Assembly: GCA_965201115.1 (NCBI GenBank) | Contig: OZ241745.1 | Location: 2,953,166 to 3,017,165 of the forward strand | Origin: Alphaproteobacteria bacterium | GTDB lineage: Bacteria; Pseudomonadota; Alphaproteobacteria; UBA7887 | Direction: 5' to 3' | DNA length: 64,000 bases | In this document: positions 1 to 64,000 of the stretch, one piece after another | Position numbering within the stretch: position 1 is the first letter of the stretch | Layout: the number at the start of each line of letters is the position of its first letter | Program-made: the position numbers and the translations under genes | Notes under the pieces: generated by a model | Told to the model about the DNA's origin: nothing | Database searches by the model: none | Seen by the model: the letters and a program-made list of their open reading frames with translations, nothing else

Positions 1-244
1 GGGGGCGCGCCGGCCGGGCGCGCCACGATACGTTTCCGCCGGAGCCTCGATGCTCCTCTCGATCTCCGATGCCGGCGCCGCGTTCCTGCCTAGCCATCGG
101 AATCGAGCCGTTTCTTCGATTTGCACCCTATCCGATTTCGGCTGTCGAGTCAAGTCGTTTCGTGCGTGCTTTTCACGGCTCGAGTCGCGAATCGAGCCGT
201 GTCGAAAACCGCCGGGGAGGGCGCGCCGCTCGCGGCTCTCCGTC

Positions 245-290
245 GACGCCGCACGGAAACGTGCGGGCGGGAACGCCCGCAGTACCGAGT
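245..290. repeat. Partial REP/MITE-like unit (inverted orientation) near the left edge
   Basis: cggaaacgtgcgggcgggaacgcccgcag resembles the reverse complement of the REP core. Confidence 0.3.
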
Positions 291-447
291 CGGGACATCC
301 GCGCGCCTCCACGGCGCCCGAAACGCCGAGCGAAAACCGCCGTGGGCCGCGGCGCGGAAGCGGAGCGTTCCGCAACGGTTGCGCCGGACCGCTCCCGCCG
401 GGGTGCAAGCGGGGGAGCGGCCCGGCCGTCGCGCGCGGCGCGAGCGC

Positions 448-786
448 TCAGATTTTGAAGCACCCCGCGCAGCTGATTATGGTCGAAAACGAACTGGCTT
501 GAACCGAGCCCGTTCCGCCCGAGACCGCGGTCAGCGATTCGTCCGCCAGCTCCGTATTCGGATCGGGCGGGAAGACGATGTGGATGACGTCTTCCGTGTT
601 CTCGGCCACGCGGGCCTCGGCGTCGGCGGGAATGGCGACGCCGAACTCCTGCAGCACGCCCCGCGCGCCGCCAGCCTCGATCCGCGCGCGCAACGCCTCG
701 TCGCCGCGATACCGTTCCGCCAGTGTCTCGAGGCTCCGGTAGCTGTCCAGCGCCCGCTCCACGCTTCCGCGCATTGCTCCGGTCAT
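448..786 (-). CDS. Nitrile-hydratase-leader-peptide (NHLP) family RiPP precursor: about 91-aa leader ending VSGG, then a 21-aa Cys/Ser/Thr-containing core TGSVQASSFSTIISCAGCFKI
   Basis: ORF 448..852(-) from internal Met23. The leader shows the NHLP signature (RALDSYRSLETLAERYRGDEALRARIEAG...VAENTEDVIHIVFPPDPNTELADESLTAVSGG) with a double-Gly cleavage motif. AGGGAG ribosome-binding site 9 nt upstream. Confidence 0.6.
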   Translation of the reverse strand: MTGAMRGSVERALDSYRSLETLAERYRGDEALRARIEAGGARGVLQEFGVAIPADAEARVAENTEDVIHIVFPPDPNTELADESLTAVSGGTGSVQASSFSTIISCAGCFKI

Positions 787-949
787 CGTTCTCGCTCCCT
801 TGCAAGCAGTCTTTTCGCTTCCCGTCATATCGCATTCGGGCCGGCGAGTCAAGCTGTATCGTACATTTTCCGCGCATCGCCGAATGGAATTGCACTACGC
901 GGGGCGCGCGCCGTCGACAAGGGCGCGGGCTTCGCGCTATCCTGGGCGC

Positions 950-2404
950 ATGGCGCGGACAGCGAACGCGGCGGGCAATCTCCGCGAATACACGGTCGGG
1001 GAGATCGCGGGCGCGGTGAAGCGCACGGTCGAGGGCGCGTTCGAGCGCGTGCGTGTGCGCGGCGAGATTTCGGGGTTTACGCGCGCCGGCTCGGGCCATC
1101 TATACATGACGCTGAAAGACGAGACGGCGGCGCTCGACGCGGTGGTGTGGCGCCGCGCGGCGGCGCGGCTCGCGGTGCGTCCGGAAAACGGCCTGGAAGC
1201 GGTGTGCGAAGGGCGGCTTACGACCTACGCGCCGCGATCGCGATACCAGCTCGTCATCGATTCGATATCGGCCGCCGGCGCCGGCGCGCTGCTTGCGCTG
1301 CTCGAGGAGCGGCGCCGCAAACTGGCCGCCGAAGGGCTGTTCGACGCGGCGCGCAAGAAGCCCGTTCCCTTCCTTCCCGATGTCGTCGGCGTCGTCACCT
1401 CGCCGAGCGGGGCGGCGATCCGCGATATCCTGCAACGCATCGGCGATCGCTTTCCGCGTCCGGTCCAGGTGTGGCCGGCGCGCGTGCAGGGGCCGGAAGC
1501 GGCGGTGGAAATCGCGCGCGCCATCGCGGGCTTCAACGCCCTCGCGCCCGGCGGCGCCGTACCGCGCCCCGACGTCCTGATCGTCGCGCGCGGCGGCGGC
1601 AGCGTCGAGGACCTGTGGCCGTTCAACGAGGAAGCGGTCGTGCGCGCCGCCGCCGCCAGCGCGATACCCGTTATCAGCGGCGTCGGCCACGAGACCGACA
1701 CGACGCTGATCGACCACGCGGCGGATTTCCGCGCGGCGACGCCGACCGCGGCGGCGGAAAAGGCGGTTCCCGTGCGCGGCGAGCTGGCGGCGGATCTGTT
1801 CGATCATGCGCGCCGCCTCGCGGCGGCGTTCGCGCGTCTCGCCGGCGAGCGCCGCCGCGCGGTCGAGGCGCTGGCGCGCGGCCTGCCGCGCCCGCGCGCT
1901 ATCGTCGAGGACAAGGCGCAGCGCCTGGACGAACGCGCGGGCAGGCTGGCGCGCGCGGCGGCCGCCCATACGGAGCGCCGCCGCGCCGCCGTCGAGGCGC
2001 TGGGGCATCGCCTCGGCGCGCCGGGCGCGCGGCTCGCCGCCGCGCGTGGGCGCATGAGCCTCGCCGAGGCGCGGCTGGGCGCGGCGGCGCGGGCGCGCAA
2101 CGCGGCGCTGGCGCGCGCGCTGGAGCGCCGCGCCGGCGGCGACCGCCTGCCCGCCGCCGCGCGGCGCCTGCTCGCCGACCGGCGGCGGAGCCTCGACGCG
2201 CTGACACGAAGCCTCGAATCGGTGAGCTACCGCAATGTGCTCGCGCGGGGCTATGCGGCGGTCCGCGGCGGCGGCGGGCGCGTGCTGCCCACCGCCGCCG
2301 CGGCGCGCGGCGCGCGGCGGGTCGAAATCGAGTTTTTCGACGGGTCTCTGGCGGCGGATGTCGCTCGCCCGCGGGGCGCCGGCGCGCAGGGAGAACTGTT
2401 GTGA
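950..2404 (+). CDS. xseA: Exodeoxyribonuclease VII large subunit
   Basis: OB-fold N-terminus (VRVRGEISGFTRAGSGHLYMTLKDE) and catalytic region (GGGSVEDLWPFNEE...GVGHETDTTL). Start taken at Met51 of ORF 800..2404. Confidence 0.85.
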   Translation: MARTANAAGNLREYTVGEIAGAVKRTVEGAFERVRVRGEISGFTRAGSGHLYMTLKDETAALDAVVWRRAAARLAVRPENGLEAVCEGRLTTYAPRSRYQLVIDSISAAGAGALLALLEERRRKLAAEGLFDAARKKPVPFLPDVVGVVTSPSGAAIRDILQRIGDRFPRPVQVWPARVQGPEAAVEIARAIAGFNALAPGGAVPRPDVLIVARGGGSVEDLWPFNEEAVVRAAAASAIPVISGVGHETDTTLIDHAADFRAATPTAAAEKAVPVRGELAADLFDHARRLAAAFARLAGERRRAVEALARGLPRPRAIVEDKAQRLDERAGRLARAAAAHTERRRAAVEALGHRLGAPGARLAAARGRMSLAEARLGAAARARNAALARALERRAGGDRLPAAARRLLADRRRSLDALTRSLESVSYRNVLARGYAAVRGGGGRVLPTAAAARGARRVEIEFFDGSLAADVARPRGAGAQGELL

Positions 2405-3354
2405 TGCTGAAACGCACGCTTGTTGCCGCGGCGGCGGCGCTGGCGCTGGCGCTGGTCTGCGCGCTGGCGCCGGCCGGGGCGGCGCGCGCGGCGGGGTTCG
2501 CGCTCGATCGCGCGCCGGAACAGGGCGGCATGGCGATCGGGCGCACCGAGCCGGGCTGCACGCTGTTTCTCGACGGGCTCGAGGTTCGCGTGGCCGCCGA
2601 CGGGCATTTTATCCTCGGCTTCGGCCGCGATAACGCGGCGTGGGCGGTCGTGCGGGTCATGTGCCCGGACGGAACGCAGCGCCGGCAGTTCCTGCCCGTC
2701 GCGGAGCGCGCGTGGGACGAAGAACGCATAAGCGGCCTGCCGCCGGAAACGGTGGATCCCGGCCCGGAGGCGCTCGCGCGGATACGCGCCGACGCCGCGC
2801 GCGTGCGCGCCGCGCGCACGGCCGACAGCGATCTCGAGGGCTGGCGCGAAGCGCTCGCATGGCCCGTCCCCGGCCCGGTTACCGGGCGCTTCGGCGCGCG
2901 GCGGATTCTCAACGGGCAGCCCCGGCGGCCGCATTTCGGGGTCGATATCGCCGCGCCGGCGGGCGCGCCGGTACGCGCGGCGGCGGCGGGGCGCGTGACG
3001 CTGGCGGAGACGCTGTTCCTTTCCGGCGGCACGGCCATTGTCGATCACGGCATGGGACTGTCGTCGAGCTATCTGCACCTGGGCGAGATCGCGGTCGCGC
3101 CGGGCGACACGGTGGCGCGGGGAGACGTTCTCGGCGCGGTCGGCGCGACCGGGCGCGCCACCGGCCCGCATCTCGACTGGCGCCTCAATTGGTACGAGAC
3201 GCGCCTCGATCCCGCGCGGGCGGCGGGGCCGATGCCGGGAACCGCGTCGGAAACTACGCCGGACGCTTCGCCCGATCGTCCGGCGGCCAGCGGCGATGCA
3301 GCCATAGCCACTGTTCCGGGCGCTCGCGAACCCATTCCTCCAGAATCGCGTTGA
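2404..3354 (+). CDS. M23 family metallopeptidase (signal peptide; HxxxD/HLH motifs)
   Basis: Last 317 aa of artefactual ORF 121..3354. N-terminal signal peptide, GVDIAAPAGAPVRAAAAGRV...VDHGMGLSSSYLHLGEI...GATGRATGPHLDW. TGATG overlap with the xseA stop. Confidence 0.8.
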   Translation: MLKRTLVAAAAALALALVCALAPAGAARAAGFALDRAPEQGGMAIGRTEPGCTLFLDGLEVRVAADGHFILGFGRDNAAWAVVRVMCPDGTQRRQFLPVAERAWDEERISGLPPETVDPGPEALARIRADAARVRAARTADSDLEGWREALAWPVPGPVTGRFGARRILNGQPRRPHFGVDIAAPAGAPVRAAAAGRVTLAETLFLSGGTAIVDHGMGLSSSYLHLGEIAVAPGDTVARGDVLGAVGATGRATGPHLDWRLNWYETRLDPARAAGPMPGTASETTPDASPDRPAASGDAAIATVPGAREPIPPESR

Positions 3355-4111
3355 TCGCCCGCGTCGCGCGCGCCGTTTCGGCCTCCCGGTCGCCCGCGGC
3401 GCGCAGCGGCACGGGCCGCACGGCAAAGCGGAAATACGCGCCGCCGCGGCGCTCCATGCGTATGCACGCGATGGGAACGCCGTGGCGCAGCGCCATCCGG
3501 GCGGGCGCGTCGGTCGTCATGGCGTCGCGCCCGAAGAAGGGGACGGGGACTCCTTCGTTCAGCTTCTGATCGACGAGAATTCCGATATGGTCGCCGCGGC
3601 GCAGGGCGGCGACCGTGGCGCGGGCGGCCCGCGCGCCTTTCGGGAAATGCCGCCCGCCCGTGCCTGCGCGCACGCGCCGCAAATAGCGGTCGAGCAGCGG
3701 GTTGTTGAGCGGGCGGTAGAGCTCCACCGTGGGCAGTCCGGCGCGCGCGGCGACGACCGACGGGATTTCCCAATTGCCGATATGGCCGCCGACGCAGAAG
3801 CCGCCGACGCCGTCGTCGCGCAGCGCGCGGAGGCAGTCCTCGCCGGCGATTTCGATGCGCTCTTCGGCGCCGCCTTCGCGCAGGCGCGCGAGGTGGGGGT
3901 ATTCCGCCAGCACGCGGCCCAGATTGTCCCACATGGCGGTTACGATGGCCTCGCGCTCGGCGGGGGCGCGTTCGGGGAAGGCCGCCGCGAGGTTGCCGCG
4001 CGCGACGCGCGAGATGGGCAGACGCGGGCCGATGGCGCGGCCGAGCCGCCCGCCGAGCGCCGATGCGCGGTCGAGCGGCAGCGCGCCGAACGCCGCCAGC
4101 AGCGCGCGCAC
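3254..4111 (-). CDS. Lipid A biosynthesis lauroyl/myristoyl acyltransferase (LpxL/HtrB, lysophospholipid acyltransferase family)
   Basis: C-terminal 285 aa of ORF 3254..5086(-). HIGNWE (Hx4E) acyltransferase motif, PVPFFGRDAMTTDAPARMALRHGVPI. GTG start chosen; the upstream 325 aa is Arg-rich junk. Confidence 0.7.
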   Translation of the reverse strand: MRALLAAFGALPLDRASALGGRLGRAIGPRLPISRVARGNLAAAFPERAPAEREAIVTAMWDNLGRVLAEYPHLARLREGGAEERIEIAGEDCLRALRDDGVGGFCVGGHIGNWEIPSVVAARAGLPTVELYRPLNNPLLDRYLRRVRAGTGGRHFPKGARAARATVAALRRGDHIGILVDQKLNEGVPVPFFGRDAMTTDAPARMALRHGVPIACIRMERRGGAYFRFAVRPVPLRAAGDREAETARATRAINAILEEWVRERPEQWLWLHRRWPPDDRAKRPA

Positions 4112-4200
4112 GACGACATACTCGCCGATGTGACGAAGCCGGCGGAGACACCGGCGAAAAAGGGAGCGGCGGCGGGCGGGCAAGGGCCGCGGGCGGGCGC

Positions 4201-4851
4201 CTAGCCGTCGCGGCTCAGCGCGTCGAGCCGGGCCTGCATGCGCGCCAGCTGCGCGCGCATCTCGTCGATCTCCGACGCCGCCGCCGGGCGGTCCGCCCCG
4301 CCGCCGGGCGCGGGCGGCGCGGCGCCGTTGCCGGAAGGGGGGGCGGCCGGGCCGGCTTCGGCTTTCGCGCCCGGCTCCGCCGCGCCGTCGGAAAACGGGC
4401 CGAACGTCCCGAGCGCGTTCCGGAAGGCGGCCATGTTGCGTTCGCCCAGCTCGTGCATCCGCCGCAGCGGGAACACGCCGCCGAACGCGGTTTCCATGTT
4501 GCGCCGGATGTACTTCTGGTTTTCCGCGAAACTGTCCATCGCGACTTCGAGATACGACGGCACCACGGCGCGCAGACCGTCGTCGTAATAGCCGATCAGC
4601 TGGCGCAGAAAACCTATGGGCAGAAGGTTCTCGCCCCTGGTTTCCTGTTCGAAGATGATCTGCGTGAGCACGGCGCGGGTGATGTCGTTGCCGGTCTTCG
4701 CGTCGTGGACGACGAACTCGACGCCGTTCTTGACCATGGCGCACAGGTCGTCGAGCGTGACGTAGCGCGACGCGCCGGTGTCGTAGAGGCGCCGGTTGGC
4801 GTATTTCTTGATAATCGTCGCGGGCGTTTCCTCGCCCTTGCCGTCGGCCAT
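4201..4851 (-). CDS. phaR: Polyhydroxyalkanoate synthesis repressor PhaR
   Basis: MADGKGEETPATIIKKYANRRLYDTGASRYVTLDDLCAMVKNG... is the canonical PhaR N-terminus. 216 aa. Confidence 0.85.
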   Translation of the reverse strand: MADGKGEETPATIIKKYANRRLYDTGASRYVTLDDLCAMVKNGVEFVVHDAKTGNDITRAVLTQIIFEQETRGENLLPIGFLRQLIGYYDDGLRAVVPSYLEVAMDSFAENQKYIRRNMETAFGGVFPLRRMHELGERNMAAFRNALGTFGPFSDGAAEPGAKAEAGPAAPPSGNGAAPPAPGGGADRPAAASEIDEMRAQLARMQARLDALSRDG

Positions 4852-4922
4852 CCCGCGCTCCCGTTGCCGTTCGCGCGACGATAGCGCAACCGCCGCCGCG
4901 CCGCAAGCGCCGCGGGAAGCGC

Positions 4923-5498
4923 TCAGCGCCGGCGGGCGCGCTGGAACTCCAGTTGCGCGCGGTCGAGCTGAAAGCCGATCGCGACGTCGTATTCCCACGG
5001 CGCGCGCGCCGCGCCGGCGGGAAAGCGCAGTTCGACCTCGCCCGGCGCCGCGCTCGCGATCGCGCCGCCGGGCTCCTCGAACGCAAACGCCGCCGCGAAC
5101 TCGCGCTTGCTCGCCACCGTCCCGTCGGGCGACACGGCGGCGACGAACCACGGAACGCGGCCGCCCGCCGCCGCGCCGATGGCGGGGTCGCGCTCGGCCG
5201 CCAGGAACACCGTGACAGCCAAGGTCATGCCGCCCGCGGGGTCGTCGGCGTCGGCATATTCGCACAGCGCTTCGAAGCCGGCGATGCGCGCCTCGAACGC
5301 AATCTCCGCGGGGTCGGTGTCCGCGCCGGGCGCGGAGCCGTCGGCCAGGCGCGAGAACGCGCCGGCGTCGGCGAGCATGCGGACGCCGGGGCATGGCAGC
5401 GCCGCATCGCCGCCGAGCCCGAAGACTTCGGCCGTCTCGCACCCGGCCGGCGCGAGCGCGGCGGCGGCGAGCGCGAGGGTTCTCGCGAGCGCCTTCAC
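4923..5498 (-). CDS. Hypothetical lipoprotein (lipobox LAPAGC)
   Basis: GTG start giving VKALARTLALAAAALAPAGCETAEV..., 191 aa. GTGA overlap with the upstream CDGSH gene. Confidence 0.4.
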   Translation of the reverse strand: MKALARTLALAAAALAPAGCETAEVFGLGGDAALPCPGVRMLADAGAFSRLADGSAPGADTDPAEIAFEARIAGFEALCEYADADDPAGGMTLAVTVFLAAERDPAIGAAAGGRVPWFVAAVSPDGTVASKREFAAAFAFEEPGGAIASAAPGEVELRFPAGAARAPWEYDVAIGFQLDRAQLEFQRARRR

Positions 5499-5734
5499 AG
5501 CGAGTTGTGCGTTCCGTCGCAGCGCGGGCCGTCGCCGGTTTTCTTGCAGCCGCACAGCCACGCGGTTTCGTCTTTCCCGGCCTTCCAGACGACGGGCGTT
5601 ATCCCCGCGCCGGCGTGCGAACCGTCGCACCACGGCTGATTCGCGCTCCGCCCGCAGGCGCACCATGCATAGTTGCGCCCCGCTTCCAGCGTGACTTCGT
5701 AAGGCGCCTTTTGGGCGACAACGCTCTCGGCCAT
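5495..5734 (-). CDS. CDGSH-type iron-sulfur domain protein (two CDGSH/CDGTH motifs)
   Basis: 79 aa, WCDGSHAGAG...RCDGTHNSL. Confidence 0.75.
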   Translation of the reverse strand: MAESVVAQKAPYEVTLEAGRNYAWCACGRSANQPWCDGSHAGAGITPVVWKAGKDETAWLCGCKKTGDGPRCDGTHNSL

Positions 5735-5922
5735 GGCGGCCCCCCGGTTCGGAATTCGCGAATCCGCGCATATTGCCCTGCGCGCCGCCGCTGTCAACCG
5801 CAAACCGCGCTCCTCCCTCGCCGCGCGCGCCGAACGATCGCCTTGGCTCGGGCTCGCGGGGTATTGACGAAACCGACGGAATCGACAATATGGACGGAAC
5901 AACCATTCTCGGAGGCAAGGCC

Positions 5923-6525
5923 ATGACCGAAACGAAGGCCGGCTCCATCCGCGCGCTCCAGGGCGCCGTTCGCGACGCCGCCGCGGCATTGGACGAAACG
6001 GCGATGACGACGCTGGCGGCGCACCCGCACGCCTTGCGCGCGGCGTTGGCCGCCGCGGCAAACGCGCTGGCGCGCCCGCCGCCGCGGCAAACGCGCGAGA
6101 TCGAAACCCTGGGCAGCGCCGAGCCGGCTCGCATCGATTCCGCCGAGGCGGAACGGCTCCTCGCGGCGCGGACGCGGCCGGTCGCGGTCGAGGGGCTGCT
6201 CTCTTCCGACGAAATCGCGGCCCGGATGGGCCTTCGGTCGCGGCAGTCCGTTCACGATTGGCGGCGGAAGGGACAGCTCATCGGGTGGCGAAGCGCGAAG
6301 CGGGGTTATGTCTTTCCCGAGGGCCAGCTCGACGCGCGCGACCGCCCGGTCGAAGGCTTGGAGCGTATCGCGCCGTTCTTTCCCGACGCCTGGGCCGCGT
6401 GGGTCTGGCTGACGGCGCCGCAGGCGGCGCTCGACGGCGAAACCCCGCTGGCCCTCCTGGGCCGCGGCGACGCGGTCCGCGTTACCGCGGCAGCCGAAGG
6501 CTACGCGCAAGGCGACTTCGCATGA
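5923..6525 (+). CDS. Antitoxin of an RES-Xre type II TA pair (DUF2384-like C-terminal domain; ParS/MbcA-like)
   Basis: GGAGG 11 nt upstream of ATG 5923. C-terminal APFFPDAWAAWVWLTAPQAALDGETPLALL resembles DUF2384. Sits immediately upstream of an RES toxin gene. Confidence 0.6.
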   Translation: MTETKAGSIRALQGAVRDAAAALDETAMTTLAAHPHALRAALAAAANALARPPPRQTREIETLGSAEPARIDSAEAERLLAARTRPVAVEGLLSSDEIAARMGLRSRQSVHDWRRKGQLIGWRSAKRGYVFPEGQLDARDRPVEGLERIAPFFPDAWAAWVWLTAPQAALDGETPLALLGRGDAVRVTAAAEGYAQGDFA

Positions 6526-6566
6526 GCGTTGTCGCTTCGATATCCATCACGAAGGAGTAAAGACCG

Positions 6567-7151
6567 ATGACGTACGACTCAGGACGCATCCGTAACCGTA
6601 TCCATCCAGTTGACTGTCGCTGCATGTACCGCGTCGTGCGGAACGAGTATCGCGACGACCCACTCCGTGCGAAGCCAACGCTGAGTCGATTTAGCGACCC
6701 CAACGGTAGTTACAGCGTTATCTACGGGGCCGATACAGTGCGATGCGGCTTTTGCGAGACGGCCATACGCGACAAGTTTGCGGGCGGCCGCCCGCGCGAG
6801 CTTCCGCGGTCGGAAATCGATTCCAGAGCGGTGGCAACCCTCTGTTCAGCGATGCCTCTTCGGCTTGTCGACCTTCGGCGCGATGGCCCCACCCGCATCG
6901 GCGCACCCACGGCCGTGGTTCACGACCGTCGCCAGTTGGCCGGCCGAGCGTTATCCGCCGCCACGTACGCCATGGTTCCGGAGGCCGACGGGTTTTTGTA
7001 TCCGTCGCGCTTCACAGGCGACGACTGCGTGGCGGTATTCGACAGGGCCATTCGCAAACTGCGGGTCTTGGACGTCGCGCCGCTCGCCGAATACAGCGAC
7101 GTCTACCCAGCGTTGAACGACTATGGAATCGACCTGACAACGTCCGCGTAG
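6567..7151 (+). CDS. RES domain toxin (NAD+-targeting ParT/MbcT-like)
   Basis: 194 aa, AAGGAG ribosome-binding site. RES-family motifs (YRVVRNEY...SRFS...SYSVIYGADT). Paired with the upstream Xre-like antitoxin. Confidence 0.65.
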   Translation: MTYDSGRIRNRIHPVDCRCMYRVVRNEYRDDPLRAKPTLSRFSDPNGSYSVIYGADTVRCGFCETAIRDKFAGGRPRELPRSEIDSRAVATLCSAMPLRLVDLRRDGPTRIGAPTAVVHDRRQLAGRALSAATYAMVPEADGFLYPSRFTGDDCVAVFDRAIRKLRVLDVAPLAEYSDVYPALNDYGIDLTTSA

Positions 7152-7416
7152 CGCGCCGGGGGCGGGTTACAGAATCCGATACACCCGGTACATCGGCCCG
7201 GTGGGGCGCATGCTGTGCCTCGCTGGCTTGCTTCACCACAACCGGCATACACAACAGACTGAAATCACTCAATTCCATTTCGGTACAGACTCTATGCCCG
7301 ACAGTCTGACATCCTGCGGAAGCGGCGAATCGTCACGCCGTCGAAATGCCGCCCGTCGTTCGGCAGGGTTTTCGGCTCCGAACAGGGCGCGGCGGCGGGG
7401 GTGGGTTCGGTTGCGG

Positions 7417-8616
7417 TCATGGCGCTTGCTCCTGCGCGGCGGTTACGCCGCGCGCGGCGAAATCGGCAATGGCGGCGCGGCCGTAGCCGAGTTCGGCCAG
7501 TATATCGGCGTTGTGCGCGCCAAGGAAGGGGGCCAGCGCGCGCGCCCCGGCGGGCGTGCGGTCGAAACGCGCGGCGGGGCGCGGCTGGCGCACCGGGCCA
7601 AGCACGGGGTCGTCATGAAGCTCGACGATGCCGTTCTCCACAACCTGCGGATCGCCGAGCAGTTCGCGGCGCCGCAGCACCGGCGCCGACGGAACCTGTT
7701 CGGCGTCGAGGCGCGCGAGGATCTCCGCCGACGGCCATTTCGCGATCTCGGCGCTCATGATCGCGCGGCGCTCGGCGACATTCGCGAAGCGCAGCGCCGG
7801 GGTTTCGAAGCGCGGGTCGGCCAGCAGATCTTCGCGCCGCAGCGCGCGGCAGAGGCCGGCCCATTCGGCGTCGGTCACCGCGCCGGCGGTGATATGGCCG
7901 TCGGCGGTCTTGAACACGAGGTCGAGGCCCATTTGCCCGCGCGCGGGGTCGGCCTCGCGGTCCGCCCATGAGAGCGCCGACATGCCCTCGGGCCACAGAT
8001 AGGAGATCGTGGCGTCGAGCATCGCCAGGCGGACATGCTGGCCTTCGCCGGTGCGTTCGCGCGCGAGCAGCGCGGCCGTAATCGCTTGCGCCGCGGTCAG
8101 CGCGGTCGTCTTGTCGGGCACGATAGTGCGCACCATGCACGGTTCGCCGGTCGCGCGGTCGGCCTGTATGTCGGCCAGCCCCGACAGCGCCTGGATCACC
8201 GGGTCGTACACGCGCATGTGGGCGTAGGGCCCGGTTTCGCCGAAGCCGCTGATCGAGACGTACACGATGTCGGGCCGGACGGCGCGCGCCGCGTCTTCGC
8301 CCAGCCCCATGCGTTCGATCGCGCCGGGGCGGTAGTTTTGCACGAGGACGTCGGCGGTAGCGGCGAGTTTGCGCGCGACCGCCGCGCCGTCGGCGGTCTT
8401 GAGGTCGATGGCCAGCGAGCGCTTGCCCCGGTTGCAGCACAGGAACGACGACGTCATGCCGCGGTTGTCGATGCCGACGCGGCGCATGAGTTCGCCGCCC
8501 GGCGGCTCGATCTTGATGACGTCCGCGCCCTGGTCGGCGAGCAGCATGGTCGCGACCGGCCCGGAGACCATCGTCGTCAGGTCGAGAACGCGGAAGCCGT
8601 GCAGCGGGCCGGTCAT
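7417..8616 (-). CDS. CoA transferase family III (CaiB/BaiF/Frc-like)
   Basis: MTGPLHGFRVLDLTTMVSGPVATMLLADQGADVIKIE...YRPGAIERMGLG. 399 aa. Confidence 0.85.
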   Translation of the reverse strand: MTGPLHGFRVLDLTTMVSGPVATMLLADQGADVIKIEPPGGELMRRVGIDNRGMTSSFLCCNRGKRSLAIDLKTADGAAVARKLAATADVLVQNYRPGAIERMGLGEDAARAVRPDIVYVSISGFGETGPYAHMRVYDPVIQALSGLADIQADRATGEPCMVRTIVPDKTTALTAAQAITAALLARERTGEGQHVRLAMLDATISYLWPEGMSALSWADREADPARGQMGLDLVFKTADGHITAGAVTDAEWAGLCRALRREDLLADPRFETPALRFANVAERRAIMSAEIAKWPSAEILARLDAEQVPSAPVLRRRELLGDPQVVENGIVELHDDPVLGPVRQPRPAARFDRTPAGARALAPFLGAHNADILAELGYGRAAIADFAARGVTAAQEQAP

Positions 8617-9275
8617 CGGGCTTCTCCGGGAAAGGAGAATTCGCGGTCGGGGTAGTTGAACCGCATGGCGTCGCGCCAGGCCGGCCGCCCGGCAATGCGC
8701 GCCATGTAGGCCGCGGCTTCGGCGGGGAGCGCGAAGCCGTATGCCTCCGCCCAGTCGAGGCAGGTCGCGAGCACGATGTCCGCTACGCCGAACCCGCCGA
8801 GCAGCCACGGGTCGGCCGCCGCGATGCGGTCGCGCCTGGCGTTCAGCTGCTTCGCGAAGTATGCGCGCGCCGATTCCACCGCCTCGGGCGCGGCGCCGTA
8901 TATGTGCGCCAGCGCGTCGTGGCGGCGGATCAGATAGAGGCTGTGCGCGTCGAGTTCGGTCATGGCGAAGTAGCACCATTCCGCCTGCCGCGCCCGGTCC
9001 GCCGCGCCGGCGGGCGCGAAAAAGCCCTCCGGCGCGGGGAAGCTCTCGGCGAGGTAGTTCACGATCGCCGCGCTTTCGGTGAGCACGAGGTCGCCGTGGC
9101 GCAGCGCGGGGATCTTGCCCAGAGGGTTAAGCGCGAGATACTCCGCCGTTTGCGTTTCGCCCGTTCGCGAGCCGATGGGGTGGGTGAAGTAGTCCACGCC
9201 GAGTTCGCGCAGCATCCAATGCACGCGCATGGCGCGCGTGCTGCCGATTCCCCACACTTCGAGCGCTCCGGCCAT
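8613..9275 (-). CDS. Glutathione S-transferase
   Basis: 220 aa, GST N- and C-terminal folds (ALNPLGKIPALRHGDLVLTESAAIVNYL). ATGA overlap with the CoA-transferase start. Confidence 0.8.
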   Translation of the reverse strand: MAGALEVWGIGSTRAMRVHWMLRELGVDYFTHPIGSRTGETQTAEYLALNPLGKIPALRHGDLVLTESAAIVNYLAESFPAPEGFFAPAGAADRARQAEWCYFAMTELDAHSLYLIRRHDALAHIYGAAPEAVESARAYFAKQLNARRDRIAAADPWLLGGFGVADIVLATCLDWAEAYGFALPAEAAAYMARIAGRPAWRDAMRFNYPDREFSFPGEAR

Positions 9276-9285
9276 GGCGCCGCCC

Positions 9286-9546
9286 CTAGCGCCCGGCCTC
9301 GCTTCGGGCCGCCGGAGCCGGTACGGCGAGGCGATCGCGCGCGTTGCCTGCCCGCCCTTTCGGGGGCGGTACGGGGTCGCCGAATTTCCGGGCGGTATCG
9401 AGCCATAACACCATTGCTTCCGCGATGCGCTTGCGGGCTTCTTCCCGCGTTGCGCCGTGCGCCATGCATCCGGGAAGTTCCGGGACTTCGGCCACGAACG
9501 CGCTGTCATCGGCGCTCCACCGGATAATCGCGTCGTATTCGTGCAT
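9286..9546 (-). CDS. hicB: HicB-like antitoxin (UPF0150 family), orphan
   Basis: MHEYDAIIRWSADDSAFVAEVPELPGCMAHGATREEARKRIAEAMVLWL. Alternative start at 9570. No hicA seen. Confidence 0.5.
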   Translation of the reverse strand: MHEYDAIIRWSADDSAFVAEVPELPGCMAHGATREEARKRIAEAMVLWLDTARKFGDPVPPPKGRAGNARDRLAVPAPAARSEAGR

Positions 9547-9612
9547 CGAAAGCGGTTTTCCGGAACGCATTACGCAATCTGGCGGCATCGCCTGCATGGG
9601 CGAGCCACGCCG

Positions 9613-10773
9613 CTACCTTACAGCAGGTCCGGGCTCCGGCGCAAACCAGAGGATCGCGCCGACCAGAAACGAGAAGATCGCGAACTGTTCGAAGGCGAAC
9701 GAATATCCGCCGGCGGCGGCGAGGGCGCTGAACAGCCCGGGGCCGAGCGCCACGCCGAGAAAGCTGAAGCCCACCGTGCCGCCGGTCGCCACGCCCACCC
9801 GGTCCGGCGGTACGATGCGAACGATTTCGGCGAGATACACGCCCGGCCATCCCGCCGCGACCGCGCCGGCCAACGCCGCGAAGGCGACAATTTCCGCGAA
9901 CGACCAGCCGGAGTGGAGGTAGCTTGCCAGCAGCAGCACATTGGCGATGCCGAACGCGAATACATACAGCAATGCCCGCGCCGACACATGGCGGCGGTCG
10001 CTCAGCCACCCGAACGCCACGCGCGCCGCGGCGCCGGCGGTCTGCATCGCCGCGAACGCCTGCCCCGCGCGCAGCAGATCGAGCCCGCCGGCCTCGACGA
10101 GAAACGCGGCGAACACCGCGAACACCGACGACTGGACCGCCGCGAAAGCGAAGGCCGCGATGGCCAGCAGCCGCAGACCGGGGGTGGCGAGCGCCGCGCC
10201 GGCGGCGTGCAGAGGCGACCGCGCCGATACGGGAAATCCCGCCACGCGGTCGTCGTCGAACCGCGCGCGCAGGGGCGCGATCGCGACCGCAGCGGCGGCG
10301 GGCAGGGCGGCCGCGCACAGCGCCGCGCCGCGCCAGCCGAACAGGATCGCCGCCGCGGGCGCCAGCAGCCCCGCGATCAGCCCGCCGAGCGGCACGGCGC
10401 TTTGCTTGAGCGACATGACGACGCCGCGCCGGTGGGGCGGCGTCACCCGCGCGAGGATGTGGCTGGCCGCCGGGGTTGCGAGGCCGTAGCCCACGCCGAT
10501 CGCGACGGCGAGCAGGGCGATGCCGGCAAGCGGCGCGGCCGCCGTCAGCGCCAGCCCCGCCGCCGCCGCGGCCAGCGCCATCTGGCTGCACCGCACCGCG
10601 CCGATACGGCGCGCCAGCGCCCCGCCGATCAGGACGGAGCCGATCCCGCCGGCGAACGCCAGCGACGAATAGAAGCCGATCCAGCGCGCGGAAACGCCGA
10701 ACGTTTCCGCCAAGGCCGGCGCGAGGACGGGGATCGTGCTCACCGCCATTGCGACCATCGCCTGGGCAAGCAT
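9613..10773 (-). CDS. MFS transporter
   Basis: 386 aa, about 12 hydrophobic segments, typical Gly/Ala-rich MFS helices. Confidence 0.75.
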   Translation of the reverse strand: MLAQAMVAMAVSTIPVLAPALAETFGVSARWIGFYSSLAFAGGIGSVLIGGALARRIGAVRCSQMALAAAAAGLALTAAAPLAGIALLAVAIGVGYGLATPAASHILARVTPPHRRGVVMSLKQSAVPLGGLIAGLLAPAAAILFGWRGAALCAAALPAAAAVAIAPLRARFDDDRVAGFPVSARSPLHAAGAALATPGLRLLAIAAFAFAAVQSSVFAVFAAFLVEAGGLDLLRAGQAFAAMQTAGAAARVAFGWLSDRRHVSARALLYVFAFGIANVLLLASYLHSGWSFAEIVAFAALAGAVAAGWPGVYLAEIVRIVPPDRVGVATGGTVGFSFLGVALGPGLFSALAAAGGYSFAFEQFAIFSFLVGAILWFAPEPGPAVR

Positions 10774-10837
10774 GGTCGCCGCGAGGGCGTGCGAGAGAGC
10801 GCCTCCGCGCCGGGCCGTCGCGGGGCGGGTTTCCGTT

Positions 10838-11293
10838 CTAACGGTTTTCCACCCAGCGCGCGGCGGCGCTGTCGTCGCTTGCGCGGGCGGCGACCCAGCG
10901 GTCTCCGGCGCAGGTTTCCTCGCGTTTCCAGAACGGCGCCCTGGTTTTCAGCCAGTCGATCAGGAAGCCGCACGCCTCCAGCGCCGCGGCGCGGTGGGCG
11001 GAGGCCGTAACGACGAGCACGATGCGATCGCCGGGCGCGAGGCGTCCGTGGCGGTGGATCACGAGGCAGTCGTCGAGCGGCCAGCGCGCGCGCGCCTCGG
11101 CCTCGATCTTCGCGAGCTGCCTCTCGGTCATGCCGGGGTAGTGCTCCAGCGTCATGGCGGAGACCGCTTCGCCGCCGGCGATGTCGCGCACCAGCCCGAC
11201 GAACGCCGCCATGCCCCCGATATTCGTCTTGCCGCGCGCGAGGGCGGCCATTTCCGCGCCGATGTCGAAATCCTCGCGCTGGACGCGAATCAC
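10838..11293 (-). CDS. moaE: Molybdopterin synthase catalytic subunit MoaE
   Basis: GTG start (VIRVQREDFDIGAEMAAL...), 151 aa. GTGA overlap with the moaD stop. Confidence 0.85.
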   Translation of the reverse strand: MIRVQREDFDIGAEMAALARGKTNIGGMAAFVGLVRDIAGGEAVSAMTLEHYPGMTERQLAKIEAEARARWPLDDCLVIHRHGRLAPGDRIVLVVTASAHRAAALEACGFLIDWLKTRAPFWKREETCAGDRWVAARASDDSAAARWVENR

Positions 11294-11547
11294 GCCCGGC
11301 CTCCGGTGACGGGCGGAAACAGCGCCACTTCCCGCGCGCCGGCGATGGGGCGGTCGAGCTCCGCATAGTCCTCGTCGAGCGCGACGCGAACGGCGGACAG
11401 ATCGGCAAGCGCGGCGGCGTGGCCGGGGCTGCGCCCCTTGAGCCAGTCCAGCAGGTCGGCCACCGTGGCGAGCTCCGCGGGCGGATCGACGGTTTCCTCG
11501 GCTATTCCGGCTTTTTCGCGCAACCACGCGAAATACAGGACCTGCAT
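11290..11547 (-). CDS. moaD: Molybdopterin synthase sulfur-carrier subunit MoaD
   Basis: 85 aa, ubiquitin-like, C-terminal GG (...FPPVTGGRA). Confidence 0.8.
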   Translation of the reverse strand: MQVLYFAWLREKAGIAEETVDPPAELATVADLLDWLKGRSPGHAAALADLSAVRVALDEDYAELDRPIAGAREVALFPPVTGGRA

Positions 11548-11553
11548 GGGCGC

Positions 11554-12828
11554 TCACCTCACTTCGCCGAAAGGCAAAAACGGCACGGTCTCGCCGGTCG
11601 CAACATAGGTTGTTTCCTCCGCGAGTTCGACCAGCCCGTCGGCGGCGGACACGGCGGAGAGTATGCCCGCGCCCTGGCGCCCGGCTTCGCGCGCGATAGG
11701 CGCCGCGCCCGCCGCGCCGCCGCTCTCGAGCCGGCAGCGCACGAACTCCCGGCGCCCCGGCTTCTTGCGGCGCGAGAACCCGGCGCGCACCGGGAACAGC
11801 ATGGGCGGGCGCGTCTCGGCGCCGGCAAGGCGGAGCGCCAGCGGGCGGGCGACGAGCAGGAACGTGACCAGCGCCGCCGCCGGGTTGCCCGGCAGGCCCA
11901 CGAACGGCGTTCCCGCCACGAATCCCAGCGCCAGCGGCCGCCCCGGCTTGATGGCGAGGCGCCAAACCGCGAGCGCGCCGAGCGCCGACACCGCCGCTTT
12001 CACATGGTCTTCCTCGCCCACCGAGACCCCGCCCGAGCTCACCAGCAGGTCGTGATCGGCGGCCGCTTCGGCCAATGCGCCACGCACGCGCGCCTCGTCA
12101 TCGGGCAGGATGCCGAGATCGGAGACCGCGCAGCCCAGCCCCGCGAGCAGGCCGGAAAGGACATGGCGGTTGGCGTCGTACACGGTCCCGGGGGGCAGGG
12201 GCCGGCCGGGGTCGCGCACTTCGTCGCCGGTGGAGAACAGCGCCGCGCGCAGCGGCGCGCGCACGCGCAGCCCGGTCAGGCCGAGCGACGCCGCCAGCCC
12301 GACGTCTTCCGCGCGCAGGCGGCGCCCGGCGGCGAGCGCGAGCGCGCCGGCGGCCACGTCCTCGCCGGCGCGGCGCCGGTTCGCGCCGCGGGAAATGCCC
12401 GCCGGCAGCGCCACGCGCTCGCCGTCGCGCACGCAATCCTCCTGCATGAACACCGTGTCCGGCCCGTCGCCGCCGTCGCCGCGCGGGATGGGCGCGCCGG
12501 TAAAGATGCGCACCGCCGCTCCGCGCCGCGCCGCGAAGGCGGGAAAACGCCCCGCCGCGGCGCGCCCGGCAACGGGCAGCACGGTCGTTCCGCGCGGCGC
12601 CAGATCGTCGAAATAGACGGCGTATCCGTCGACCGCGGAATTGTCGTGCGGCGGCGCGTCGCGCTCCGCGCGCACCGCTTCGGCCAGGATGCGGCCGTGG
12701 CAGCGGGCGAGCGGCGCGGTCTCGACGGCGGCGACCGCCGGGATGCGCTCGTCGATTATCCGCAGCGCCTCGGCGAGGGGCATGGGCCGCCCGCCGTGAG
12801 CGAAGCAGTCGTCGCGGAGCTGCGTCAC
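11554..12828 (-). CDS. moeA: Molybdopterin molybdotransferase MoeA
   Basis: GTG start (VTQLRDDCF...PMPLAEALRIID). MoeA domains (GGVSVGEEDHV...GLPGNP). Confidence 0.85.
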   Translation of the reverse strand: MTQLRDDCFAHGGRPMPLAEALRIIDERIPAVAAVETAPLARCHGRILAEAVRAERDAPPHDNSAVDGYAVYFDDLAPRGTTVLPVAGRAAAGRFPAFAARRGAAVRIFTGAPIPRGDGGDGPDTVFMQEDCVRDGERVALPAGISRGANRRRAGEDVAAGALALAAGRRLRAEDVGLAASLGLTGLRVRAPLRAALFSTGDEVRDPGRPLPPGTVYDANRHVLSGLLAGLGCAVSDLGILPDDEARVRGALAEAAADHDLLVSSGGVSVGEEDHVKAAVSALGALAVWRLAIKPGRPLALGFVAGTPFVGLPGNPAAALVTFLLVARPLALRLAGAETRPPMLFPVRAGFSRRKKPGRREFVRCRLESGGAAGAAPIAREAGRQGAGILSAVSAADGLVELAEETTYVATGETVPFLPFGEVR

Positions 12829-13352
12829 GGCGCGCCCGCCGCCGCGGCGCCGGCGCGCCCGCCCAGTCCGCAATGGCGGACGATAAAACCGGCGATGGCC
12901 TCCGTGTCGTCGAGGTCGAGAACGGGGCGTCCGGCGCCGGGGATGGGGCGGTCGGACGCGATGGCCACGATGCCCGGCGTCTCGCGGTCCAGCGGCGGCC
13001 GGCCGCCGCCGCGGCGCACCTCGATCTTGTCGTGTCCGCCGCGCTTGAACCCTTCGACCAGCGCCAGATCGACCGGGGCCATGCGCGCCAGCAGCGCGTC
13101 GAGCCCCGGCTCCGGCGCGCCCGCCAGTTCGTGCATCAGCGCCCAGCGGCGCGCCGAGGCGACAAGCGTTTCCGTCGCGCCAGCGGCCCGGTGGGCGTAT
13201 GAATCCTTGCCCGGCGTGTCTATGTCGAACCCGTGATGGGCGTGCTTGACGGTGGAGACGGTCAGGCCGCGCGCGGCGAGGACGGGCAGCAGGCGGACCG
13301 CGAGCGCGGTCTTTCCGGCGCCGCGCCAGCCGACGATGCCCATAACCTTCAC
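12825..13352 (-). CDS. mobB: Molybdopterin-guanine dinucleotide biosynthesis adaptor MobB
   Basis: P-loop GIVGWRGAGKTAL. GTG start (alternative ATG at 13343). GTGA overlaps with neighbouring genes on both sides. Confidence 0.8.
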   Translation of the reverse strand: MKVMGIVGWRGAGKTALAVRLLPVLAARGLTVSTVKHAHHGFDIDTPGKDSYAHRAAGATETLVASARRWALMHELAGAPEPGLDALLARMAPVDLALVEGFKRGGHDKIEVRRGGGRPPLDRETPGIVAIASDRPIPGAGRPVLDLDDTEAIAGFIVRHCGLGGRAGAAAAGAP

Positions 13353-13918
13353 GCGGCGCCTCGCGCGCCGAGCCGCGCGGCGGCGGCGCGCATATAGGCG
13401 GCGGCGGAAACCGCGGCCAGCGCCGCCGCCAGCCACAGCGCGGCGGCGCCGCACGCCAGCACGGGTTCGGGCGGAACGCCGAGGCCGGCGGCGGGCTCCG
13501 CCGCCAGCAGCAGCGCGATGGCGGTCATCTGCGCGGCGGTCTTGCCTTTCCCCAGGCGCGATACCGCGACGCTCGCGCCGCGGCGGGCCATTTCCTCGCG
13601 CAGCGCGGAGATCGCAAGTTCCCGGCAAAGAATTACGACGACGGCGACCGCGGGAGCGCGTCCGTCCGCGGCGAGCAACGTCAACAGCGCCGCCGCCAGG
13701 AGCTTGTCGGCCACGGGGTCGAGGAACCGCCCGAAGGCGGTCTCCTGCCCCCGGCGGCGGGCCGTCCGGCCGTCGAGGAAATCGGTCAGGCCCGCCGCCG
13801 CGAACAGCGCCAGCACGAACCACGGGCCCTGCGGCGGCGGCAGAAAATACGCCGCCGTCAGCGGAACGATCGCCGCGATCCGCGCGAGCGTGAGAAGGTT
13901 GGGGAGAGTGAGCGGCAT
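13349..13918 (-). CDS. pgsA: CDP-diacylglycerol--glycerol-3-phosphate 3-phosphatidyltransferase
   Basis: 189 aa, CDP-alcohol phosphotransferase motif (DFLDGRTARRRGQETAFGRFLDPVADK). Confidence 0.85.
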   Translation of the reverse strand: MPLTLPNLLTLARIAAIVPLTAAYFLPPPQGPWFVLALFAAAGLTDFLDGRTARRRGQETAFGRFLDPVADKLLAAALLTLLAADGRAPAVAVVVILCRELAISALREEMARRGASVAVSRLGKGKTAAQMTAIALLLAAEPAAGLGVPPEPVLACGAAALWLAAALAAVSAAAYMRAAAARLGARGAA

Positions 13919-13926
13919 GGGCGCGG

Positions 13927-15834
13927 TCAGCCGCCGTGAAAACGGTCGTACACGATGCGCGCCACATGCTTGCCCAGCCCATCGACCTTTTCCAGATCGG
14001 CGAGGCCCGCCTCGGCGACGCCGCGCGCCGAGCCGAAGCGGTGGAGCAGGGCGCGCTTGCGTTTCGCGCCGATGCCGGCAATGCCGTCGAGCTCCGAACG
14101 CACGACGGCTTTCGAGCGCCGGGCGCGGTGGCCGCCGATGGCGAAGCGGTGGGCTTCGTCGCGCAGGCGCTGGAGAAAATAGCTCACCGGGCCGTTGGGC
14201 GGAACCATGAACGGCTGCCGGCCGGGCAGGTGGATGCGCTCGCGGCCCGCGTCGCGCTCGGGCCCCTTGGCGATCGCCGCGACGCACAACCCGTCTCCGG
14301 TCTCGACGCCCTGGTCGGCGAGCGCCGCGAGCGCGCCCGAGAGCTGCCCCGCGCCGCCGTCGAGCAGCACGAGGTCGGGCCATTCTCCGTTTTCGTTGTC
14401 GGGATTTTCGCGCCGCAGGCGTTCGAAGCGGCGGCGCATGACCTCGCGCATCATCGCGTAATCGTCGCCGGCGTCCGCGCCCGCGCCGCGCAGGTTGAAC
14501 CTGCGGTAGGCGTTGCGGACGAAGCCGTCCGGCCCGGCGACGATCATCGCGCCGACGGGACGCGTCCCGGAGATATGGCTGTTGTCGTATGCCTCGATGC
14601 GCCGCGGCGGCGCGTCGAGGCCGAACATTTCGGCCACGCCGCCGAGCAGGCGGCGCTGCGAGGCGTTTTCCGCGAGCCGCCGTTCGAGCGCGCCGCGCGC
14701 GTTGGCGAGCGCGTGTTCGACGAGTTTGCGCTTGTCGCCGCGCCGCGGCGTATGCGCTTCCACGCGGCGCCCGGCGGCGATGCCCAGCGCCTCGGCGATC
14801 AGCGCCTGGCCCTCCACTTCGTGGCTCAGCAGCACAAGCCGCGGCGCCTGGCGGCCGTCGTAGAACTGGCCGACGAACGCCGCCAGCACCGCCGCCGCGT
14901 CGTCCGCGCGCGCGTGCGACGGAAAATGCGCGCGGTTCCCGTAGTTGCGCCCGCCGCGATAGAAAAAAACCTGAATGCAGGTCTGCCCGCCGCCGCCGTG
15001 GGCGGCGATGACGTCGGCTTCGCCCAGGCGGTCGAGATTGATGTCCTGATGCGCCTGGATTTGCGCCAGCGCGCGTATGCGGTCGCGCAGCACGGCGGCG
15101 GACTCGAACTCCAGCGCGTCGCTCGCCGCCTGCATGCGTTCCGCCAGCCCGTCCTGCACCGCCTGGCTGCGGCCCGACAGAAACGCGCGCGCCTGATCGA
15201 CGATCTCCGCGTAGGCTTCGGCGCCCACGAGGCCGACGCAGGGCGCGCAGCAGCGCTTGATCTGGTATTGCAGGCAGGGGCGGGTGCGCGTGGAGAACAC
15301 GCCGTCGGAACAGGTGCGCAGCGGAAACGCGCGTTGCAGCGCGTTCAGCGTGCGGTTGACCGCGCCGGCGGAGGCGAACGGGCCGAAATAGCGCCCCGGC
15401 ATGCGGCGGGCGCCGCGATGCTTGACCAGCCGCGGCCATTCCGCGCCGCCGGTCAACAGAATGTACGGGTGCGACTTGTCGTCGCGAAGCACGATGTTGT
15501 AGTGCGGCTTGAGCCGCTTGATGAGGTTTGCCTCGAGCAGCAGCGCCTCGGCCTCGGTATGCGTGGTGACCACCTCCACCGCCGCGGTTTCCGAAATCAT
15601 GCGCGCGATGCGCGGCGGTTGCCGCGCGGGATTGGCGTAGCTGGCGACCCGCTTGCGCAGGCTTCGCGCCTTGCCGACATAGAGAACGCGGCCCGCGGCG
15701 TCGGTCATGCGATAGACGCCGGGCCCGGCGGGCAGCCCGGGCAGGGCGTCGCGGATCGCGTCCGCGCCCTGCGGCGGCGCGGCCGCGCCGGCAGGGCTTT
15801 CCGTAGCCTCGCAATCGTTCGCCGCGGAGGTCAT
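13927..15834 (-). CDS. uvrC: Excinuclease ABC subunit C
   Basis: 635 aa. GIY-YIG N-terminus ([25 protein letters not shown]), UvrBC motif, C-terminal RNase H-like and HhH domains. Confidence 0.9.
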
Positions 15835-15983
15835 GGCGGCACTATCGCCGCCGGCGCAATCCCGGTCAACGCGCCGCGCCGCGGCGGGCGCGGGACGCCA
15901 AGGCGCCGCCGCGCCGAAGCGTTGCGCCCCGGAAGCGCCGCGGATACCGACGCTTCGCCGCCCGAGCCTGTTTCATTCATACG

Positions 15984-16397
15984 CTATTTCACAAGGACGG
16001 TAAATCCCTCTTGTTCGAAATGCAGGTCGCTCGATAACACTTCCGAAATTCCCAATGTTCTCATGGCATGCATGGACGCGCAGTCCTGCATGCTGTAGCC
16101 CTTGTCGGATCTCTGCCGGAACAGCTCCAGGGCCGTCGTAAACGACTCGTGACTCTGGGGAAGTACTTCGATATCGGGATTCCGCGCGATTTCGTCCACA
16201 ATCCTTGCAGCGGCGTCTCTCAAGTATGCGCCGCGCTTCGAGAAACCGGTCAGGAATTCGGAAAGCGCTTCTTCCGTGGTTACCAGCCGGACTTTCCCCA
16301 GCCCCCGGCTCGCGCGGCGCGCGGCGTAATGCCATCGATCCTTCGGATTCGTGCGGGCTATCCAATACGCCGTATCGACAAATACCTTCTTGTTCAC
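15984..16397 (-). CDS. vapC: PIN-domain toxin (VapC-like)
   Basis: GTG start VNKKVFVDTAYWIARTN...; PIN acidic residues. GTGA overlap with the upstream small gene. Confidence 0.65.
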   Translation of the reverse strand: MNKKVFVDTAYWIARTNPKDRWHYAARRASRGLGKVRLVTTEEALSEFLTGFSKRGAYLRDAAARIVDEIARNPDIEVLPQSHESFTTALELFRQRSDKGYSMQDCASMHAMRTLGISEVLSSDLHFEQEGFTVLVK

Positions 16398-16789
16398 GCG
16401 TCGTCCCCGCCGTACAAGTAGCGGTCGTGCCTGTGGGACAGATCGTCCGGGAGCCGGGACCACTCGCTGTCGGGAACGCGCCGTGCGATGTCGTCGATAA
16501 TGTCCTCTATGCCGAGCGTATTCGGGCCGGGTTCGCTGTCCGGTCCCGCGGCGGGGCGCCCGATCGCGTCGTCGAGAGCGTCAAGGCCGAACGCCTTGTA
16601 TGCCTCCCATGCCGAGAGCCGGCGTTCCGCCGGCTTCGGCCTGCGCCGCTCGCGGCGATCGTATACGGCGAGTTGCCCATCGGCGCGCACGAACAGCCTG
16701 TCGGACCTGCGCGCCGCGTCTTCCACGCCGGCCGCCGATTCGGCCGCATGACCGAATACCCGAACCAGCCGGCGGCGATCGATGGTCAT
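16394..16789 (-). CDS. Putative antitoxin (VapB-like) of the PIN toxin
   Basis: 131-aa C-terminal part of ORF 16394..17008, starting MTIDRRRLVRVFGHAAES. Operonic with and overlapping vapC. Domain family not recognised. Confidence 0.4.
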   Translation of the reverse strand: MTIDRRRLVRVFGHAAESAAGVEDAARRSDRLFVRADGQLAVYDRRERRRPKPAERRLSAWEAYKAFGLDALDDAIGRPAAGPDSEPGPNTLGIEDIIDDIARRVPDSEWSRLPDDLSHRHDRYLYGGDDA

Positions 16790-17529
16790 TGCGATTCCTC
16801 CCGATACCGTTTCGCCTCTCGGGCGGCGCCGTCCCGACCCGGATACCGCGCCTCGTACCCGTAACGCGGGAATACGCCGACGGCCAGCTCGAGCCGGCGG
16901 TTGCCGATCGGCGGATGCCGCCCCGCCCCGCCCGATACCCGAGGCTCGATTCGCGAATCGTCCGCACCCGCGGCGCGCTTCCCGGGGGCGCGGGCGTCTC
17001 GCCCGCACGTTTCCGGGCGGCGTAGCGTCGGCGGGGAGGCGCTTGGCGTCCGCGCCGCGCTCCCGAGCGCCTCGCGGTCGCTTTCCGGGGCCGTCATGGC
17101 GGCACTATCGCCTCCCCCCGAACGGCGGTCAACGTGGCGCGGCGGGGGCGGGACGTCCGGGCGCCGTCGCGCCGAAGGCGCGGACTTCCCGGGTTGTCTA
17201 ATTCCGGCTACTCGGTCAACCCTCCTCCGGGTCCGTTCGCTGCCTTCCGTTCCGCCGGGAGCATGGTTGTCTGCGAAGTCATCGCCGTGCTTTCGAGTGG
17301 CGCGCTTCATGATGGCGTTCGTCAGCGTTGGCGTCCCAATGTGCGCGTCGCACTCCCGGACCGGCCTTGCCCTTTCGGGCGGGGGCGCGGTCCGACTTGC
17401 ATTCCAGGCAGCGGGATCGCCTCCGCTACCGTCCCGGCGGGGACGGGGCTTTCCGCCGAAGCGGAACCGTGTTGTCTCCTGTTCGTTGTTCAGCTGCCTC
17501 CGGGCGCGTTCGGGGCGCGCGGCGGCGGC

Positions 17530-18850
17530 GCTGCGTGTAGTCCACCGAGAAACGCAGCGCAGCGCCGCCGCCGCGCGCCCCGAACGCGCAACCCGCGCCG
17601 TGCGGGCGTGGCGGGCGCTGTCACGCGCGCTGCCCCTTGCCTGCCCGGCGCGGCGCCGGCGGCCTACGCCGCTTCCGCCGCGTCCGGCCAGCGGAAGGGC
17701 TCGCCGCTCGCCAGCATGCGATGCAGGATGACCGCCAGCCGCCGCGCCAAGGCCACGCACGCCTTCTTGAAACCGCTTCGCTTGCGCAACCGCCGCGCCC
17801 AGTCCTTGAGCGGATGACCGCGCTTGACCCGCGTCAGCAGGCAAGCCGCGCACTCGTACAGCAGCGACCGCACGCCGGGATCGCCGTGGCGCGATATGCG
17901 CCCCGTCCAGTCCATCTCCCCCGATTGACGCCGACGCGGCACAAGCCCCACATACGCGCCCACAGATCGCGAATCGGCAAACCGCGCCGCATCGCCCAAG
18001 TTCGCAACCAGCGCCACAGCCGTCATCGGCCCCACGGCCGGAGCCGTCATCGACAGCCGGCAGGCCTTGCTGGCCCGCGCCCGCGCCTCCACCTGCCTGG
18101 TGAGCGCCTTGAGCGAATGCAGCGTCTGCGCCAGCGAAACCAGCAACGGCTCCACCGCTTCCTGCAGCGGCGTATCCATGACCGCCTCGCGAACCCGCGC
18201 CGAAAACCGGCCCGAACCCTTCGAAAGCCGAATCCCCGCCGAACCCAGGATGCCCCGGACCGTGTTCTCCGCGTCGCGGCGCTGGCGCACCATAAGCCCC
18301 CGCGCGCGCAACAGCGCCTGCGTATTCGCGTCCCAAGCCCGCTTCACCGAAACCGGGGGGCAGAACTTCGTGCGCGCGATATCCGCCAGCAACGCCGCGT
18401 CCTTCGCATCCGTCTTGTTCGTCTGAAGGCGAAGCACCGCGTGAACGCGCCGAGCGTCCACCACATCCACGGCCTGCCCCAACGCCTCCATCTCGCGCGC
18501 CAGCCAGCCCGAATACGTCCCCGTCTCCATGACCACGCGCGCCGGCGACGGGCAGTGCTCGCGCACCGCCGCAAACAACGCCGCCGGATCCGTCGCAACC
18601 TTGCCCGCGACAACCGTCGCACCCGCATCGTTCTTGACGCAAAACGCCGTCTCTTCCTTCGACACGTCGAAACCGACATACTCCGCCATGGTCGCTCTCC
18701 CTGTTGGGTCCGTGAGTGGGGCGCACAACCCTGCGTGCGCAGCCCCGCATGATAGACCCGGGAGAGCGACCGACCGGAATTATCCCATGTCGGCGCCCCG
18801 CGCGACGTCGGCGATCCCTCGGGGGGCGCCTTCGTTCGGCGCCATGTGCT
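17530..18850 (-). mobile_element. IS110-family insertion sequence (ends approximate; family lacks clear inverted repeats)
   Basis: Transposase gene plus flanking leader and trailer. 9-bp-stem hairpin about 100 bp downstream of the transposase stop (about 17528-17570). Confidence 0.3.
17664..18689 (-). CDS. IS110 family transposase
   Basis: MAEYVGFDVSKEETAFCV... (DEDD N-terminus) and C-terminal GVGPMTAVALVANLGDAARFADSRSVGAYVGLVPRRRQSGE.... Confidence 0.85.
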   Translation of the reverse strand: MAEYVGFDVSKEETAFCVKNDAGATVVAGKVATDPAALFAAVREHCPSPARVVMETGTYSGWLAREMEALGQAVDVVDARRVHAVLRLQTNKTDAKDAALLADIARTKFCPPVSVKRAWDANTQALLRARGLMVRQRRDAENTVRGILGSAGIRLSKGSGRFSARVREAVMDTPLQEAVEPLLVSLAQTLHSLKALTRQVEARARASKACRLSMTAPAVGPMTAVALVANLGDAARFADSRSVGAYVGLVPRRRQSGEMDWTGRISRHGDPGVRSLLYECAACLLTRVKRGHPLKDWARRLRKRSGFKKACVALARRLAVILHRMLASGEPFRWPDAAEAA

Positions 18851-18853
18851 ATA

Positions 18854-19921
18854 ATGGCCGCCATGCGCGAGATACACGATGCCTCCTTCAAACTGTTTTT
18901 CGAGCATGAGCGGGCGGTCGCCGACCTGCTCGGGGGTTTCATGCGGCAGGCGATGGGCCCGGAGTTCGATGTCTCGCGCCTCGACCTCGCCAGCCTCGAA
19001 CCGGCGCCGGCGGAGTACGTGGACGAGGATCTGCGGCAGACGCGGGGCGACCGCGTGTGGCGGCTGCGCTACCGCGCCGCCGACGGCACGACCGGCTGGG
19101 TCTATCTGCTGGTCATGCTGGAGTTTCAGTCGCAGGTCGACCTGGACATGGCGGTGCGCGTGTATGCGTACACGGCTCAGTTGTATTCGCGGCTTCGCCG
19201 GGACGACCGGAAGAACCGGCGCGCGGGACCGCTTCCGCCGGTTTTGCCGATTGTCGTTTACAACGGTCGTGCGCGTTGGTCTGCGTCGCGGGAGGTTCGC
19301 GACGAGATAGCGCCTGCGGAGGCGGCGCTGGAGCGTTTTCAGCCCCGGCAGGGTTACCTGCTGCTCGATGTTCATCGTCTGCGGCCGGAGGATTTGCCGG
19401 CGGGCAACGTTGTGTCGGCGCGTTTTGCGCTTGAGCACGGCGATCCGGAGGCCGTGCCGGCGGTTGTCGCGGCGTTGCGTCGGTTGCTTTCGGGTCCGGA
19501 GCATGCGAGTTTGCGCCGTGCGTTCGGGGCGACGCTTCGACACATGATCGAGGCGAACCGGTTCGGGGCTTCGGACGGCGCGCTGGCTGCGCGTTTGAGG
19601 CGGGTCGGGGATTTGGAGGATTTGGGCGCGATGGAATCGTTGTTTGCGGAACGGCTCGACAGTTTGCTTGCCGAGCGCGAAGCGCGCGGCGTATCTCTTG
19701 GCGAGGCGCACGGTCTTGAGCGTGGCGCGGCGCGCGAGCGTGCGCTTCTGGCGCGGCAGGCGGGCCGCAAGTTCGGGGCGGAGGCGGCTTCGCGGCTGGC
19801 GGCTGCGGTGGCGGGCGTGGACGATCCGGACCGACTCGAGGAGGTCGGCGACGCGGTGATCGTGTGCGCGAGCGGCGACGCGCTGCTGGCGCGCGCCAAG
19901 GAGATCGCCCACCGCCGCTGA
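18854..19921 (+). CDS. Rpn family recombination-promoting nuclease / putative transposase (YhgA-like, PD-(D/E)xK)
   Basis: MAAMREIHDASFKLFFEHERAVADLLGGF...WVYLLVMLEFQSQVDLDMAVRVYAYTAQLY. TATAAT hexamer at 18848-18853. Confidence 0.7.
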   Translation: MAAMREIHDASFKLFFEHERAVADLLGGFMRQAMGPEFDVSRLDLASLEPAPAEYVDEDLRQTRGDRVWRLRYRAADGTTGWVYLLVMLEFQSQVDLDMAVRVYAYTAQLYSRLRRDDRKNRRAGPLPPVLPIVVYNGRARWSASREVRDEIAPAEAALERFQPRQGYLLLDVHRLRPEDLPAGNVVSARFALEHGDPEAVPAVVAALRRLLSGPEHASLRRAFGATLRHMIEANRFGASDGALAARLRRVGDLEDLGAMESLFAERLDSLLAEREARGVSLGEAHGLERGAARERALLARQAGRKFGAEAASRLAAAVAGVDDPDRLEEVGDAVIVCASGDALLARAKEIAHRR

Positions 19922-20074
19922 CCGCGCGCCAGGGCGCGCTTCCCGGGATCGCAAGCGTCTCGACAGCCCCGAGCCCCGCGGATCCCCGCAATGCCCCGCC
20001 CGCTCCGGCGCGCTTCTTGGGTGCGCGGGCGTCTCGCCCGCACGTCGGCGACCCGCGCGGCGCCCGCCGGGGAG

Positions 20075-20160
20075 AGGCGCAACCCCGCCGAAGGCGGGGC
20101 CCGGGACCGCGGGCATCCTGCCCGCACGTTCCCGCACGCCGCGGCATTGCCGGGAAGGGC
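20075..20160. repeat. REP/MITE-like double-hairpin repeat unit (consensus core ccccgccgaaggcggggcccgggaccgcgggcatcctgcccgcacgtt)
   Basis: Copy of a family found at seven or more loci in the window. Translates as the spurious peptide RAGCPRSRAPPSAGL on the reverse strand. Confidence 0.5.
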
Positions 20161-20375
20161 AAAGCCGTTACGCCCCTCCCGCCAATGATCGGCACTGTCG
20201 AGACGCGCCCACGGCGCGTCTTGACCGGTCCCGAAATAACGTTGCGCTCGCGCGCCGTGTATGGCGTAATGCCTGCATCCGCGCGTTGCCCATTTCCGCC
20301 GAGGAGCGCTCCGTCATGACAATGCCCTGTCCACACCGAGGGGTTACGCCCTCGCTTGCCGTGCAAACAAACGTA

Positions 20376-20393
20376 CCCCCCCCCCCCCCCCCC
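20376..20393 (+). repeat. Homopolymeric poly-C(18) tract at the 5-prime end of the giant autotransporter gene (candidate slipped-strand phase-variation switch)
   Basis: 18 consecutive C, read as 6 Pro codons in ORFs 20286.. and 20356... Lies 20 nt upstream of ATG 20413. Confidence 0.6.
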
Positions 20394-20458
20394 GTGGCAG
20401 GCGGAATCTCGCATGGAAACGCTCGCTTCGGAGCATCGGCGCCGCGCTCGCGCCGGGG

Positions 20459-22810
20459 TTGCTTCTCGCGCTCGCCTTGTGGGCCGGGCATGCGCCGGCG
20501 CAGACGAACGTGTGCCGCGGCGGGCCGCCCACGGGCAGCGGAAATATCGAATGCGTCGAATCCAGCGGCGCGGCCGACATCCTCATCGCCCTGGGGAACG
20601 CCGGCATCGACCATTCCACCAACAACGAGGCGAGCATCCTGGCTCGTCACGGCGGTACCGGCGGCATCGAGTTTCGCATGACGGCCGGAACCGTCGTAGG
20701 CAGGGGGACCGCCACTCACGGCATGTATGCCCGGCACGACGGAGCGACCGGCGGCGGCGCCATAGTCATCCGCATGAGCGGCGGCTCCGTCGAGACGCGG
20801 GGGTCGGGCGCCTTTGCCATCTGGGGCAGGCGCGCGACCGGGACGGGCAATATCCGCATCGACGTGACCGGCGGTTCCCTGTCGAGAACGGGGGGGACAG
20901 GCGATGTCGTTTTGGGCCAACACGGGGGGACGGGCAACGTAAGCGTCAGCATGAGCGGCAGCGCGGCGACGGGGACGAACGTCGGCGGCCTCGCCGGCGC
21001 CCACTCCGGGACGGGCAACATCGCCGTCAGCATGACCGGCGGCTCCATCGCGACGAGCGGCGTGGGCGTCACCGCCTCGAAGAGCAGCTCCACGGCGGGC
21101 AACATAACCGTCACCGTCGCGGGCGCGAACACTACGGTCAAGACGACGGGCAGCAACGGCCACGCCGTCAACGCCTCCAACAGCGGGGCGGGCAGCACCG
21201 CGGTCACCGTGAAAGACGGCCTGATCGAGACGAGCGGAGGCGGGGCCCGGGGCATCAACGCCTATTCCAACTATACGGGGACGAACCCCGGAGCGATCTC
21301 CGTCGTCATGGAAGGCGGCGCGGTCCGCACGTCGGGCGGGGCTTACTTCGATATCCTCCACGCCCACGGGATTTACGCCGAGAGCAACAATGGGCGCCAC
21401 AACGTCTCGGTGCGCATGGCGGGCGGCTCGGTCGAGACGGCGCAGGCAAGCGCCAACGGGATAATCGTCCTCAAGCGGGGGCCGGCGGGAGCGGGCTCCA
21501 TCGAGATGACGGGCGGCTCGGTCAGAACGGCGGGCGACGGCGCCCGCGGCGCCTACGTCTATATGTATGGAACCGGCGCGAGCACGGAGGGGCTTTCTAT
21601 CGACGCGGAGGGCGCCGTCTCCGCGGAGGGTCTGAACGCCAGAGGTCTCGCGGGATTCCACTTGGGCCTCGGCTCCGCCACTATAACGACGCGGGCGGCG
21701 GCGGAGATCGAGGCGCCGTTCGCGGTCGGGATGGAGGGGCGTCTCACGAGCGATACGAGCGCGGCGGGGCGCATCGTGGTCACGCATGGGGGCGCGGTCG
21801 AGGCGCGGGATGTCGGCGTGCTCGCGTGGGCGCGGCGGTCGAGCGGCCACACGATGGGCTCCGGCGCGACGACGGCGAACGACGCGGCGCGGACGACGCC
21901 GATGATCCACGTTACGTCGAGCGGAACGGTCACGGTGGGCGCGCCGGTGACGGAGGCTTTCATCCGGGGCCGCATCGCGGGCGACGGCGGACTGTCGACG
22001 CTCGAGGAGGCCGTGCTTACGGCGATAACGGATAACGATTCGAGCGCGCTGACGACGGCGCTGGCGGCGCTTCCGGCTTCTTACGACGCCGCCTGGAAGG
22101 CGGCGGCGCAGGAACTTCTGCGCAAGCGCACGACGGCGACCGCGACACCGACCGACAACGCGGTGCTGGGGCATCGTGCGGCCGAGGAGATCTTGGGCCT
22201 TTCGCGCGCGGGCATCCGCGCTTCGGCGCTTTCCCACACGGCGATCGCCGATTATGTGCGCGGCAGCGACGCGCTCTCGACCGCGGAGCGCACGGCGCTG
22301 ACGGCCGTGCTGACGGGCGACAGCAGCGGGCTGACGACGGCGCTGACCGCCCTTACCGGCGCCGCGTACACGACGGCGTGGAAGAACACGGTCCGGCAAC
22401 ACGCGTTGACCTACAATGCCGGCGATATTCAGGTGGACATTACGGGCGGCTCCATTACCGCCGACGGGAACGGCGTGGAGGCGTTCTATGCGATCCCGCA
22501 CGACAGCAACGGCGACATCGCGGTGACGGTTTCCGCCGGCGCGCGTGTTACGGGCGGTGCGACGGGCATCTATGTCCGCGGCGCGGGCGTGACGGCGGGC
22601 GCGCGCAACCAAGCGGTGACGGTCCACGGCGCCGCGATGGGCGGAACCGGGGCGGGCGTGCATGCGGTCGGCGGCGGCGCGGTGACGGTGGGCGCGAGCG
22701 GCGAGGTAGGCACGGTGGGCGCGGCGCCTTCGGGCATCGGCATTCTCGGCGATGGCGGCGGCGATCTGACGGCGACGGTTTCGGGGACGGTGACGGGCGA
22801 CATCCGCGTC
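20459..22810 (+). CDS. Giant autotransporter adhesin, N-terminal reading-frame segment (signal peptide plus Gly/Thr-rich passenger repeats); frame broken at 5-prime end and at about 22.8 kb
   Basis: Frame 2 encodes RSLRSIGAALAPGLLLALALWAGHAPAQ (signal peptide) but has no in-frame ATG as sequenced. Repeats continue to ...TVSGTVTGDIRV at 22810, then the true frame shifts +1. Confidence 0.6.
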
Positions 22811-25800
22811 AGTCAATGGCGGCGGCGGCCTGGCGGCGACGGTCAAGGACGGCGGCACGGTTACGGGCGACATCCGCGTCGGCGGCAGCGGTTCGTTGAC
22901 GGCGATGGTCGAGGCCGGCGGCGCGGTGGAGGGGACGATACGCGACCCGCAGGCTTCGTTCACGGTTTCGGGCAGCGTCGGGCGCGTTCTCTATGCTTCG
23001 GGCGGAACGGTGACGGTGGCCGGGGGCGCGAAACTGACGGGCGTCTCCGGCACGGCCGCCGAGAGCACGGCGGGGGCGCTGACGGTCACGGTCCAAAACC
23101 GGGGCCGCGTCGAGGCCGACATCGAGTCCGGCGGGACGCTGATGGTTACCGTCAACGACGGCGGCGTGGTAACGGGGACGATAGAGGATCCGCAGGCTTC
23201 GTTCACGGTCGGGAGCGGGGCGCGCATCGGGCGCATTCTTTACACCGGCAGCAGCGGCGGGACGGTGACGGTGTCCGGCGGCGGGACGCTTACGGGCGTC
23301 GAGGGCGTGGCCGCCGAGAGCACGGACTCGGGGGGCGCGCTGACGGTCACGGTGAACGACAACGGCCGCGTCGAGGGCGACGTCAAGTCGGCCGGCACGC
23401 TGTCGGCGACCGTCGATGCCGGCGGCGTGGTTACGGGGACGATACACGACCCGCAGGCTTCGTTCACGGTTTCGGGCAGCGTCGGTCGCGTTCTCTATGC
23501 CTCGGGCGGAACGGTGACGGTGTCCGGCGGCGCGAAGCTGACGGGCGTCGAGGGCGTGGCCGCCGAGAGCACGGCCGGCGCGCTGACGGTTGCGGTGAAC
23601 GACAACGGCCGCGTGGAGGGCGATATCAAGTCGGGCGGCACGCTGTCGGCAACCGTCGATGCCGGCGGCGTGGTTACGGGAACGATACACAACCCGCAAG
23701 CTTCGTTCACGGTTTCGGGCAGCGTCGGTCGCGTTCTTTACGCCAGCGGCGGAACGGTGACGGTGTCCGGCGGCGCGAAGCTGACGGGCGTCGAGGGCGT
23801 GGCGGCGGAGAGCGCGGCGGGCGCACTGACGGTCACGGTGAACGACAACGGCCGCGTCGAAGGCGACGTCAAGTCGGCCGGCACACTGTCGGCGACGGTC
23901 AACGTCGGCGGCGTCGTGACGGGGACGATACACAACCCGCAAACGCCGTTCACGGTTTCGGGCAGCGTCGGGCGCGTTCTTTACGCCGGCGGCGGAGCGG
24001 TGACGGTATCCGCGGGCGGGACGCTGACGGGCGTCGAGGGCGTGGCCATCGAGAGCACAACCGGCGCGCTGACGGTCACGGTGAGCAACCGGGGCCGCGT
24101 CGAGGGCGGCATCGAATCGGGCGGGACGCTGACGGCGAACGTCATGGCCGGCGGCGTCGTGACCGGAACGCTCCGCAACCCGCAGAGTCCGCTCACGGTT
24201 TCGGGCAGTGTGGGGCGCATTCTCTATGCCCGCGCGAGCGGCGGGACGGTGACGGTCGCCGCCGGCGGCGCGGTAACGGGCGTCGAGGTCGATGGCGCAA
24301 CCGAGGCGATCCGCGGCAATGCGGGCAATCTCGACGTCACGGTGGCGGCGAGGGGCGCGGTCACGGGTCTCGTCGAGGGCCGCGGGCCGGGCAATCTGAA
24401 GGTTACGGTCGCCGGCTCGTTGGCGGGCGGCATTGCCGAGCGCGCCGCGGGCGATCTTGAGGTTTCGGTCGCCGGAACGGTTACGGGCGGCATTGTCGGC
24501 GCGGGCGCGGGCGAACACACGGTCACGGTGGCGTCCGGCGGCGCGGTTACGGGGACGGTACATTTGGCGACCGGCGCGGCGACCATCGCGGGCCGCGCGG
24601 CGCGCGTGCTTTACGACAACGGCGGCATGGCGACGGTCGCCGCGGGCGGCGAGATCGCGGGCGTCGATGTCGAGGGAACGATGGAGGCGATTCGCAACGA
24701 TGCGGGCAATCTCGAGGTCACGGTTGCGTCCGATGGGGAGGTTGCGGGGCGCATCGAGGATCGCGGCGCGGGCAATCTCGAGGTCGAGGTTTCCGGCGCG
24801 GTCGCGGGCGGCATCGTCGAACGCGAGGCGGGCAATCTGGACGTCACGGTGACGGCCAGCGGCGCGGTCACGGGCAACATCGAGGGCCGCGATGCGGGCA
24901 ATCTGAAGGCCGCGGTCTCCGGAAACGTAACCGGCGATATCGTCGAACGCGGGGCGGGCGATCTCGACGTCACGGTGTCGGCAACGGTCACGGGCGGCAT
25001 TGTCGGCGAGGGCGCGGGGGCGCACAAGGTGTCGGTGGAGTCCGCCGGCGCGGTAACAGGCACGGTGCGCCTGCCGGGGAACGCGGAGACGACGGTCGCG
25101 GGCACGGTGGGGCGCGTTCATTACGACAACGGAGGCGCGGTCACGGTCAACGCGAACGGCGAGATTGCGGGCCTCGAGATCGAGGGCGTCCGGGAGGCGG
25201 TCCGCGGCGACGCGGGGGATTTGGCGGTTACCGTTCACGGGACGGTAACGGGCAATATCGAGGCGCGCGGCGATGGCGACCTGACGGTGATGGTTTCGGA
25301 GACCGGGACGATTGCGGGGGAGATATTCGGTCGCGGCGGGGGCATGCATACGATCGAGATCGCGGACAAGGCGCGGGTTGTGGGCACGGTGCATAACCCG
25401 AAGCGGGGGACGACCATAAGCGGCGCGGTGGGCCGCGTTCTGTTCGACAACGGCGGCGCGCTGACGATTGCGGCGAGCGGTCGCGTCTCTGGCGTCGGCG
25501 GCGAGGCGATCCGCAGCGCGGCGGGCGACCTGGAGGTCGCGATTGCCGGCGAGGCGACCGGAAATGTTGAGAGCCGCGGCGGGGCGCTGGCGGCGACGGT
25601 AACCGGCACGGTCGAGGGCGACATACTGGGTCTCGGCGCCGGCGAGCACACGGTGGCGGTTCGCGGCGGCGGGATGGTTACGGGCACGGTGCGCCTGGCG
25701 GCGGGCGAGGCGGATGTGGAGCACGGCGCGGCCGGGCGCGTGCTGCTGGACCGGGGCGGGTCCGTGAAGGTCGGGGCGCGGGGCGAAATCAAGGGCCTCG

Positions 25801-28310
25801 AGGTCGAGGGCGTTCGGGAAGCGATCCGTTCCGACGCGGGAGACCTGACGGTGGCGATTGCGTCCGGCGGCGCGGTCAAGGGCCGCATCGAGGGGCGCGG
25901 CGCGGGCAACATGACCGTGAACGCGGGCGGCGCGGTGACGGGCGCCATCCTTGGCAAGGGCGCCGGTAGGCACGAGATCGCGGTCGCCTCCGGCGGCTCG
26001 GTTACGGGCGACATCGTCGATATGGAGGCCGGCGGCCTGGTCGCGACGGTCGCGGGTTCGGTTACGGGCGCAATTGAGGAGCGCGGCGCGGGGGACCTGA
26101 CGGTAACGGTTGCGGGCGCGGTTTCCGGGGATATCCGCGGCCTGGGCGCCGGCGTGCATCGGGTTACGGTTGCGTCCGGCGGTTCGGTTGCGGGCGCCAT
26201 CCGCGGCGCGGGCGCGGGTTCGCACGCAGCGACGGTCGCGGGCCGCGCGGCGCGCGTGCTCTACGAGAACGGCGGTTCGGTCACGGTCGCATCCGGCGGC
26301 GCGGTGTTGGGCGTCGGGACTTCGGACGGCGGTCGCGAGGCGATCCGCGGCGCGGCGGGCGACCTGACGGTGGACGTAGCGGCGATGGGGACCGTGGCGG
26401 GCGATATCCGCGGCGCGGGCGATGGCGATCTGAAGGTGGATGTGAGCGGCAAGGTCGAGGGCGGGATATTCGGCCTTGGCGGCGGCGAGCACGACGTTCA
26501 TGTGAAATCCGGCGGCTCGGTCGAAGGTCTCATCCACCTGGCCGCCAGCACGGTGACGGTCGAAGGGGCCGCCCGGAGCGTGCTGTTCGACCGCGGCGGC
26601 ACGGTGTCGGTCGGCGCCGGGGGGCGCCTGTCGAACCTCGACGGGCGTGCGGCGGTGCGCAGCGAAGCCGGCGATCTGATGGCGATGGTGAACGGCAATG
26701 TCACAGGCAATATCGAGGGCATGGGCGCCGGAGCGCTGATGGTCACGGTCGCCAACGAACTGACCGGCGGCGTCATCGGCGGCGACGGCGGCATGCACCG
26801 GCTGACGGTGGCGGCCGGCGGGACGTTCAAGGGGCACGTCGAGGGCCTGGAGGCCATTCGCATCGCCGGGCGCGCGGAAGCGGCGCGCCCGCTGACGGTT
26901 TCCGATGGCGGCGAGGTGACGGTCGCGGCTGGCGGCGTGCTCATGGGCGCGGAGGACGCGCAGGGCCGCCGCGTGGCGGTCTCCGTTGCAACGGGCGCGC
27001 TGAACATGACGGTCGAAGGGGAAGGCATGGTGCAGGGCGCCGTGGAGGCGCGCGACGCCGCCGCCGCCTCGACCGTGACGGTCGATGCCGGCGGCGCCAT
27101 CGACGGCCGCGTCGCGCTGGCGGGCGCCGGCAGCGAAGTCACGGTCGACGGCGCGGCGCAGAGCGTCGATGTGCCCCGGGGCGCGGTGACGGTGGGCGAG
27201 AACGGGCGCATCGCGGAGCCCGTCATCGGCGCCGAGACGGTAACGATACGTGCGGCGGCGGGCGAAACCGACGAGGAGGCGGCGCTGCGCCTGGGCGGCG
27301 GCCGCATCGACGCCGCCGGCGCGACGATTACGCTCAAGCGCCAGGGCCGCGTCGATTCGCGTCTCCGGATAACCCGCGACGGTCGCATCGAGGTGGGGCC
27401 GGCGCCGCGCCACCGCGTGTACGAAGCTCTGCCTTCGGCTCTGCTGGCGCTGAATGCACTGCCCGCCCACGGCGACCGTTTCGCCGCGGCGGGCGCGCCG
27501 CGCGGCGCGTTCGCGCGCCTCGACGCCGCCGGCGGCGACCGCCATCCGGCGTCGTCTGTCGCGCAGGCGCATCACGATTACCGCCGCTTCGGTTTCGAGG
27601 CGGGGATAGAGGGCGCGGCGGGCGAGCGCGGCGTGTTCGCGATCTCGGTTCATCATGTGCGCGGCCGCGCGGACGTGGACACGGACGCGGACACCGAGGC
27701 GGGCGGCGGCCGTGTCGAGATAACCGGCACGGGCGCGCGCATATCGGGCGCATGGCTGCCCGCGGAGAACGTCTATGTGAGCGCTCAGGCCGCGGCGACG
27801 CTGTACGAGACCGACCTCGATTCGGACGTGGCGCTCGAGGGCGCCCTTGCGCGGGACTTGTCGGGCCGCGGCTACGCCGCCGGCGTGGAGATCGGGCGGC
27901 GCCTCGACCTGGGCCGCGTAACGCTGACGCCGCGCGCGGGCGCCGATTGGTCGATGGTGGAGATGTCGTCGTTCACGGACTCCGTGAACGAGCGCGTGTC
28001 GCTGGACGCGGGCCGGCGCATAACGGCCCGCGCCGGCGTGCGCGCCGAGTCCGCCGCCCTCCCCGGCGGCGCCGGCGCCATGTTCGCAACGCTGGACCTT
28101 GAGCGCGAACTGTCCGGCGCAATGGAAACCACGGCGGCGGACCGCCCCTTCGAAGCCGAAGCGGAAGCGACATGGGCCCGCCTCGGCCTCGGCGCCGCCC
28201 ACGAATGGGCCGACGGCCGCATAGCCCTCCGCGCCAACGCCAACTACGCCGCCGCCCGCCACGGCAACCGAGACTTCAGCGGCAGCGCCGCACTCACCGT
28301 GCGCTTCTGA
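22809..28310 (+). CDS. Giant autotransporter adhesin, C-terminal segment: about 1,500 aa of tandem Gly/Val/Thr-rich passenger repeats plus autotransporter beta-barrel translocator (ends ...AALTVRF)
   Basis: Frame 0 is open from 22794 (first ATG at 22896). Repeats are of the type GGxVTGTIxDPQASFTVSGSVGRVLYASGGTVTVSGGAKLTGVEGVAAESTAGALTVTVNDNGRVEGD. C-terminal beta domain has a terminal aromatic residue. Confidence 0.7.
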   Translation, partial: SVNGGGGLAATVKDGGTVTGDIRVGGSGSLTAMVEAGGAVEGTIRDPQASFTVSGSVGRVLYASGGTVTVAGGAKLTGVSGTAAESTAGALTVTVQNRGRVEADIESGGTLMVTVNDGGVVTGTIEDPQASFTVGSGARIGRILYTGSSGGTVTVSGGGTLTGVEGVAAESTDSGGALTVTVNDNGRVEGDVKSAGTLSATVDAGGVVTGTIHDPQASFTVSGSVGRVLYASGGTVTVSGGAKLTGVEGVAAESTAGALTVAVNDNGRVEGDIKSGGTLSATVDAGGVVTGTIHNPQASFTVSGSVGRVLYASGGTVTVSGGAKLTGVEGVAAESAAGALTVTVNDNGRVEGDVKSAGTLSATVNVGGVVTGTIHNPQTPFTVSGSVGRVLYAGGGAVTVSAGGTLTGVEGVAIESTTGALTVTVSNRGRVEGGIESGGTLTANVMAGGVVTGTLRNPQSPLTVSGSVGRILYARASGGTVTVAAGGAVTGVEVDGATEAIRGNAGNLDVTVAARGAVTGLVEGRGPGNLKVTVAGSLAGGIAERAAGDLEVSVAGTVTGGIVGAGAGEHTVTVASGGAVTGTVHLATGAATIAGRAARVLYDNGGMATVAAGGEIAGVDVEGTMEAIRNDAGNLEVTVASDGEVAGRIEDRGAGNLEVEVSGAVAGGIVEREAGNLDVTVTASGAVTGNIEGRDAGNLKAAVSGNVTGDIVERGAGDLDVTVSATVTGGIVGEGAGAHKVSVESAGAVTGTVRLPGNAETTVAGTVGRVHYDNGGAVTVNANGEIAGLEIEGVREAVRGDAGDLAVTVHGTVTGNIEARGDGDLTVMVSETGTIAGEIFGRGGGMHTIEIADKARVVGTVHNPKRGTTISGAVGRVLFDNGGALTIAASGRVSGVGGEAIRSAAGDLEVAIAGEATGNVESRGGALAATVTGTVEGDILGLGAGEHTVAVRGGGMVTGTVRLAAGEADVEHGAAGRVLLDRGGSVKVGARGEIKGLEVEGVREAIRSDAGDLTVAIASGGAVKGRIEGRGAGNMTVNAGGAVTGAILGKGAGRHEIAVASGGSVTGDIVDMEAGGLVATVAGSVTGAIEERGAGDLTVTVAGAVSGDIRGLGAGVHRVTVASGGSVAGAIRGAGAGSHAATVAGRAARVLYENGGSVTVASGGAVLGVGTSDGGREAIRGAAGDLTVDVAAMGTVAGDIRGAGDGDLKVDVSGKVEGGIFGLGGGEHDVHVKSGGSVEGLIHLAASTVTVEGAARSVLFDRGGTVSVGAGGRLSNLDGRAAVRSEAGDLMAMVNGNVTGNIEGMGAGALMVTVANELTGGVIGGDGGMHRLTVAAGGTFKGHVEGLEAIRIAGRAEAARPLTVSDGGEVTVAAGGVLMGAEDAQGRRVAVSVATGALNMTVEGEGMVQGAVEARDAAAASTVTVDAGGAIDGRVALAGAGSEVTVDGAAQSVDVPRGAVTVGENGRIAEPVIGAETVTIRAAAGETDEEAALRLGGGRIDAAGATITLKRQGRVDSRLRITRDGRIEVGPAPRHRVYEALPSALLALNALPAHGDRFAAAGAPRGAFARLDAAGGDRHPASSVAQAHHDYRRFGFEAGIEGAAGERGVFAISVHHVRGRADVDTDADTEAGGGRVEITGTGARISGAWLPAENVYVSAQAAATLYETDLDSDVALEGALARDLSGRGYAAGVEIGRRLDLGRVTLTPRAGADWSMVEMSSFTDSVNERVSLDAGRRITARAGVRAESAALPGGAGAMFATLDLERELSGAMETTAADRPFEAEAEATWARLGLGAAHEWADGRIALRANANYAAARHGNRDFSGSAALTVRF

Positions 28311-28320
28311 TCGCGGAAGA

Positions 28321-28485
28321 AGCCGCAACCCCGCCGAAGGCGGGGCCCGGGACCGCGGGCATCCTGCCCGCACGTTGCCGCAGGCCGCGATATTGCTGGG
28401 AGCGGCGATCATCAAGCCCCTCTTGGCAGCATTTGTAGCGTTGGCAACGTGCGGGCGGGGATGCCCGCGGTCCCGGGCAGTCCGC
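28321..28485. repeat. REP/MITE-like repeat: one full unit plus an inverted partial unit (hairpin pair, possible terminator downstream of the autotransporter gene)
   Basis: aaccccgccgaaggcggggcccgggaccgcgggcatcctgcccgcacgttgccg ... gtgcgggcggggatgcccgcggtcccgggcag. Confidence 0.5.
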
Positions 28486-28502
28486 GCCTACGGCGCGAAC
28501 GG

Positions 28503-31139
28503 TCAGTTCAGCCGGAGGCGCACCCCGACGAACGCGGCCAGTGGCTGCCCGGGCGAGATGAAGCGCGGGTCCAGAACCGCGTTATCTTGATGTTTCAGTT
28601 CGTGGATGGGGACCTCGACTTCCAGTTCGCCGTCCTCCATTTCGGCGGCTTCGCCGAAAATGCCGAAGGTGCGGTATTTCCGGTCGAACAGGTTCTCGAT
28701 CCTTCCGAACGCCTCGATCCAGTCGGTTATGCGGTAACTCGCGTCGAGATTCACGACCGTGTAGCCATCGGTCGGCGAGGCCAGATTGGCTTCGTCGCCG
28801 CGGTAATACACGCCGGAGCGATAGATCATGCTCGGGCCGATGCGCAGGCCGTCGAACGGTTCGGTATCGACCCCCAGATTGAGGCTGTGCTCGGGCACGC
28901 CGGGGATCTTGTCGCCGGGCCGCACCTCGATGCCACCCCTGTCCGCCCGCGGGTGGTTTTCGGCGAAGACGGTGAAGGACGACTGGAAGGTGGCGTCGAC
29001 ATAGCCGTAGTTGACGCGCCATTTCATCGGGCCGGCGTCGCCGCGCAGCTTGACCTCCACGCCTTGGCGGCGGGTTTCCGACACGTTTTGGAAGAACCCG
29101 CTCGAAATGCCGCCGCCCGTTTCCGGCCTCTTGGTCAGGAATACGATGTCGTCGCTGTTCGTGGCGCGGAAGGCGCTCACGGTCCAGTCGATCGAGGTCA
29201 GGCCGCCCATGCCGCCGCGGCGGATGGAGCCGCGCGCGCCGGCTTCGAAGGTGCGCGAGATCACCTGGTCGAGCGGCGGATCGGCGACGAACGCATTGGG
29301 CAGGTTGCACGGGTCGTTTTCGTCGGCGCAGCTGAGCTCCGCGGGCGAGGGCGCGCGGTTGCTCTGGCGGTATCCGCCGAACAGCGTCACGTCGGAGTCG
29401 GGCATCGACCACGCGGCGCCGATGGCGAGGTTGATGGCGGTGTAGTCGTGGCTGCCCGTCAACCGGTCCTGCGGCTCGCCGAGAAACACCGAGCGGTCCT
29501 TCAGGACAATCTTCGCGATATTGGCCGCCACCGACCCCGTGACCGACAGGCCGCGGCCGAGGTCCAGCGTGTCGGACGCATAGACGCGGTAGTACTTGTT
29601 CTCGGCGACGAGATTAACCGGCGCGGTGTCGACCCGGCACAGTTCCTCGCCGCCGCGCTCGACGCAGACGCCTTCGTCTTCGCCGTTGTCGGCCTCGCCG
29701 TTTCCGTTGTCGTCATCGTCGTCGTCGTCGTCGTCTTCGGGGCGGGCGGCGACGTACAGGCCACGCATGCCGTCGGAGCGGGGGATGACGGCGCGGTCGC
29801 CGAAGCGCAGTTCGCCGAGCTCCTGTGCGTTCCGGAATTCCGTCTCGCCCATATCGGCCCCGACGCCGAAAACGAACTGGTTGTCCATGCCGCCGAGCGG
29901 CGTCTCGATCAGCGCCTGCACGCTGGCGCCGTAGGCGGTGGATTCGGTCTCGCTGGTGTTCAGCGCGCCATAGACGTTCATGCCGCCGGTCAGGGGAATC
30001 GCGGGGATCGGGTTTCCGTTCCGGTCGTAGAAGACGAACTCTTCCTCGTCTTCTTCTTCGTCGTCATCGTCGTCCTCGCCGCCGTTCGCGGCGCGATCGT
30101 TCCCGCCGCCGTTCTCATCGTCGTCTTCTTCGGCCTCGCCGCAGATGTAGCCTTCGTTGTCGTCGCCCTCGCAGGCGCCGGCATCGACCTCATCGCCGTT
30201 GAGTGTGTCGCGGTTCAAGCGGCGGTAATATGCGTTGGCTTGGATGGCGATGTTTTCGGCGATCCACGCCTCGCCGCTGGCCGAGATCAGGACGTTGCGA
30301 TTTTGCGTCCGGTCCGGATTGGTGAAGATCGACTCGGGCCGGATGTCGTAGAGCTCGATCGGCGCCAGGCCGTTGCCGATCAGGTCGGTCGAGGCCCAGG
30401 ACAGGTTTACGCGCATGGAGCCGTTTTCGCCGTCGGCGCCGCCGGCGGCGAAGAAGCGGTCGAGTTGCGACGGCGACGCGTCGCGCCAGCCGTCCTCGCG
30501 GTCGTGCTGGTAGGCGGCGAACAGGTTGAAGTCGCCGCTGTCCATGCCCGCGCGCGCGGTTGTGCGCAGGCGGCCGAACGAGCCGCCCGACTGCGACAGT
30601 TCCGCCCCCTGGAAGGTGGTTCCGTCGTGCGTGAGCAGTACGAGCGCGCCGCCCAGCGCGTTAAAGCCGAAGGCCGGATTGGCGTTGCCGAGCTCGATGC
30701 CGCGAATCGCCATTTCCGGGAACAGGTCGGACTGCACCACATCGCCGAACGGGTCGTTGATGCGCACGCCGTTCTGAAACGCGGCGATGCCGACGCTCTC
30801 GCCCAGCAGCGGGCCGGCGACGAAGCCGCGGTAGTTGAAGTTGCGCTGATACGGGTTGTTCTGCAAATCGACCGCGGAGGCGCCGGCGAACGAGCGCTCG
30901 ACGAAATCGTAGAGCGTGAGACTGCCCTCGGTCTCGAACGCGCCCGGCTCCGCCGCCTGCACGTTGTACGGAACCTTGTCGATGGGCAGGCCCGCGCCGG
31001 CGAGCGGGGTAACGCCGATCACGTCGATATCGGGCAGTTCGGCCGGCCCGGCGCCGGCCTCCTGCGCGCGCGCCTGGTGCGTGGCCAGCGCGCAGAACGC
31101 GCACGCGGCCGCGAGCCGCATCCATGAACGTATCGCCAT
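28503..31139 (-). CDS. TonB-dependent outer-membrane receptor with unusual poly-acidic (Asp/Glu-rich) loop insertions
   Basis: Signal peptide MAIRSWMRLAAACAFCALATHQARAQE. Plug domain (DIDVIGVTPL...FNYRGF) and 22-strand barrel. Inserts EDDDENGGGNDRAANGGEDDDDDEEEDEEE and EDDDDDDDDDNGNGEADNGEDEG. Confidence 0.85.
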   Translation of the reverse strand: MAIRSWMRLAAACAFCALATHQARAQEAGAGPAELPDIDVIGVTPLAGAGLPIDKVPYNVQAAEPGAFETEGSLTLYDFVERSFAGASAVDLQNNPYQRNFNYRGFVAGPLLGESVGIAAFQNGVRINDPFGDVVQSDLFPEMAIRGIELGNANPAFGFNALGGALVLLTHDGTTFQGAELSQSGGSFGRLRTTARAGMDSGDFNLFAAYQHDREDGWRDASPSQLDRFFAAGGADGENGSMRVNLSWASTDLIGNGLAPIELYDIRPESIFTNPDRTQNRNVLISASGEAWIAENIAIQANAYYRRLNRDTLNGDEVDAGACEGDDNEGYICGEAEEDDDENGGGNDRAANGGEDDDDDEEEDEEEFVFYDRNGNPIPAIPLTGGMNVYGALNTSETESTAYGASVQALIETPLGGMDNQFVFGVGADMGETEFRNAQELGELRFGDRAVIPRSDGMRGLYVAARPEDDDDDDDDDNGNGEADNGEDEGVCVERGGEELCRVDTAPVNLVAENKYYRVYASDTLDLGRGLSVTGSVAANIAKIVLKDRSVFLGEPQDRLTGSHDYTAINLAIGAAWSMPDSDVTLFGGYRQSNRAPSPAELSCADENDPCNLPNAFVADPPLDQVISRTFEAGARGSIRRGGMGGLTSIDWTVSAFRATNSDDIVFLTKRPETGGGISSGFFQNVSETRRQGVEVKLRGDAGPMKWRVNYGYVDATFQSSFTVFAENHPRADRGGIEVRPGDKIPGVPEHSLNLGVDTEPFDGLRIGPSMIYRSGVYYRGDEANLASPTDGYTVVNLDASYRITDWIEAFGRIENLFDRKYRTFGIFGEAAEMEDGELEVEVPIHELKHQDNAVLDPRFISPGQPLAAFVGVRLRLN

Positions 31140-31306
31140 AAGTCGTCTCCTCGAGTTTGCGCCCGTTGCGGCGCGCCGGACAATACAGGACTGTATAACC
31201 CGCGTCAAAGTGCTTTTTCGTAAATGCCCGCCGGTGGTTTCGTTGACGAAAACGTGGGCATGAACGCGGTATTACTGGAGGAAAGCGGTTATTTACATGC
31301 GATTTG

Positions 31307-31341
31307 CCGGTTTCATATAACCGGAAGGTTGTATATAACCG
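31307..31341. promoter_or_regulatory. Two adjacent inverted-repeat sites (CCGGTT-tcatat-AACCGG and GGTT-gtatat-AACC, centres about 20 bp apart) in an AT-rich stretch upstream of the TonB-receptor gene; candidate operator
   Basis: Seen directly in sequence. Lies 170-200 bp upstream of start 31139 on the minus strand. Confidence 0.3.
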
Positions 31342-31408
31342 AAATCCGTGGGCCGCGCCCCCGGGGAGCGCCGGCGGGATAATGCGGCGCCCGGTCCGGG
31401 TAACGCGG

Positions 31409-31945
31409 CTACTCGCCCTCGCCGATCTCCCACAGTTCGGGGTTGGCCTCGACGACGGCGCCGGTGGCGGCGTCGATCTCGACGTTCATCTCGCCGCCGC
31501 CGGTGAGAACGATGTCGAACTCATAGACCGCCGTTCCATCGGTCTCGACGCCGTATTCGACGCTTTCGACCTCGCCGGGGAACATGGCCAGCGCGGCGGC
31601 GCGGGCGTCGTCCTCGGAAATCGCGGCGCGGCCAGCGAACATGGGGTCGGTTTTCCCGACCTCGCGCTCGATCTCGCGAATCATGGCGTTCTCGGCGCCG
31701 ACCTCGACCTCCCAGCGCACGCCGTCGGGCGCCAGGATGTCGAAATCGTACACCGGCTCGCCGTCCTCGAACTTGTACTCGACATTGAGCGCCTCGCCGC
31801 CGAACACGTCGAGGGCGGCTTGCAGGCATTGCTCGAGGGTCTTGTCGTGGGCGTCGGCATACTCGCCGATGTCCATCGCCGGCGCCGGCGCGGCGGCAAG
31901 GAAGAGCGCGCCGCCGAGGGCGGCGGCAAGAGCGGGCGTTTTCAT
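31409..31945 (-). CDS. PepSY domain-containing secreted protein
   Basis: Signal peptide MKTPALAAALGGALFLAAAPAPA, then two PepSY-like repeats (...GGEALNVEYKFEDGEPVYDFDI... / ...PGEVESVEYGVETDGTAVYEFDI...). Confidence 0.65.
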   Translation of the reverse strand: MKTPALAAALGGALFLAAAPAPAMDIGEYADAHDKTLEQCLQAALDVFGGEALNVEYKFEDGEPVYDFDILAPDGVRWEVEVGAENAMIREIEREVGKTDPMFAGRAAISEDDARAAALAMFPGEVESVEYGVETDGTAVYEFDIVLTGGGEMNVEIDAATGAVVEANPELWEIGEGE

Positions 31946-32004
31946 TGTTCGAACCTTTCCGGGAGGGTTGCGGTCCATGCGTATCCGCGGCCGGCGCGGG
32001 CGGG

Positions 32005-33003
32005 TTACAAGCCCCCGTCCATGCGCTTTCGCCACGCGAGCGCGGTACGCACGATGTAACGCAGGTTGTCATGGCGCGGCGTCCAGCCGAGCGCGGCGCG
32101 GAGGCGCGACGGATCGGCCACCAGCGCCGGCGGGTCGCCGGCGCGGCGCGGCCCGTCCCGGACCGCGAGCGCGGCGCCAGCTTCCTCCGCCGCCGCCGCC
32201 AGCACTTCGCGCACCGAATAGCCGCGCCCGTAGCCGCAATTGAGAACGCCGCCGGCGCCGCCGGCCTCGAGCCAGGCGAGCGCCGCGACGTGGACGTCGG
32301 CCAGGTCGCTCACATGGATGTAGTCGCGCACGCAGGTTCCATCGGGCGTGTCGTAGTCGGTTCCGAACACGGTCACGCCCGGGCGCGCGCCGACGGCGGC
32401 CTCGCACGCGACGGTGATCAGGTGCTCCGCGTGGCGCCCGCGCTGGCCGGCGCGGCCCCGCGGGTCCGCGCCGGCGACGTTGAAGTAGCGCAGCGCCGTC
32501 CATGTCAGGCCGTGCGCGGCGGCGGCGTCGGCCAGCGCCCATTCGGCGGCGAGTTTCGAGCGCCCATAGGGGTTGATCGGCGCCGTGGGCGCGTCCTCGC
32601 GGGCCGGCGAGACGGCGGGGACGCCATAGACGGCGGCGGTGGACGAGAACACGAAACGCCGCACGCCGGAATCGACACAGGCGCGGATGAGCGCGGCGGT
32701 GGCCGCGGTGTTGTTGCCGTAATAGGGCAACGGATCGCGCACCGATTCGGGCACGCTCGCGCTGGCGGCGAAATGTATGACGGCGCCGATTTGCCGCGCC
32801 TCGAGCAGGCGCCGCATGGCGGCGTAGTCGCCCGCGTCGCCTTTTACGAACTCCGCGCCCGGCGGAACGGCGGCGCGGCGGCCGGTCGAGAGATCGTCGA
32901 GGACGGTTACCGGCCGGCCGGCCTCCATGAAGGCGAGCACGGCATGGCCGCCGATATAGCCCGCGCCGCCGGTAACGAGGACGCGGCCGCCTGCCGCGCT
33001 CAA
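32005..33003 (-). CDS. galE: UDP-glucose 4-epimerase
   Basis: VLVTGGAGYIGGH Rossmann fold, YGRSK catalytic motif. TTG start chosen because the upstream part of the ORF is the translated tRNA. Confidence 0.8.
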   Translation of the reverse strand: MSAAGGRVLVTGGAGYIGGHAVLAFMEAGRPVTVLDDLSTGRRAAVPPGAEFVKGDAGDYAAMRRLLEARQIGAVIHFAASASVPESVRDPLPYYGNNTAATAALIRACVDSGVRRFVFSSTAAVYGVPAVSPAREDAPTAPINPYGRSKLAAEWALADAAAAHGLTWTALRYFNVAGADPRGRAGQRGRHAEHLITVACEAAVGARPGVTVFGTDYDTPDGTCVRDYIHVSDLADVHVAALAWLEAGGAGGVLNCGYGRGYSVREVLAAAAEEAGAALAVRDGPRRAGDPPALVADPSRLRAALGWTPRHDNLRYIVRTALAWRKRMDGGL

Positions 33004-33032
33004 CAGGCGGGCGCGGGCGGGGCGGGGGGCGG

Positions 33033-33108
<76 letters not shown>

Positions 33109-33257
33109 GAAAAGGCGCCCCCGGCGCCGCGCGGGAGGCAACCTTGGCACGCCCGAAGCGGGAAGGCAAGCGGAAACCCGGGTAAGCGCCGACGGTTGAC
33201 GCGGGGCGCGCCGGGTGGTCTGCTTCGCCCCGGGTTGCGCGGGTAGGAGGGAGCATC

Positions 33258-34061
33258 GTGATCGAGCTTGCGGGCGCGGTCGTTATCGTGACGGGTTCGA
33301 CGCGCGGAGTGGGGGCCGCCGCGGCGCGCATGCTCGCCGAACGCGGCGCGCGCATCGTCGTCAACGGCTCGCGATCCGCCGAAGCGGCGGAGGCGGTCGC
33401 CGCCGAATGCCGCGGCCTCGGCGGCGAGGCGCTGGTCAGCATGGGCGATGTGGCGGACGACGCCGTTTGCCGCGGCATGGCCGCCGCCGCGATGGAGCGC
33501 TGGGGGCGCATCGACGGGCTGGTCAACAACGCCGGAACCACCGTGTTCCGCGCGCACGACGACCTCGAGGGATTGGACGCGGCGGACTTCCAGCGCATTT
33601 ACGGCGTGAACGCCGTGGGGCCGTTCCAGGCGATTCGCGCCTGCGCGCCGCACATGAAGGCGCGCGGCCGCGGCGCCGTGGTCAATGTGTCGTCGGTGGC
33701 GGGCTCTTACGGGTTGGGGTCGTCGCTCGCCTATATCGGCTCCAAGGCGGCATTGAACATGCTCACCGTGGCGCTGGCGCGGGCGCTGGGGCCGGAGATC
33801 TCGGTGAACGCGGTCAATCCCGGCTTTATCGCGGGCGACTGGTTGCGCAACGGCATGGGCGCGGAAGCCTACGAACGCGCCAAGGCCGCGCTTGAGCGCA
33901 CGACGCCGTTGCGCGCGGTAAGCCGGCCCGAGGACATCGCGCGCAACATCGTGTGGTTGCTCGAGGGCGCGCCGAACATCACCGGCCACCTGTTCCATGT
34001 GGACGCCGGAATGGGCCTGATGCGCGGCGTCCCGGCGTCCGCGCCGGCGGCGGAACGCTGA
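33258..34061 (+). CDS. SDR family oxidoreductase
   Basis: GTG start with GGAGGGA ribosome-binding site. TGSTRGVG...NNAG...YxxxK SDR motifs. Confidence 0.8.
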   Translation: MIELAGAVVIVTGSTRGVGAAAARMLAERGARIVVNGSRSAEAAEAVAAECRGLGGEALVSMGDVADDAVCRGMAAAAMERWGRIDGLVNNAGTTVFRAHDDLEGLDAADFQRIYGVNAVGPFQAIRACAPHMKARGRGAVVNVSSVAGSYGLGSSLAYIGSKAALNMLTVALARALGPEISVNAVNPGFIAGDWLRNGMGAEAYERAKAALERTTPLRAVSRPEDIARNIVWLLEGAPNITGHLFHVDAGMGLMRGVPASAPAAER

Positions 34062-34786
34062 AGCGCGCGGCCGCGGCGCTGCTGGCGTTCGCGCTCGCCG
34101 CCGCGGCGTGGCACGGCGCGGCGGGCGCGGACGAAGCCGCGCGCGAACGCGAATGGCGGCATGTGCGCGCGGTGCTGTTGGGCGCCGATGGCGAGGCGAC
34201 CTGGCGCGGACCGCGGGTCAACCGCTGGACCGAGGCCCCGGCGGTAGCGTTGGTCGGCGCGCGTCCGGGTGATCGCGTCTTCGTGTCGGCGCTGTTGGCG
34301 CGCTTTGCGTCCGTGCTCGGCCCCCACGCCGCGCGGCTGGCGGAAAGCGGCTCCGCGGCGGCGCGAATCGGGGTTTATTTCGTCGCGCGCGACGAAGCGG
34401 CGGCGGTGGCGGCGCGCCATCGCATGAGGACAGATCTGGCGCTGCGCGGCGCGGGCTACACGGAAGCGGCGGTCGGCCCGCGCCACGCGCTGCGTATGGT
34501 TGCGGTCTTGGTGCGCGACGAGCTGGAAGGCCGCGAACGGCGCGCGACCATCGCCCACGAGCTCTACCACGCGCTCGGCCCCGGCGGGCATTCGCGGTGG
34601 ATTCCGGGCAGCGTGGTGTTCGACGATTCGTTCGCGAGCTCCTTCGCGACCGCGCCGGCGCCGGTCGATCTGAAAACCCTCGCGCTGCTCTACCGCCATC
34701 TGCGCCCCGGCGATGACGAAGCCGCTGTCCGCGCCGCCTTCGACGCCCACTGGGCGGCCCTGGACGCGCCCTCCGCGGCGGAATAG
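34058..34786 (+). CDS. Secreted HExxH (HELYH) motif protein, DUF2927-like putative Zn-peptidase
   Basis: Signal-peptide-like KRAAAALLAFALAAAAWHGAAGA. Start uncertain (CTG 34058 or GTG 33953 overlapping the SDR gene). Confidence 0.45.
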   Translation: MKRAAAALLAFALAAAAWHGAAGADEAAREREWRHVRAVLLGADGEATWRGPRVNRWTEAPAVALVGARPGDRVFVSALLARFASVLGPHAARLAESGSAAARIGVYFVARDEAAAVAARHRMRTDLALRGAGYTEAAVGPRHALRMVAVLVRDELEGRERRATIAHELYHALGPGGHSRWIPGSVVFDDSFASSFATAPAPVDLKTLALLYRHLRPGDDEAAVRAAFDAHWAALDAPSAAE

Positions 34787-34796
34787 CCGCGGCGCG

Positions 34797-35267
34797 TCAG
34801 GGCCGGAGGCGCATGGAGACGTATACGGCGAACGCGCGCCGTTCGGGCAGCGGGGCCGATTCGAAGGCTGCGATGGCCTCCTCGACTTCGTCGATGTTTC
34901 TTGTTACCGAAGATTTGAAGTATCGCCCGTGCGGATCGTAGTCTGCCTTGTGTCTTTTCATTTGTATATCTACGAACGTTTCCGCGAATTTTCTTATTTC
35001 CTTCGGAAATTTATTTATTTCTACGGATTTTCGGCATCGTTCGCGCACTTGGGAGTGCTCGATGGCGCGATACGCTTGGCGCCAGGCGGATTCGTTGCGG
35101 TTGGCGCCGGGGCCGCCAACGAGCAAATCCGCCACGGTTTCCGCAAGGCAGTGAAAAAGCGCGTAGTACCCTGTGCTGAGAGCCCTTCTGAGCGTCGCTT
35201 CGCGCGGCCTGCCGGGTATGGAAGGGAGCGAATCGCGCGCCGCCGCCACGAGGTCAGACGGTTGCAT
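34797..35267 (-). CDS. Hypothetical protein (156 aa) in a locally AT-richer islet; possible toxin/defence-module component
   Basis: MQPSDLVAAARDSL...YYALFHCLAE...MKRHKADYDPHGRYF. No confident family. Overlaps the upstream small gene by 14 nt. Confidence 0.4.
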   Translation of the reverse strand: MQPSDLVAAARDSLPSIPGRPREATLRRALSTGYYALFHCLAETVADLLVGGPGANRNESAWRQAYRAIEHSQVRERCRKSVEINKFPKEIRKFAETFVDIQMKRHKADYDPHGRYFKSSVTRNIDEVEEAIAAFESAPLPERRAFAVYVSMRLRP

Positions 35268-35568
35268 TGGCCTGTTCCCGCAACCATTCGTCCCACTCCG
35301 ACTTGGCCACGTACGACGGACTCGGGAACGCATCCGTTCCTGCCTCCGACTCGAGCGCGGGCCGGAGCGCGCCATACAGGCTTATCATCCTGTCCGCTTC
35401 GACGTCCTTTCCCCGGTCATCGAATACCGCGGTGATGAACAGAACTTCATCGCCGTAATGGTCGACCCCCGGCTCGATTTCGATGGTGTCGAAATCGACG
35501 CCGGGAAAGTGGCCGCGCATCACGCGCTTCACGACGCGGAGCGCCTTGCGCAATTGCTCTTCGGTCAT
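35254..35568 (-). CDS. Hypothetical protein (104 aa), partner of the 156-aa protein
   Basis: MTEEQLRKALRVVKRVMRGHFPGVDFDTIEIEPGVDHYGDEVLFITAVFDD.... Operonic overlap with the downstream gene. Confidence 0.35.
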   Translation of the reverse strand: MTEEQLRKALRVVKRVMRGHFPGVDFDTIEIEPGVDHYGDEVLFITAVFDDRGKDVEADRMISLYGALRPALESEAGTDAFPSPSYVAKSEWDEWLREQANATV

Positions 35569-35642
35569 TCGCGCGCGCCTTGTTCCTGCGATCGAAGCGC
35601 CCGGGCGGCGCCGTGCGCGGCGCGTATCCGTTTGCGCCGGCG

Positions 35643-36980
35643 TCAGACCTTGGCCAGCGCCTGGTCGAGATCGGCGATGATGTCGTCCAGGGTTTCGATG
35701 CCGATGGAGAGCCGCACGACGTCGGGCCCGGCGCCGGCGGCGACCTGCTGCTCCTCGGTGAGCTGGCGGTGGGTAGTCGAAGCCGGGTGGAGAATCAGGC
35801 TGCGCGTGTCGCCGATATTGGCGAGATGGGAGAACATTTCGACCGCGTCCACGAACGCCAGCCCCGCGTCGTAGCCGCCCTTCAAGCCGAACGTGAAGAC
35901 CGAACCCGCGCCCTTGGGCACGTATTTTTTCGCCAGTTCGTAATACGGGCTCGAGGGCAGGCCGGAGTACGAAACCCAGGTCACCTTCGGGTGACCTTCG
36001 AGCCATCGGGCGACCGCCAGCGTGTTGGCGCAGTGGCGCTCCATGCGCAGCGGCAGGGTCTCGACGCCCTGGAGCAGGTTCCACGCCGCGGTGGGGTAGA
36101 GCGTGGGGCCGTAGTCGCGCAGGGCCACCGCGCGCACCTTCATCGTGAAGCCGAAATCGCCGAAGGTCTCGGCGAAGGTCAGGCCGTGATAGGCGGGGTC
36201 GGGCTGCGCGAGGCCCGGGAACTTGTCGTTGGCGCGCCAGTCGAACCGGCCCGATTCGACGACGATCCCGCCCATCGTGTTGCCGTGGCCGCCGATGAAC
36301 TTGGTGGTGGAATGCACGACGATGTCGGCGCCCCACTCGAACGGGCGGCAGAGATACGGCGAGGCGAGGGTGTTATCGACCACGAGCGGAACGCCGTGCT
36401 CATGCGCGATCGCGGCCACGGGCTCGAGGTCGATGACGATCCCGCCGGGGTTGGCGAGGCCCTCGAGAAAAACGAACTTGACCTTGTCGGTCATGGCGGC
36501 GCGGAAATTTTCCGGATCGGTGGGATCGACGAAATGGCACTTCCAGCCCAGTTTCGGGAAGCTCTGGCCGAACTGCGTCACCGAGCCGCCATAGAGATTG
36601 CGCGACGATACGAACTCGTCGCCTTGCTGGAGCAGCGTGGCGGCGACGAGGAACTGGGCGGCGTGGCCGCTGGCGGCGGCCACCGCGCCGCGCCCGCCCT
36701 CCAGCGCCGCGACGCGCTCTTCCAGCACCGCCACGGTGGGGTTGGTCATGCGCGAATAGACGAACCCGAAGGTCTGCAGGTTGAACAGCGACGCCGCGTG
36801 GTCCGAATCGTCGAACACGAACGACGTCGTCTGGTAGATCGGCGTCGAACGCGCGCCCGAATACGGATCGGGCCGCGCGCCGGCGTGGACCGCCAGGGTC
36901 TCGATGCCGTGGTCGCGCGGCGCCTCGACGCGGTGCATGGCGGCGGCGGACGCCGCCGCGGCGGATTTCGGATCGTTCAT
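35643..36980 (-). CDS. metY: O-acetylhomoserine aminocarboxypropyltransferase (sulfhydrylase), PLP-dependent
   Basis: 445 aa, Cys/Met-metabolism PLP fold (...VVHSTTKFIGGHGNTMGG...). Confidence 0.9.
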   Translation of the reverse strand: MNDPKSAAAASAAAMHRVEAPRDHGIETLAVHAGARPDPYSGARSTPIYQTTSFVFDDSDHAASLFNLQTFGFVYSRMTNPTVAVLEERVAALEGGRGAVAAASGHAAQFLVAATLLQQGDEFVSSRNLYGGSVTQFGQSFPKLGWKCHFVDPTDPENFRAAMTDKVKFVFLEGLANPGGIVIDLEPVAAIAHEHGVPLVVDNTLASPYLCRPFEWGADIVVHSTTKFIGGHGNTMGGIVVESGRFDWRANDKFPGLAQPDPAYHGLTFAETFGDFGFTMKVRAVALRDYGPTLYPTAAWNLLQGVETLPLRMERHCANTLAVARWLEGHPKVTWVSYSGLPSSPYYELAKKYVPKGAGSVFTFGLKGGYDAGLAFVDAVEMFSHLANIGDTRSLILHPASTTHRQLTEEQQVAAGAGPDVVRLSIGIETLDDIIADLDQALAKV

Positions 36981-36994
36981 GGCCGTTCTCCTGT

Positions 36995-37546
36995 TCAGCG
37001 CGGCGGACGCAGGGTTTTGGCGGATACGATGCGGGAGTTGATTCCGCACCAGCCCAGCTCGCCCGACAGGCGCCCGAACTCGATCTTGGGGCAGCGGTTC
37101 ATCACCGCCTCCAGTCCGGCGGCCTCGGCGCGCGCGGCCGCCTCGTCGTTGCGCACGGTCAGCTGCATCCACAGAAACCGTATGCCCTTGGCGTCCTTGT
37201 TGGCGATAACCTCGTCGGTAATCGCGAGCGCCTCTTCCGAGGTGCGGAAAATATCCACCATATCGAGCTGGTGGGGCACGTCGGCAACCGACGCATAGAC
37301 GCGCTCGCCGAGGATTTCGTCGCCCGGCCGCGCGGGGTTGACCGGTATGACGCGGTAGCCCTTTCCGGTCAGATATTTCATGGCGTAGTAGCTGGGCCGC
37401 CGCCAGTGGCTGCTGGCGCCCACCATGGCGAAGGTGCGCACCGCGCCCAGAATGCGCCGCAGCTTCTCGTCGGAGTAGGTGTCGTGGTGCGCAAGACGGA
37501 TCGGCTCGCCGCCGTCCGCCCGCGCCGCCTGCCCGGTCGCTGTCAT
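36995..37546 (-). CDS. CoA-binding domain protein (YccU/YneT family)
   Basis: MTATGQA...FAMVGASSHWRRPSYYAMKYLTGKGYRVIPVNP. Confidence 0.75.
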   Translation of the reverse strand: MTATGQAARADGGEPIRLAHHDTYSDEKLRRILGAVRTFAMVGASSHWRRPSYYAMKYLTGKGYRVIPVNPARPGDEILGERVYASVADVPHQLDMVDIFRTSEEALAITDEVIANKDAKGIRFLWMQLTVRNDEAAARAEAAGLEAVMNRCPKIEFGRLSGELGWCGINSRIVSAKTLRPPR

Positions 37547-37661
37547 CGCGCGCCGCCTTGCCTGTCGGATTACGCAAGCGCGCGGCCGCCGTGCGGGCCG
37601 CGCGCCGGGCCGCTGTCTATGCGCCGCGCCCGGCCGTGTCAAGCCGCGCGCGGCGGCGCGC

Positions 37662-38465
37662 CTATTCGCCGCGCCAGACGGGCCGGCGCTTTTCGAGGAA
37701 GGCGTCGATTCCCTCCGCCGCATCCCTCTTGGTCATATTCAGGCACATGACCTCGCCGGCATAGGCGTAGGCGTCGTCGAGCGGCATCTCGATCTGGCGG
37801 TAGAACGCCTCCTTGCCGATGGCGAGGGTCACGGGCGATTTCGCCGCAATGCCGGCGGCGAGCTCCGTCGCGGCGCGGTCGAGGGCGCCGGGCGCGACGA
37901 CGCGGTTGACGAGGCCGATCTCTCTCGCGCGTGCGGCCGATACGGGCTCGCCGGTAAGCAGCATTTCCATGGCGGCCTTGCGGCCCACGGCGCGGCTCAG
38001 CGCCACCATCGGCGTGGAGCAGAACAGGCCGATATTCACGCCCGGCGTGGCGAAACGCGCGGTTTCCGACGCCACCGCGAGATCGCACGAGGCGACGAGC
38101 TGGCAGCCCGCGGCGGTGGCGATGCCGTGGACCCTGGCGATGACGGGTTTCGGGAGGCGCACGATGGTCGTCATCAGCCGGCTGCACTGCGCGAAGAGTT
38201 CGGCGTGGGCGCCGCCGCCGGGCAGGGCGCGCACCTCGCGCAGATCGTGTCCGGCGCAGAACGCCGGCCCGGCGCCGGCGAGGATGACGGCCTTGACGGC
38301 GGAATCGCCGCGCAGCGCGTCGAGCGCATCCTGCAACTCCGCCATCAGCGCGGATGACAGCGCATTGCGCGCCCCGGGGCGGTTAAGCGTAAGCGTGGCG
38401 ACCCCGTTCTCGACCGCGGAGAGCAGCAGGGGTTCGGCGGGGCGTGCGGCGGGCAAGGCGCTCAT
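37662..38465 (-). CDS. Enoyl-CoA hydratase/isomerase family protein
   Basis: Crotonase fold (AVILAGAGPAFCAGHDL...GCQLVASCDLAVASETARF). Alternative start at 38504. Confidence 0.8.
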   Translation of the reverse strand: MSALPAARPAEPLLLSAVENGVATLTLNRPGARNALSSALMAELQDALDALRGDSAVKAVILAGAGPAFCAGHDLREVRALPGGGAHAELFAQCSRLMTTIVRLPKPVIARVHGIATAAGCQLVASCDLAVASETARFATPGVNIGLFCSTPMVALSRAVGRKAAMEMLLTGEPVSAARAREIGLVNRVVAPGALDRAATELAAGIAAKSPVTLAIGKEAFYRQIEMPLDDAYAYAGEVMCLNMTKRDAAEGIDAFLEKRRPVWRGE

Positions 38466-38758
38466 GTAGCGGGCCTCCCTCGGCAGTTGCGCGATGGTCG
38501 GCATTGTAGCGTATCTTCGCGGCGGTCGGTATGACATGGTGCCAAGTGGGTGCGGGCCGCAAGCGGCGGGCGTCGGTCGCGGGACCACAGCATACGGCTC
38601 GGCTGTCGGCGCTGTATCCGGGGCGGCGCGCCGGAACGGCCGAAACCCCGGTCGGTTGCGGTTTCGACGCTCGCGATATGCGGGTATCGGTTGCGCATGG
38701 CGATACTGGCGCCGTATAATGGCTTGATGGCGGCGCATGCCGCGTCACGCAAGGGCCG

Positions 38759-39814
38759 ATGGACATGACACAGGAACACCGTATCCCGAAGGTGGCGGAT
38801 GCCGTCGCTGACGCGCTGGACGCAGACGTCATACTGTACAACGGTCCGATATCCCGGCCGCAAGATAGTCATCTCATTGATGCCTGCGTAAGGAGGCGTC
38901 GACGGACGAACGCTCTCCTCATGCTGGTGACGATGGGCGGCGACCCCGACGCCGCGTACAGGGTTGCGCGGTGCATACAAACGAAGTACGATCATTTCGT
39001 CATGTATGTGTCGGGCTGCTGCAAGAGCGCGGGAACGCTGGTGGCAACCGGCGCGCATGAACTTGTCTTTTCCGATCATGGGGAATTAGGGCCGCTCGAC
39101 GTGCAGATACCTCGCGAGGGCGAACTTGTGAGAAAGCATTCGGGGCTCGCCATGGGTGATACCCTGACTGTTCTTCATGGCCGGGCCTTCGACGCATTCG
39201 AGGGATTCTTTCTGAACATTATGAAACGAGGCGGTCAATCGATATCCACCGGAACGGCGACCCGAATTGCTGTAGATCTCACCGGCAAGTTATTCGCGCA
39301 GCTCTACGGACAGTTGGAGCCGTTAAGAATAGGCGAGTCGGTCAGGGCGTTATCTGTAGCATATCATTACGGCGAGCTCTTGCTGCGGGAAGGCCGTAAT
39401 ATAACGCCGGAATCTCTGGCGGTTATCACATCGGAGTATCCATCTCACGGATTTGTGATCGATCGGGCGGAGGCGGAGACTTTGTTTCACAAGGTTCGGG
39501 AACCATCTCCGGAGGAAGCGGAATTGGCGCGGGCGTTGGAGCATCTGGCCCTTTCCGAGACACCTGTAGAGCACGGACAATTGTGCTTTAAGTTCTTATC
39601 CACCGAGACGCCGACCGAGCAAGACGCTCTGGTGGGAAACAACCTGGAGGGAGGCGCCGATGCACGAGAACCTGGATCGCCTGAGGAGGCAGAGGCTGGC
39701 AAAGCTGCTGAAAAGAAGACACGACAGCTTGCTAAAGTCAGTACCGAAAAGAAGGCTGTTGCGGGAGCCGTTACGACCGTGGGCGATACGGCCGCAAAAC
39801 CGGGAGGAACGTAA
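38759..39814 (+). CDS. ClpP/SppA-fold (SDH-family) serine proteinase-like protein, in a lower-GC islet
   Basis: LLMLVTMGGDPDAAYRVARCIQTKYDHFVMYVSGCCKSAGTLVATGAHELVFSDHGELGPLDV (Clp-fold). Local GC about 55-60% against about 72% in flanks. Confidence 0.55.
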   Translation: MDMTQEHRIPKVADAVADALDADVILYNGPISRPQDSHLIDACVRRRRRTNALLMLVTMGGDPDAAYRVARCIQTKYDHFVMYVSGCCKSAGTLVATGAHELVFSDHGELGPLDVQIPREGELVRKHSGLAMGDTLTVLHGRAFDAFEGFFLNIMKRGGQSISTGTATRIAVDLTGKLFAQLYGQLEPLRIGESVRALSVAYHYGELLLREGRNITPESLAVITSEYPSHGFVIDRAEAETLFHKVREPSPEEAELARALEHLALSETPVEHGQLCFKFLSTETPTEQDALVGNNLEGGADAREPGSPEEAEAGKAAEKKTRQLAKVSTEKKAVAGAVTTVGDTAAKPGGT

Positions 39815-39972
39815 CGCGCTGCACGGGCAGATTGTGCCGGGCAAGAACAACGAGTAAACGAAACCTCTGCCTGCTGTTCGCCCCGTACTCGCGCCGCCCG
39901 TTGTCTGCGGCGGCGCGAGTATGCTATGGGGGCGCGGCTACCTTTCCCCATCCCACAGAAAACCCAGCCGCC

Positions 39973-40965
39973 ATGCCGCTTGACGTCGGAGACATCGACG
40001 CGCGCGTCCGCGAGCAAGGCGCCTTCGTCAGCCAGCTGATGGAGGCGCTCGGACGCACGATTGTCGGCCAAAAATACATGCTCGAGCGCCTGCTGGTGGG
40101 GCTGCTCGCCAACGGCCACGTGCTTATCGAGGGCGCGCCCGGGCTCGCCAAGACCCGCGCGGCGGTCGCGCTCGCGCAGGCGCTGCGGTGCGATTACCAG
40201 CGCATCCAGTTCACCCCCGACCTGCTGCCGGCGGACCTGGTGGGCACGCTGATCTACCAGCCGCAATCGGGCGCGTTCCGCGTGCGCAAGGGGCCGGTGT
40301 TCGCCAACCTCGTGCTCGCCGACGAAATCAACCGCGCCCCCGCCAAGGTGCAGAGCGCGCTGCTCGAGGCGATGCAGGAAAAGCAGGTGACGATCGGCGA
40401 GGAGAGCTTCCCGCTGCCGCTGCCGTTCCTGGTGCTGGCGACGCAGAACCCGCTCGAACAGGAGGGCACCTACCCCCTGCCGGAGGCGCAGACCGACCGC
40501 TTCATGCTCAAGCTGCGCATAACCTATCCGGAGCGCGGCGAAGAGCTGGAAATCCTCGAGCGCATGGCCGTTACCGCCGCCGAGGCGCCGGTTCCGCCCG
40601 TGACCGATACCGAAGCGATTTTCGCGGCGCGCCGCCTGGTCGACGCCATCTACATCGACGACAAGATCAAGCACTACATCGTCGATCTGGTGCTGGCGAC
40701 GCGCGAGCCCGCGGCGCACGGCCTCGACGACCTGGCGCGCTTTATCGATTTCGGCGCATCGCCGCGCGCGTCGATTTACCTGGCGCTGGCGGCGCGCGCG
40801 TTCGCCTTCATCCACGGACGGGGCTACGTCACGCCGCAAGACATCAAGTCCATCGGCCCGGACGTTCTGCGCCACCGCATTCTGGTTTCCTACGAGGCGG
40901 AAGCGGCGGAAATGACGGTCGAGGAAATCATCCGGCAGATACTCGACCGCACGCCCGTGCCCTGA
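39973..40965 (+). CDS. moxR: MoxR family AAA+ ATPase
   Basis: Walker A GAPGLAKT, Walker B LLADEINRA, sensor regions. Confidence 0.9.
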   Translation: MPLDVGDIDARVREQGAFVSQLMEALGRTIVGQKYMLERLLVGLLANGHVLIEGAPGLAKTRAAVALAQALRCDYQRIQFTPDLLPADLVGTLIYQPQSGAFRVRKGPVFANLVLADEINRAPAKVQSALLEAMQEKQVTIGEESFPLPLPFLVLATQNPLEQEGTYPLPEAQTDRFMLKLRITYPERGEELEILERMAVTAAEAPVPPVTDTEAIFAARRLVDAIYIDDKIKHYIVDLVLATREPAAHGLDDLARFIDFGASPRASIYLALAARAFAFIHGRGYVTPQDIKSIGPDVLRHRILVSYEAEAAEMTVEEIIRQILDRTPVP

Positions 40966-40975
40966 GCGCCGCGCC

Positions 40976-41863
40976 GTGCTGCCCGCCGAAATCCTGCAGC
41001 AGGCGCGCCAGCTGCATATCCGCACGCGGCGCCTCGTCGATGGCGCGTTCGCCGGGGAATATCACAGCGTGTACAAGGGCCGCGGCATCGAGTTCGCCGA
41101 GGTGCGCGAATATGTGGCGGGCGACGACGTGCGCGCCATCGACTGGAACGTAACCGCCCGCGTCGGCCGCCCCTTCGTCAAGCAGTATGTGGAGGAGCGC
41201 GAACTGACGGCAATGCTGCTGCTCGACGTCAGCGCATCGGGGCTTTTTTCCTCGACATCGCGGCGCAAGACGCGCACCGGCGTCGAGATCGCCGCCGCGC
41301 TGGCGCTCAGCGCCATCGACAACAACGACAAGGCGGGGTTGATCCTGTTCACCGACCGGGTGGAGCTGTTCGTGCCGCCGCGCAAGGGGCGCAACCGCGC
41401 GCTGAGGCTGATCCGCGACATGCTGGCGTTCGAACCGCGCGGGCGCGGCACCGACATCGCGGCGGCGCTGGAATATCTCCGCAAGGCGATACCGCGCCGG
41501 TCGATCGCCTTCCTGATCTCCGATTTCTTCGCGGCGGATTTCGAGCGCCCGTTGCGGCTTGTGCGGCGGCGCCACGACCTGGCGCCGATCTGCCTGATCG
41601 ACCCGCGCGACCGCGAACTGCCCGCGGTGGGGTTCGTGCGCCTGCGCGACCTCGAGACCGGCGAGGAGCGCCTGGTCGACACCGACAGCCCCGCGGTGCG
41701 CGCCCGCTTCGCCGCGCTGCGCGGCGAAGCCGCGGCGCGCCGCCGCCGCCTGTTCCGCGCCCTGGGCGTCGATTTCGCGGAAGTGCCGACCGGGCGCCCC
41801 TGGGCCGGGCCGCTGCTGCGCTTTTTCCGGCGCCGCGAGCGCCGGCTGGAGGAAGGGCGGTGA
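40976..41863 (+). CDS. DUF58 domain protein (MoxR-operon partner)
   Basis: YHSVYKGRGIEFAEVREYVAGDDVRAIDWNVTAR. Confidence 0.85.
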   Translation: MLPAEILQQARQLHIRTRRLVDGAFAGEYHSVYKGRGIEFAEVREYVAGDDVRAIDWNVTARVGRPFVKQYVEERELTAMLLLDVSASGLFSSTSRRKTRTGVEIAAALALSAIDNNDKAGLILFTDRVELFVPPRKGRNRALRLIRDMLAFEPRGRGTDIAAALEYLRKAIPRRSIAFLISDFFAADFERPLRLVRRRHDLAPICLIDPRDRELPAVGFVRLRDLETGEERLVDTDSPAVRARFAALRGEAAARRRRLFRALGVDFAEVPTGRPWAGPLLRFFRRRERRLEEGR

Positions 41864-43005
41864 GGCGGCGCGCCGCGCGCGCCCTGGGCCTGGCGGCGCC
41901 GCTCGCGCTCGCCGCGGCCCTCGGAAGCGCCGGATCCGCGTCGGCGCAAGTCGCGCGCGAGGCCCGCGACGGCCCCACCCAGGGCCGCGGCGAGGCGGCG
42001 GTGGAAAGAACCGTGGAGCCGCTCTCGGTGCGCGCAGTCTTCTCGGTGGACCGCGCCGTCGTGCCGATTGTCGATGACGTGCGCGCGGTGCTCGCGGTGG
42101 AGGCGCCGCCCTGGATACTCGTGACGTTTCCGCGCGTCGTCGGCGAGATCGGCGCGTTCCGGCTGATGCGCGAGGAAAAGGCGGGGCCGTTCCCCGTGCC
42201 GTCCGCGCGGGGCGAGCGGCTGGTGCGCAACGAACGGCGCTACCGCCTGGACCCCACCGAGGCGGGGGAGATGGAGATCCGCGCGGTCACGCTCAACCTG
42301 CTGGATGGCCGCACCGTGCCGTCGATCGCGTGCGTGTATCTTAATGAGTGCCGCGGCGCGGATCCCGGCGACGCGCGCACGGCGGCCACGGAGTTCCTCC
42401 GCATCGGCCCGCTGCCGGTGGAGGTGACGTCGGTGCTGCCGCCCGACGCCGATTTTACGAAGCCGAAGGGCATTCTCGGGCCGGTTCCGCTGCCCCCGCC
42501 GCCGCCCGCGCCGTTCGACTGGCGGCCGCTTCTCGTTGCCGGGGCGGCGGCGCTTGCGCTGGCCGCGGCGGCGTTCGCGCTGTTCCGGCTGCGGCGGCGC
42601 GGCGGCCGCGCGCGTTCGCCGGCGATGGCCGCCGCTCATGCGATGGCGCTCGACGCGCTGCGCCGCCTCGACGCCTCCGGCCTCGACACGCCGGAAAAGG
42701 TCGCGGCGTTCTACACGCGGGTATCGGCGATACTGCGCCATTATCTCGACTGGCGGTTCGGACTGCGCGCGCCGGAGCGCACCACCGAGGAGGTGCTGCG
42801 CGAAGCGGCTGCGGGCCGGGCGACGGCCGGCCACGGCGCCGTGCTGGGCGCATTTCTCGGCCTTTGCGACCGCGTGAAGTTCGCGCGCCACCGCCCGGCC
42901 CCCGGCGCGCCGGCGGCGGCGCTCGCCAGCGCCGTCGGCTTCGTGCGCGAGACCGCCGACGCCGCCGCCCTGGCGCCGGCCGCGCGCGCCGCCGAAATCC
43001 GGTGA
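41860..43005 (+). CDS. BatD-like / DUF4381 membrane protein
   Basis: Signal peptide plus C-terminal transmembrane segment. Position in the MoxR/DUF58/VWA (BatA/B)/TPR (BatC) operon. GTG start overlaps the previous stop. Confidence 0.55.
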   Translation: MRRRAARALGLAAPLALAAALGSAGSASAQVAREARDGPTQGRGEAAVERTVEPLSVRAVFSVDRAVVPIVDDVRAVLAVEAPPWILVTFPRVVGEIGAFRLMREEKAGPFPVPSARGERLVRNERRYRLDPTEAGEMEIRAVTLNLLDGRTVPSIACVYLNECRGADPGDARTAATEFLRIGPLPVEVTSVLPPDADFTKPKGILGPVPLPPPPPAPFDWRPLLVAGAAALALAAAAFALFRLRRRGGRARSPAMAAAHAMALDALRRLDASGLDTPEKVAAFYTRVSAILRHYLDWRFGLRAPERTTEEVLREAAAGRATAGHGAVLGAFLGLCDRVKFARHRPAPGAPAAALASAVGFVRETADAAALAPAARAAEIR

Positions 43006-43012
43006 GCGCCGC

Positions 43013-44044
43013 GTGAGGTTCGAAACCCCTTGGGTCCTGCTTCTGCTCGCGGCGCTTCCCGCGTTGCATCTCTGGCTGCGCCGGCGCGACCGCCCGCTAT
43101 GCGTGGACTACACCGCGACCGGCGACCTGGCGGCGCTGGGGACCACCTTCTGGAGCCGCCTGCGCGCGATGCTGCCGTGGGTGCGGCTGCTGGCGCTGGC
43201 CCTGTGCATCGCCGCGCTGGCGCGCCCGCAATGGGGGCAGCAGGTCACGCGCATTTACCGCGACGGCATCGCCATCGTCATGGCCGTCGATATTTCCAGC
43301 AGCATGGGCGCGCTCGATCTGCGCATCGGCGAGGAGGCCGCCGACCGCCTGGACGTGGTGAAAGAGACCTTTCGCGGCTTCGTCAAGGGCGATGAAGACG
43401 GCGCGGCGGAAGGCGGCGGGCGCGAGGGCGACCTGATCGGGACGGTGGCGTTCGCGCGCTTCGGCGACAATCTCAGCCCGCTCACCCTCGACCACGACGC
43501 GCTCCTGCTGGCGCTCGACGAAATCGGGATCGTGCAAATCGCGGAAGAAGACGGCACGGCGATCGGCGACGCCGCGGTCATGGCCACCGAGCTGCTCCAG
43601 CGCGCCGGCGCCAAGAGCAAGGTGATGATCCTGCTCACCGACGGCAGCAACAACGCGGGCAACGCCGACCCCGCGGAAGCCGCCGCCGCCGCCGCCGCGC
43701 TCGGCGTGAAAATATACGCCGTCGGCGCCGGAACGCGCGGAACGGCCATGACGCCCGTTCGCCAGGCCGATGGAAACACGATACTCGTTCCCACCCAGGT
43801 GTTTATCGACGAACACACGCTCCGGAACATGGCGGAGACGACCGGCGGGCGCTATTTCCGCGCCGAGGACGAGGCGGCGCTGCGGGCGATCTACGAAGAG
43901 ATCGACCGGCTGGAGACATCGACCAACGTCGCGGAGCAGTATCAGCGCTATATCGAGGGCTATCCGGCGCTGCTTTTGTGCGCGCTGCTGCTCGCGTTCG
44001 GCGAGGCGGCGCTGCGCACGACGCGCCTGCGGGCGCTGCCGTGA
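43013..44044 (+). CDS. batA: VWA domain protein BatA
   Basis: Two N-terminal transmembrane segments and a VWA domain with MIDAS (DISSSM). Confidence 0.8.
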   Translation: MRFETPWVLLLLAALPALHLWLRRRDRPLCVDYTATGDLAALGTTFWSRLRAMLPWVRLLALALCIAALARPQWGQQVTRIYRDGIAIVMAVDISSSMGALDLRIGEEAADRLDVVKETFRGFVKGDEDGAAEGGGREGDLIGTVAFARFGDNLSPLTLDHDALLLALDEIGIVQIAEEDGTAIGDAAVMATELLQRAGAKSKVMILLTDGSNNAGNADPAEAAAAAAALGVKIYAVGAGTRGTAMTPVRQADGNTILVPTQVFIDEHTLRNMAETTGGRYFRAEDEAALRAIYEEIDRLETSTNVAEQYQRYIEGYPALLLCALLLAFGEAALRTTRLRALP

Positions 44045-45087
44045 GCTTCGGCGCGCCGTGGTTCGCGCTTTTGCTGGCCGCGGCGCCGGTCCTGGCGGCG
44101 CTGTTCGTCCGCGCGGCGCGGCGGCGGCGGCGGGCGCTCGAGGCGTTTCTGCACCCCGCGCTCGCGCGCGAACTGGCCCCGCCCGCCGACGCGCGGCGCC
44201 GCGCGGCGCGGGCGGCGTGCCTCGTCGCCGCGGTCGCCGCGCTCGCGGTCGCCGTCATGCAGCCGCAATGGGGCCGCGAGGAAGGCGACGCCGCGCGCCG
44301 CGGCCGCGACATCTACATCGTGCTCGACGTTTCGCGCAGCATGTTGGCGGAAGACGCCCAACCCAACCGGCTGGAGGCGGCGAAAGCGGCGATCGGCGCG
44401 TTCGCGGATACGCTGAGCGCGCACGGCGGCTACCGGCTGGGGCTGGTGATCTTCGCCGGCCGCGCGCGTCTGCAAAGCCCGCTCACGCTGGATTATGCGT
44501 TCTTCCGCGACCGGTTGGCGCAGGCCTCCACCGACCTGGTCGAGCGCCGCGGCAGCGCGCTCGGCGACGCGGTGCGCAAGACGCTTTTCGGCTTCGGCGC
44601 GCTCGACGCGCAACACACCGACATCGTGGCGATCGGCGACGGCGAGGACCATCGCGGCGGCGGCGTCGAAGCCGCGCGTCAGGCGGCGGACGAAGGCGTC
44701 GCGCTCCACGCGGTGGGAATCGGCGACCCCGTGTCCGGCGGGCGCATACCCATTGTCGGCGAGGACGGCGCGCGGCAATATCTGCGCCACGACGGCGCCG
44801 ACGTCGTCTCGATCATGGGCGAATCGCGCCTGCGGGCGATGGCGCGCGCCGGCGGCGGCGCGTATCTTCCCGCCCGCGCCGGCCCCGTTGCGCTCGACGC
44901 GCTGTTCGCGGAAGAAATCGCGCCGAAACCCAGGCGCGACCTGGAAACGGAACAAGGCGAGCGCAAGGCCGACCGCTACGCGCTGTTCGCCGCCATCGCG
45001 CTGTTGTTGCTGGCCGCCGAAAGGGTTATCCCCGAACGCCCGGCGCGGCGGCGGGAAGACGACGCCGAAACCGCCGTGGAGGCTTGA
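44041..45087 (+). CDS. batB: VWA domain protein BatB
   Basis: Transmembrane N-terminus, VWA (DVSRSM). GTGA overlap with batA. Confidence 0.8.
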   Translation: MSFGAPWFALLLAAAPVLAALFVRAARRRRRALEAFLHPALARELAPPADARRRAARAACLVAAVAALAVAVMQPQWGREEGDAARRGRDIYIVLDVSRSMLAEDAQPNRLEAAKAAIGAFADTLSAHGGYRLGLVIFAGRARLQSPLTLDYAFFRDRLAQASTDLVERRGSALGDAVRKTLFGFGALDAQHTDIVAIGDGEDHRGGGVEAARQAADEGVALHAVGIGDPVSGGRIPIVGEDGARQYLRHDGADVVSIMGESRLRAMARAGGGAYLPARAGPVALDALFAEEIAPKPRRDLETEQGERKADRYALFAAIALLLLAAERVIPERPARRREDDAETAVEA

Positions 45088-45096
45088 GAACAGCTC

Positions 45097-45936
45097 ATGC
45101 TTGCCGTCCGATGCGCCGCATGCGCCGCCCTCGCGTTGCTGTTGTGCGGGTTCCGGGAGATCGAGATCGACACGCCTTACCAGGCGGTGGCGCTGGCGAA
45201 CCGGGCGTTCGCCGAAGAGCGCTACCGCGAGGCCGCCGATCTTTACGCGGCGGCGGACGGGATGCTGCCCGGCCGCCCCGAGATCGCTTTCAACCGCGGC
45301 GCCGCCCTGTATATGCTGCATGAGTTGAAGCAGGCGCGCGCGGCGTTCGTCAGCGCGCTCGAGACCGATGATCGCGGCCTCGCGGCGCGCGCGCACTACA
45401 ATCTGGGCAATGTGCAATACCGCGTGGCGATTAACGCCATGCGCACCTTTCGCGACGCCGTGACCCCGATTCGCGAGGCGATGGAAAGCTACCGCGAGGC
45501 GCTCGCGCTCGACCCCGATCTCGCCGACGCCATGTACAATCTGGAGCTCGCCGACCGCATGTACGACGAGCTGCGCCGCCAGCGCATGCAGGGGATACAG
45601 AACCCGGAAGCGGTCGATGTGACGCCGTCGCAAAACCAGGGCCAGTTCTTCGACGAAGAATCGGACCGCGAGCGCGCGCGCGACCGCGAGGACGCGGCGG
45701 ACAGCATGGATATGGAAGGAGAACAAGGCGCGCAAGGCGAGCAGGCGCCGCAGGGCGCGCCGCCGCAAAGCGAGTCGGCGCAAGCCCAGGCCGGCGGGGC
45801 GCAGCGCGAAATGACCGCCGAACAGGCGCAGGACATGATGGAGCTGGCCCGCGACCGCGCCCGCGCGGCGGAGGCCCTCCGCCAGCAATGGCGCCAGGCC
45901 CGCATGCGCGACGGCGAAGCCGCCCGCCCCTGGTAA
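45097..45936 (+). CDS. TPR-repeat protein BatC-like with acidic/Gln-rich tail
   Basis: TPR-like helices and C-terminal low-complexity region. Confidence 0.7.
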   Translation: MLAVRCAACAALALLLCGFREIEIDTPYQAVALANRAFAEERYREAADLYAAADGMLPGRPEIAFNRGAALYMLHELKQARAAFVSALETDDRGLAARAHYNLGNVQYRVAINAMRTFRDAVTPIREAMESYREALALDPDLADAMYNLELADRMYDELRRQRMQGIQNPEAVDVTPSQNQGQFFDEESDRERARDREDAADSMDMEGEQGAQGEQAPQGAPPQSESAQAQAGGAQREMTAEQAQDMMELARDRARAAEALRQQWRQARMRDGEAARPW

Positions 45937-45954
45937 ACGCCGCCCGGGACGCCC

Positions 45955-46030
45955 GCGCACACGCCAACCCCGCCGAAGGCGGGGCCCGGGACCGCGGCCT
46001 TCCAGGCCGCACGTTTCCGCGCGGCTCGGC
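45955..46030. repeat. REP/MITE-like repeat unit
   Basis: caaccccgccgaaggcggggcccgggaccgcggccttccaggccgcacgtttccgcg. Confidence 0.5.
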
Positions 46031-46276
46031 GTCGGCGGGAAAGCGCGAACGGCGCGTCCCTCACGGCGGCAGCCGTGGCAGTCGAGACGCGCAGGCGGGG
46101 CGCCCGCATCGCGATGCCGCGAAAGCCGCGCAGGAAACCCCTCGCAGCGTGTATTATCCGGGTTGCGCGGGCTGGCCGGAACGGGTATTAACCGTTGCCG
46201 CCTGCGGCCCGCCGGCGGCGCGGGCGCCGTTTATGCAGGACAACCGCGTTCGTCGGTAATCCGGGAAGAATACGGT

Positions 46277-47134
46277 ATGCGGGATATGAAAGAGCTCGAA
46301 ATCGACGGCGGCCTACTGCGCGATCGGTCGCCTCTGACGAGCTTTCTCGCCACCTTGGACGAGCTGGAAGCGCCTTGCAGCGTCGTGGCCTGCGGTCTGC
46401 TGTGCGCGGGCAAGAGCACGTTGCTCAACGCGCTTGCCGGACGGACAGGCGAGCCGTACTTCGCGACCGGCGCAGGCCGGACGACCCATGCGTGCAAGAG
46501 CCTTGACGACCGCGCCGGCTTCCGGTGGATCGACACTCCCGGCCTCGATGTGAGCGGCGAGGACGACGCGGAAGCCGAAAAAGCGATTCGCGCGGCCGAC
46601 GTGCTCTTGTTCGTGCATCACCCCGGGACCGGCGAACTGCACGAGGCCGAGGCGGATTTCCTGCAGGCCGTCGCGACGGGCGCGGACACGCGCCACGGCC
46701 TTGCCGAGCGCATGTGCGTGGCGCTGACCCACAAGGAGTCGATAAGCGCCGACGAACTCGGCCGGCTCAGGGACGCCGTTCGCCGGCAGGTCGCATCGGC
46801 GACAGGCGCCGACCCGGCGCTGTTTCCGGTGGCTTCCACCGTTTATCTCGGGGCAACGCGCAAGTTCCAGCCGAAATTGGTCGAATTCAGCGGCGTGCCC
46901 GCGCTTCGGACCCGTCTGATGCATGGCGCCGAAGGCTCCCGCGCCCGCCGGTGGAAGCGCGTCGCCAATCTTGAGGAAGAACTGCACCGGCGGATCGACG
47001 CGGAAATCGCGCATCGGGCCGGGCGGCGGCGCACGCTCGAACGCGAGATTGCCAATGTCGAGAAGGCGTTGCACGAAGAGTTCGCATCGTTTCTGGAGCA
47101 GCTGGACCAACGGCTTGCCGGCCTCGACGCGTAG
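46277..47134 (+). CDS. Small P-loop GTPase (dynamin/GIMAP-like G-domain; GxxxxGKS, DTPG)
   Basis: CGLLCAGKSTLLNALAG, WIDTPGLD, LTHKES. 285 aa. First gene of a lower-GC island. Confidence 0.6.
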   Translation: MRDMKELEIDGGLLRDRSPLTSFLATLDELEAPCSVVACGLLCAGKSTLLNALAGRTGEPYFATGAGRTTHACKSLDDRAGFRWIDTPGLDVSGEDDAEAEKAIRAADVLLFVHHPGTGELHEAEADFLQAVATGADTRHGLAERMCVALTHKESISADELGRLRDAVRRQVASATGADPALFPVASTVYLGATRKFQPKLVEFSGVPALRTRLMHGAEGSRARRWKRVANLEEELHRRIDAEIAHRAGRRRTLEREIANVEKALHEEFASFLEQLDQRLAGLDA

Positions 47135-47163
47135 CCGGAAGCGGAACAACGGAGAACGGAATC

Positions 47164-47565
47164 GTGTTTCTTGCCCCCCTCACCGACGCCCAGAAGCGGG
47201 CTTTCATGGCGCTCGCGGCCATGGTCGTCGATAGCGACGAACGGGTTACCCGACAAGAGCGCGAACTCATGGCCAGTCTGAGCGCCGAGATGGGCATGCC
47301 GGACGCGCCGGAAGGCATGGACCTCGCCGCCGCCGCGGCCGCGTTCGCCGACTGGCCCGGCAAGGTGCGCGCCATGCTCGAACTGATCGGCATCGCCCGC
47401 GCCGATTGCGATTTCGACAAGCGGGAAAGCGCGCTCATCCGCCGGATCGCCGAGGCGTTCGGGATCGCCCCCGGCGAGCTCGAAGTGATGGACGACTGGG
47501 TCTTCCGGCAGCTCGCCCTGGTGCGGGAAGCGAACTACCTGATAACCGAATTGCGGGAGGATTGA
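47164..47565 (+). CDS. TerB-like domain protein
   Basis: 133 aa. ALAAMVVDSDERVTRQERELMASL... and IARADCDFDKRESALIRRIAE resemble the TerB fold. GTG start with GGAGA ribosome-binding site. Confidence 0.5.
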   Translation: MFLAPLTDAQKRAFMALAAMVVDSDERVTRQERELMASLSAEMGMPDAPEGMDLAAAAAAFADWPGKVRAMLELIGIARADCDFDKRESALIRRIAEAFGIAPGELEVMDDWVFRQLALVREANYLITELRED

Positions 47566-47567
47566 CC

Positions 47568-48059
47568 ATGCCCCTGCCATTGTTCTGGATCCTGGGCGCG
47601 GCCGGCGTAGCAGCCGCTGCCGCCGCCACGGCTTGGGCGGCCTCGGATAACGACGAAGCTGTTACCGAGCCCGACGAGGCCGGCGAGTTGCGCGAACGGG
47701 AGGCGGAGCGTGATCGCGAGAAGCGGCGCGAGCGCGCCGAGCGCTGGAAAGAACGGGGATTGCACGACATGGCGGGCTGCCATTCCGCCTCCGGACGCAG
47801 CCCGTCCGGGCTGACATGCGCGGAGTACTGGCGGAGCGAGGCCGCGCCCGGCGCCGGGCAAGCGGACCGCGTCGAGAAAGCCCTGGACATGTTCCTGCCC
47901 AAGGACGGCCCGAGCGATGCGAAAAACGAGGCCGCCGCCCTGCTGCGGGAAGAAGACGATCTGAGGGCGATGAAGACGGCCGTGGCGGCGATGCGCGCGC
48001 GGGCGCAGGAACGTGAGGCCCAATCGCAATCGGAGCCGCCGCAGCGGAGCGAAGCATGA
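47568..48059 (+). CDS. N-terminally membrane-anchored charged coiled-coil protein
   Basis: MPLPLFWILGAAGVAAAAAATAWAA, then an E/R-rich helix. GGGAGG ribosome-binding site. Stop overlaps the next start. Confidence 0.45.
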   Translation: MPLPLFWILGAAGVAAAAAATAWAASDNDEAVTEPDEAGELREREAERDREKRRERAERWKERGLHDMAGCHSASGRSPSGLTCAEYWRSEAAPGAGQADRVEKALDMFLPKDGPSDAKNEAAALLREEDDLRAMKTAVAAMRARAQEREAQSQSEPPQRSEA

Positions 48060-49885
48060 GTTCGGCAGGCGACACGGGTGCGGTCGGACGCCCCGAATTC
48101 CTCGAGGCCATGAGCCGGCTTCAGGGCCGGTTCGACGAGGCGGGCGGGCAGGTCAAGTCGCAAGAGGCCGAATTCGACCGCGATTTGGACGATGCGATCG
48201 CGCGTATCGAGCGGGAGCCGCTCTCGCGGGAGGGTGGAGCGCTTCCGCCTCCCGTCGAGAAAGCCCTGCATGAAGCGAGAGAAATCGTCGATGCGGCCGT
48301 CATCGGCTGGCGGGAGCGTGTCGGGAAATACGACCGCAACACCGAATTCCGGCGCGACCACGGGGATTCGCTGCTGGTCTATGTCTATGGCTTGGTCAAG
48401 GCGGGCAAGAGCGCCCTCGGCAATTTCGTCGCCCATGGCTGCGAGCGCCCCGATGACGCGTTTGTCGCGACGCTGTCCGCCAGCGGGAGCGGCCCCGAGT
48501 TCTTCGTGCGCTCGGTTGCCTCGGGGGATCCGGACGCTATCGACAAGGCGAACGGGCGGCTCGCCCGGGCGCGACGGTTCCATACCGATGTCGAGGAGGC
48601 GACGGACCGCATCCAGGGGTTCAAGATGCCGGGGCTGACCTGGATCGACTCCCCGGGACTCGGGTCGGTCACGGAGGCAAACGGCAAACTCGCACGGGAG
48701 TATGTCGAAAGCGCCGACCTCGTTGTTGTCGCAATGAACAGCGCACAACCCGGCCGCAGGACCGAGCGCGACGAAGCGAGACGCCTGATGCGCTTGGGAA
48801 AACCGATGATGGTCTTGCTCACGCGCGCCGACAACATCGACATGGACGTGGACGAAAACGGCCGGATTGTCAAGACATTGGTCATGAAGTCCGCCGATGA
48901 TCGGCGGGATATGAAAGAATGGGTCGAATCGCAATTGAAGGAAGCGGTCCGGATCGAAGGTCGGAACGCGCCCCGAATCCCGCAAATAACAACGATATCG
49001 GTGCGTTATGCCGCGGAGCATCCGGATATCGATGGAGCGCGCGAGAGCGGCCTGTCGGAACTGTTCGGCCTGTTGAGCGAGGTCGCCGAAAGCGAAGGCG
49101 TGACCATGAAGCGGGAGGCCCCGGCCCGTATGTTTCGCGCCTTCGTCCGCGATATCGCCGGGGACGAGCAAAACTTCGGCATGGGCAACATCGTCGGGCG
49201 TCTGGACCGGGTCCGGCGGTCGATAGCCCGAAGCCGCGAAGGACACGAGGAACAGGGGCGGCAGGCGGGAGACCGAGCCGCACGGGATATCGAGGCGGCG
49301 ATCAATGAGGAAGTCGAGAGCCGTCGCAAGACTCTCGACAATGCAGGCCTCCACGAGGCAGTAAACAGACAGGCTCGCAAGATACTCGAACGGCGGGTGT
49401 CCGAGGCCGCGGCGGAGATGGTCAAGGATATCGACATGGAGATGCTATCTTTGGCAGCGATGGGGCAAGAACACGCGCCGGCGTTGAAGGTCGTCGCTAG
49501 CGTAGTGATAAAGCCGGATCGCGAGCGCCGCGAGCACCTTGCCTTCGGTGCCCCCGTTGGCTTGACCGGGACAATAGCAGACGTCGTGATAGGATTTTTG
49601 TTCGGCGGTCTGGTCGGGGCCGTCGCGGGAGCCGCTGCGGAAGCGCCCAGCGGCGCCACGACAAACGGCTCCGCCGCCGGTTCCAGAGTCGAGTACATCG
49701 ACAACGCCGCCGAGGTTGCGAAAGAACTGGCGATCATTAAGAGCAACGAAGTGCGGAAAGCAGCCTCGGAGGCGTTCGCGCGTTTGAACGATGAGGTTCT
49801 GAAACCTCTGGAAACGCGCATCGACAATATCATCGACGGCCTTGAGGAATTCCGAAGCAAATGGCAGAAGGAGATCGCGCGATGA
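48056..49885 (+). CDS. Bacterial dynamin-like protein 1 (GTPase, stalk, membrane paddle)
   Basis: 609 aa. G1 GLVKAGKSALGN, G3 WIDSPGLG, G4 LLTRAD. Hydrophobic paddle VIGFLFGGLVGAVAGAAA near the C-terminus. Confidence 0.75.
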   Translation: MSSAGDTGAVGRPEFLEAMSRLQGRFDEAGGQVKSQEAEFDRDLDDAIARIEREPLSREGGALPPPVEKALHEAREIVDAAVIGWRERVGKYDRNTEFRRDHGDSLLVYVYGLVKAGKSALGNFVAHGCERPDDAFVATLSASGSGPEFFVRSVASGDPDAIDKANGRLARARRFHTDVEEATDRIQGFKMPGLTWIDSPGLGSVTEANGKLAREYVESADLVVVAMNSAQPGRRTERDEARRLMRLGKPMMVLLTRADNIDMDVDENGRIVKTLVMKSADDRRDMKEWVESQLKEAVRIEGRNAPRIPQITTISVRYAAEHPDIDGARESGLSELFGLLSEVAESEGVTMKREAPARMFRAFVRDIAGDEQNFGMGNIVGRLDRVRRSIARSREGHEEQGRQAGDRAARDIEAAINEEVESRRKTLDNAGLHEAVNRQARKILERRVSEAAAEMVKDIDMEMLSLAAMGQEHAPALKVVASVVIKPDRERREHLAFGAPVGLTGTIADVVIGFLFGGLVGAVAGAAAEAPSGATTNGSAAGSRVEYIDNAAEVAKELAIIKSNEVRKAASEAFARLNDEVLKPLETRIDNIIDGLEEFRSKWQKEIAR

Positions 49886-51462
49886 AGAACGATGGAACCC
49901 CGATACGCGAAACGCTGTCGGAAGCCGCCTCCATACTGCAGAAATATCTGGGCGCCGCTGAGGTCGAGGACCTGCGCGCGTTCGTTGAATCTCGCCTCGA
50001 CGACGGGAAGCCCACCGCGATGGTGTACGGCATATACAATTCGGGAAAGAGCACGTTGCTCAACGCGCTTTGCGGCCGGGAGCTGGCCCGGGTGGCCAGC
50101 CGGCCTGAAACCGACCGCATAACCCCGTATGTCTGGGAGGGTACGGAGATTCTCGACACGCCGGGGATCGACGCGCCGCAGGAGCACGAATGGGTCAGTC
50201 GCGAAGCGCTCGACCGCACGGACGTCATCCTCTTCGTCATGGATTCCTCGTCCACATTCGAGGAAGCCGCCGTTTACGACGAAATTATCGGAATACTCGA
50301 TCGGAACAAACCACTCATGATCGTGGTCAATAACAAGGACGGGTTGTCGAGAGCGGACGAAAACTACATCCGTATTTGCGACAAGATACAGGAGAACCTG
50401 GCCGCCGCGGCCGCGCGGCGGGGCCTGCCTCCCGATCGCGCCTCTCCGCCGATCCGGATGGCGGACGCCAGGACCGGACTCAAGGGGCGTCTGGCAAACA
50501 AGCTGAAACTGGTATATGCCAGCGGCCTCGCCGACCTTGAAGCGGACCTGAAGCGGATGCTGGGCGCCGCCGGGTTTCACGACGTGGTCAATACCGTCGG
50601 AAGGCGATTGCTTGACGATCTCGACCGCGCGCTTGTCAAGGCGTCGCCGAGCAACGCCGACGACGGGTCGGCCCGCCGGATTGCCGACGGCGAAGCCGGA
50701 TTGCACGGCGAGAAAAGCCGGGTAGAGAGCGCGCTTTCTCAGGAGCGGCTTCGCGCGGTTGCGCAGTTCCGGCGGCGCGCGCTCGCAGTGTTCGATAGCC
50801 AGCGGCCGAAAGAACTCCTCGGAGGGGCGAAAGAACTTCTCGGAGCTTGTGTCGAATTCAGCGAAGCGGTAAGGCGCGCCATCGCGTGCGAACTGGCGGC
50901 GACGCGCAAGCGCTTCCCCGAACTGGGCCCGCCGCCGATGGACGATTCCGGCGCGATGGGGGCCGCCGCCGAGGAAATCGCGGCCGGCGCCCCTCGGGAA
51001 GACGGGGCCCGGGATGCCGACGGCGCGCCGGATACCGAGCCGGAGGTTGTGAGACGGCTAATCTTGGGCGCCGTCGCGGCCATCGCCAAGTTCTTCCCGA
51101 AGACACTGGGCCGCTTCATACCGCTTGTTGGGCCGATTGTAGAGGTTGGCGTGGCGGGATGGCGATATTATTCCAATCTCCAAAGGGAGAAGGAAAAGAA
51201 AGAGGCGATGCAGCGCGCAGCGCGGCTCTGGGCCAATCACATCGAGGAGTCGGCCGACCGCCTGAACGACAAGGCGAAAGAGATCGTTCGTCGGAGCGTG
51301 GACGACGCCTTCGCGCCGGCCGAGGCGGATCTGCGCGCCAAGAGGGAGCAGTTGGATAAGGAAGCCCGCGCGATGGCCGAGGATCGCACAATCCTCAACG
51401 CTTGCCGCGAGCGGATGAAGCGGCATCTGGAAGCCATGCCGCCCGCGCCGCGCGTCGCATAA
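49882..51462 (+). CDS. Bacterial dynamin-like protein 2
   Basis: 526 aa. G1 GIYNSGKSTLLNAL, G3 LDTPGID, G4 VNNKD. Hydrophobic segment AAIAKFFPKTLGRFIPLVGPIVEVGVAGW. AAGGAG ribosome-binding site. ATGA overlap with DLP1. Confidence 0.75.
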   Translation: MKNDGTPIRETLSEAASILQKYLGAAEVEDLRAFVESRLDDGKPTAMVYGIYNSGKSTLLNALCGRELARVASRPETDRITPYVWEGTEILDTPGIDAPQEHEWVSREALDRTDVILFVMDSSSTFEEAAVYDEIIGILDRNKPLMIVVNNKDGLSRADENYIRICDKIQENLAAAAARRGLPPDRASPPIRMADARTGLKGRLANKLKLVYASGLADLEADLKRMLGAAGFHDVVNTVGRRLLDDLDRALVKASPSNADDGSARRIADGEAGLHGEKSRVESALSQERLRAVAQFRRRALAVFDSQRPKELLGGAKELLGACVEFSEAVRRAIACELAATRKRFPELGPPPMDDSGAMGAAAEEIAAGAPREDGARDADGAPDTEPEVVRRLILGAVAAIAKFFPKTLGRFIPLVGPIVEVGVAGWRYYSNLQREKEKKEAMQRAARLWANHIEESADRLNDKAKEIVRRSVDDAFAPAEADLRAKREQLDKEARAMAEDRTILNACRERMKRHLEAMPPAPRVA

Positions 51463-51480
51463 CGGCGCCGGCGCGGCCCA

Positions 51481-51700
51481 GCGGGGCGCCAACATGCAGA
51501 CTTCCAGCCTGCCCGCGCGCCGAACGCCTGGGAGCGCGGGCGTCCTGCCCGCACGTCTCAGTGTCTGTACCGAAATGCTTACCCCGCCGAAGGCGGGGCC
51601 TGGGACCGCGGGCTTCCAGCCCGCACGTTCCCGCAAGCCGCGATGATGGCGAGGAGGCGCGCCTGCGGCGCCCCGCCCGGCGCCGCCCGCCGAACGGGCC
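51481..51700. repeat. REP/MITE-like repeats (two or more units) downstream of the dynamin island
   Basis: ...ctgcccgcacgtctcag...ccccgccgaaggcggggcctgggaccgcgggcttccagcccgcacgttcccgcaag.... Confidence 0.5.
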
Positions 51701-51721
51701 GACAACCATAACCCCCGCCAT

Positions 51722-53400
51722 AACCGACCGTTAGCCCGCATTTCTCATACGGGTGGTTGTCGTGCGGTTTGTGCGTCGTTGGTTATCGTGCGTGCGTGTT
51801 TTCGTGGTCGGGGGGCTTGGCGGGCATTTTCGGGGCGCGTTGGGGCGGTCCGCCGTTTGGCGGTGGGCCGCGTTCCGGGCTGTTCCTGCGTTGTTGAGGG
51901 GAAGGGCGAGAGTGGCCGCGTTACGCCGCGGCGGCGGATAATCGTTGGCAGGCGATACGGAACTCGCGCTGGAAGGGATGCGCGGCGTTCATGGCGATCT
52001 TGACGCGGCGCACGGTGACGCGGACCCAAGCGCCGATCTTGAGCAGTTTCAGGCGCAGGCTCCCGCATGTGGCGACCGCCAGTTCGGTGTAGTCGAGGCC
52101 GATGCGGCGCAGTGCGCACAGCAACACATAAGCCATGGACGCGAACCACAGGCGCAGCTGGTTGGCCCGCATGGCCCGCGTCGACGTGCGGTCGGCGAAC
52201 AAGTCGAGTTGGCACTCCTTGATCCGGTTCTCCATCTCGCCGCGTTGGCAGTAAAGCCGCTCGTAGAGATGCCGGGCGCGGACCCGATGGGTTGCAATCG
52301 AGGTGACGACGAAACGCGGGTTGGCCTTGCCGTGGGTCCACTCGGCCTTGGCGACGACGCGGCGCGCGCAGCTCCAGCTGTCGCGCGTCCTCCACATGAA
52401 GTCCTTGAAGCGGCGTTGCGGCTTGCCCGAACCCGCGCTGTGCGCTTGCGCCGCCGCCAGTTCGGTCTCGACTTCCGCCGCCAGACGGGGGTTCCGCGCC
52501 AAGCCCAACAGGTAATCGACGCCGTTGGCCTCGCACCACGCCATCAGCGCCTCGCGGGCGAACCCCGAATCGGCGCGCACCATTATCCGCACGCGGGGCC
52601 AATGCCGCCGCAACCGCGACACAATCCGCTCAACAGTCTCCACGGCCCCGGCCGCCCCATCCTCATTCGCCGGGCGCAACCGCGCCGCCAAAAGATGACG
52701 ACCGCAAGTCGCATAAAGCGGAAGATAGCAATAGCCGCCGTAGTAGCCGTGGAAAAAACGACCCTCCTGGCGACCGTGAAGCCGATCGTCCGTGGCGTCG
52801 AGATCGATAACCAAGCGAGCCGGGGGCCGCTTGTGCGCCTCCACAAACAGTGTCAGGAACAAATCCTCAATCGCCGAGCCGTCATGCGCGATCCGGCAAT
52901 ACCGCGACGGCCCCGCGCCCCCCAACTCAAGGCGGTTCAGCGTCGATTTGCCCGCAAGCGGCGCACAGTCCGAACGACGCGACGCCAACTTCCCCGCCAA
53001 CACGGCCATGACCGGATCGTGACGCAACGCATCGTGGTCGTTCAGGTCCTCATATCCCAATGCGATCCCGAACACGCGCTGCATGACCAGCGTCCGAACA
53101 TCGTGCTCGACAAGATGACGCGCACGCCCATCGGTGAAACAGGCCGCAAACCGATCGACCAGACCCACCGCCGCATCCGCCCGGCCAAGCAACAATGCCC
53201 CCGCGTCCGACGTCACCGTCCCGCCGTCGAACGCCGCCACAACCGCGCGACCGTCGACCGGTTGAAAACCGCCCAGCGCCGTGCTACACTCCGTCTGCAT
53301 CGGGGAACACCTCCGTGCCGCGATATGTGCATACTCAACAACACTATATCGCACACAGAGCCCCGATGCCCCAAACCCGTATGAGAAATGCGGGTTAGCC
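51722..53400 (-). mobile_element. IS1380 family insertion sequence with about 25-bp imperfect terminal inverted repeats
   Basis: Left IR at 51722-51747 (cgttagcccgcatttctcatacggg); right IR at 53376-53401 (reverse complement ggctaacccgcatttctcatacggg). Single transposase ORF. Inserted within the REP cluster. Confidence 0.75.
51921..53300 (-). CDS. IS1380 family transposase (DDE)
   Basis: 459 aa, MQTECSTALGGFQPVDGRAVVAAFDGGTVTSDAGALLLGRAD... typical of IS1380. Confidence 0.85.
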   Translation of the reverse strand: MQTECSTALGGFQPVDGRAVVAAFDGGTVTSDAGALLLGRADAAVGLVDRFAACFTDGRARHLVEHDVRTLVMQRVFGIALGYEDLNDHDALRHDPVMAVLAGKLASRRSDCAPLAGKSTLNRLELGGAGPSRYCRIAHDGSAIEDLFLTLFVEAHKRPPARLVIDLDATDDRLHGRQEGRFFHGYYGGYCYLPLYATCGRHLLAARLRPANEDGAAGAVETVERIVSRLRRHWPRVRIMVRADSGFAREALMAWCEANGVDYLLGLARNPRLAAEVETELAAAQAHSAGSGKPQRRFKDFMWRTRDSWSCARRVVAKAEWTHGKANPRFVVTSIATHRVRARHLYERLYCQRGEMENRIKECQLDLFADRTSTRAMRANQLRLWFASMAYVLLCALRRIGLDYTELAVATCGSLRLKLLKIGAWVRVTVRRVKIAMNAAHPFQREFRIACQRLSAAAA

Positions 53401-53474
53401 CCGCCGCGCCAACCCCCGCAGGGGAGGACCATGGTCCTCTCCCGCCCCCCGCCCCAAATCGCTTTAATATCCGC

Positions 53475-54545
53475 ATGACCGAAGCACACGCCGCCGCCGT
53501 CCCCGCCGACGGCGAGCCGCGCGCAGCCGCCGCGCCCGACAACGCCGCCGCCGCGCCCACCGAACCCGAAACCCAACCCCCCGGCGACCCCCTCCGCCAC
53601 AACCGCGGAAGCCGATCCACAATCGCCGACCTCCCCAACACCGTCCGAGCCGATATCTGCCGCGAAATCCGCGCGGGACCCCCCGACACCGCCATCGCCG
53701 AAACCCTCCGCGCGCGCGGATACCCCGTATCCCGATCCGCCATATACCGCTTCCGCAAAGCCGCCGCCGACAGCCTCGCCCAATGGTCCGAAATCCGCGA
53801 CGCCGCCGCACTCTGGAGCGAAGGCGGAACCCACGAAGCCCTCGCCGAAATGCTCCGCGTCGCCGCCTTCGCCATCGCCGCGCGCATCGACCCCGCCGCC
53901 CCCGATGCCGCCGACAACACCCGCGGCATCGCCCGCATGGTGCGCGCCATCCGCGACCTCGCCGCCGCCGAAGCCGCGCGGAAAACCGCCGCCGCCCAGG
54001 CCGGCCCCCGCCGCGGCGCGCCCGGTTCCATCGACGACCCCCGCCTGCCCTTGCTCCCGCCCCCGAACACGTGGGACGCCGACGCCCAGGCCGCCGCCAA
54101 CCCCGGCCCCCCCAAGCCGCCCCGCCGCCCGTGGACCGACCGGGACTGGCTGGAATACGACAGACACATCCAGGAGGGCGAACGCAAGGCCCGCGAAGCC
54201 GAACGCGAACGCCGCGAGGCCGAACGCGAATACGACCCCGCGTACGACCCCGAAACCGCCGAACGCCCCGCCGCCGAAGCCCCCCGAGCCCCGCGGAGCC
54301 CCGCAATGCCCCGCAACGCTGCCGAAGGCGCGAACTGCCCGGGACTGCGGGCGTCCCGCCCGCACGTTCCCGCAAGGCGCGATGTCGGCAGGGAAGGCGC
54401 GCCCGCCCGCCCCGGGCCCGGCGGATCCCCGCAATGCCCCGCAACCGCCCCCCGGAACCGCCGGGCCCGACCGCCCCGCGACCGCCGAAGCCCCGCCCGC
54501 CGCCGCCCCGCCCGCCTCGAACAACCGAAACGGCAGCAATGCTGA
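53475..54545 (+). CDS. DUF3486-like (phage Mu gp27-like) HTH protein, probable prophage remnant; C-terminus runs into the REP array
   Basis: STIADLPNTVRADICREIRAGPPDTAIAETLRARGYPVSRSAIYRFRKA. Residues beyond about 54290 are REP-derived. Confidence 0.4.
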   Translation: MTEAHAAAVPADGEPRAAAAPDNAAAAPTEPETQPPGDPLRHNRGSRSTIADLPNTVRADICREIRAGPPDTAIAETLRARGYPVSRSAIYRFRKAAADSLAQWSEIRDAAALWSEGGTHEALAEMLRVAAFAIAARIDPAAPDAADNTRGIARMVRAIRDLAAAEAARKTAAAQAGPRRGAPGSIDDPRLPLLPPPNTWDADAQAAANPGPPKPPRRPWTDRDWLEYDRHIQEGERKAREAERERREAEREYDPAYDPETAERPAAEAPRAPRSPAMPRNAAEGANCPGLRASRPHVPARRDVGREGAPARPGPGGSPQCPATAPRNRRARPPRDRRSPARRRPARLEQPKRQQC

Positions 54546-54945
54546 GCGCCTGTACCGAAATGCTTGCCCCGCCGAAGGCGGCGCCCGGGACCGCGGGCAT
54601 CCTGCCCGCACGTTTCCGGCAGGCGCGATGTCGGCAGGGAAGCACGCCCGCCGCCCCCCGCTCCCCGGCCCCCGCGGCATCGAGACGCGCGCGCGAGACG
54701 CACACGCCAACCCCGCCGAAGGCGGGGCCCGGGACCGCGGGCATCCTGCCCGCACGTTCCCGCAAGGCGCGATGGCGGCAGGGAAGGCGCGAACGTCCCG
54801 GTCGCGCCCGCCCCGGGCCCGGCGGAGCCCCGCAATGCCCCGCAACCGGCCCCGGAACCGCCGGGCGCGAACGTCCCGCGACCGCCGCCGTCCCCGCCCG
54901 CACGTTTCCGCGCCGCGCGATGTCGGCACGAAAGCGCGAACGGAC
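54290..54945. repeat. Array of five or more degenerate REP/MITE-like units (not CRISPR)
   Basis: Repeated ccccgccgaaggcgg(g/c)gcccgggaccgcgggcatcctgcccgcacgtt(c/t)ccgcaaggcgcgatg(t/g)cggcagggaagg with GC-rich variable linkers. Confidence 0.55.
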
Positions 54946-55067
54946 AAGATGCCCACCGATCCCGGCCGTACCGATAGCCGCCGAATTCCGGTACAGGCTC
55001 TCAATGATCGCAAACACCGGCGGGCGGTGCGCGAAGACCGCGACTCCCCGGCAACATCGCGCCCGGC

Positions 55068-55140
55068 GAAAACGTGCGGGCGGGGACGCCTGCGCTCCCA
55101 GGCCCCGCCTTCGGCGGGGTTGCGCGCCCCGAACGGTCGG
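55068..55140. repeat. REP/MITE-like unit in inverted orientation
   Basis: aaacgtgcgggcggggacgcctgcgctcccaggccccgccttcggcggggtt. Confidence 0.5.
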
Positions 55141-55158
55141 TGTCGGCGGCCCTCGGGA

Positions 55159-55764
55159 TTACTTCCGGCGCGCGGCGAAGGCGGCGTAGTCGGCGGGGAT
55201 GTCGACGTCGAAGGCCAGGCCGGGGCGATCGACGAAGACGGGGCGCAGGCCGCGGCGGCGCGCTTCGCGCTCGTGCGCGGCGGCGCTGTCGGCGCCGAAG
55301 CGAAACCGGAACGCGCGCACAGCAGGCACAAGCAGCGCATTCGTGCCGTGGCCCGCGCGGTCGCGCGCGATGGGCGCCGCGCCGCGCCGCGCGCCCGCCG
55401 CCAACAACAGGCGGACGTCGGCCGGCGACAGGAAGGGCAGGTCCGCCGGCAAAACGAGCAGCGCCGCCGCGCCGCCGGCGCGGGCGGCGCGCAGGGCGCG
55501 CCCGAGCGCGCGGTTCAGCCCGCGGCCCGGCGCCGCGAGCGCATCGGCGCCCAGCGCCCTGGCCAGCGCCAGCGCGTCCGCGCCGTCGCTCACCGCCAGA
55601 ACGCGGCCCGGCGCCGCGCGCCGCGCCGTCGCCAGCGTGCGCCGCAGGAAGAACGCATTGAGCGCGCGCCGCTCGCGCGCGCCGAGTATGCCGGAGAGAC
55701 GGGATTTCCCGCGGCCCAGCGCCTTCGCCGGAACCGCCACGCGCACCCGCGCGCGCAGCGTCAC
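55159..55764 (-). CDS. cofC: 2-phospho-L-lactate (phosphoenolpyruvate) guanylyltransferase, F420 biosynthesis
   Basis: 201 aa. VAVPAKALGRGKSRL...LLVLPADLPFLSPADV (MobA-like nucleotidyltransferase fold). Adjacent to cofD. Confidence 0.7.
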   Translation of the reverse strand: MTLRARVRVAVPAKALGRGKSRLSGILGARERRALNAFFLRRTLATARRAAPGRVLAVSDGADALALARALGADALAAPGRGLNRALGRALRAARAGGAAALLVLPADLPFLSPADVRLLLAAGARRGAAPIARDRAGHGTNALLVPAVRAFRFRFGADSAAAHEREARRRGLRPVFVDRPGLAFDVDIPADYAAFAARRK

Positions 55765-56702
55765 GAGCCCGAAATCCGGCGCGCCAGGGTCAATACGGTT
55801 TCCGCGACGCGCGCGCTCGCATCGGCGTCGCGCATGATCGTGTCCGCCTCGACAACTGCCTTGCCGGGGAGCCGCAGGCCCGCGTCGGCGCGGTCGATAA
55901 CGAAGCCGTCGAGCAGATCGCCGTAATACTCCGCGACGCCGCGCGCGCTCGCCTCATGGCCCAGCCCGCGCATGACCGCGGCCGCCGGCCCCTTGACCGC
56001 CTTGCCGGCGATAATCGGCGAAACCGCGGCGACGGGCGCGCGGCGGCGGCCGAGCGCCTCGCGCACGCCCGGAACGGCGAGAATCGGCGCGATGCTGAGC
56101 GGCGGGTTCGAAGGGCAGATAACGATAGCCTCGAGCGCGGGCGAGGCCAGCGCCTCGGCGAGGGCCGGCGCCGGACGGGCGCGCGCCGCGCCCTCGAACG
56201 CCACGCCGCGCACCCGCGGGCGGGCGGCGCGGCGCACGAAGTAGTCCTGAAACGCCAGCCGCCCATGCTCCGCCGTATCGACGATGGTACGCACGGGGTC
56301 GTCGCTCATGGGCGCGATGCGATGCGCGACGCCGAACCGCTTCGCCAACGCCGCGGCGACGCGGCTCGGGGTCTCGCCCGCCTCGAGCCGGCGCGCGCGC
56401 TCCAGATGCGTCGCCAGATCGCGGTCGCCGAGGCGGAACCATGTTTCGCCGCCGAGCGCCTCCAGCGCCTCCATGACGCTCCATGTTTCGCCGGCCAGCC
56501 CCCATCCGCGGCGCGAATCCTCGAGGCCGGCAAGGGTGTAGGTCACGGTGTCGAGATCGGGCGCGATATGCAGGCCGAGATGGCGAAAATCGTCGCCGGT
56601 GTTGACGGCAATCAGGAGTTCGCCGGGCGCGAGAAGCCGCGCCAGCCCCCGCGCCAGCCGCGCGCCGCCGACGCCGCCGGCCAGCGCCAGCACCCTCGTC
56701 AT
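55761..56702 (-). CDS. cofD: 2-phospho-L-lactate transferase (LPPG:FO transferase), F420 biosynthesis
   Basis: VLALAGGVGGARLARGL...IAVNTGDDFRHLGLHIAPDLDTVTYTLAG typical of the CofD/UPF0052 family. Confidence 0.8.
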   Translation of the reverse strand: MTRVLALAGGVGGARLARGLARLLAPGELLIAVNTGDDFRHLGLHIAPDLDTVTYTLAGLEDSRRGWGLAGETWSVMEALEALGGETWFRLGDRDLATHLERARRLEAGETPSRVAAALAKRFGVAHRIAPMSDDPVRTIVDTAEHGRLAFQDYFVRRAARPRVRGVAFEGAARARPAPALAEALASPALEAIVICPSNPPLSIAPILAVPGVREALGRRRAPVAAVSPIIAGKAVKGPAAAVMRGLGHEASARGVAEYYGDLLDGFVIDRADAGLRLPGKAVVEADTIMRDADASARVAETVLTLARRISGS

Positions 56703-57268
56703 GGGCCGGCGCCGACGCGGCGGAGGAAGGTCGCCGCGCCGCGGCCGTGGCGGCGGACGAGAACGGTTTCGAACCCCTCCGGCGGCGCGGGCGGGCGGGC
56801 GGCGGGATGTTCGAGCGCGGCGACGGCGCCGGGCGCGAGCCAGCCGTTCGCCGCCAGGGCGGCCAGCGCGGGCGCCGCCAACCCCGAATCCCAGGGCGGG
56901 TCGAGGAACGCGAAATCGGCGGGCGCCGGCGCGGGGCCGGGGGCGGTCGCGTCGCGCGCGTAGGCTTCGGCGCGTTCCGCGACGCCGAGCGCGGCCGCGT
57001 TCGCGCGCAGCGCCGCCAGCGCGCGGCGGTCGCGGTCGATGAACCGGACCCGCGCCGCGCCGCGCGACAGCGCCTCCAGCCCCAGCGTTCCCGCGCCGGC
57101 GAAAGCGTCCACGGCCGCGGCGCCCGCGACGGGGCGCCCCGCGAACGCCGGATTGTGCGCCAGAACGTCGAATATCGCCCGGCGAAGGCGCGCGCCCGTG
57201 GGGCGCACCGCGGCCCCCGGCGGCGCGGAAACGCGCCGCCCGCGCAACGCGCCCGCGGCGATTCTCAC
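56699..57268 (-). CDS. rsmD: 16S rRNA (guanine966-N2)-methyltransferase RsmD
   Basis: GTG start. VDAFAGAGTLGLEALSRGA...FLDPPW motifs. Confidence 0.8.
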   Translation of the reverse strand: MRIAAGALRGRRVSAPPGAAVRPTGARLRRAIFDVLAHNPAFAGRPVAGAAAVDAFAGAGTLGLEALSRGAARVRFIDRDRRALAALRANAAALGVAERAEAYARDATAPGPAPAPADFAFLDPPWDSGLAAPALAALAANGWLAPGAVAALEHPAARPPAPPEGFETVLVRRHGRGAATFLRRVGAGP

Positions 57269-58026
57269 CGGCGCTCCGAAGCCGCCGGCGCCGCGCCCCC
57301 GCGCGCGGCGGCTTGCCCGGCGATGGCCGCCAAGGCCTTGGCGGGAACCTCCGCGACGGCGCCGGGCGGCAGGGCGCCGAGTTCGAACGGACCGTAGGCG
57401 ATGCGGATCAGCCGGCTTACCCGCAGGCCGAACAAGGCGAACAATTTGCGCAATTCGCGGTTGCGGCCCTCGCGCAGCGCAACCGTATGCCAGCGGTTGC
57501 GGCCGCTGCCGCCGGCGAGTTCCGCCGATACCGGCCCGTAAGACACGCCGCCGGCCCGCGCGCCTTCCGCCAGCCGGGCGCGCGCCGCCGCGTCCAGCGC
57601 GCCATCGGCGCGCACCCGGTAGCGGCGCACGAGGCCCGTCGCCGGCAGTTCCAGGCGCCTCGCGAGCGCGCCGTCGTTGGTCAGCAGCAAAAGCCCTTCC
57701 GAGGCGATGTCGAGGCGCCCCACCGAGACCACGCGCGGGAGATGCGCCGGCAGGCGCTCGAAAACGGTCGGGCGGCCGCGCTCGTCGGCATGAGTCGTCG
57801 CCAGTCCGCGCGGCTTGCAATAGCGCCAGAGCCGCGCGCGGGCCGGTGGGGGCACGGGCGCGCCATCGACCGTAACGCGGTCTTCCGGGCGGACGGTAAC
57901 CGCCGGGCCCGCGAGCACGGCGCCGTTGACCGTCACCCGCCCGGCGGCGATGCGCCGCTCGGCCTCGCGCCGCGAGCATATGCCGGCGCGGGCGATGCGC
58001 CGGGCGACGCGCTCGCCGCCGCTCAC
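57265..58026 (-). CDS. Pseudouridine synthase, RsuA/RluB family (S4 domain plus catalytic domain)
   Basis: S4 ERVARRIARAGICSRREAERRIAAGRVTVNG; catalytic VGRLDIASEGLLLLTNDG. Confidence 0.75.
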   Translation of the reverse strand: MSGGERVARRIARAGICSRREAERRIAAGRVTVNGAVLAGPAVTVRPEDRVTVDGAPVPPPARARLWRYCKPRGLATTHADERGRPTVFERLPAHLPRVVSVGRLDIASEGLLLLTNDGALARRLELPATGLVRRYRVRADGALDAAARARLAEGARAGGVSYGPVSAELAGGSGRNRWHTVALREGRNRELRKLFALFGLRVSRLIRIAYGPFELGALPPGAVAEVPAKALAAIAGQAAARGGAAPAASERR

Positions 58027-58766
58027 GCGGGCGCGCCCATCCGTTCGCGGCACGCCGCCGCGAACGCCGCGAACAGCGCCCGGTCGCCGCGCGTAATCAG
58101 AAACTCGGGGTGCCACTGCACGCCGATGCAAAAGCGCGCGCCGGGCAGTTCGATGCCCTCGATCACGCCGTCGGGCGCGGCGGCGTCGATCGCCGCGCCG
58201 GGGGCCGGCTCCGCCACCGCCTGGTGGTGCGCGCTGTTCACCTCCAGCGCATCGGCGCCGACAATGGCGCGCAGGCGCGTCCCCGGAACGATGGCCACCT
58301 CGTGGCCGGGCTCGTCGCGCGGGTTGGGTTGCTCATGCGCCAGCGCGCCGGGGACCGCGTCGGGGATATGCTGGATCAACGTGCCGCCCAGCGCCACGTT
58401 CAGCAATTGCGCGCCGCCGCAAATGCCGAGCAGCGGCATGTCCGCCGCCACCGCCGCGCGCGTCGCGGCGAGCTCGAAAGCGGTGCGGCGGTCCTTCGTC
58501 GTCACGCTGTCGTGGCGGCCGCCGGCGCCGTAAAGCGCGGGATCCACATCGAACGCGCCGCCGGTGACGACCAGCCCGTCGATGCGGGCAAGGAGCGCCC
58601 CGGCGCACTCGGGCTCGTGCGGCAGCGCGACCGCCAGCGCGCCGGCCTCGCGCAGCGCCCCGGCGTAATTGCGCCGCAGCGCATACCACGGAAATTTCGA
58701 GTATCCCCCGGCGGGTTCGCTGTCGAGGGTCACGCCGACCAGCGGCGGTCGTCCGGCTTCGGCCAT
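58023..58766 (-). CDS. Gamma-glutamyl-gamma-aminobutyrate hydrolase family / class I glutamine amidotransferase (PuuD-like)
   Basis: GICGGAQLLNVALGGTL...HH...VQWHPE. Confidence 0.75.
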   Translation of the reverse strand: MAEAGRPPLVGVTLDSEPAGGYSKFPWYALRRNYAGALREAGALAVALPHEPECAGALLARIDGLVVTGGAFDVDPALYGAGGRHDSVTTKDRRTAFELAATRAAVAADMPLLGICGGAQLLNVALGGTLIQHIPDAVPGALAHEQPNPRDEPGHEVAIVPGTRLRAIVGADALEVNSAHHQAVAEPAPGAAIDAAAPDGVIEGIELPGARFCIGVQWHPEFLITRGDRALFAAFAAACRERMGAPA

Positions 58767-58783
58767 GCCGCAAAGAATAGGCT

Positions 58784-59350
58784 ATGCTGGCGCGCGTGTA
58801 CAAGCGGCGCATCGACCCGATGGCCGCCGCGCTGGCCGAGGCGCGGGCGGCGGGGGCGCGCGGGGAGGTTCCCGTCGGCGCCGCGGTGGCCGCGCCCGAC
58901 GGCGCGCTCCTGGCCGTGGCGGGCAATCGGACGGAAGCGCTTTGCGACCCGACCGCCCACGCGGAAATGCTTGCCTTGCGCGCCGCCGCCGCGCGCCTCG
59001 CCTCGCCCCGGCTCGCGGGTTGCGATCTTTACGTCACGCTCGAACCCTGCCCGATGTGCGCGCAAGCCGCGTCGTTCGCCCGTATCCGCCGCGTCTATTA
59101 CGGCTGCGCGGACCCGAAAGGCGGCGGCATAGACAACGGGCCGCGCGTTTACGCCCACGCCTCGTGCCATTGCCGCCCGGAAGTGTACGGCGGCATCGGC
59201 GAGGCCGAGGCTGCGCGGCTGTTGCGCGCGTTTTTTGCCGCGCGCCGCCGGACGGGCGGGGTAGCCGGATCCTCCGGGACCGGGGGGCCGCGCCGGCGGC
59301 GGCCGGTCTTCGCGGGCGGTTGCCCCGCGCGGGATTCCGGGGCACAATGA
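58784..59350 (+). CDS. tadA: tRNA adenosine(34) deaminase
   Basis: HAEMLALRAAA...TLEPCPMCAQA zinc-binding CDA motifs. Low-complexity C-terminal extension, so the true stop may be earlier. Confidence 0.8.
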   Translation: MLARVYKRRIDPMAAALAEARAAGARGEVPVGAAVAAPDGALLAVAGNRTEALCDPTAHAEMLALRAAAARLASPRLAGCDLYVTLEPCPMCAQAASFARIRRVYYGCADPKGGGIDNGPRVYAHASCHCRPEVYGGIGEAEAARLLRAFFAARRRTGGVAGSSGTGGPRRRRPVFAGGCPARDSGAQ

Positions 59351-59383
59351 GCGCCCTTCCCCGCCAATCGGAGGACCGAAAAC

Positions 59384-59854
59384 ATGATCCGCCCGTTCAG
59401 GATTTGCCGCGCGGCCGCCGGGGCTTTCGCGGCCGCCGCTCTGCTCGCGGGGGCGGCCCACGCCGCCGACGAGCCCGCGAACATCATCAAGTACCGGCAG
59501 AACGTCATGAAGTCGGTGGGCGCCAACATCTCGAACCTGGCGATGGTGGCCAAGGGCGAAATCTCGACCTTGGCGAACGCGCCCTCGAACGCGCAGGCCA
59601 TTCGCGACGGCCTCGGCGCCGCCGGCCCGCTGTTCCCTGAGGGAACCGGCGCCGAGGCCGGCAAGACGCGCACCCTGCCGGCCGTATGGGAGCGTTCCGG
59701 CGAATTCGTCGAGTCCATGAAGAAATCCATCGCGGCCGCCGACGCGATGATCGTCGCCGCGAATTCGGGCGAACTCGGCCAGATCCAGCAGGCGCTCGGC
59801 GCTCTCGGAAAGACCTGCGGAGGTTGCCACGACAATTTCCGCGAGAAGCAATAG
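59384..59854 (+). CDS. Cytochrome c-prime (class II cytochrome c, C-terminal CxxCH)
   Basis: Signal peptide, four-helix-bundle sequence, C-terminal GKTCGGCHDNFREKQ. Confidence 0.8.
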   Translation: MIRPFRICRAAAGAFAAAALLAGAAHAADEPANIIKYRQNVMKSVGANISNLAMVAKGEISTLANAPSNAQAIRDGLGAAGPLFPEGTGAEAGKTRTLPAVWERSGEFVESMKKSIAAADAMIVAANSGELGQIQQALGALGKTCGGCHDNFREKQ

Positions 59855-59855
59855 C

Positions 59856-60800
59856 CGCGCGCTTCTCGCCGCGGGCGCGCTGGCGGCGCTGGCCGCCGCC
59901 GCGCCCGCGGTTTCCGCGGACACGGCGGATGGCGGCGCGCTTGCCGATTCGCGCGCCCGCGGCGCGTATCTGATTCGCGCCGGCGGCTGCGTCGGCTGCC
60001 ATACCGACCATGCGAGCGGCGCGCCGCTCGCCGGCGGCGGGGCCGTCCCCTCGCCGTTCGGCGCGTTTTATGCGCCGAATATCACGCCGCACGCCGAACA
60101 CGGGCTCGGCGGCTGGAGCGAGGCGGATTTCGTGCGCGCCATGCGCTGGGGGATCGCGCCCAACGGCGCGCCCTACTACCCGGCTTTCCCCTACGTCGCC
60201 TATAGCGGCCTGACGCGGCGCGACCTCGCCGACATGTGGAGTTATCTGAGCGCGCTGGAGGGCGTCGAGCGCCCGAATCGGCCGCACGAACTTGCCTTTC
60301 CGTTCGGCTTCCGCCCGCTGGTCACGGGCTGGCAGTTCCTGTTCTTCGCGCCGCGGCATTGGCGCGCGGAAGCCGGACGGAGCGAACGCTGGAACCGCGG
60401 CGCCTATCTCTCGCGCCACCTGCTCCACTGCGCCGAGTGCCATACCGGCCGCAACCCCTTGGGCGCCTTGGCGATCGGCATGGACTACGCCGGGCACAAG
60501 GGCATCGCCGACGAGGGAACAGTGCCGAACATCACGCCGCACGAGACCGGGATAGCCGACTGGAGCGAAGGCGATATCGTCTGGCTGCTGAAAACCGGCT
60601 TCACGCCCGAAGGAGACGACGTGCAGGGCAGCATGGCCGCGCTGGTGCGCCACGGCTCGAGCCATCTGGGCGACGACGACCTGGGCGCGGTCGCGGAATA
60701 CGTGCTGAGCCTGCCGCCCATCGACAACCGCGTCCGCGGGGAGCCGGCGGAGACCGCCGCCCAAGGCGCCGACGAGGACTACGATTACGACTTCCAATAA
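59856..60800 (+). CDS. Dihaem c-type cytochrome (CVGCH and CAECH motifs) with signal peptide; start codon unresolved
   Basis: Frame 0 is open from upstream. Encodes ...SRALLAAGALAALAAAAPAVSADT...GGCVGCH...HCAECH.... No ATG/GTG/TTG precedes the signal peptide; the only candidate is ATT at 59835. Confidence 0.6.
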   Translation, partial: RALLAAGALAALAAAAPAVSADTADGGALADSRARGAYLIRAGGCVGCHTDHASGAPLAGGGAVPSPFGAFYAPNITPHAEHGLGGWSEADFVRAMRWGIAPNGAPYYPAFPYVAYSGLTRRDLADMWSYLSALEGVERPNRPHELAFPFGFRPLVTGWQFLFFAPRHWRAEAGRSERWNRGAYLSRHLLHCAECHTGRNPLGALAIGMDYAGHKGIADEGTVPNITPHETGIADWSEGDIVWLLKTGFTPEGDDVQGSMAALVRHGSSHLGDDDLGAVAEYVLSLPPIDNRVRGEPAETAAQGADEDYDYDFQ

Positions 60801-60837
60801 CCGCGCCGATGGCGCGGACCGGCGGACGGAGGGGGCG

Positions 60838-61626
60838 ATGGAAGAGCGTTTCGGGGGCCGCGCGGCGATCGTAACCGGCGCCGGTTCGGGGATCGGCAGG
60901 GAGACCGCGCTGACGCTCGCGCGCGGCGGCGCCCATGTGCTGGCGGCGGACCGCAACGCCGAAGGCGCGGAGGAGACCGCGCGGCGCGGCAACGGGCCGG
61001 GGCGCATCGAGGTTCTGGAAGCCGACGTGACCGGGGACGACGCGCCGGAGCGCATCGTTTCCGCCTGCCGCGACGCGTTCGGCGCGCCGCGCATACTGGT
61101 CAACAACGCCGGCGTCGGCGACGCGCGCGCGGCGCATCTGACCGGCGACGACGCGCTCGACCGCTATCTCGATGTGAATTTGCGCGCGCTGTTCCGGCTG
61201 TCGCGCGCCGGCGTGCGTGCGATGCTGGCGGAAGGCGGCGGGGGCGCCATCGTCAATATCGCGTCGATTTTCGGCGTCACGGGCTTCCGCGGCAGTTCCG
61301 CGTATTCGGCGACGAAGGCGGCGGTTATCGGCCTCACCCGCAACATGGCGGCCGATTACGGCCCGCGCGGGATCCGCGTCAACGCCGTCGCGCCCGGCAT
61401 TATCGCCACGCCGCTCACGGAGGGCAGGATCGCGTCCAACCCGTGGTTCGCCGACGCGCTGATCGGCGGCACGCCCCTCGGCCGCCCCGGCCGCCCGGAG
61501 GAGGTCGCCGCCGCCATCGCGTTCCTGTGTTCCGACGATGCTTCGTTCGTCAACGGTCACGTCCTCGCGGTGGACGGAGGGTTCGGCGCTACGCATTTCC
61601 GCCCCCGGCCCGAAGACGCCGATTGA
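60838..61626 (+). CDS. SDR family oxidoreductase
   Basis: AAIVTGAGSGIG...NNAG...SAYSATKAAV motifs. Confidence 0.8.
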   Translation: MEERFGGRAAIVTGAGSGIGRETALTLARGGAHVLAADRNAEGAEETARRGNGPGRIEVLEADVTGDDAPERIVSACRDAFGAPRILVNNAGVGDARAAHLTGDDALDRYLDVNLRALFRLSRAGVRAMLAEGGGGAIVNIASIFGVTGFRGSSAYSATKAAVIGLTRNMAADYGPRGIRVNAVAPGIIATPLTEGRIASNPWFADALIGGTPLGRPGRPEEVAAAIAFLCSDDASFVNGHVLAVDGGFGATHFRPRPEDAD

Positions 61627-61652
61627 AGGGATCGCGCCGCGGCCGCCGCCTT

Positions 61653-63013
61653 TCAGTAGGCGTGCGTCTCGAACATGGGCTCCACGCGCTCGCCCCATTC
61701 GCCGTAATAGGAATCGAGCAGTGCGCGGGCGGGGCAGCGGCCCGACTCCACGATGGAATCGAGGAGGTTCAGAAAGCCCGTTTCATCGGCCCCGCCGCGA
61801 TCGAGGCGCGCGCGGCGGCGCAGGCCGCCGCGCGCGATGGCGAGCGCGTCGCGCGCAATGTCGCGCATGGCGCGGCCGCCATGCGCCGCTCTGAGGCCGT
61901 CGCGCGCGGCCGCGTCGCGCAGGCCCGATACATCCTCATGGGTCCAGCCCTCGATCAGCGCCGCGGCCTCCGCAAGCGCCGCGCGATCGTAGAGCAGCCC
62001 CACCCAGAACGCCGGCAGCGCGCACAACATGCGCCACGGGCCGCCGTCGGCGCCGCGCATCTCCAGATAGCGCTTCAAGCGTACGTCGGTGAAGATCGTG
62101 GTCAGGTGGTCTTCCCAATCGGCCAGCGTCGGGCGCTCGCCGGGCAGTTCGGGAAGCCTTCCCGCCAGGAAATCGCGGAACGACCGCCCCGCCGCATCGA
62201 CGTAGCGCCCGCCGCGGCGCACGAAATACATGGGCACGTCCAGCGCGTATTCCGCCCAGGCCTCGAAACCCATGCCGCTCTCGAACACGAAGGCGGGAAC
62301 GCCGCAGCGATCGGGGTCGGTATGGGACCACACATGCGTGCGGTAGCTCATGAAGCCGCTCGGCCGCCCGTCGACGAACGGCGAGTTGGCGAACAGCGCG
62401 GCGGCGACCGGCTGCAAGGCGAGGCCGACGCGGAACTTCCGCACCATGTCGGCCTCGGATTCGAAATCGAGATTGGTCTGCACCGTGCAGGTGCGCAGCA
62501 TCATGTCGAGGCCGAGGCGGCCCTTGCGCGGCATGTAGGCGCGCATGATCGCGTAGCGCGCCTTCGGCATGACGGGGATCTCGCCGCGCCGCCATTTCGG
62601 CTGCATGCCGGCGCCGAGAAAGGCGATGCCCATCTCGTCGCCGAGCGCGCGCAATTCGTCGAGATGGCGGGTGGCTTCGTCGCATGTGCCGTGGACGGTC
62701 TCGAGCGGCGCGCCCGACAGTTCGAGCTGGCCGCCGGGCTCGAGGGTAATCGACTGCCCGTCGAGCGTGAGCGCGATCGCCTTGCCGCCCTCCATCGCGG
62801 GGCGCCAGCCGCGTTGCGCAAGGCGCGCGAACAGGGCCGCGATCCCGTCCTTCCCGTCGTAGGGAAGAGGCGAAAGGTCCGCGCGGCGGTAGCCGATTTT
62901 TCGTGCTCGGTGCCGATGCGCCATTGGCGTTCCGGCTTGCAGCCGGACTCGAGCCAGGCGACGAGCCGGGATACGTCGCCGATGGGCGCGGCGGGTTCTG
63001 TTTCGGCGGCCAT
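61653..63013 (-). pseudogene. gshA: Glutamate--cysteine ligase (GCS2, plant/alphaproteobacterial type), reading frame broken by a 1-nt indel near 62897-62903
   Basis: N-terminus MAAETEPAAPIGDVSRLVAWLESGCKPERQWRIGTEHEK in ORF 62501..63013. Continuation (I/F)GYRRADLSPLPYDGKDG... in ORF 61653..62924, a different frame. Junction at an A5/T5 run (ccgatttttcg). Confidence 0.75.
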
Positions 63014-63189
63014 TCGGTCTCCCGGCCGAGCGGGCCGCGGAGGCGGCCGGACCTTGGCCTCATATACCCCTCGCGCGTCGCCGCCGCAATCCCGCCTGCG
63101 CCGCGTCGTTTGCGCCCGGCCTCGGCGCGCGCTACGCTTTGCGGCGCAAACGGGACCGCTCCGGGCGCGCCGTTGCGGCGGGGGCCGTC

Positions 63190-64000
63190 ATGTTCGACAG
63201 CGTTCTGATCGCCAATCGCGGCGAGATCGCGTGCCGCGTCGCGCGCGCCTGCCGCGCGCTGGGCCTGCGCGCCGTAGCCGTCCATTCCGATGCCGATGCC
63301 GGCGCGATGCACGTCGCCGCGGCCGACGCCGCCGAACCCATCGGCCCGGCGCCCCCGCGCGCGAGCTATCTGAACGCCGAAGCGCTGCTCGCGGCCGCGC
63401 GCCGCGCCGGGGCGGGCGCGGTTCATCCGGGTTACGGGTTTCTCGCCGAGAGCGCCGATTTCGCGCGCCGCGTCGAGGCGGCGGGCCTCGCCTGGATCGG
63501 CCCCGCGCCCGAGACCATTGCCGACATGGGCGACAAGGAGCGCGCGCGGCGCATCGCCGAGGGGGCGGGGGTTCCCGTCCTGCCCGGCAGCCCGCGCTTT
63601 CCGCCGGCCGATCTTGCGCAACTGGCGGCGGCCGGCGCGGCGGCGGGCTATCCGCTTCTCGTCAAGGCGGCCGCGGGCGGCGGCGGCATCGGCATGAGGC
63701 GCGTCGATGGGCCGGGCGACCTCGAGCGCGGCGCCGAAGCGGCGCGGTCGATGGCGCGGCGCGCGTTCGGCGATGACGGGATTTACCTCGAGCGCCTCGT
63801 CGCGCCCGCGCGCCATGTGGAGGTCCAGGTCTTCGGCTTCGGCGATGGCCGCGCCGTTCATCTGTTCGAGCGCGAATGTTCCGTGCAGCGCCGCTTCCAG
63901 AAAATTGTCGAGGAAGCGCCGGCGCCGGGTCTCGACGATGGCGCGCGGCGGGCGCTGGCCGAGGCGGCGCTCGCGCTCGCCCGCGCCGTGCGTTACCGCG
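63190..64000 (+). CDS. Biotin carboxylase (ATP-grasp) domain of a biotin-dependent carboxylase; partial, continues beyond the window
   Basis: MFDSVLIANRGEIACRVARACRALGLRAVAVHSDAD...YPLLVKAAAGGGGIGMRRV. No stop in the window. Confidence 0.8.
   Translation, partial: MFDSVLIANRGEIACRVARACRALGLRAVAVHSDADAGAMHVAAADAAEPIGPAPPRASYLNAEALLAAARRAGAGAVHPGYGFLAESADFARRVEAAGLAWIGPAPETIADMGDKERARRIAEGAGVPVLPGSPRFPPADLAQLAAAGAAAGYPLLVKAAAGGGGIGMRRVDGPGDLERGAEAARSMARRAFGDDGIYLERLVAPARHVEVQVFGFGDGRAVHLFERECSVQRRFQKIVEEAPAPGLDDGARRALAEAALALARAVRYR

Follow-up and report, generated by a model that had tools for sequence, protein, structure and literature searches.

The 64,000 nt of DNA analysed here (64 kb, "the window" in the following) carry, close to the left edge and on the minus strand, a gene for a peptide of 112 amino acids, which a first-pass annotation had proposed to be the precursor of a RiPP of the NHLP type. 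Translation of the open reading frame, stop codon included, yielded the protein quoted there, i.e. MTGAMRGSVERALDSYRSLETLAERYRGDEALRARIEAGGARGVLQEFGVAIPADAEARVAENTEDVIHIVFPPDPNTELADESLTAVSGG (leader) followed by TGSVQASSFSTIISCAGCFKI (core), and the AGGGAG ribosome-binding site that had been claimed was also found in front of the ATG. The divergent neighbouring gene, xseA, starts at position 884, and a promoter region of 97 nt is common to both genes. The features of the locus are summarized in Table 1.

Table 1. Features of the precursor locus (positions refer to the window)
Feature	Position	Strand	Basis
Non-coding spacer toward the NosR-like gene, outside the precursor transcription unit	1..447		Alignment with L001, L002 and L020
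Second small hairpin, then GTTTTCGCTC (T-run, terminator-like)	338..354	-	Consensus scan; 1 site versus 0.9 expected in shuffles
GC-rich hairpin, ~17 paired bases with one mismatch, starting 23 nt after the stop codon	384..425	-	RNA fold
Precursor peptide gene, 112 aa plus stop codon (448-450)	448..786	-	Translation confirmed
Core peptide TGSVQASSFSTIISCAGCFKI, residues 92-112	451..513	-	Hypervariable region after GG across the family
NHLP-type leader, residues 1-91, with V-S-G-G end, Pro-rich FPPDPN stretch and LxxxxL (L80..L85)	514..786	-	TIGR03793, NHase_alpha, 8tb1
Shine-Dalgarno-like AGGGAG, 8 nt 5′ of the ATG	795..800	-	Read directly from the sequence

The 112-aa product was called by metagenome gene callers on nine independent contigs and is identical in each of them, so that the nucleotide differences within this set are necessarily all synonymous. 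Comparison with a 97%-identical orthologue (P0001) revealed nine synonymous and three non-synonymous changes, i.e. a dN/dS value of 0.11. Orthologues with identities of 80-97% have almost the same core and show drift at the N-terminus of the leader. The ORF is under purifying selection and is a true gene and not a spurious ORF.

The RNA of positions 330-460 (minus strand) folds with -72.6 kcal/mol (z = -2.24), and the larger of the two hairpins downstream of the gene is conserved in the contigs L001, L002 and L020. It had been annotated as a REP element. The strong hairpin after the stop codon is indeed present; the REP label is not supported, because the hairpin is single-copy in the window (no further copy in the 64 kb with up to three mismatches), with one sibling beyond the left window edge in the same intergenic region. 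It is probably a terminator or an RNA-stabilizing stem-loop. The smaller hairpin is a weak candidate for a terminator. An Rfam search of window positions 1-1000 returned nothing meaningful. When the window is aligned with L001, L002 and L020, the spacer has indels that are not multiples of three, as well as an insertion of ~207 nt in L020, and its length between the precursor gene and the next gene, which encodes a NosR-like protein and starts ~309 nt beyond the window edge, is 755-962 nt.

The leader had been recognized as NHLP-like from the string VAENTEDVIHIVFPPDPNTELADESLTAVSGG, which corresponds to residues 60-91. The search with NHLP models that had been recommended gave a clear match: the NCBIfam model for this leader, TIGR03793, aligned with residues 41-91 (E 2.6e-11), covering model positions 27-77 of 77, though its 43.2 bits fall short of the 50.9 that NCBI has set as curated cut-off. 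A precursor that is physically adjacent to a YcaO gene (in L045) scores only 25.3 bits with the same model, indicating that the cut-off is conservative for this clade, and the sub-threshold score is no ground for excluding the window precursor from the NHLP family. Further matches were obtained for TIGR01323 (E 2.1e-5) and for Pfam NHase_alpha (26.3 bits, E 5.6e-6, with a gathering threshold of 27.2). Among all PDB sequences the best match was 8tb1, a chimera carrying the proteusin NHLP leader of MprE7 (E 1.3e-7), and the alignment extends from the second helix through LSDEDLGAVTGG, versus LADESLTAVSGG in the window precursor. A profile of 13 relatives matched 8tb1 with an E-value of 1e-15, 9cjx (a second NHLP leader, listed in the PDB as a natural product of the NHLP leader peptide family) with 3.2e-7, and structures of the nitrile hydratase alpha subunit with values down to 4e-19; TIGR03793 matched all 13 aligned relatives. 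The leader is homologous to the C-terminal portion of the nitrile hydratase alpha subunit.

The residues R35, G49, P53, R59, H69, P73, P76, L80, D82, V88, G90 and G91 are invariant across these 13 relatives. The double-glycine end of the leader, which had been proposed from the sequence, is thus present and conserved (V-S-G-G), and the hydrophobic residues V88, L85 and L80 occupy the positions -4, -7 and -12 before the cleavage site. Experiments have shown that the Pro-rich stretch, LxxxxL and the hydrophobic -4/-7/-12 residues matter in proteusin leaders and for double-glycine proteases (PMC10858898, PMC12537861). The AF2 model of the precursor contains helices at residues 4-28, 30-47 and 82-88; it is of low confidence (mean pLDDT 64.7, pTM 0.43), and a Foldseek comparison of this model with the PDB gave no significant match. 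The window gene is an NHLP-type RiPP precursor gene, and its product has a double-glycine leader end.

The description of the core as short and rich in Cys, Ser and Thr was also borne out: seven of its 21 residues are Ser or Thr and two are Cys (S/T/C = 9/21). The pairs SS, ST and SC, plus GC, are present, i.e. the arrangement Ser/Thr-then-Ser/Thr/Cys is found. For nostatin A a "Dha-azole-X" triplet rule has been described, the product being built of Dha/Dhb-azole-X triplets (PMC11583998), and in dehydrazoles the Ser preceding an azole gets dehydrated (PMC10676384). Read as TGSVQA-SSF-STI-I-SCA-GCF-KI, the window core would fit this triplet logic, and the predicted product would be approximately T-G-S-V-Q-A-Dha-Oxa-F-Dha-mOxa-I-I-Dha-Tza-A-G-Tza-F-K-I (Oxa, oxazole; mOxa, methyloxazole; Tza, thiazole), with azoles at core positions S8, T11, C15 and C18 and Dha at S7, S10 and S14. 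The calculated monoisotopic mass is 2106.013 for the unmodified core, 2025.908 with the four azoles, and 1971.876 with the three Dha in addition ([M+2H]2+ 986.945). A Pro-Ser-Cys in the middle of the core is invariant among nostatin homologues (PMC11583998); it is not found in the window core, which has Ile-Ser-Cys (I-I-S-C) in its place. A mid-core PS[CTS] occurs in 103 of 175 distinct relatives, and [IVL]IS[CT] in 19 of the 175. Among the loci examined, the short core subtype "ASS..IIS[CT]" was found at orphan loci only, and a second lineage has also retained it, there in tandem. Short cores as such occur beside enzymes too, e.g. AVIPCAFCAGCRGG in L040. A reading of the C-terminal CFKI as a CaaX-like prenylation box was rejected, as the Cys is replaced by Ser in P0004.

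A profile search retrieved at least 491 relatives of 96-153 aa, with the leader consensus H-x-V-x-P-P-D-P-N..L.D..L..V-(S/A)-G-G followed by a hypervariable core; a scan of JGI metagenomes returned no relatives. The cores of the family have 5-71 aa (median 34) and a pooled composition of 24.5% Ser, 17% Ala, 15% Gly, 11% Thr and 4.6% Cys. In L029-L031 (located in a 4.14-Mb genome) as well as in L032 and L033, arrays of three to six precursor genes lie directly upstream of genes for a YcaO protein, a SagB-type dehydrogenase (TIGR03605) and a DUF4135 protein. The YcaO proteins (783-790 aa) are fusions of a leader-binding and a YcaO part (TIGR03882 + TIGR03604), and the DUF4135 proteins (848-900 aa) match only the dehydratase part of LanM. 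Genes for C39-peptidase ABC exporters (PCAT) are also present in L029-31. In L040, precursors lie beside YcaO, SagB and DUF4135/LanM-like genes, plus PCAT genes and genes for an outer-membrane factor and a PoyD-like radical-SAM epimerase. The enzyme set beside the relatives is the one published for nostatin A and the dehydrazoles.

No such set was found around the window gene. The first-pass annotation had stated that the maturation genes are not in the window, and this was confirmed by tblastn and Pfam. Queries for YcaO, PoyD-like, SagB, LanM-like, PCAT and ABC proteins had no match in the 64-kb window, L001 or L020, nor had those for APH, OEP and Zn-ribbon proteins, and tblastn detected no second precursor copy in the 64-kb window. 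To the right, xseA is followed by genes for an M23 peptidase and a lipid A acyltransferase, by phaR, and then by housekeeping, surface and mobile-element genes. In agreement with this, Pfam assigned the ten largest window ORFs to an autotransporter, a TonB receptor, UvrC, a Cys/Met PLP enzyme, dynamin-like GTPases, an enoyl-CoA hydratase, an epimerase and a transposase. An extension to the left had been recommended as the way to find LanM/LanB, YcaO, radical-SAM or PCAT genes; the ~10-kb left flank, deduced from L001, L002 and L020, contains none of them and consists of genes for the NosR-like protein (a membrane protein of 748-753 aa; NF046105 511 bits, below the 1000-bit cut-off), folC, accD, trpA/B/F, pyrF, an HU-type gene and sppA. 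Of the two positions that had been envisaged for the maturation genes, "beyond coordinate 1 or elsewhere", the first does not hold for the next ~10 kb, and the second apparently does, beside three paralogous precursors. The clustering of a precursor with YcaO, azoline dehydrogenase and DUF4135 dehydratase genes is a property of the relatives and paralogues, and is absent around the window gene within the window and the ~10-kb left flank, so that its membership in the dehydrazole/nostatin type rests on processing in trans.

The contig of the window precursor has a length of 3,674,140 bp and also carries three more precursors (P0309, P0318 and P0329), so that the search for further paralogues that had been suggested was successful on the same chromosome. 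Copies of these three with at least 90% identity form a tandem array beside tkt-gap-pgk in L010. In the 28.7-kb contig L042, which shares its sample of origin with L020, a sister-strain contig, the array is 4.6 kb from a divergent operon with genes for YcaO (784 aa), a PoyD-like protein (496 aa) and SagB, plus two further precursors; the YcaO, PoyD-like and SagB genes are at the contig end. A related operon was found in L045, i.e. precursor, YcaO, PoyD-like radical-SAM enzyme (TIGR04517, 282 bits), SagB and a LanM-like protein of 847 aa. The YcaO proteins of L045 and L042 are 97% identical, and the L045 sample also holds the exact window precursor (L002). The leader of the window precursor is 42-55% identical to five cluster-linked leaders, which have mutual identities of 41-64%. 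The window precursor is as good a candidate substrate as the five cluster-linked ones.

The linkage in the sister strain suggests that the modifying enzymes of the window lineage are encoded at a separate locus of the same chromosome. Among the best 120 of 1502 YcaO matches and the members of 20 clusters (the P0164 cluster is not among these), none was located on the 3,674,140-bp contig, and neither a leader protease nor an exporter was seen in the lineage of the window precursor. The processing of dispersed precursors in trans is a known arrangement. The first-pass annotation had proposed that a lack of tailoring or export genes within about 20 kb would argue against a RiPP precursor. Formally this is what was found, yet it is not decisive, because processing in trans is known and because of the direct evidence for a remote cluster.

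Taken together, these data establish a genuine, conserved gene of a leader family in which relatives lie physically next to precisely these enzymes, and three additional precursors on the same chromosome have sister-strain copies that are linked to such an operon. We therefore regard it as likely that this stand-alone ("orphan") gene codes for a proteusin precursor of the dehydrazole/nostatin type, with the enzymes encoded elsewhere on the chromosome, and that the peptide is probably matured in trans. The enzymes would have to be present in this very genome, accept the window peptide and modify the residues listed above. A cyclodehydratase with fused leader-binding and YcaO parts, the gene of which would lie at another site of the chromosome, would bind the leader and convert Cys, Ser and Thr residues of the core to azolines, which a SagB-type flavoprotein would oxidize to azoles. 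Each Ser before an azole would then be converted to dehydroalanine by a LanM-like dehydratase without a canonical zinc cyclase, and a PoyD-like radical-SAM enzyme may epimerize one residue. Removal of the leader after Gly-Gly would be performed by a putative protease.

A lanthipeptide or a thiazole/oxazole-modified product had been considered for this precursor. The YcaO, SagB and LanM-like genes beside the relatives point to the azole/dehydro-amino-acid kind and argue against the lanthipeptide kind. The latter would be of class II and prochlorosin-like, with a cyclase-bearing LanM that forms thioether rings to Cys15 and Cys18. The presence of Ser/Thr together with two Cys in the core would allow this, there is precedent for LanM enzymes acting on NHLP leaders (OspM and DprM; PMC12537861), and dispersed precursors served by one promiscuous enzyme are the prochlorosin paradigm (PMC10783134). 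However, the only LanM-like protein found in the lineage, that of L045, aligns with TIGR03897 over no more than positions 77-702 of 932; in Pfam it has DUF4135 alone and no LANC_like match, so that it lacks a canonical zinc cyclase, and it thus does not conform to a class II LanM, i.e. dehydratase plus zinc LanC-like cyclase. In addition, its gene shares an operon with YcaO and SagB, and the close relatives P0004 and P0006-P0008 have Ser or Thr where the window core has Cys, which fits azoles and not thioether rings. We consider a class II lanthipeptide improbable, and the assignment to the dehydrazole/nostatin type of proteusins, with azoles and dehydroalanines, as the likely one.

The window gene could also be a decaying or functionless duplicate of a cluster-linked precursor, which has ceased to be processed or yields just a small protein without modifications. 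This would be in line with its isolation among housekeeping genes (xseA on one side, the NosR-like gene and folC on the other) far from any of the enzymes, and with a core that is short and lacks the conserved Pro. Decay is difficult to reconcile with the low dN/dS value, with an intact start codon, ribosome-binding site and GG motif, with a core that has stayed nearly constant in the orthologues while the leader N-terminus drifted, and with the retention of the same core subtype as tandem copies in a second lineage; it is an unlikely explanation, albeit slightly less so than the lanthipeptide. A functional partnership with the NosR-like membrane flavo/iron-sulfur protein, e.g. as a redox or metal-handling peptide using CxxC, appears very improbable. 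The NosR-like gene is on the same strand and downstream at the above-mentioned distance in all orthologous contigs, and the core ends in C-A-G-C. In contrast, the spacer is non-coding, has strong hairpins right after the stop codon and contains large indels, no NosR/Fer4_5 neighbour is present at the other precursor loci examined (L010-L045), and the second Cys is lost in P0004. The link was thus rejected as a coincidental synteny, given the variable, hairpin-bearing spacer and the lack of such a neighbour elsewhere. The last alternative, a chance ORF, has to be considered in a genome with ~71% G+C (70.7%), because high-GC DNA yields many long spurious ORFs; many spurious overlapping ORFs are present, and several of them overlap the precursor region. 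The significant HMM and PDB matches, the hundreds of homologues and the excess of synonymous changes refute this explanation, and its probability is negligible.

A close parallel to the proposed azole/dehydroalanine product is nostatin A. Its precursor NstC from Nostoc sp. (PMC11583998) shares with the window precursor an NHLP leader, a core rich in Ser/Thr/Cys and [Ser/Thr]-[Ser/Thr/Cys]-X triplets; the likeness to the NstC leader is one of family. The enzymes of nostatin A, NstD (YcaO), NstE (oxidase), NstF (PoyD-like) and NstG (LanM-like), act on the core AASCQTTASSACTTPSCLSSASTASSNSCS (PMC11583998), and the same types, i.e. YcaO, azoline oxidase, PoyD-like radical-SAM enzyme and LanM-like dehydratase, form the set beside the relatives and at the sister-strain locus. 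Clusters homologous to that of nostatin A have been noted in proteobacteria (PMC11583998). The differences are the length of the core (30 aa versus 21 aa in the window precursor), Pro-Ser-Cys versus Ile-Ser-Cys, the clustered precursor versus the unclustered window gene, and a second radical-SAM enzyme of the NstA type, which was not seen in the loci studied here.

Similar features connect the window precursor with the dehydrazoles, as represented by carnazolamide (CcaA with CcaB/C/D/M/H/F; PMC10676384), i.e. a nitrile hydratase-like leader, a core rich in Ser, Thr and Cys, and a set of YcaO plus dehydrogenase, radical-SAM epimerase and a DUF4135 dehydratase that acts on the Ser preceding an azole. 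That class is widespread among Proteobacteria, some of its clusters contain several precursors, and LanMbC is defined by a class-III-type cyclase domain (PMC10676384). In contrast to the dehydrazole precursors, the window gene is a remote orphan, and an S-methyltransferase and a CcaF-type protease were not seen at the loci studied here. The srp proteusins of sponge microbiomes (SrpE; PMC10858898, bioRxiv 10.1101/2023.06.09.544420) also have an NHLP leader with LxxxxL and YcaO-dependent azolines, and the assembly labels PANK22-1 and NGUY21-1 suggest that the metagenome sources may be similar, i.e. sponges. They differ in having precursors of ~84 aa, a conserved LCCCW core, which is absent from the window core, and a Trp brominase; a Trp halogenase gene was not found in any locus examined. 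The MprE precursors of Methylovulum psychrotolerans provide the best match of the window leader to a solved structure (8tb1). The identity amounts to ~40% over 63 aligned residues, the cores are different, and the Mpr precursors are clustered with their cyclodehydratase.

With respect to gene organization, the prochlorosins (ProcA/ProcM) are a similar system, with scattered precursors, a long conserved leader, hypervariable cores, a double-glycine leader end and one distant enzyme set. They differ by a Nif11 leader instead of an NHLP leader, by lanthionine rings instead of azoles and dehydroalanines, and by their occurrence in picocyanobacteria instead of Alphaproteobacteria. In related MAGs (OZ251461.1 with 3.39 Mb, a 3.37-Mb contig and OZ251464.1), precursor genes are single, paired or in arrays of up to five, and sit among unrelated housekeeping genes, e.g. 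rpoD, mrp antiporter, methylmalonyl-CoA mutase-like and nifU genes. No enzyme genes were found within 10 kb of the orphan precursors of these MAGs (L026-28, L034-37), and their scattered precursors resemble the prochlorosin arrangement.

Taken alone, the window gene adds a further precursor to a class already published, and its interest lies mainly in the possible dispersed library and in the short, proline-less core. We tentatively propose, with a probability somewhat short of even, that uncultured Alphaproteobacteria keep a prochlorosin-style library of dispersed dehydrazole precursors, served in trans by one set of YcaO, SagB, LanM-like and PoyD-like enzymes. The members may combine a conserved NHLP leader with hypervariable cores and be encoded singly or in small arrays among housekeeping genes, and the window gene may represent a distinct short-core, proline-less subtype that is confined to orphan loci. 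Because the distance to the enzymes is at least 10 kb on one side and exceeds 63 kb on the other, genome mining that is centred on clusters would miss the window gene, and loci of this kind imply that such tools undercount the substrates of the dehydrazole pathway. Nostatin A is a potent cytostatic peptide (PMC11583998), and the V-ATPase has been reported as its target (2026 preprint), so that new cores of this class are of pharmacological interest. If the dispersed library is real, a principle known from lanthipeptides, namely one enzyme set for many scattered substrates, would hold for azole/dehydroalanine peptides as well, and the combinatorial RiPP strategy of the prochlorosins would have a second example with a different chemistry.

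In the spacer at the left edge of the window, downstream of the precursor gene, a 12-nt half-site, ACGGCTCGA(T/G)TC, occurs three times, and two of its copies make up a near-perfect palindrome at positions 174-201. Because the half-sites are kept in two contigs with the same locus, L001 and L020 (the latter from a sister strain), and lie upstream of the NosR-like gene, which follows several hundred nt further downstream, they may represent an operator. The spacer of L020 contains, in addition, a segment that is missing from the window and from L001 and that resembles a small repeat element inserted into the spacer; the 189-aa gene call that spans this segment is probably spurious. The NosR-like membrane protein itself bears CX3CP motifs together with two ferredoxin-type clusters, and its score against the NosR equivalog model is 511 bits, i.e. 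below the cut-off of 1000 bits. Neither nosZ nor other nos genes were found near the gene on L001, where the next gene is folC.

Elsewhere in the window, two transposase-like ORFs lie side by side (17664-19921), one of which matches the Transposase_31 (YhgA-like) family, while the other appears transposase-like by its N-terminal sequence only. Three successive genes at 46163-51462 encode proteins of 323, 609, and 533 aa with dynamin-family/MMR_HSR1 GTPase domains.

Coordinates of features in the window and at related loci
Feature	Locus	Position	Remark
12-nt half-site	window	100-111, 175-186, 189-200	three copies
Additional GC-rich palindromic sequence, ~207 nt	L020	about 1780-2080	spacer from precursor to NosR-like gene
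NosR-like membrane protein, 748 aa	L001	11095-13341	start ~309 nt beyond window coordinate 1
Autotransporter, 1804 aa	window	22896-28310	after the transposase-like ORF pair
TonB-dependent receptor	window	28503-31208	after the autotransporter
NHLP-leader-like protein, 84-93 aa	L029	9609-9863	
NHLP-leader-like protein, 84-93 aa	L040	9690-9971	
Small Zn_ribbon_IS1595-domain protein	L029	6658-7212	
Small Zn_ribbon_IS1595-domain protein	L010	96-563	
Small Zn_ribbon_IS1595-domain protein	L042	8125-8643	
Family members with very unlike cores	L028	9992-10735	
Family members with very unlike cores	L026	8627-9001	
Family members with very unlike cores	L016	3314-3619	

At two loci with precursor arrays beside enzyme genes (L029 and L040), the leader-like proteins have neither the Gly-Gly motif nor a core, and they are encoded immediately ahead of the YcaO gene. 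The gene for the small Zn_ribbon_IS1595 protein directly adjoins precursor arrays repeatedly and across unrelated genomes, and may be a conserved accessory or regulatory member of precursor clusters.

The divergent cores are either rich in Trp, Tyr, and Arg, e.g. RHGVWDEYYRQYGWQYGGHWRDSWLGW, or contain a CxxC...C pattern (NRYCADCWTPGPLQGASGCI). These cores suggest that other chemistries operate behind the same leader.

What the first reader, a model, noticed from the sequence alone, without database searches (positions are those of the whole stretch)
20376..20413. 18-nt poly-C tract at the 5-prime end of the giant autotransporter gene; the signal-peptide frame has no in-frame start as sequenced
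A C18 homopolymer at 20376-20393 sits 20 nt upstream of ATG 20413. That ATG is in frame 1, while the evident signal peptide (RSLRSIGAALAPGLLLALALWAGHAPAQ) and the whole passenger are in frame 2. With 19 C the upstream ATGs at 20316/20322 would read through a poly-Pro linker into the signal-peptide frame. Alternatively, a 1-nt deletion just after ATG 20413 gives MERSLRSIG.... Long homopolymeric tracts at the 5-prime end of surface-adhesin genes are the classic slipped-strand phase-variation switch. The gene appears to be in an OFF state, or the homopolymer length is mis-called.
Basis: partly seen in the sequence, partly recalled or inferred. Interest (0 to 1): 0.75.

Follow-up and report, generated by a model that had tools for sequence, protein, structure and literature searches.

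The report
Poly-C frame switch in autotransporter gene
An 18-cytosine run at the start of a giant surface-protein gene looks like a slippage-prone on/off switch of a known kind that is shared by a whole gene family, but this copy is one C out of frame and is also broken further down by a 4-base duplication.

Summary
The C18 run at 20376-20393 is real; the next longest homopolymer in the 64 kb is 7. The signal-peptide frame has no ATG/GTG/TTG between TAA 20267 and TTG 20459. One extra C joins a Shine-Dalgarno-preceded ATG (20316) to the signal peptide.

About 21 homologous copies in complete MAG chromosomes and metagenome contigs carry a pure C run (8-32 nt) at the same position. Flanks are conserved and an upstream SD+ATG/GTG always reads into the run. 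In 13 of 21 copies the upstream start is in frame with the signal peptide (p=0.007). L024 (pure run) and L010a (decayed run) have no other start. This is slipped-strand translational phase variation, as in meningococcal NalP/MspA.

- The passenger is not all in one frame. A 4-bp tandem duplication (GTCA, 22809-22816), absent from intact homologues, shifts it to frame 3, so C19 alone gives a 1381-codon product without the beta-barrel.
- The proposed frame-2 GTG start is impossible.

Most homologues also keep an internal SD+ATG after the tract, so a leader-ORF regulatory role remains a rival. Tract lengths come from assemblies and may be off by one.

Verdict: new member of a known kind, in a probably decaying copy.

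The parts
20301..20306 (+). Shine-Dalgarno-like GAGGAG, 9 nt upstream of ATG 20316
   Evidence: Sequence. The same GAGGAGCGCTCCGTC-ATG is found in the closest relative, L002. Every tract-bearing homologue has a purine-rich SD before its upstream start.
20316..20375 (+). Upstream start codons (ATG 20316 and ATG 20322, frame 3) and 20 codons (MTMPCPHRGVTPSLAVQTNV) that read into the tract
   Evidence: As sequenced this ORF runs 121 codons out of frame over the autotransporter start. With C19 it is continuous with the signal peptide.
20376..20393 (+). C18 homopolymer, read as Pro codons in any frame; the proposed slipped-strand switch
   Evidence: Homologous tracts: C8, 9, 11, 12, 12, 13, 13, 14, 15, 16, 16, 17, 17, 18, 19, 25, 27, 30, 31 and 32.
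20394..20416 (+). Spacer between the tract and the signal peptide. It contains ATG 20413-20415, which is out of frame (frame 1) and has only a weak SD (AGGCGGA).
   Evidence: Homologues have an in-frame SD+ATG/GTG in this region; the window does not.
20417..20503 (+). Signal peptide coding region (KRSLRSIGAALAPGLLLALALWAGHAPAQ), frame 2
   Evidence: From LAPGLLLALALWAGHAPAQ onward it is identical to the L001 homologue.
20504..22808 (+). N-terminal part of the passenger, frame 2
   Evidence: 76% identity to P0001; 80-86% nucleotide identity to homologues.
22809..22816 (+). GTCAGTCA: a 4-bp tandem duplication causing a +1 frameshift from frame 2 to frame 3
   Evidence: and blastn: L013 (two copies) and L003/L021 lack 4 nt exactly here (…CCGC----GTCGATGG…). 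Removing it together with C19 gives one 2663-aa ORF.
22813..27533 (+). Rest of the passenger, frame 3, including 243-nt tandem repeats x5.4 at 22900-24230
27534..28310 (+). Autotransporter beta-barrel domain and stop codon (the protein ends ...LTVRF)
   Evidence: PF03797, E=4.3e-28. TIGR01414, E=1.7e-22.

Best explanation
The C18 run is a hypermutable simple-sequence tract. It lies in the translated 5' end of a classical (type Va) autotransporter gene, between an SD-preceded upstream start codon (ATG 20316) and the signal peptide.

Proposed mechanism: slipped-strand mispairing during replication changes the number of C. Only lengths of 3n+1 (16, 19, 22...) put the upstream start in frame with the signal peptide. 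The precursor would then be MTMPCPHRGVTPSLAVQTNV-Pro(n)-RGRRNLAWKRSLRSIGAALAPGLLLALALWAGHAPAQ.... Unlike most homologues, the window copy has no in-frame internal start after the tract, so here the tract decides ON or OFF. As sequenced (C18) the copy is OFF by one base.

Independently, a 4-bp tandem duplication at 22809-22816 separates the passenger from the beta-barrel. This copy is therefore most likely a decaying member of a multi-copy, phase-variable family.

Shown here: the tract, the frames, the family-wide conservation and length variation of the tract, the frame bias, and the second lesion.

Inferred: that translation starts at 20316, that the tract length changes at high frequency in the population, and that expression follows tract length.
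For: 1. The tract and frames are as described.
2. Nineteen further tract-bearing copies were tabulated in loci L001-L019. They come from complete chromosomes labelled Alpha- and Gammaproteobacteria and from metagenome contigs. Each has a C run at the homologous position. Pre-tract and post-tract flanks are conserved, but lengths run from 8 to 32. One genome holds copies of 30 and 8; another holds 9, 12, 12, 13 and 16. L023 (C13) and L024 (C31) add two more.
3. Every copy has an ATG or GTG with a purine-rich SD upstream that reads into the tract.
4. The upstream start is in frame with the signal peptide in 11 of 18 copies that also have an internal start (p=0.014), and in 13 of 21 pure-tract copies (p=0.007). 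In the 11 loci where one frame would run past the internal start out of frame, 10 are in-frame fusions and none is in the run-past state.
5. L010a (tract decayed to C6TC5, locked in frame) and L024 (C31) have no internal start at all. In them the upstream ATG is the only possible start.
6. A sigma70-like promoter (TTGTCT-18-TATAAT) lies upstream of the upstream start in L018, and nothing resembling a -10 element lies between the tract and the start. The tract is therefore transcribed.
7. Precedent: the meningococcal autotransporters NalP and MspA carry poly-C tracts of 6-15 nt in the coding sequence, with expression only at 7/10/13 or 6/9/12 C (PMC3723659).
8. The 4-nt insertion is shown against intact homologues. 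In silico, C19 plus removal of the GTCA copy restores a 2663-aa ORF ending in the barrel.
Against: - No reads are available, so tract heterogeneity and switching are not shown. Long homopolymer lengths in long-read assemblies can be off by a base.
- 18 of the 20 tabulated copies (all but the window and L010a) keep a conserved internal SD+ATG/GTG after the tract, and L013 has only that start. Expression may therefore not depend on the upstream start in much of the family.
- In complete chromosomes alone the in-frame excess is not significant (7/14, p=0.15). The strong 10/11 result comes from a post hoc split, and the copies are paralogues, not independent samples.
- The pre-tract peptide is not conserved at the amino-acid level. 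The DNA is conserved across 1-nt frame differences (L004a versus L017a; L014 versus L005).
- A 4-10 proline N-terminal extension on a Sec signal peptide has not been tested.
Confidence: 0.6

Rival explanations
1. Assembly miscall: the true majority length is 19 C (or another 3n+1 length) and the 5' end of the gene is intact. The apparent lack of a start would be a homopolymer consensus error.
For: - The relatives come from long-read metagenome assemblies (contig names with coverage tags), where an 18-mer homopolymer can be mis-counted by one.
- 10 of 11 comparable loci are in frame, so an in-frame state is the family norm.
Against: - The source and sequencing technology of the window are unknown.
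- The same gene carries a non-homopolymer 4-bp duplication frameshift. That is not a typical consensus error and shows this copy is not under selection to stay open. Other high-coverage copies (L003 at 251x, L001 at 50x, L014) are also frameshifted.
- This rival concerns the state of the tract, not what the tract is.
Confidence: 0.2
2. Leader-ORF regulator rather than frame switch. The upstream start opens a short leader ORF whose ribosomes must cross poly-C/poly-Pro, and the autotransporter itself starts at the internal SD+ATG. The tract would then act through one of three routes: ribosome stalling that depends on EF-P or proline; shielding of a C-rich, unstructured Rho-loading site; or the position where the leader ORF ends (fused, xTGA overlap with the internal start, or TGA inside the internal SD). 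On this view the window copy lost its internal start through a 1-nt insertion after ATG 20413.
For: - An internal SD+ATG/GTG is conserved in 18 of the 20 tabulated copies, and is the only start in L013.
- In 7 loci both alternative frames stop at or just before the internal start, and all three states occur there (1 fusion, 4 overlap, 2 early stop).
- The tract is predicted unpaired, and the leaders are less structured than shuffled sequence (z +0.1 to +2.2). That fits a Rho-utilisation site. Leader-ORF shielding of such sites is known for tnaC, speFL and Bordetella cruR (PMC12360218).
- Deleting one A after ATG 20413 gives a normal signal peptide, MERSLRSIG....
Against: - A regulator of this kind does not need an uninterrupted homopolymer, nor lengths that vary from 8 to 32.
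- The in-frame bias (13/21; 10/11 in run-past-capable loci) is not expected if the leader ORF is separate.
- L010a and L024 have no internal start.
- The window's residues between the tract and the hydrophobic core do not align at DNA level with the homologues' ATG-AGC start.
- Stalling and Rho action are untested.
Confidence: 0.15
3. Promoter-spacer switch: the tract changes the -35/-10 spacing or activator-site spacing, as in Bordetella fim genes or meningococcal porA/opc, and so varies transcription.
For: Homopolymeric C/G tracts in promoters are a known class (own knowledge; titles and abstracts listed). The tract lies upstream of where the signal peptide begins.
Against: - No -10-like hexamer lies in the 16-34 nt between tract and start in any locus, and no promoter-like site is found in window 19800-20600.
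- A promoter-like site lies upstream of the upstream start in L018.
- Lengths of 8-32 nt are incompatible with a functional 16-18 nt spacer.
- The frame bias is not expected for a transcriptional switch.
Confidence: 0.03

Closest known systems
NalP and MspA autotransporters of Neisseria meningitidis (poly-C tract in the coding sequence)
   Same: Classical autotransporters with a poly-C run in the coding sequence. Tract length differs between strains (6-15 nt) and only one length class in three gives protein (PMC3723659). The window tract has the same logic: 3n+1 C joins the start to the signal peptide.
   Different: - The tracts here are longer (up to 32).
- They sit before the signal-peptide core, in an N-terminal extension that starts at a separate SD+ATG.
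- Most family members also keep an internal start after the tract.
- The hosts are uncultivated high-GC bacteria known only as MAGs.
- No expression data exist.
Homopolymeric-tract contingency loci in Bordetella pertussis, Campylobacter and other host-adapted bacteria
   Same: G/C homopolymers are concentrated at the 5' ends of surface-protein genes. Copies are often found frameshifted or decaying (titles and abstracts of PMC1891110, PMC7168839 and PMC8355987). The flanks of the related loci here also hold G11 in the signal peptide of a 5043-aa adhesin, G17 abutting the GTG start of another autotransporter, and G16 inside a membrane-protein gene.
   Different: Those systems are in cultured pathogens, with switching measured experimentally. 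Here the only evidence is variation between paralogues and between genomes.
Promoter or 5'-UTR repeat switches of adhesin genes (Bordetella fim poly-C; Moraxella catarrhalis uspA1 poly-G in the 5' UTR)
   Same: A homopolymer upstream of the mature coding region of a surface protein (own knowledge, not tested here).
   Different: Those act on transcription or mRNA level and are frame-independent. Here the tract is downstream of an SD+ATG, shows a frame bias, and has no -10 element after it.
Leader-ORF (uORF) controlled Rho attenuation: tnaC, speFL, Bordetella cruR
   Same: A short SD-preceded ORF lies upstream of the main start, next to or over a C-rich unstructured RNA stretch that a stalled ribosome could shield (PMC12360218; folds).
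   Different: Those leaders sense a ligand and do not contain hypermutable homopolymers. No evidence for stalling or Rho action exists here.

Membership tests
Simple-sequence-repeat translational phase-variable gene (contingency locus, NalP/MspA type) | Uninterrupted homopolymer long enough to slip (about 7 nt or more) | tested here: met
   C18 at 20376-20393; the next longest run in 64 kb is 7.
Simple-sequence-repeat translational phase-variable gene (contingency locus, NalP/MspA type) | The tract lies between the start codon and the body of the ORF, so a length change shifts the frame | tested here: met
   SD GAGGAG plus ATG 20316 read into the tract. C19 or C16 gives an open fusion to the signal peptide; C18 stops after 121 out-of-frame codons. 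There is no other start in the signal-peptide frame. Use of ATG 20316 as the start is inferred, not shown.
Simple-sequence-repeat translational phase-variable gene (contingency locus, NalP/MspA type) | Tract length varies between strains or copies while the flanks stay conserved | tested here: met
   Lengths of 8-32 in 20 other copies, with conserved pre- and post-tract sequence, including several lengths within one genome.
Simple-sequence-repeat translational phase-variable gene (contingency locus, NalP/MspA type) | Selection on frame: the in-frame state is over-represented | tested here: inconclusive
   13/21 in frame (p=0.007); 10/11 in loci where an out-of-frame run-past is possible. But only 7/14 (p=0.15) in complete chromosomes, the copies are non-independent, and assembly lengths are uncertain.
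Simple-sequence-repeat translational phase-variable gene (contingency locus, NalP/MspA type) | High-frequency reversible length change within a clonal population, with expression following length | not testable with these tools
   No reads, cultures or expression data.
Classical (type Va) autotransporter | N-terminal Sec signal peptide, passenger, and C-terminal beta-barrel ending in an aromatic residue | tested here: met
   Signal peptide at 20417-20503. PF03797 E=4.3e-28 and TIGR01414 E=1.7e-22. The protein ends ...LTVRF.
Classical (type Va) autotransporter | All parts in one intact reading frame (a functional gene) | tested here: not met
   No in-frame start as sequenced, and a 4-bp duplication frameshift at 22809-22816.
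Promoter-spacer homopolymer switch (Bordetella fim, Neisseria porA/opc type) | Tract located between the -35 (or activator site) and -10 promoter elements | tested here: not met
   No -10-like element after the tract. No promoter-like site in 19800-20600. A promoter-like site lies upstream of the upstream start in L018.
Leader-ORF / Rho attenuator (tnaC, speFL, cruR type) | SD-preceded short ORF upstream of the main start, with an adjacent unstructured C-rich Rho-loading site | tested here: inconclusive
   An upstream ORF is present in all copies and the tract is predicted unpaired. But the window has no in-frame main start, and stalling and Rho dependence cannot be tested.

The most novel reading that the evidence does not exclude
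The leader is a transferable three-state cassette rather than a simple ON/OFF tract. A strong upstream start is followed by poly-C (poly-Pro in every frame) and then an internal SD+ATG placed so that the two alternative frames end at xTGA overlapping the internal start or at a TGA inside its SD.

Tract length would then select among three outcomes: an N-terminally extended precursor, termination-reinitiation coupling, or early termination. The effect might run through ribosome stalling on poly-Pro or through shielding of a poly-C Rho-loading site.

The cassette and the autotransporter N-domain would also be exchanged between Alpha-, Gammaproteobacteria and Nitrospirales living in one community (85-94% nucleotide identity).
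Probability: 0.15. Interest if true: 0.7.

Novelty: new member of a known kind. Interest (0 to 1): 0.45.

Why it matters
Contingency loci are known almost only from cultured, host-adapted pathogens. Here a multi-copy autotransporter family carries very long poly-C tracts at a fixed place in its 5' end. The family was found only in uncultivated high-GC bacteria of at least three lineages, apparently from one community.

If read-level data confirm length heterogeneity, stochastic switching of surface proteins would also be a strategy in such communities. The shared N-domains and leaders would then point to exchange of ready-made switchable adhesin genes between phyla.

There is also a practical point for annotation. 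Gene callers split or mis-start these genes, and every database protein found for this family was a fragment. The family is easy to miss or to mistake for junk.

Tried and rejected
- A poly-C:SD hairpin that sequesters the ribosome-binding site is not supported. The tract is unpaired in all six folded leaders, and none folds significantly better than shuffled sequence (z -1.3 to +2.2).
- A promoter-spacer switch is not supported. There is no -10 element after the tract and no promoter-like site in the window region.
- A known RNA family in the leader was not found. Rfam gave only chance-level hits far below gathering scores.
- The alignment A1, which included distant members, was too diverse for a locus search. 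A2 worked.
- Two scans of JGI metagenome contigs (a protein pattern and a signal-peptide DNA pattern) found no relatives.
- A literature search for the accession numbers of the related MAGs found nothing, so the environment is unknown.
- Pfam on the whole 1832-aa C-terminal part missed the beta-barrel. Scanning the last 366 aa alone found it.
- My first automatic classification of leader-ORF outcomes mislabelled open fusions as early stops. It was recomputed.

Full report
**1. The observation**

The window is 70.7% GC. The run of 18 C at 20376-20393 is present exactly as described. No other homopolymer in the 64 kb exceeds 7 nt. C-run counts fall about four-fold per added base (175 runs of 4, 36 of 5, 10 of 6, 1 of 7), so an 18-mer is far outside chance.

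- ATG 20413 lies 19 nt after the tract, in frame 1. It reads arginine-rich junk for 540 codons.
- The signal peptide KRSLRSIGAALAPGLLLALALWAGHAPAQ is in frame 2, at 20417-20503.
- In that frame the nearest upstream stop is TAA 20267. The first ATG/GTG/TTG after it is TTG 20459, inside the hydrophobic core. As sequenced, the signal-peptide frame has no usable start.
That GTG (20257) is in frame 1, and the frame-2 ATG at 20261 is followed by TAA two codons later.

**2. The gene**

The last 366 residues before the stop at 28310 match the autotransporter beta-barrel (PF03797, E=4.3e-28; TIGR01414, E=1.7e-22). The protein ends ...LTVRF.

The barrel and most of the passenger are in frame 3, not frame 2. 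The change of frame happens at 22809-22816, where the sequence reads CGC GTCA GTCA ATGG. L013 (two copies) and L003/L021 lack four bases exactly here. The window therefore carries a 4-bp tandem duplication, which is a +1 frameshift.

In-silico edits:
- C19 alone gives a 1381-codon product that ends in junk at 24460, without the barrel.
- C19 plus removal of one GTCA gives a single 2663-residue ORF from ATG 20316 to the barrel.

The tract is not the only lesion.

**3. Relatives**

A protein search with the N-terminal 500 residues found only 16 proteins, all of them fragments of split genes. Fetching their contigs and scanning one genome per species gave 25 loci.

- The genome hits are complete chromosomes of MAGs labelled only as Alphaproteobacteria, Gammaproteobacteria or Nitrospirales bacterium, all with accessions in the OZ241xxx-OZ243xxx range.
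- The other loci are contigs of three ENA metagenome assemblies.
- Two scans of JGI metagenomes found nothing, and the accession numbers appear in no held paper. The habitat is unknown.
- The family is multi-copy: at least six copies in OZ241901.1, often in tandem.
- Thirteen of the sixteen genome loci hold a copy that is intact in one frame (1447-2002 residues, ending in F or Y). L001, L003 and L014 are frameshifted despite high coverage, as are the low-coverage contigs L002, L004 and L005.
- The L003 break is a 1-nt deletion in a non-homopolymer context at 251x coverage. The L014 break lies in a G9 run.

Decay of individual copies is common in this family.

**4. The tract is a family feature**

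In 21 copies, counting the window, a pure C run sits at the same place just upstream of the signal peptide. The lengths are 8, 9, 11, 12, 12, 13, 13, 14, 15, 16, 16, 17, 17, 18, 18, 19, 25, 27, 30, 31 and 32.

- The flanks are conserved. A typical leader is GGAGGAGAGAAGCCG-ATGGAACGNCCGACCCTTCGTCTCG-(C)n-GCACAGGCTTGAGGAGCGCGTC-ATGAGCACTCGG.
- One genome has copies of 30 and 8 with near-identical flanks (L001, L018). Another has 9, 12, 12, 13 and 16.
- The window's closest relative, L002, shares the whole leader from about 75 nt upstream of the upstream ATG, and has C17.
- In L010a the run has decayed to C6TC5, and in L022 to C7AC3.

Conserved flanks around a length-variable but pure run are the expected signature of a hypermutable repeat. 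Lengths from assemblies may be off by a base.

**5. What lies around the tract**

Every tract-bearing copy has an ATG (or GTG in L007, L017b and L023) with a purine-rich Shine-Dalgarno sequence upstream. That start reads into the tract. In the window it is GAGGAG, then 9 nt, then ATG 20316.

Eighteen of the 20 tabulated copies also have a second SD+ATG/GTG 16-34 nt after the tract, at the head of the signal peptide (MSTRTLAA...). The exceptions are:
- the window;
- L010a (MEHPVLCPPPPERIASVRAPVAALAPGLLL...);
- L024, outside that tabulation (MEDNDMQNELALM-Pro10-RTYRGETRRTRIAAAARLAAG...).

In these three the upstream start is the only possible one. L013 has no tract and keeps only the internal SD+ATG.

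The peptide before the tract is not conserved as protein. The DNA is conserved across 1-nt frame differences (L004a versus L017a, L014 versus L005).

A sigma70-like promoter (TTGTCT-18-TATAAT) lies upstream of the upstream start in L018. Nothing resembling a -10 element lies between tract and start in any copy, and no promoter-like site is found in window 19800-20600. The tract is therefore transcribed and is not a promoter spacer.

RNA folding predicts the tract unpaired. None of the leaders folds significantly better than shuffled sequence (z -1.3 to +2.2), so a hairpin that hides the ribosome-binding site is not supported. Rfam finds nothing.

**6. Frame statistics**

I computed the fate of the upstream ORF for each copy, as sequenced and with +1 or +2 C.

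Among the 18 copies with an internal start:

| Outcome | Copies |
|---|---|
| In-frame fusion | 11 |
| Stop at a TGA overlapping the internal start (ATGA/GTGA) | 5 |
| Stop at a TGA 10 nt before the internal start | 2 |
| Run past the internal start out of frame | 0 |

- Eleven of 18 against an expectation of one third gives p=0.014. With L023, L024 and the window, 13 of 21 are in frame (p=0.007).
- In the 11 loci where one of the three frames would run past the internal start, 10 are fusions, 1 is an overlap and none runs past.
- In the 7 loci where both other frames stop at or before the internal start, all three states occur (1, 4, 2).

The second group has the strongest internal starts (GAGGAG plus ATG in 6 of 7). 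The first group has weaker ones (GGGAG, GTG, or none).

My reading is that where the internal start is weak or absent, expression depends on the upstream start and the frame is under selection. Where it is strong, the tract may not gate expression.

Caveats:
- The split is post hoc.
- The copies are paralogues, not independent samples.
- In complete chromosomes alone the excess is 7 of 14 (p=0.15).
- Tract lengths are assembly calls.

**7. The window copy**

The window copy belongs to the group that depends on the upstream start, because it has no in-frame internal start.

- C18 leaves the upstream ORF out of frame. It ends after 121 codons, at 20681.
- C19 or C16 gives MTMPCPHRGVTPSLAVQTNV-Pro(n)-RGRRNLAWKRSLRSIGAALAPGLLLALALWAGHAPAQ-TNVCRGG....

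So the gene is OFF by one C, or the run is mis-called by one.

However, that ATG has only a weak SD, and the region does not align at DNA level with the homologues' ATG-AGC start.

Either way, the 4-bp duplication means the tract alone cannot restore a functional autotransporter.

**8. Comparison with known systems**

The nearest match is translational phase variation of the meningococcal autotransporters NalP and MspA. They carry poly-C tracts of 6-15 nt in the coding sequence, with protein made only at 7/10/13 or 6/9/12 C (PMC3723659).

The differences here are:
- longer tracts;
- a position in an N-terminal extension before the signal-peptide core;
- the frequent presence of a second start;
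- uncultivated hosts.

A leader-ORF model remains a minority rival, most plausible for the copies with a strong internal start. In that model ribosomes stall on poly-Pro, or shield a C-rich Rho-loading site as in tnaC, speFL or Bordetella cruR (PMC12360218). It does not explain the need for a pure homopolymer, the 8-32 nt range, the frame bias, or the copies without an internal start.

**9. Verdict**

It rests on comparative evidence, not on evidence of switching.

The locus is a new member of a known kind, seen in a copy that is OFF by one C and additionally broken. Interest is moderate. The family-wide cassette, its three-way frame layout and its spread across phyla are the parts worth following up.

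Noticed in passing
window 22809-22816: A 4-bp tandem duplication (GTCA GTCA) shifts the autotransporter from frame 2 to frame 3. It is absent from homologues L013 and L003/L021.
   Followed up: yes
L004, L005, L010-L015 (autotransporter N-domain, about 2-2.9 kb): The N-terminal 2-3 kb of the autotransporter genes is 85-94% identical at nucleotide level between chromosomes labelled Alphaproteobacteria, Gammaproteobacteria and Nitrospirales (for example L005 vs L010 93%, L005 vs L013 94%, L004 vs L015 89%). This suggests recent exchange between co-resident lineages.
   Followed up: partly
L015 5681-5849 and 10517-10763: In a Nitrospirales chromosome, two adjacent autotransporter paralogues have a perfect 13-nt tandem repeat (GTTTCTCTCTTAC) upstream in place of poly-C: 13.0 copies before one and 19.0 before the other. 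This is a second kind of length-variable repeat in front of the same gene family.
   Followed up: partly
L015 1503-1519: A G17 run directly abuts the GTG start of a third autotransporter paralogue (VNVSLALTLALLLGSGGEAAAQ...) in the Nitrospirales chromosome.
   Followed up: no
L001 1375-1385 (minus-strand gene): A G11 run (in the sense of the gene) lies inside the signal-peptide region (MKGAGKRGRGAVWRALVGGGGALAGVAFA...) of a 5043-residue LapA/Calx-beta-type adhesin gene. It is in frame as assembled.
   Followed up: no
L020 2381-2396 (minus-strand gene); L014 10357-10365: A 16-nt G run (in the sense of the gene) sits where a membrane-protein ORF changes frame. A G9 run sits at the frameshift in the beta-barrel region of the L014 autotransporter. 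Either could be a further intragenic switch or a homopolymer miscall.
   Followed up: no
L010 5875-5960; L024 310-470: Two family members have no internal start after the tract. In L010a the tract has decayed to C6TC5 and is locked in frame. L024 has C31, in frame, with an unrelated AT-rich pre-tract ORF (MEDNDMQNELALM).
   Followed up: yes
window 18716-19921: The gene immediately upstream of the autotransporter leader encodes a YhgA/Rpn-type recombination-promoting nuclease or putative transposase (PF04754, E=7e-24; weak NCBIfam RpnA/ISNCY hits).
   Followed up: partly
window 22900-24230: The passenger contains 5.4 tandem copies of a 243-nt (81-residue) unit at 81% identity. L003/L021 has a longer array of about 249-nt units.
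   Followed up: no
window 20020-20230 and L002 200-370: The intergenic region before the leader holds GC-rich palindromic, REP-like repeats shared with L002. Rfam gives only sub-threshold hits there (naRNA4 20.1 bits against a gathering score of 59.5).
   Followed up: no
proteins P0001-P0013: Every database protein found for this family is a fragment of 340-781 residues ending in arginine-rich out-of-frame sequence. Several begin with the pre-tract ORF and a poly-Pro stretch. Gene callers mis-start and split these genes.
   Followed up: yes

Follow-up and report, generated by a model that had tools for sequence, protein, structure and literature searches.

A frameshifted giant autotransporter gene with a probable poly-C phase-variation tract in an uncultured alphaproteobacterium

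The long repeat-rich coding region at positions 20413-28310 of the window (the whole analysed stretch of 64,000 nucleotides) had been read as one intact gene for a giant autotransporter adhesin of ~2,600 aa, which raises the question whether it indeed encodes such a protein, in what state this copy is and how its expression could be controlled. We consider it likely that the + strand here carries a classical (type Va) autotransporter gene, in an uncultured alphaproteobacterium with 70% GC, that the copy is frameshifted, and that phase variation by a poly-C tract is a probable, family-wide property. The locus is composed as follows:

20301..20375, +, leader ORF MTMPCPHRGVTPSLAVQTNV, with a Shine-Dalgarno (SD)-like GAGGAG at 20301-20306 and an ATG at 20316, reading into the C tract
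20376..20393, +, C18 homopolymer, a putative slipped-strand phase-variation switch
~20413 to the TGA at 28308-28310, +, coding region, ending in ...AALTVRF
20413..20415, +, ATG of the original prediction, one base off the signal-peptide frame (ATGG AAA CGC...)
20417..20503, +, putative signal-peptide coding sequence, KRSLRSIGAALAPGLLLALALWAGHAPAQ, frame 2, homologous to MSTRTLAAALAPGLLLALALWAGEAAAQ of relatives
20504..22811, +, N-terminal passenger: beta-helix (residues ~45-510), conserved alpha-helical insert (~510-665), beta-helix again
22808..22815, +, 4-bp tandem duplication GTCAGTCA, shifting frame 2 to frame 0
22818..24440, +, six tandem passenger repeats of 81-87 aa (DPQxxFTV...GRVLY...), from Tandem Repeats Finder (TRF) and motif spacing
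24441..27533, +, six degenerate GRVLY-type modules of 101-172 aa with ~20-aa sub-repeats, then a linker to the barrel
27534..28244, +, autotransporter beta-barrel translocator domain (PF03797)
28308..28310, +, stop codon, directly after the terminal ...TVRF
22809..28415, -, 1,868-aa shadow ORF, an artefact of high GC and no gene

The class assignment starts at the C-terminus, where a beta-barrel ending in ...AALTVRF had been predicted and where the lack of a beta-domain match had been named as the result that would speak against it. When the C-terminal 333 aa were scanned alone, PF03797 (Autotransporter beta-domain) was matched with 99.3 bits (cut-off 26, E=3.9e-28) over profile positions 8-255 of 255, and the terminal Phe provides the C-terminal aromatic residue that is a signature of outer-membrane proteins. 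Scans of the whole protein, with its full biased sequence, against Pfam and NCBIfam gave no match, PF03797 included, and the C-terminal 433 aa, searched by sequence against the PDB, gave nothing meaningful; whole-protein domain scans of low-complexity giants can thus miss the defining barrel domain, which is a warning for similar genes. At the other end, KRSLRSIGAALAPGLLLALALWAGHAPAQ shows the n-, h- and c-regions of a signal peptide and aligns with the signal peptides of relatives, as judged from sequence and alignment alone. Barrel, terminal Phe, putative signal peptide and the beta-helical passenger model described below together agree with the original assignment to type Va. In such proteins a Sec signal peptide directs export to the periplasm, and the C-terminal 12-stranded barrel enters the outer membrane and exports the passenger. 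The barrel of an intact protein of this family would accordingly export a very long beta-helical passenger, of which the length would depend on how many ~81-aa and degenerate modules it contains.

The beta-helical nature of the passenger is indicated by two AlphaFold2 models and their fold matches, which over both models included the passengers of Vag8, Ag43, TibA, Hbp and pertactin. The N-terminal passenger, modelled from a 32-sequence alignment, was a beta-helix (pLDDT 86.8, pTM 0.87), and comparison of the N-terminal 797 aa with the PDB gave the Vag8 passenger (7akv_G) as best, though weak, match (E=0.17, 14% identity). The single-sequence model of the repeat region was all-beta with an ~81-residue periodicity (pLDDT 75.9), and had the Ag43 and TibA passengers as top fold matches (7koh, E=2.8e-4, probability 0.99; also 4q1q), with TM-scores of ~0.25. 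The gene is repeat-rich, as had been noted, and the predicted repeat sequence is present as an 81-aa unit; the number of more than 15 near-identical repeats was not recovered, as TRF reported 5.4 copies of a 243-nt period with 81% matches (22900-24230) and motif counting gave six units of 81-87 aa and six degenerate modules of 101-172 aa. We found no match at E<=1 to the passenger models of Pfam (pertactin PF03212, PATR PF12951 and AIDA) in any of seven scanned sub-segments, so that the pertactin-like passenger domain that had been proposed as a check did not appear. The function of the passenger is unproven, because no Pfam passenger or adhesin family was matched, and it is only from the fold resemblance to the passengers of Ag43, TibA and Vag8 that we infer the label adhesin. 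Most likely the passenger would form a surface fibre involved in adhesion or self-association.

Of the one intact gene that had been proposed, the long coding region down to the TGA stands, but its frames are broken and an in-frame start is lacking. The window gene uses three reading frames and no single ORF: two ORFs were listed in different frames (20459-24460 and 22896-28310), the ATG at 20413 lies in the third, and neither ATG nor GTG occurs in the signal-peptide frame downstream of the C tract. The GTCAGTCA insertion was missing in the three homologues with which it was aligned (L004, L001 and the upstream paralogue of L005), and removal of one GTCA copy restored DIRVNGGGGLAATV, matching DIRVDGDGSLTANV. 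A stop-free ORF of 2,630 aa was obtained only after two edits, deletion of G20416 and of one GTCA (22812-22815). Since the frame shift at 22808-22815 leaves passenger and barrel in different polypeptides, the window copy is a disrupted member of the type Va class; the duplication would cut the signal peptide and N-terminal passenger off from the repeats and the barrel. We rejected a programmed ribosomal frameshift at GTCAGTCA, as the motif is missing in the homologues and a slippery-site context is absent. As assembled, the gene is thus, by its reading frames, a pseudogene or OFF, and would not be expressible.

It could be argued that assembly or consensus errors produced both breaks (the surplus G behind the ATG at 20413 and the surplus GTCA at 22812-22815), and that the genome encodes a functional 2,630-aa autotransporter. 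Two small edits suffice for a stop-free ORF of 7.9 kb, the coding GC3 signature is kept on either side of the break (0.87 and 0.86), and the relatives stem from long-read metagenome assemblies of which some have low coverage (the L013 contig is named '3x'). We nevertheless regard this as unlikely: both lesions lie outside homopolymers, in which long-read errors are concentrated, and a clean 4-bp tandem duplication is typical of a replication mutation and atypical of a consensus error. A further family member, L003, has also lost its frame, through a 1-nt deletion that again is not in a homopolymer, and this points to decay as a common event in the family. The absence of stops says little, because at 70% GC frames often stay open over long distances, as is illustrated by the 1,868-aa ORF on the opposite strand. 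This ORF had been called artefactual, and rightly so: its GC by codon position (0.86/0.58/0.74) is the mirror of that of the sense strand (0.74/0.58/0.86), which identifies it as a shadow ORF, and its translation consists of 21% Ala and 20% Arg. Frameshifts hidden by long ORFs in 70%-GC DNA are a second point of warning. We therefore retain the reading of a frameshifted copy.

The surroundings of the gene are those of an accessory locus, with the following features in the flanks:

15984-16463, -, PIN toxin
17664-18728, -, IS110 transposase
18716-19921, +, Rpn/YhgA-like gene
20080..20130, +, REP-like element (CAACCCCGCCGAAGGCGGGGCCCGGGACCGCGGGCATCCTGCCCGCACGTT), upstream copy, 28-nt core at 20103-20130
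28326..28376, +, REP-like element, downstream copy, identical to the upstream one, core at 28349-28376
about 28437-28478, REP-like element, diverged inverted copy

The predicted flanking REP elements were recovered as identical cores on both sides of the gene, and the 28-nt core was found seven times in the window versus zero times expected. Of the neighbours that had been mentioned, the IS110 and Rpn genes and a PIN toxin were likewise found. Look-ups of three proteins of the window by exact sequence gave no record. No synteny was detected between the flanks of the window and the homologous autotransporter loci, and synteny with two related alphaproteobacterial genomes was limited to the MoeA side of UvrC; the synteny break adjoins the IS110 and Rpn genes, in line with the accessory character that had been predicted.

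Taken singly, the locus is of little weight, as large autotransporters are familiar surface proteins and this copy has decayed; the family context is worth more. A word-prefiltered search of a database of 5.8 billion proteins gave 64 family members at E<=1e-10, almost all of them unnamed. Sixteen homologues (~1,170-1,990 aa) are intact: a single frame extends from their signal peptide as far as a C-terminal ...RF (or ...RY or ...SF), so that passenger and barrel share one polypeptide. The C18 run is the sole homopolymer of at least 8 nt within the 64 kb, the next C or G run being 7, and of the 19 homologous genes, from assemblies of uncultured bacteria, 15 have a tract at this position (C10-C32 or G15-G17, the poly-G occurring in the distant members L010, G17, and L015, G15). 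The tract of the window ends 23 nt before the first signal-peptide codon, and that of relatives 19-34 nt before the signal-peptide start. In the 387 kb of the window and the loci together there are 23 runs of at least 10 nt, 16 of which lie directly upstream of a signal peptide of this family. Tract lengths differed in all three orthologue pairs (C11/C16, C14/C10 and C16/C14, lengths as assembled, with downstream flanks 91-99% identical), although an individual length or frame may be wrong by 1-2 nt, long homopolymers being error-prone in long-read assemblies. The original prediction did not mention the tract, but its remark that such genes are often phase-variable thereby gets a concrete basis: slipped-strand mispairing at the homopolymer probably governs expression of the family, as far as can be judged from sequence comparison.

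The tract is preceded by a leader ORF of which the SD and start were kept in all 14 poly-C genes (the window gene and 13 relatives), with ATG and GTG interchangeable. The leader ended in fusion with the signal peptide in six of these genes, in an ATGA overlap with the main start in three, at an early stop in one and in an overlapping frame in four; in-frame fusion is not enriched (6/14 versus 1/3 expected by chance). In the window, only C19, C16 or C22 puts ATG 20316 in the signal-peptide frame. Relatives have a good SD and ATG downstream of the tract, and the L004 paralogue uses that start without any tract, so that the main ORF could be translated irrespective of the leader frame. Gene callers place the starts of these genes inconsistently around the tract. 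Other elements were looked for: an Rfam scan of the window returned tRNA only and no known leader or riboswitch, one terminator-like hairpin, at 20436-20456, falls within the coding sequence of the signal peptide and was left out of account, and a hairpin sequestering the ribosome-binding site was dropped because four leaders showed no structure above that of shuffled controls.

In our main reading, the short leader ORF is probably translated from its own SD into the tract, and it is therefore probably the tract length that selects the outcome: an in-frame fusion of leader and signal peptide, a stop on the main start (ATGA overlap), or an out-of-frame run over the main start. More speculatively, SD, start, leader ORF, hypervariable C or G tract, second SD and start, and signal peptide would together form a three-state translational switch, in which fusion gives an N-terminally extended pre-protein, ATGA gives coupling and read-over gives occlusion. 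The switch would be carried along by a narrow family of autotransporters, which horizontal transfer would have distributed over uncultured Alpha- and Gammaproteobacteria and Nitrospirales and which is arranged there in tandem arrays. We put this three-state switch forward as a speculative proposal, with rather low confidence.

About as doubtful, in our opinion, is that the homopolymer acts on transcription, by promoter spacing or strength, with the leader ORF being incidental. Transcription-level tracts are known, such as the poly-C in the fim promoters of Bordetella and the poly-G of Neisseria porA, and in L015 the G15 lies exactly between TTGCAT and TAATGT with a 17-nt spacer, ~60 nt before the ATG; the SD and ATG that relatives carry after the tract would also fit. 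However, a sigma-70 promoter scan found no hexamers flanking C18 in the window, and none were seen by eye in the poly-C relatives. Moreover, the poly-C tract ends so close to the start (19-34 nt) that there is no room for a -10 element and an SD-bearing leader, and the leader SD and start were kept despite sequence divergence. The tract might also be a regulatory RNA or peptide element, either a polyproline leader on which ribosomes stall (via EF-P or prolyl-tRNA), with mgtP/mgtL-type leaders as a model for a stalling-controlled downstream gene, or an unstructured C-rich Rho-loading site masked by translation of the leader. In the leader ORF the tract invariably encodes Pro(n), but this is trivial because every frame of poly-C encodes proline. 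The leader RNAs folded (four) were less structured than shuffled controls (z +0.7 to +1.7) with an unpaired C tract, as expected for a rut-like site, yet the two members with poly-G at the same place would yield neither proline nor C-rich RNA, and lengths of 10-32 nt that differ between orthologues fit a mutable repeat better than a tuned sensor. We hold such an element to be very improbable.

Slipped-strand phase variation remains our preferred reading. Long C or G tracts before these genes occur in very different uncultured bacteria. Contingency-locus phase variation, a subject mainly of work on pathogens, thus seems to extend to giant surface proteins in environmental or symbiotic communities. 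The three-state switch, if true, would mean stochastic surface variation in non-pathogenic, possibly host-associated bacteria.

Among known systems, the family resembles the AIDA-I type of self-associating autotransporters (E. coli Ag43 and TibA), which are type Va proteins with a long repetitive beta-helical passenger and which gave the best fold matches for the region of 81-aa repeats. They differ in that no AIDA, PATR or pertactin Pfam model matches here, in the low TM-score (~0.25) and in the repeat unit, which is ~81 aa here versus rungs of ~19 aa in Ag43. Ag43 is phase-variable, but is switched via Dam and OxyR and not by a homopolymer. The Bordetella proteins Vag8 and pertactin share a right-handed beta-helix passenger followed by the PF03797 barrel, whereas for the conserved ~155-residue alpha-helical insert (~510-665) of the present family no counterpart was found. 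NalP and MspA of Neisseria meningitidis are autotransporters with homopolymer-driven phase variation, and combine, as here, an autotransporter gene with a poly-C or poly-G tract, of which slippage switches the gene (PMC3723659), the switching in the present family being putative. Their tract lies inside the coding sequence, whereas the present one belongs to a leader ORF with a start of its own, directly before the signal peptide. Tracts of the present family also reach far greater lengths (up to C32), and they occur not in pathogens but in uncultured bacteria that are environmental or possibly host-associated. A repeat at the extreme 5' end is also found in opa and pilC of Neisseria and lic1 of Haemophilus, where the repeat number sets the frame relative to upstream starts and several starts lead to graded or ON/OFF output. 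Unlike these genes, most relatives described here keep an independent SD and ATG after the tract, which may mean that the switch works through translational coupling or occlusion rather than by a simple frame ON/OFF.

We found a run of 18 cytosines (C18, 20376-20393) located 20 bases upstream of the ATG at 20413, a feature that was absent from the original prediction of a giant type Va autotransporter gene. It is the sole homopolymer of at least 8 nt in the window, where no other run of C or G exceeds 7 nt. Most homologous genes carry a homopolymer at the equivalent position, which in the poly-C relatives lies 19-34 nt before the start of the signal peptide, and 16 of the 23 runs of at least 10 nt in 387 kb (the window plus the compared loci) are found at this pre-signal-peptide position. 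Two distant members have poly-G instead.

Tract lengths in homologous autotransporter loci of uncultured-bacterium assemblies (first and second are paralogues in one locus)
L001 C19; L002 C13; L003 C30
L005 C32; L006 C23; L008 C20
L007 (first) C14; L007 (second) C16
L011 C11; L012 C16; L013 C19
L014 (first) C10; L014 (second) C14
L010 G17; L015 G15

Tract length was unequal in all three orthologous pairs from different samples, with conserved flanks: C11/C16 in L011/L012 (downstream flank 98.7% identical), and C14/C10 and C16/C14 for the first and second genes of L007/L014, respectively. Judged from these comparisons, the tract is the signature expected of a slipped-strand contingency locus, with the caveat that long-read consensus resolves long homopolymers poorly. 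Long C or G tracts apart from the autotransporter family were observed in L003 (1222-1232, 3459-3472), L009 (6381-6396), L012 (10520-10530) and L017, one of two related alphaproteobacterial genomes (2721-2743, 308-319, 19200-19209), the 23-nt tract at 2721-2743 lying in or beside a 2,082-aa LapA/PKD-like giant gene. These genomes may make wider use of homopolymer switches.

All 14 poly-C genes have a Shine-Dalgarno (SD)-like purine block at a conserved spacing of 5-9 nt before an ATG or GTG (e.g. GGAGGAGAGAAGCCG-ATG), the two codons interchanging at one site 16-60 nt upstream of the tract, from which a short leader ORF reads into the tract (GAGGAG 20301-20306 and ATG 20316 in the window). In most relatives a second SD (GAGGAG or GGGAG) and an ATG, GTG or TTG follow 3' of the tract, and then a canonical signal peptide. 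The fate of the leader ORF varies with tract length. It is in frame with the signal peptide in six of the 14 poly-C genes, and fused states are not enriched; in three its stop codon, a TGA, overlaps the main start (as ATGA or GTGA), in one it stops early, and in four, the window gene among them, it crosses the main start out of frame. No ATG or GTG was found in the window signal-peptide frame 3' of the tract, and ATG 20316 is linked in frame to the signal peptide at C19, C16 or C22 only; the fused product would read MTMPCPHRGVTPSLAVQTNV-P6-RGRRNLAWKRSLRSIGAALAPG...

We favour a predicted mechanism in which tract length would set translation of the autotransporter via the frame of the leader ORF, either as a simple ON/OFF switch through fusion of leader and signal peptide or at three levels (fusion, coupling and occlusion). 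The downstream start could also work alone, to judge from one L004 paralogue that lacks a tract and uses it. A tract acting at the promoter as a variable spacer is plausible for the 44%-identical homologue in L015, where, unlike the poly-C leader arrangement of its relatives, TTGCAT-ac-G15-TAATGT (3913-3947, 17-nt spacer) is found about 60 nt before the ATG and resembles a promoter-spacer switch, but such a mechanism is without support in the poly-C genes. Attenuation at the tract, through polyproline/EF-P or Rho loading, is a minor rival; it would fit the unstructured leader RNA, but not the existence of poly-G members or tract lengths spanning 10-32 nt.

As assembled, the window gene is also broken further downstream. 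The predicted single ORF at 20413-28310 (+) was found to be made up of coding pieces in three frames, in a window whose GC content of 70.7% gives rise to long spurious ORFs on either strand. The ATG at 20413-20415 translates as METLASEHRRR..., and the apparent signal peptide KRSLRSIGAALAPGLLLALALWAGHAPAQ lies one base past this frame, in that of ORF 20459-24460, which encodes a plausible Gly/Thr/Val-rich protein up to ...TVSGTVTGDIRVSQ (near 22816) and Arg-rich nonsense beyond. From about 22818 the frame of ORF 22896-28310 is plausible up to the stop at 28308-28310 (C-terminus ...AALTVRF). When the junction DNA was aligned with three homologues (L004, L001 and the upstream paralogue in L005), the window proved to have 4 extra nt (CGC-GTCA-GTCAATGGC versus CGC----GTCGATGGC), GTCA being duplicated in tandem at 22808-22815. 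Deleting one GTCA copy yields DIRVNGGGGLAATV, which aligns colinearly with DIRVDGDGSLTANV from the intact protein of L005, and deleting G20416 changes ATGG AAA to ATG AAA; the two edits together give one stop-free ORF of 7,893 nt (2,630 aa). Since homopolymer context is absent at both lesions and a 4-bp tandem duplication is typical as a replication error and atypical as a consensus error, we consider it quite probable that the window copy is a recently inactivated gene, the alternative being that both frame breaks are assembly errors. The closest relative, in L003 (75% aa identity), is frameshifted too, by a 1-nt deletion in GCGGCG (about 11600) outside any homopolymer, and L005 holds a truncated paralogue (3042-6668), which suggests frequent decay within the family. 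In sixteen other family genes, which encode about 1,170-1,990 aa, a single frame extends from the signal peptide to a C-terminal ...RF (or ...RY, ...SF). The 1,868-aa ORF on the opposite strand (22809-28415, -) is indeed a shadow ORF, with a GC content by codon position (0.86/0.58/0.74) that mirrors the sense strand (0.74/0.58/0.86) and a product that would be 21% Ala and 20% Arg.

More than 15 near-identical repeats had been expected, and twelve modules were found. Tandem Repeats Finder (TRF) gave a 243-nt unit (22900-24230, 5.4 copies, 81% matches), and a repeat search gave DNA copies of 63-91% identity to the reference copy; in the protein, six DPQxxFTV...GRVLY units recur at intervals of 81-87 aa and are followed by six degenerate GRVLY-type modules of 101-172 aa made of ~20-aa sub-repeats. 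The 16 intact relatives have 0-7 units of ~81-87 aa and 0-9 modules in total, and it is mostly this variation in module number that causes protein length to range from about 1,170 to 2,630 aa. The five units of the L005 gene are almost identical to each other, which indicates that repeats probably expanded and were homogenised independently within genes.

The whole window protein had no match in Pfam or NCBIfam, an outcome that would have counted as refuting the original prediction by its own criterion, but its C-terminal 333 aa scanned alone matched PF03797 (Autotransporter beta-domain) over profile positions 8-255 of 255 (99.3 bits versus a cut-off of 26, E=3.9e-28), in line with the predicted beta-barrel; the miss in the whole-protein scan is explained by composition bias. 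The N-terminal 797 aa, modelled by AlphaFold2 from a family alignment of 32 sequences (pLDDT 86.8, pTM 0.87), are predicted to form a three-faced beta-helix (~45-510), a helical insert (~510-665) and again beta-helix, with the Bordetella Vag8 passenger as best, weak PDB match (E=0.17). Conservation within the family is highest in the insert and its surroundings (invariant alignment columns). The insert itself (about 21940-22410), for which no Pfam match was found, contains two similar ...ALTTALAALP..Y..AWK... segments with many family-invariant residues. Modelled from its single sequence, the 81-aa-repeat region was all-beta with ~81-residue periodicity (pLDDT 75.9), the Ag43 and TibA passengers being the top matches (E=2.8e-4, prob 0.99) at TM-scores of just ~0.25. 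No passenger Pfam family was matched by sub-segments scanned at E<=1. Membership of the type Va autotransporters is solid; from the modelled fold and by analogy we infer that the protein may be an adhesin.

Genes surrounding the autotransporter in the window
11554-12873 (-), MoeA
13927-15834 (-), UvrC
15984-16463 (-), PIN-domain toxin
17664-18728 (-), IS110-family transposase
18716-19921 (+), Rpn/YhgA-like gene
20413-28310 (+), autotransporter
28503-31208 (-), TonB-dependent receptor
31409-32035 (-), PepSY protein
32005-33150 (-), epimerase

The 5' end of ORF 32005-33150 coincides with part of a tRNA gene (33036-33108, -; Rfam RF00005, 67 bits), and the epimerase gene itself must therefore begin further downstream. 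The predicted REP elements were recovered as a ~51-nt REP-like palindromic element that brackets the autotransporter in direct orientation with identical cores (20080-20130 and 28326-28376) and has at least seven copies in the window versus none expected, including one at about 28437-28478 (-) and a cluster at 51.5-54.8 kb (51530-51629 and 54341-54758). A motif resembling it (gggagcgcgggcgtcccgcccgca) was seen between tandem paralogues in L004. By its UvrC, the window organism belongs with uncultured Alphaproteobacteria (named matches "Alphaproteobacteria bacterium" and "Rhodospirillaceae bacterium"); the best complete-genome relatives are 82% identical. Both related alphaproteobacterial genomes (L016 and L017) retain the order FolB-UvrC-CDP-OH transferase-MobB-MoeA, and comparison with these showed synteny intact on the MoeA side and lost immediately upstream of UvrC (15850-20400), where the block of PIN, IS110, Rpn and autotransporter genes begins. 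No flanking genes are common to the window and the homologous autotransporter loci, and this, together with the synteny break, marks the autotransporter as accessory, in a rearranged, mobile-element-rich spot. The original prediction thus stands for the barrel, the shadow ORF, the neighbours and the type Va, accessory character, and is unsupported for the single intact gene and for the number and near-identity of the repeats.

A word-prefiltered search of about 5.8 billion proteins returned 64 relatives at E<=1e-10, nearly all without protein names and from ENA metagenome assemblies. In a scan of species-representative genomes, all relatives found (45-75% aa identity) came from complete long-read MAGs, which bear the labels Alphaproteobacteria, Gammaproteobacteria and Nitrospirales. 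The N-terminal 2.3 kb matches loci of Alpha- and Gamma-labelled MAGs at 80-84% DNA identity, and the GC content of homologous loci ranges from 60% to 73%. This suggests that the family moved horizontally among distant lineages sharing a habitat, unless MAG taxonomy is loose or wrong. Giant paralogues form tandem arrays, with at least four across L005 (3042-15814) and L004 (52-15148), three in L010 (2144-16003) and pairs in L007 (4577-14428) and L014 (3908-11930); usually only some array genes have a long tract, downstream ones tending to C6-C7 or none.

In opa, pilC and lic1, repeats at the 5' end decide the reading frame with respect to start codons upstream, and the 5'-end repeat of the window family may likewise set the frame relative to an upstream start. 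The autotransporter family is small and unannotated, and combines a tract of unusual length with a separate leader ORF and a conserved helical insert. Its significance rests chiefly on the conservation of tract and leader and on its cross-taxon spread, not on the decayed window copy. NalP and MspA of N. meningitidis are phase-variable autotransporters with homopolymeric tracts (PMC3723659), and the window family shares with them the combination of autotransporter and homopolymeric tract; the window locus is a further, damaged and probably phase-variable example of this already known kind.
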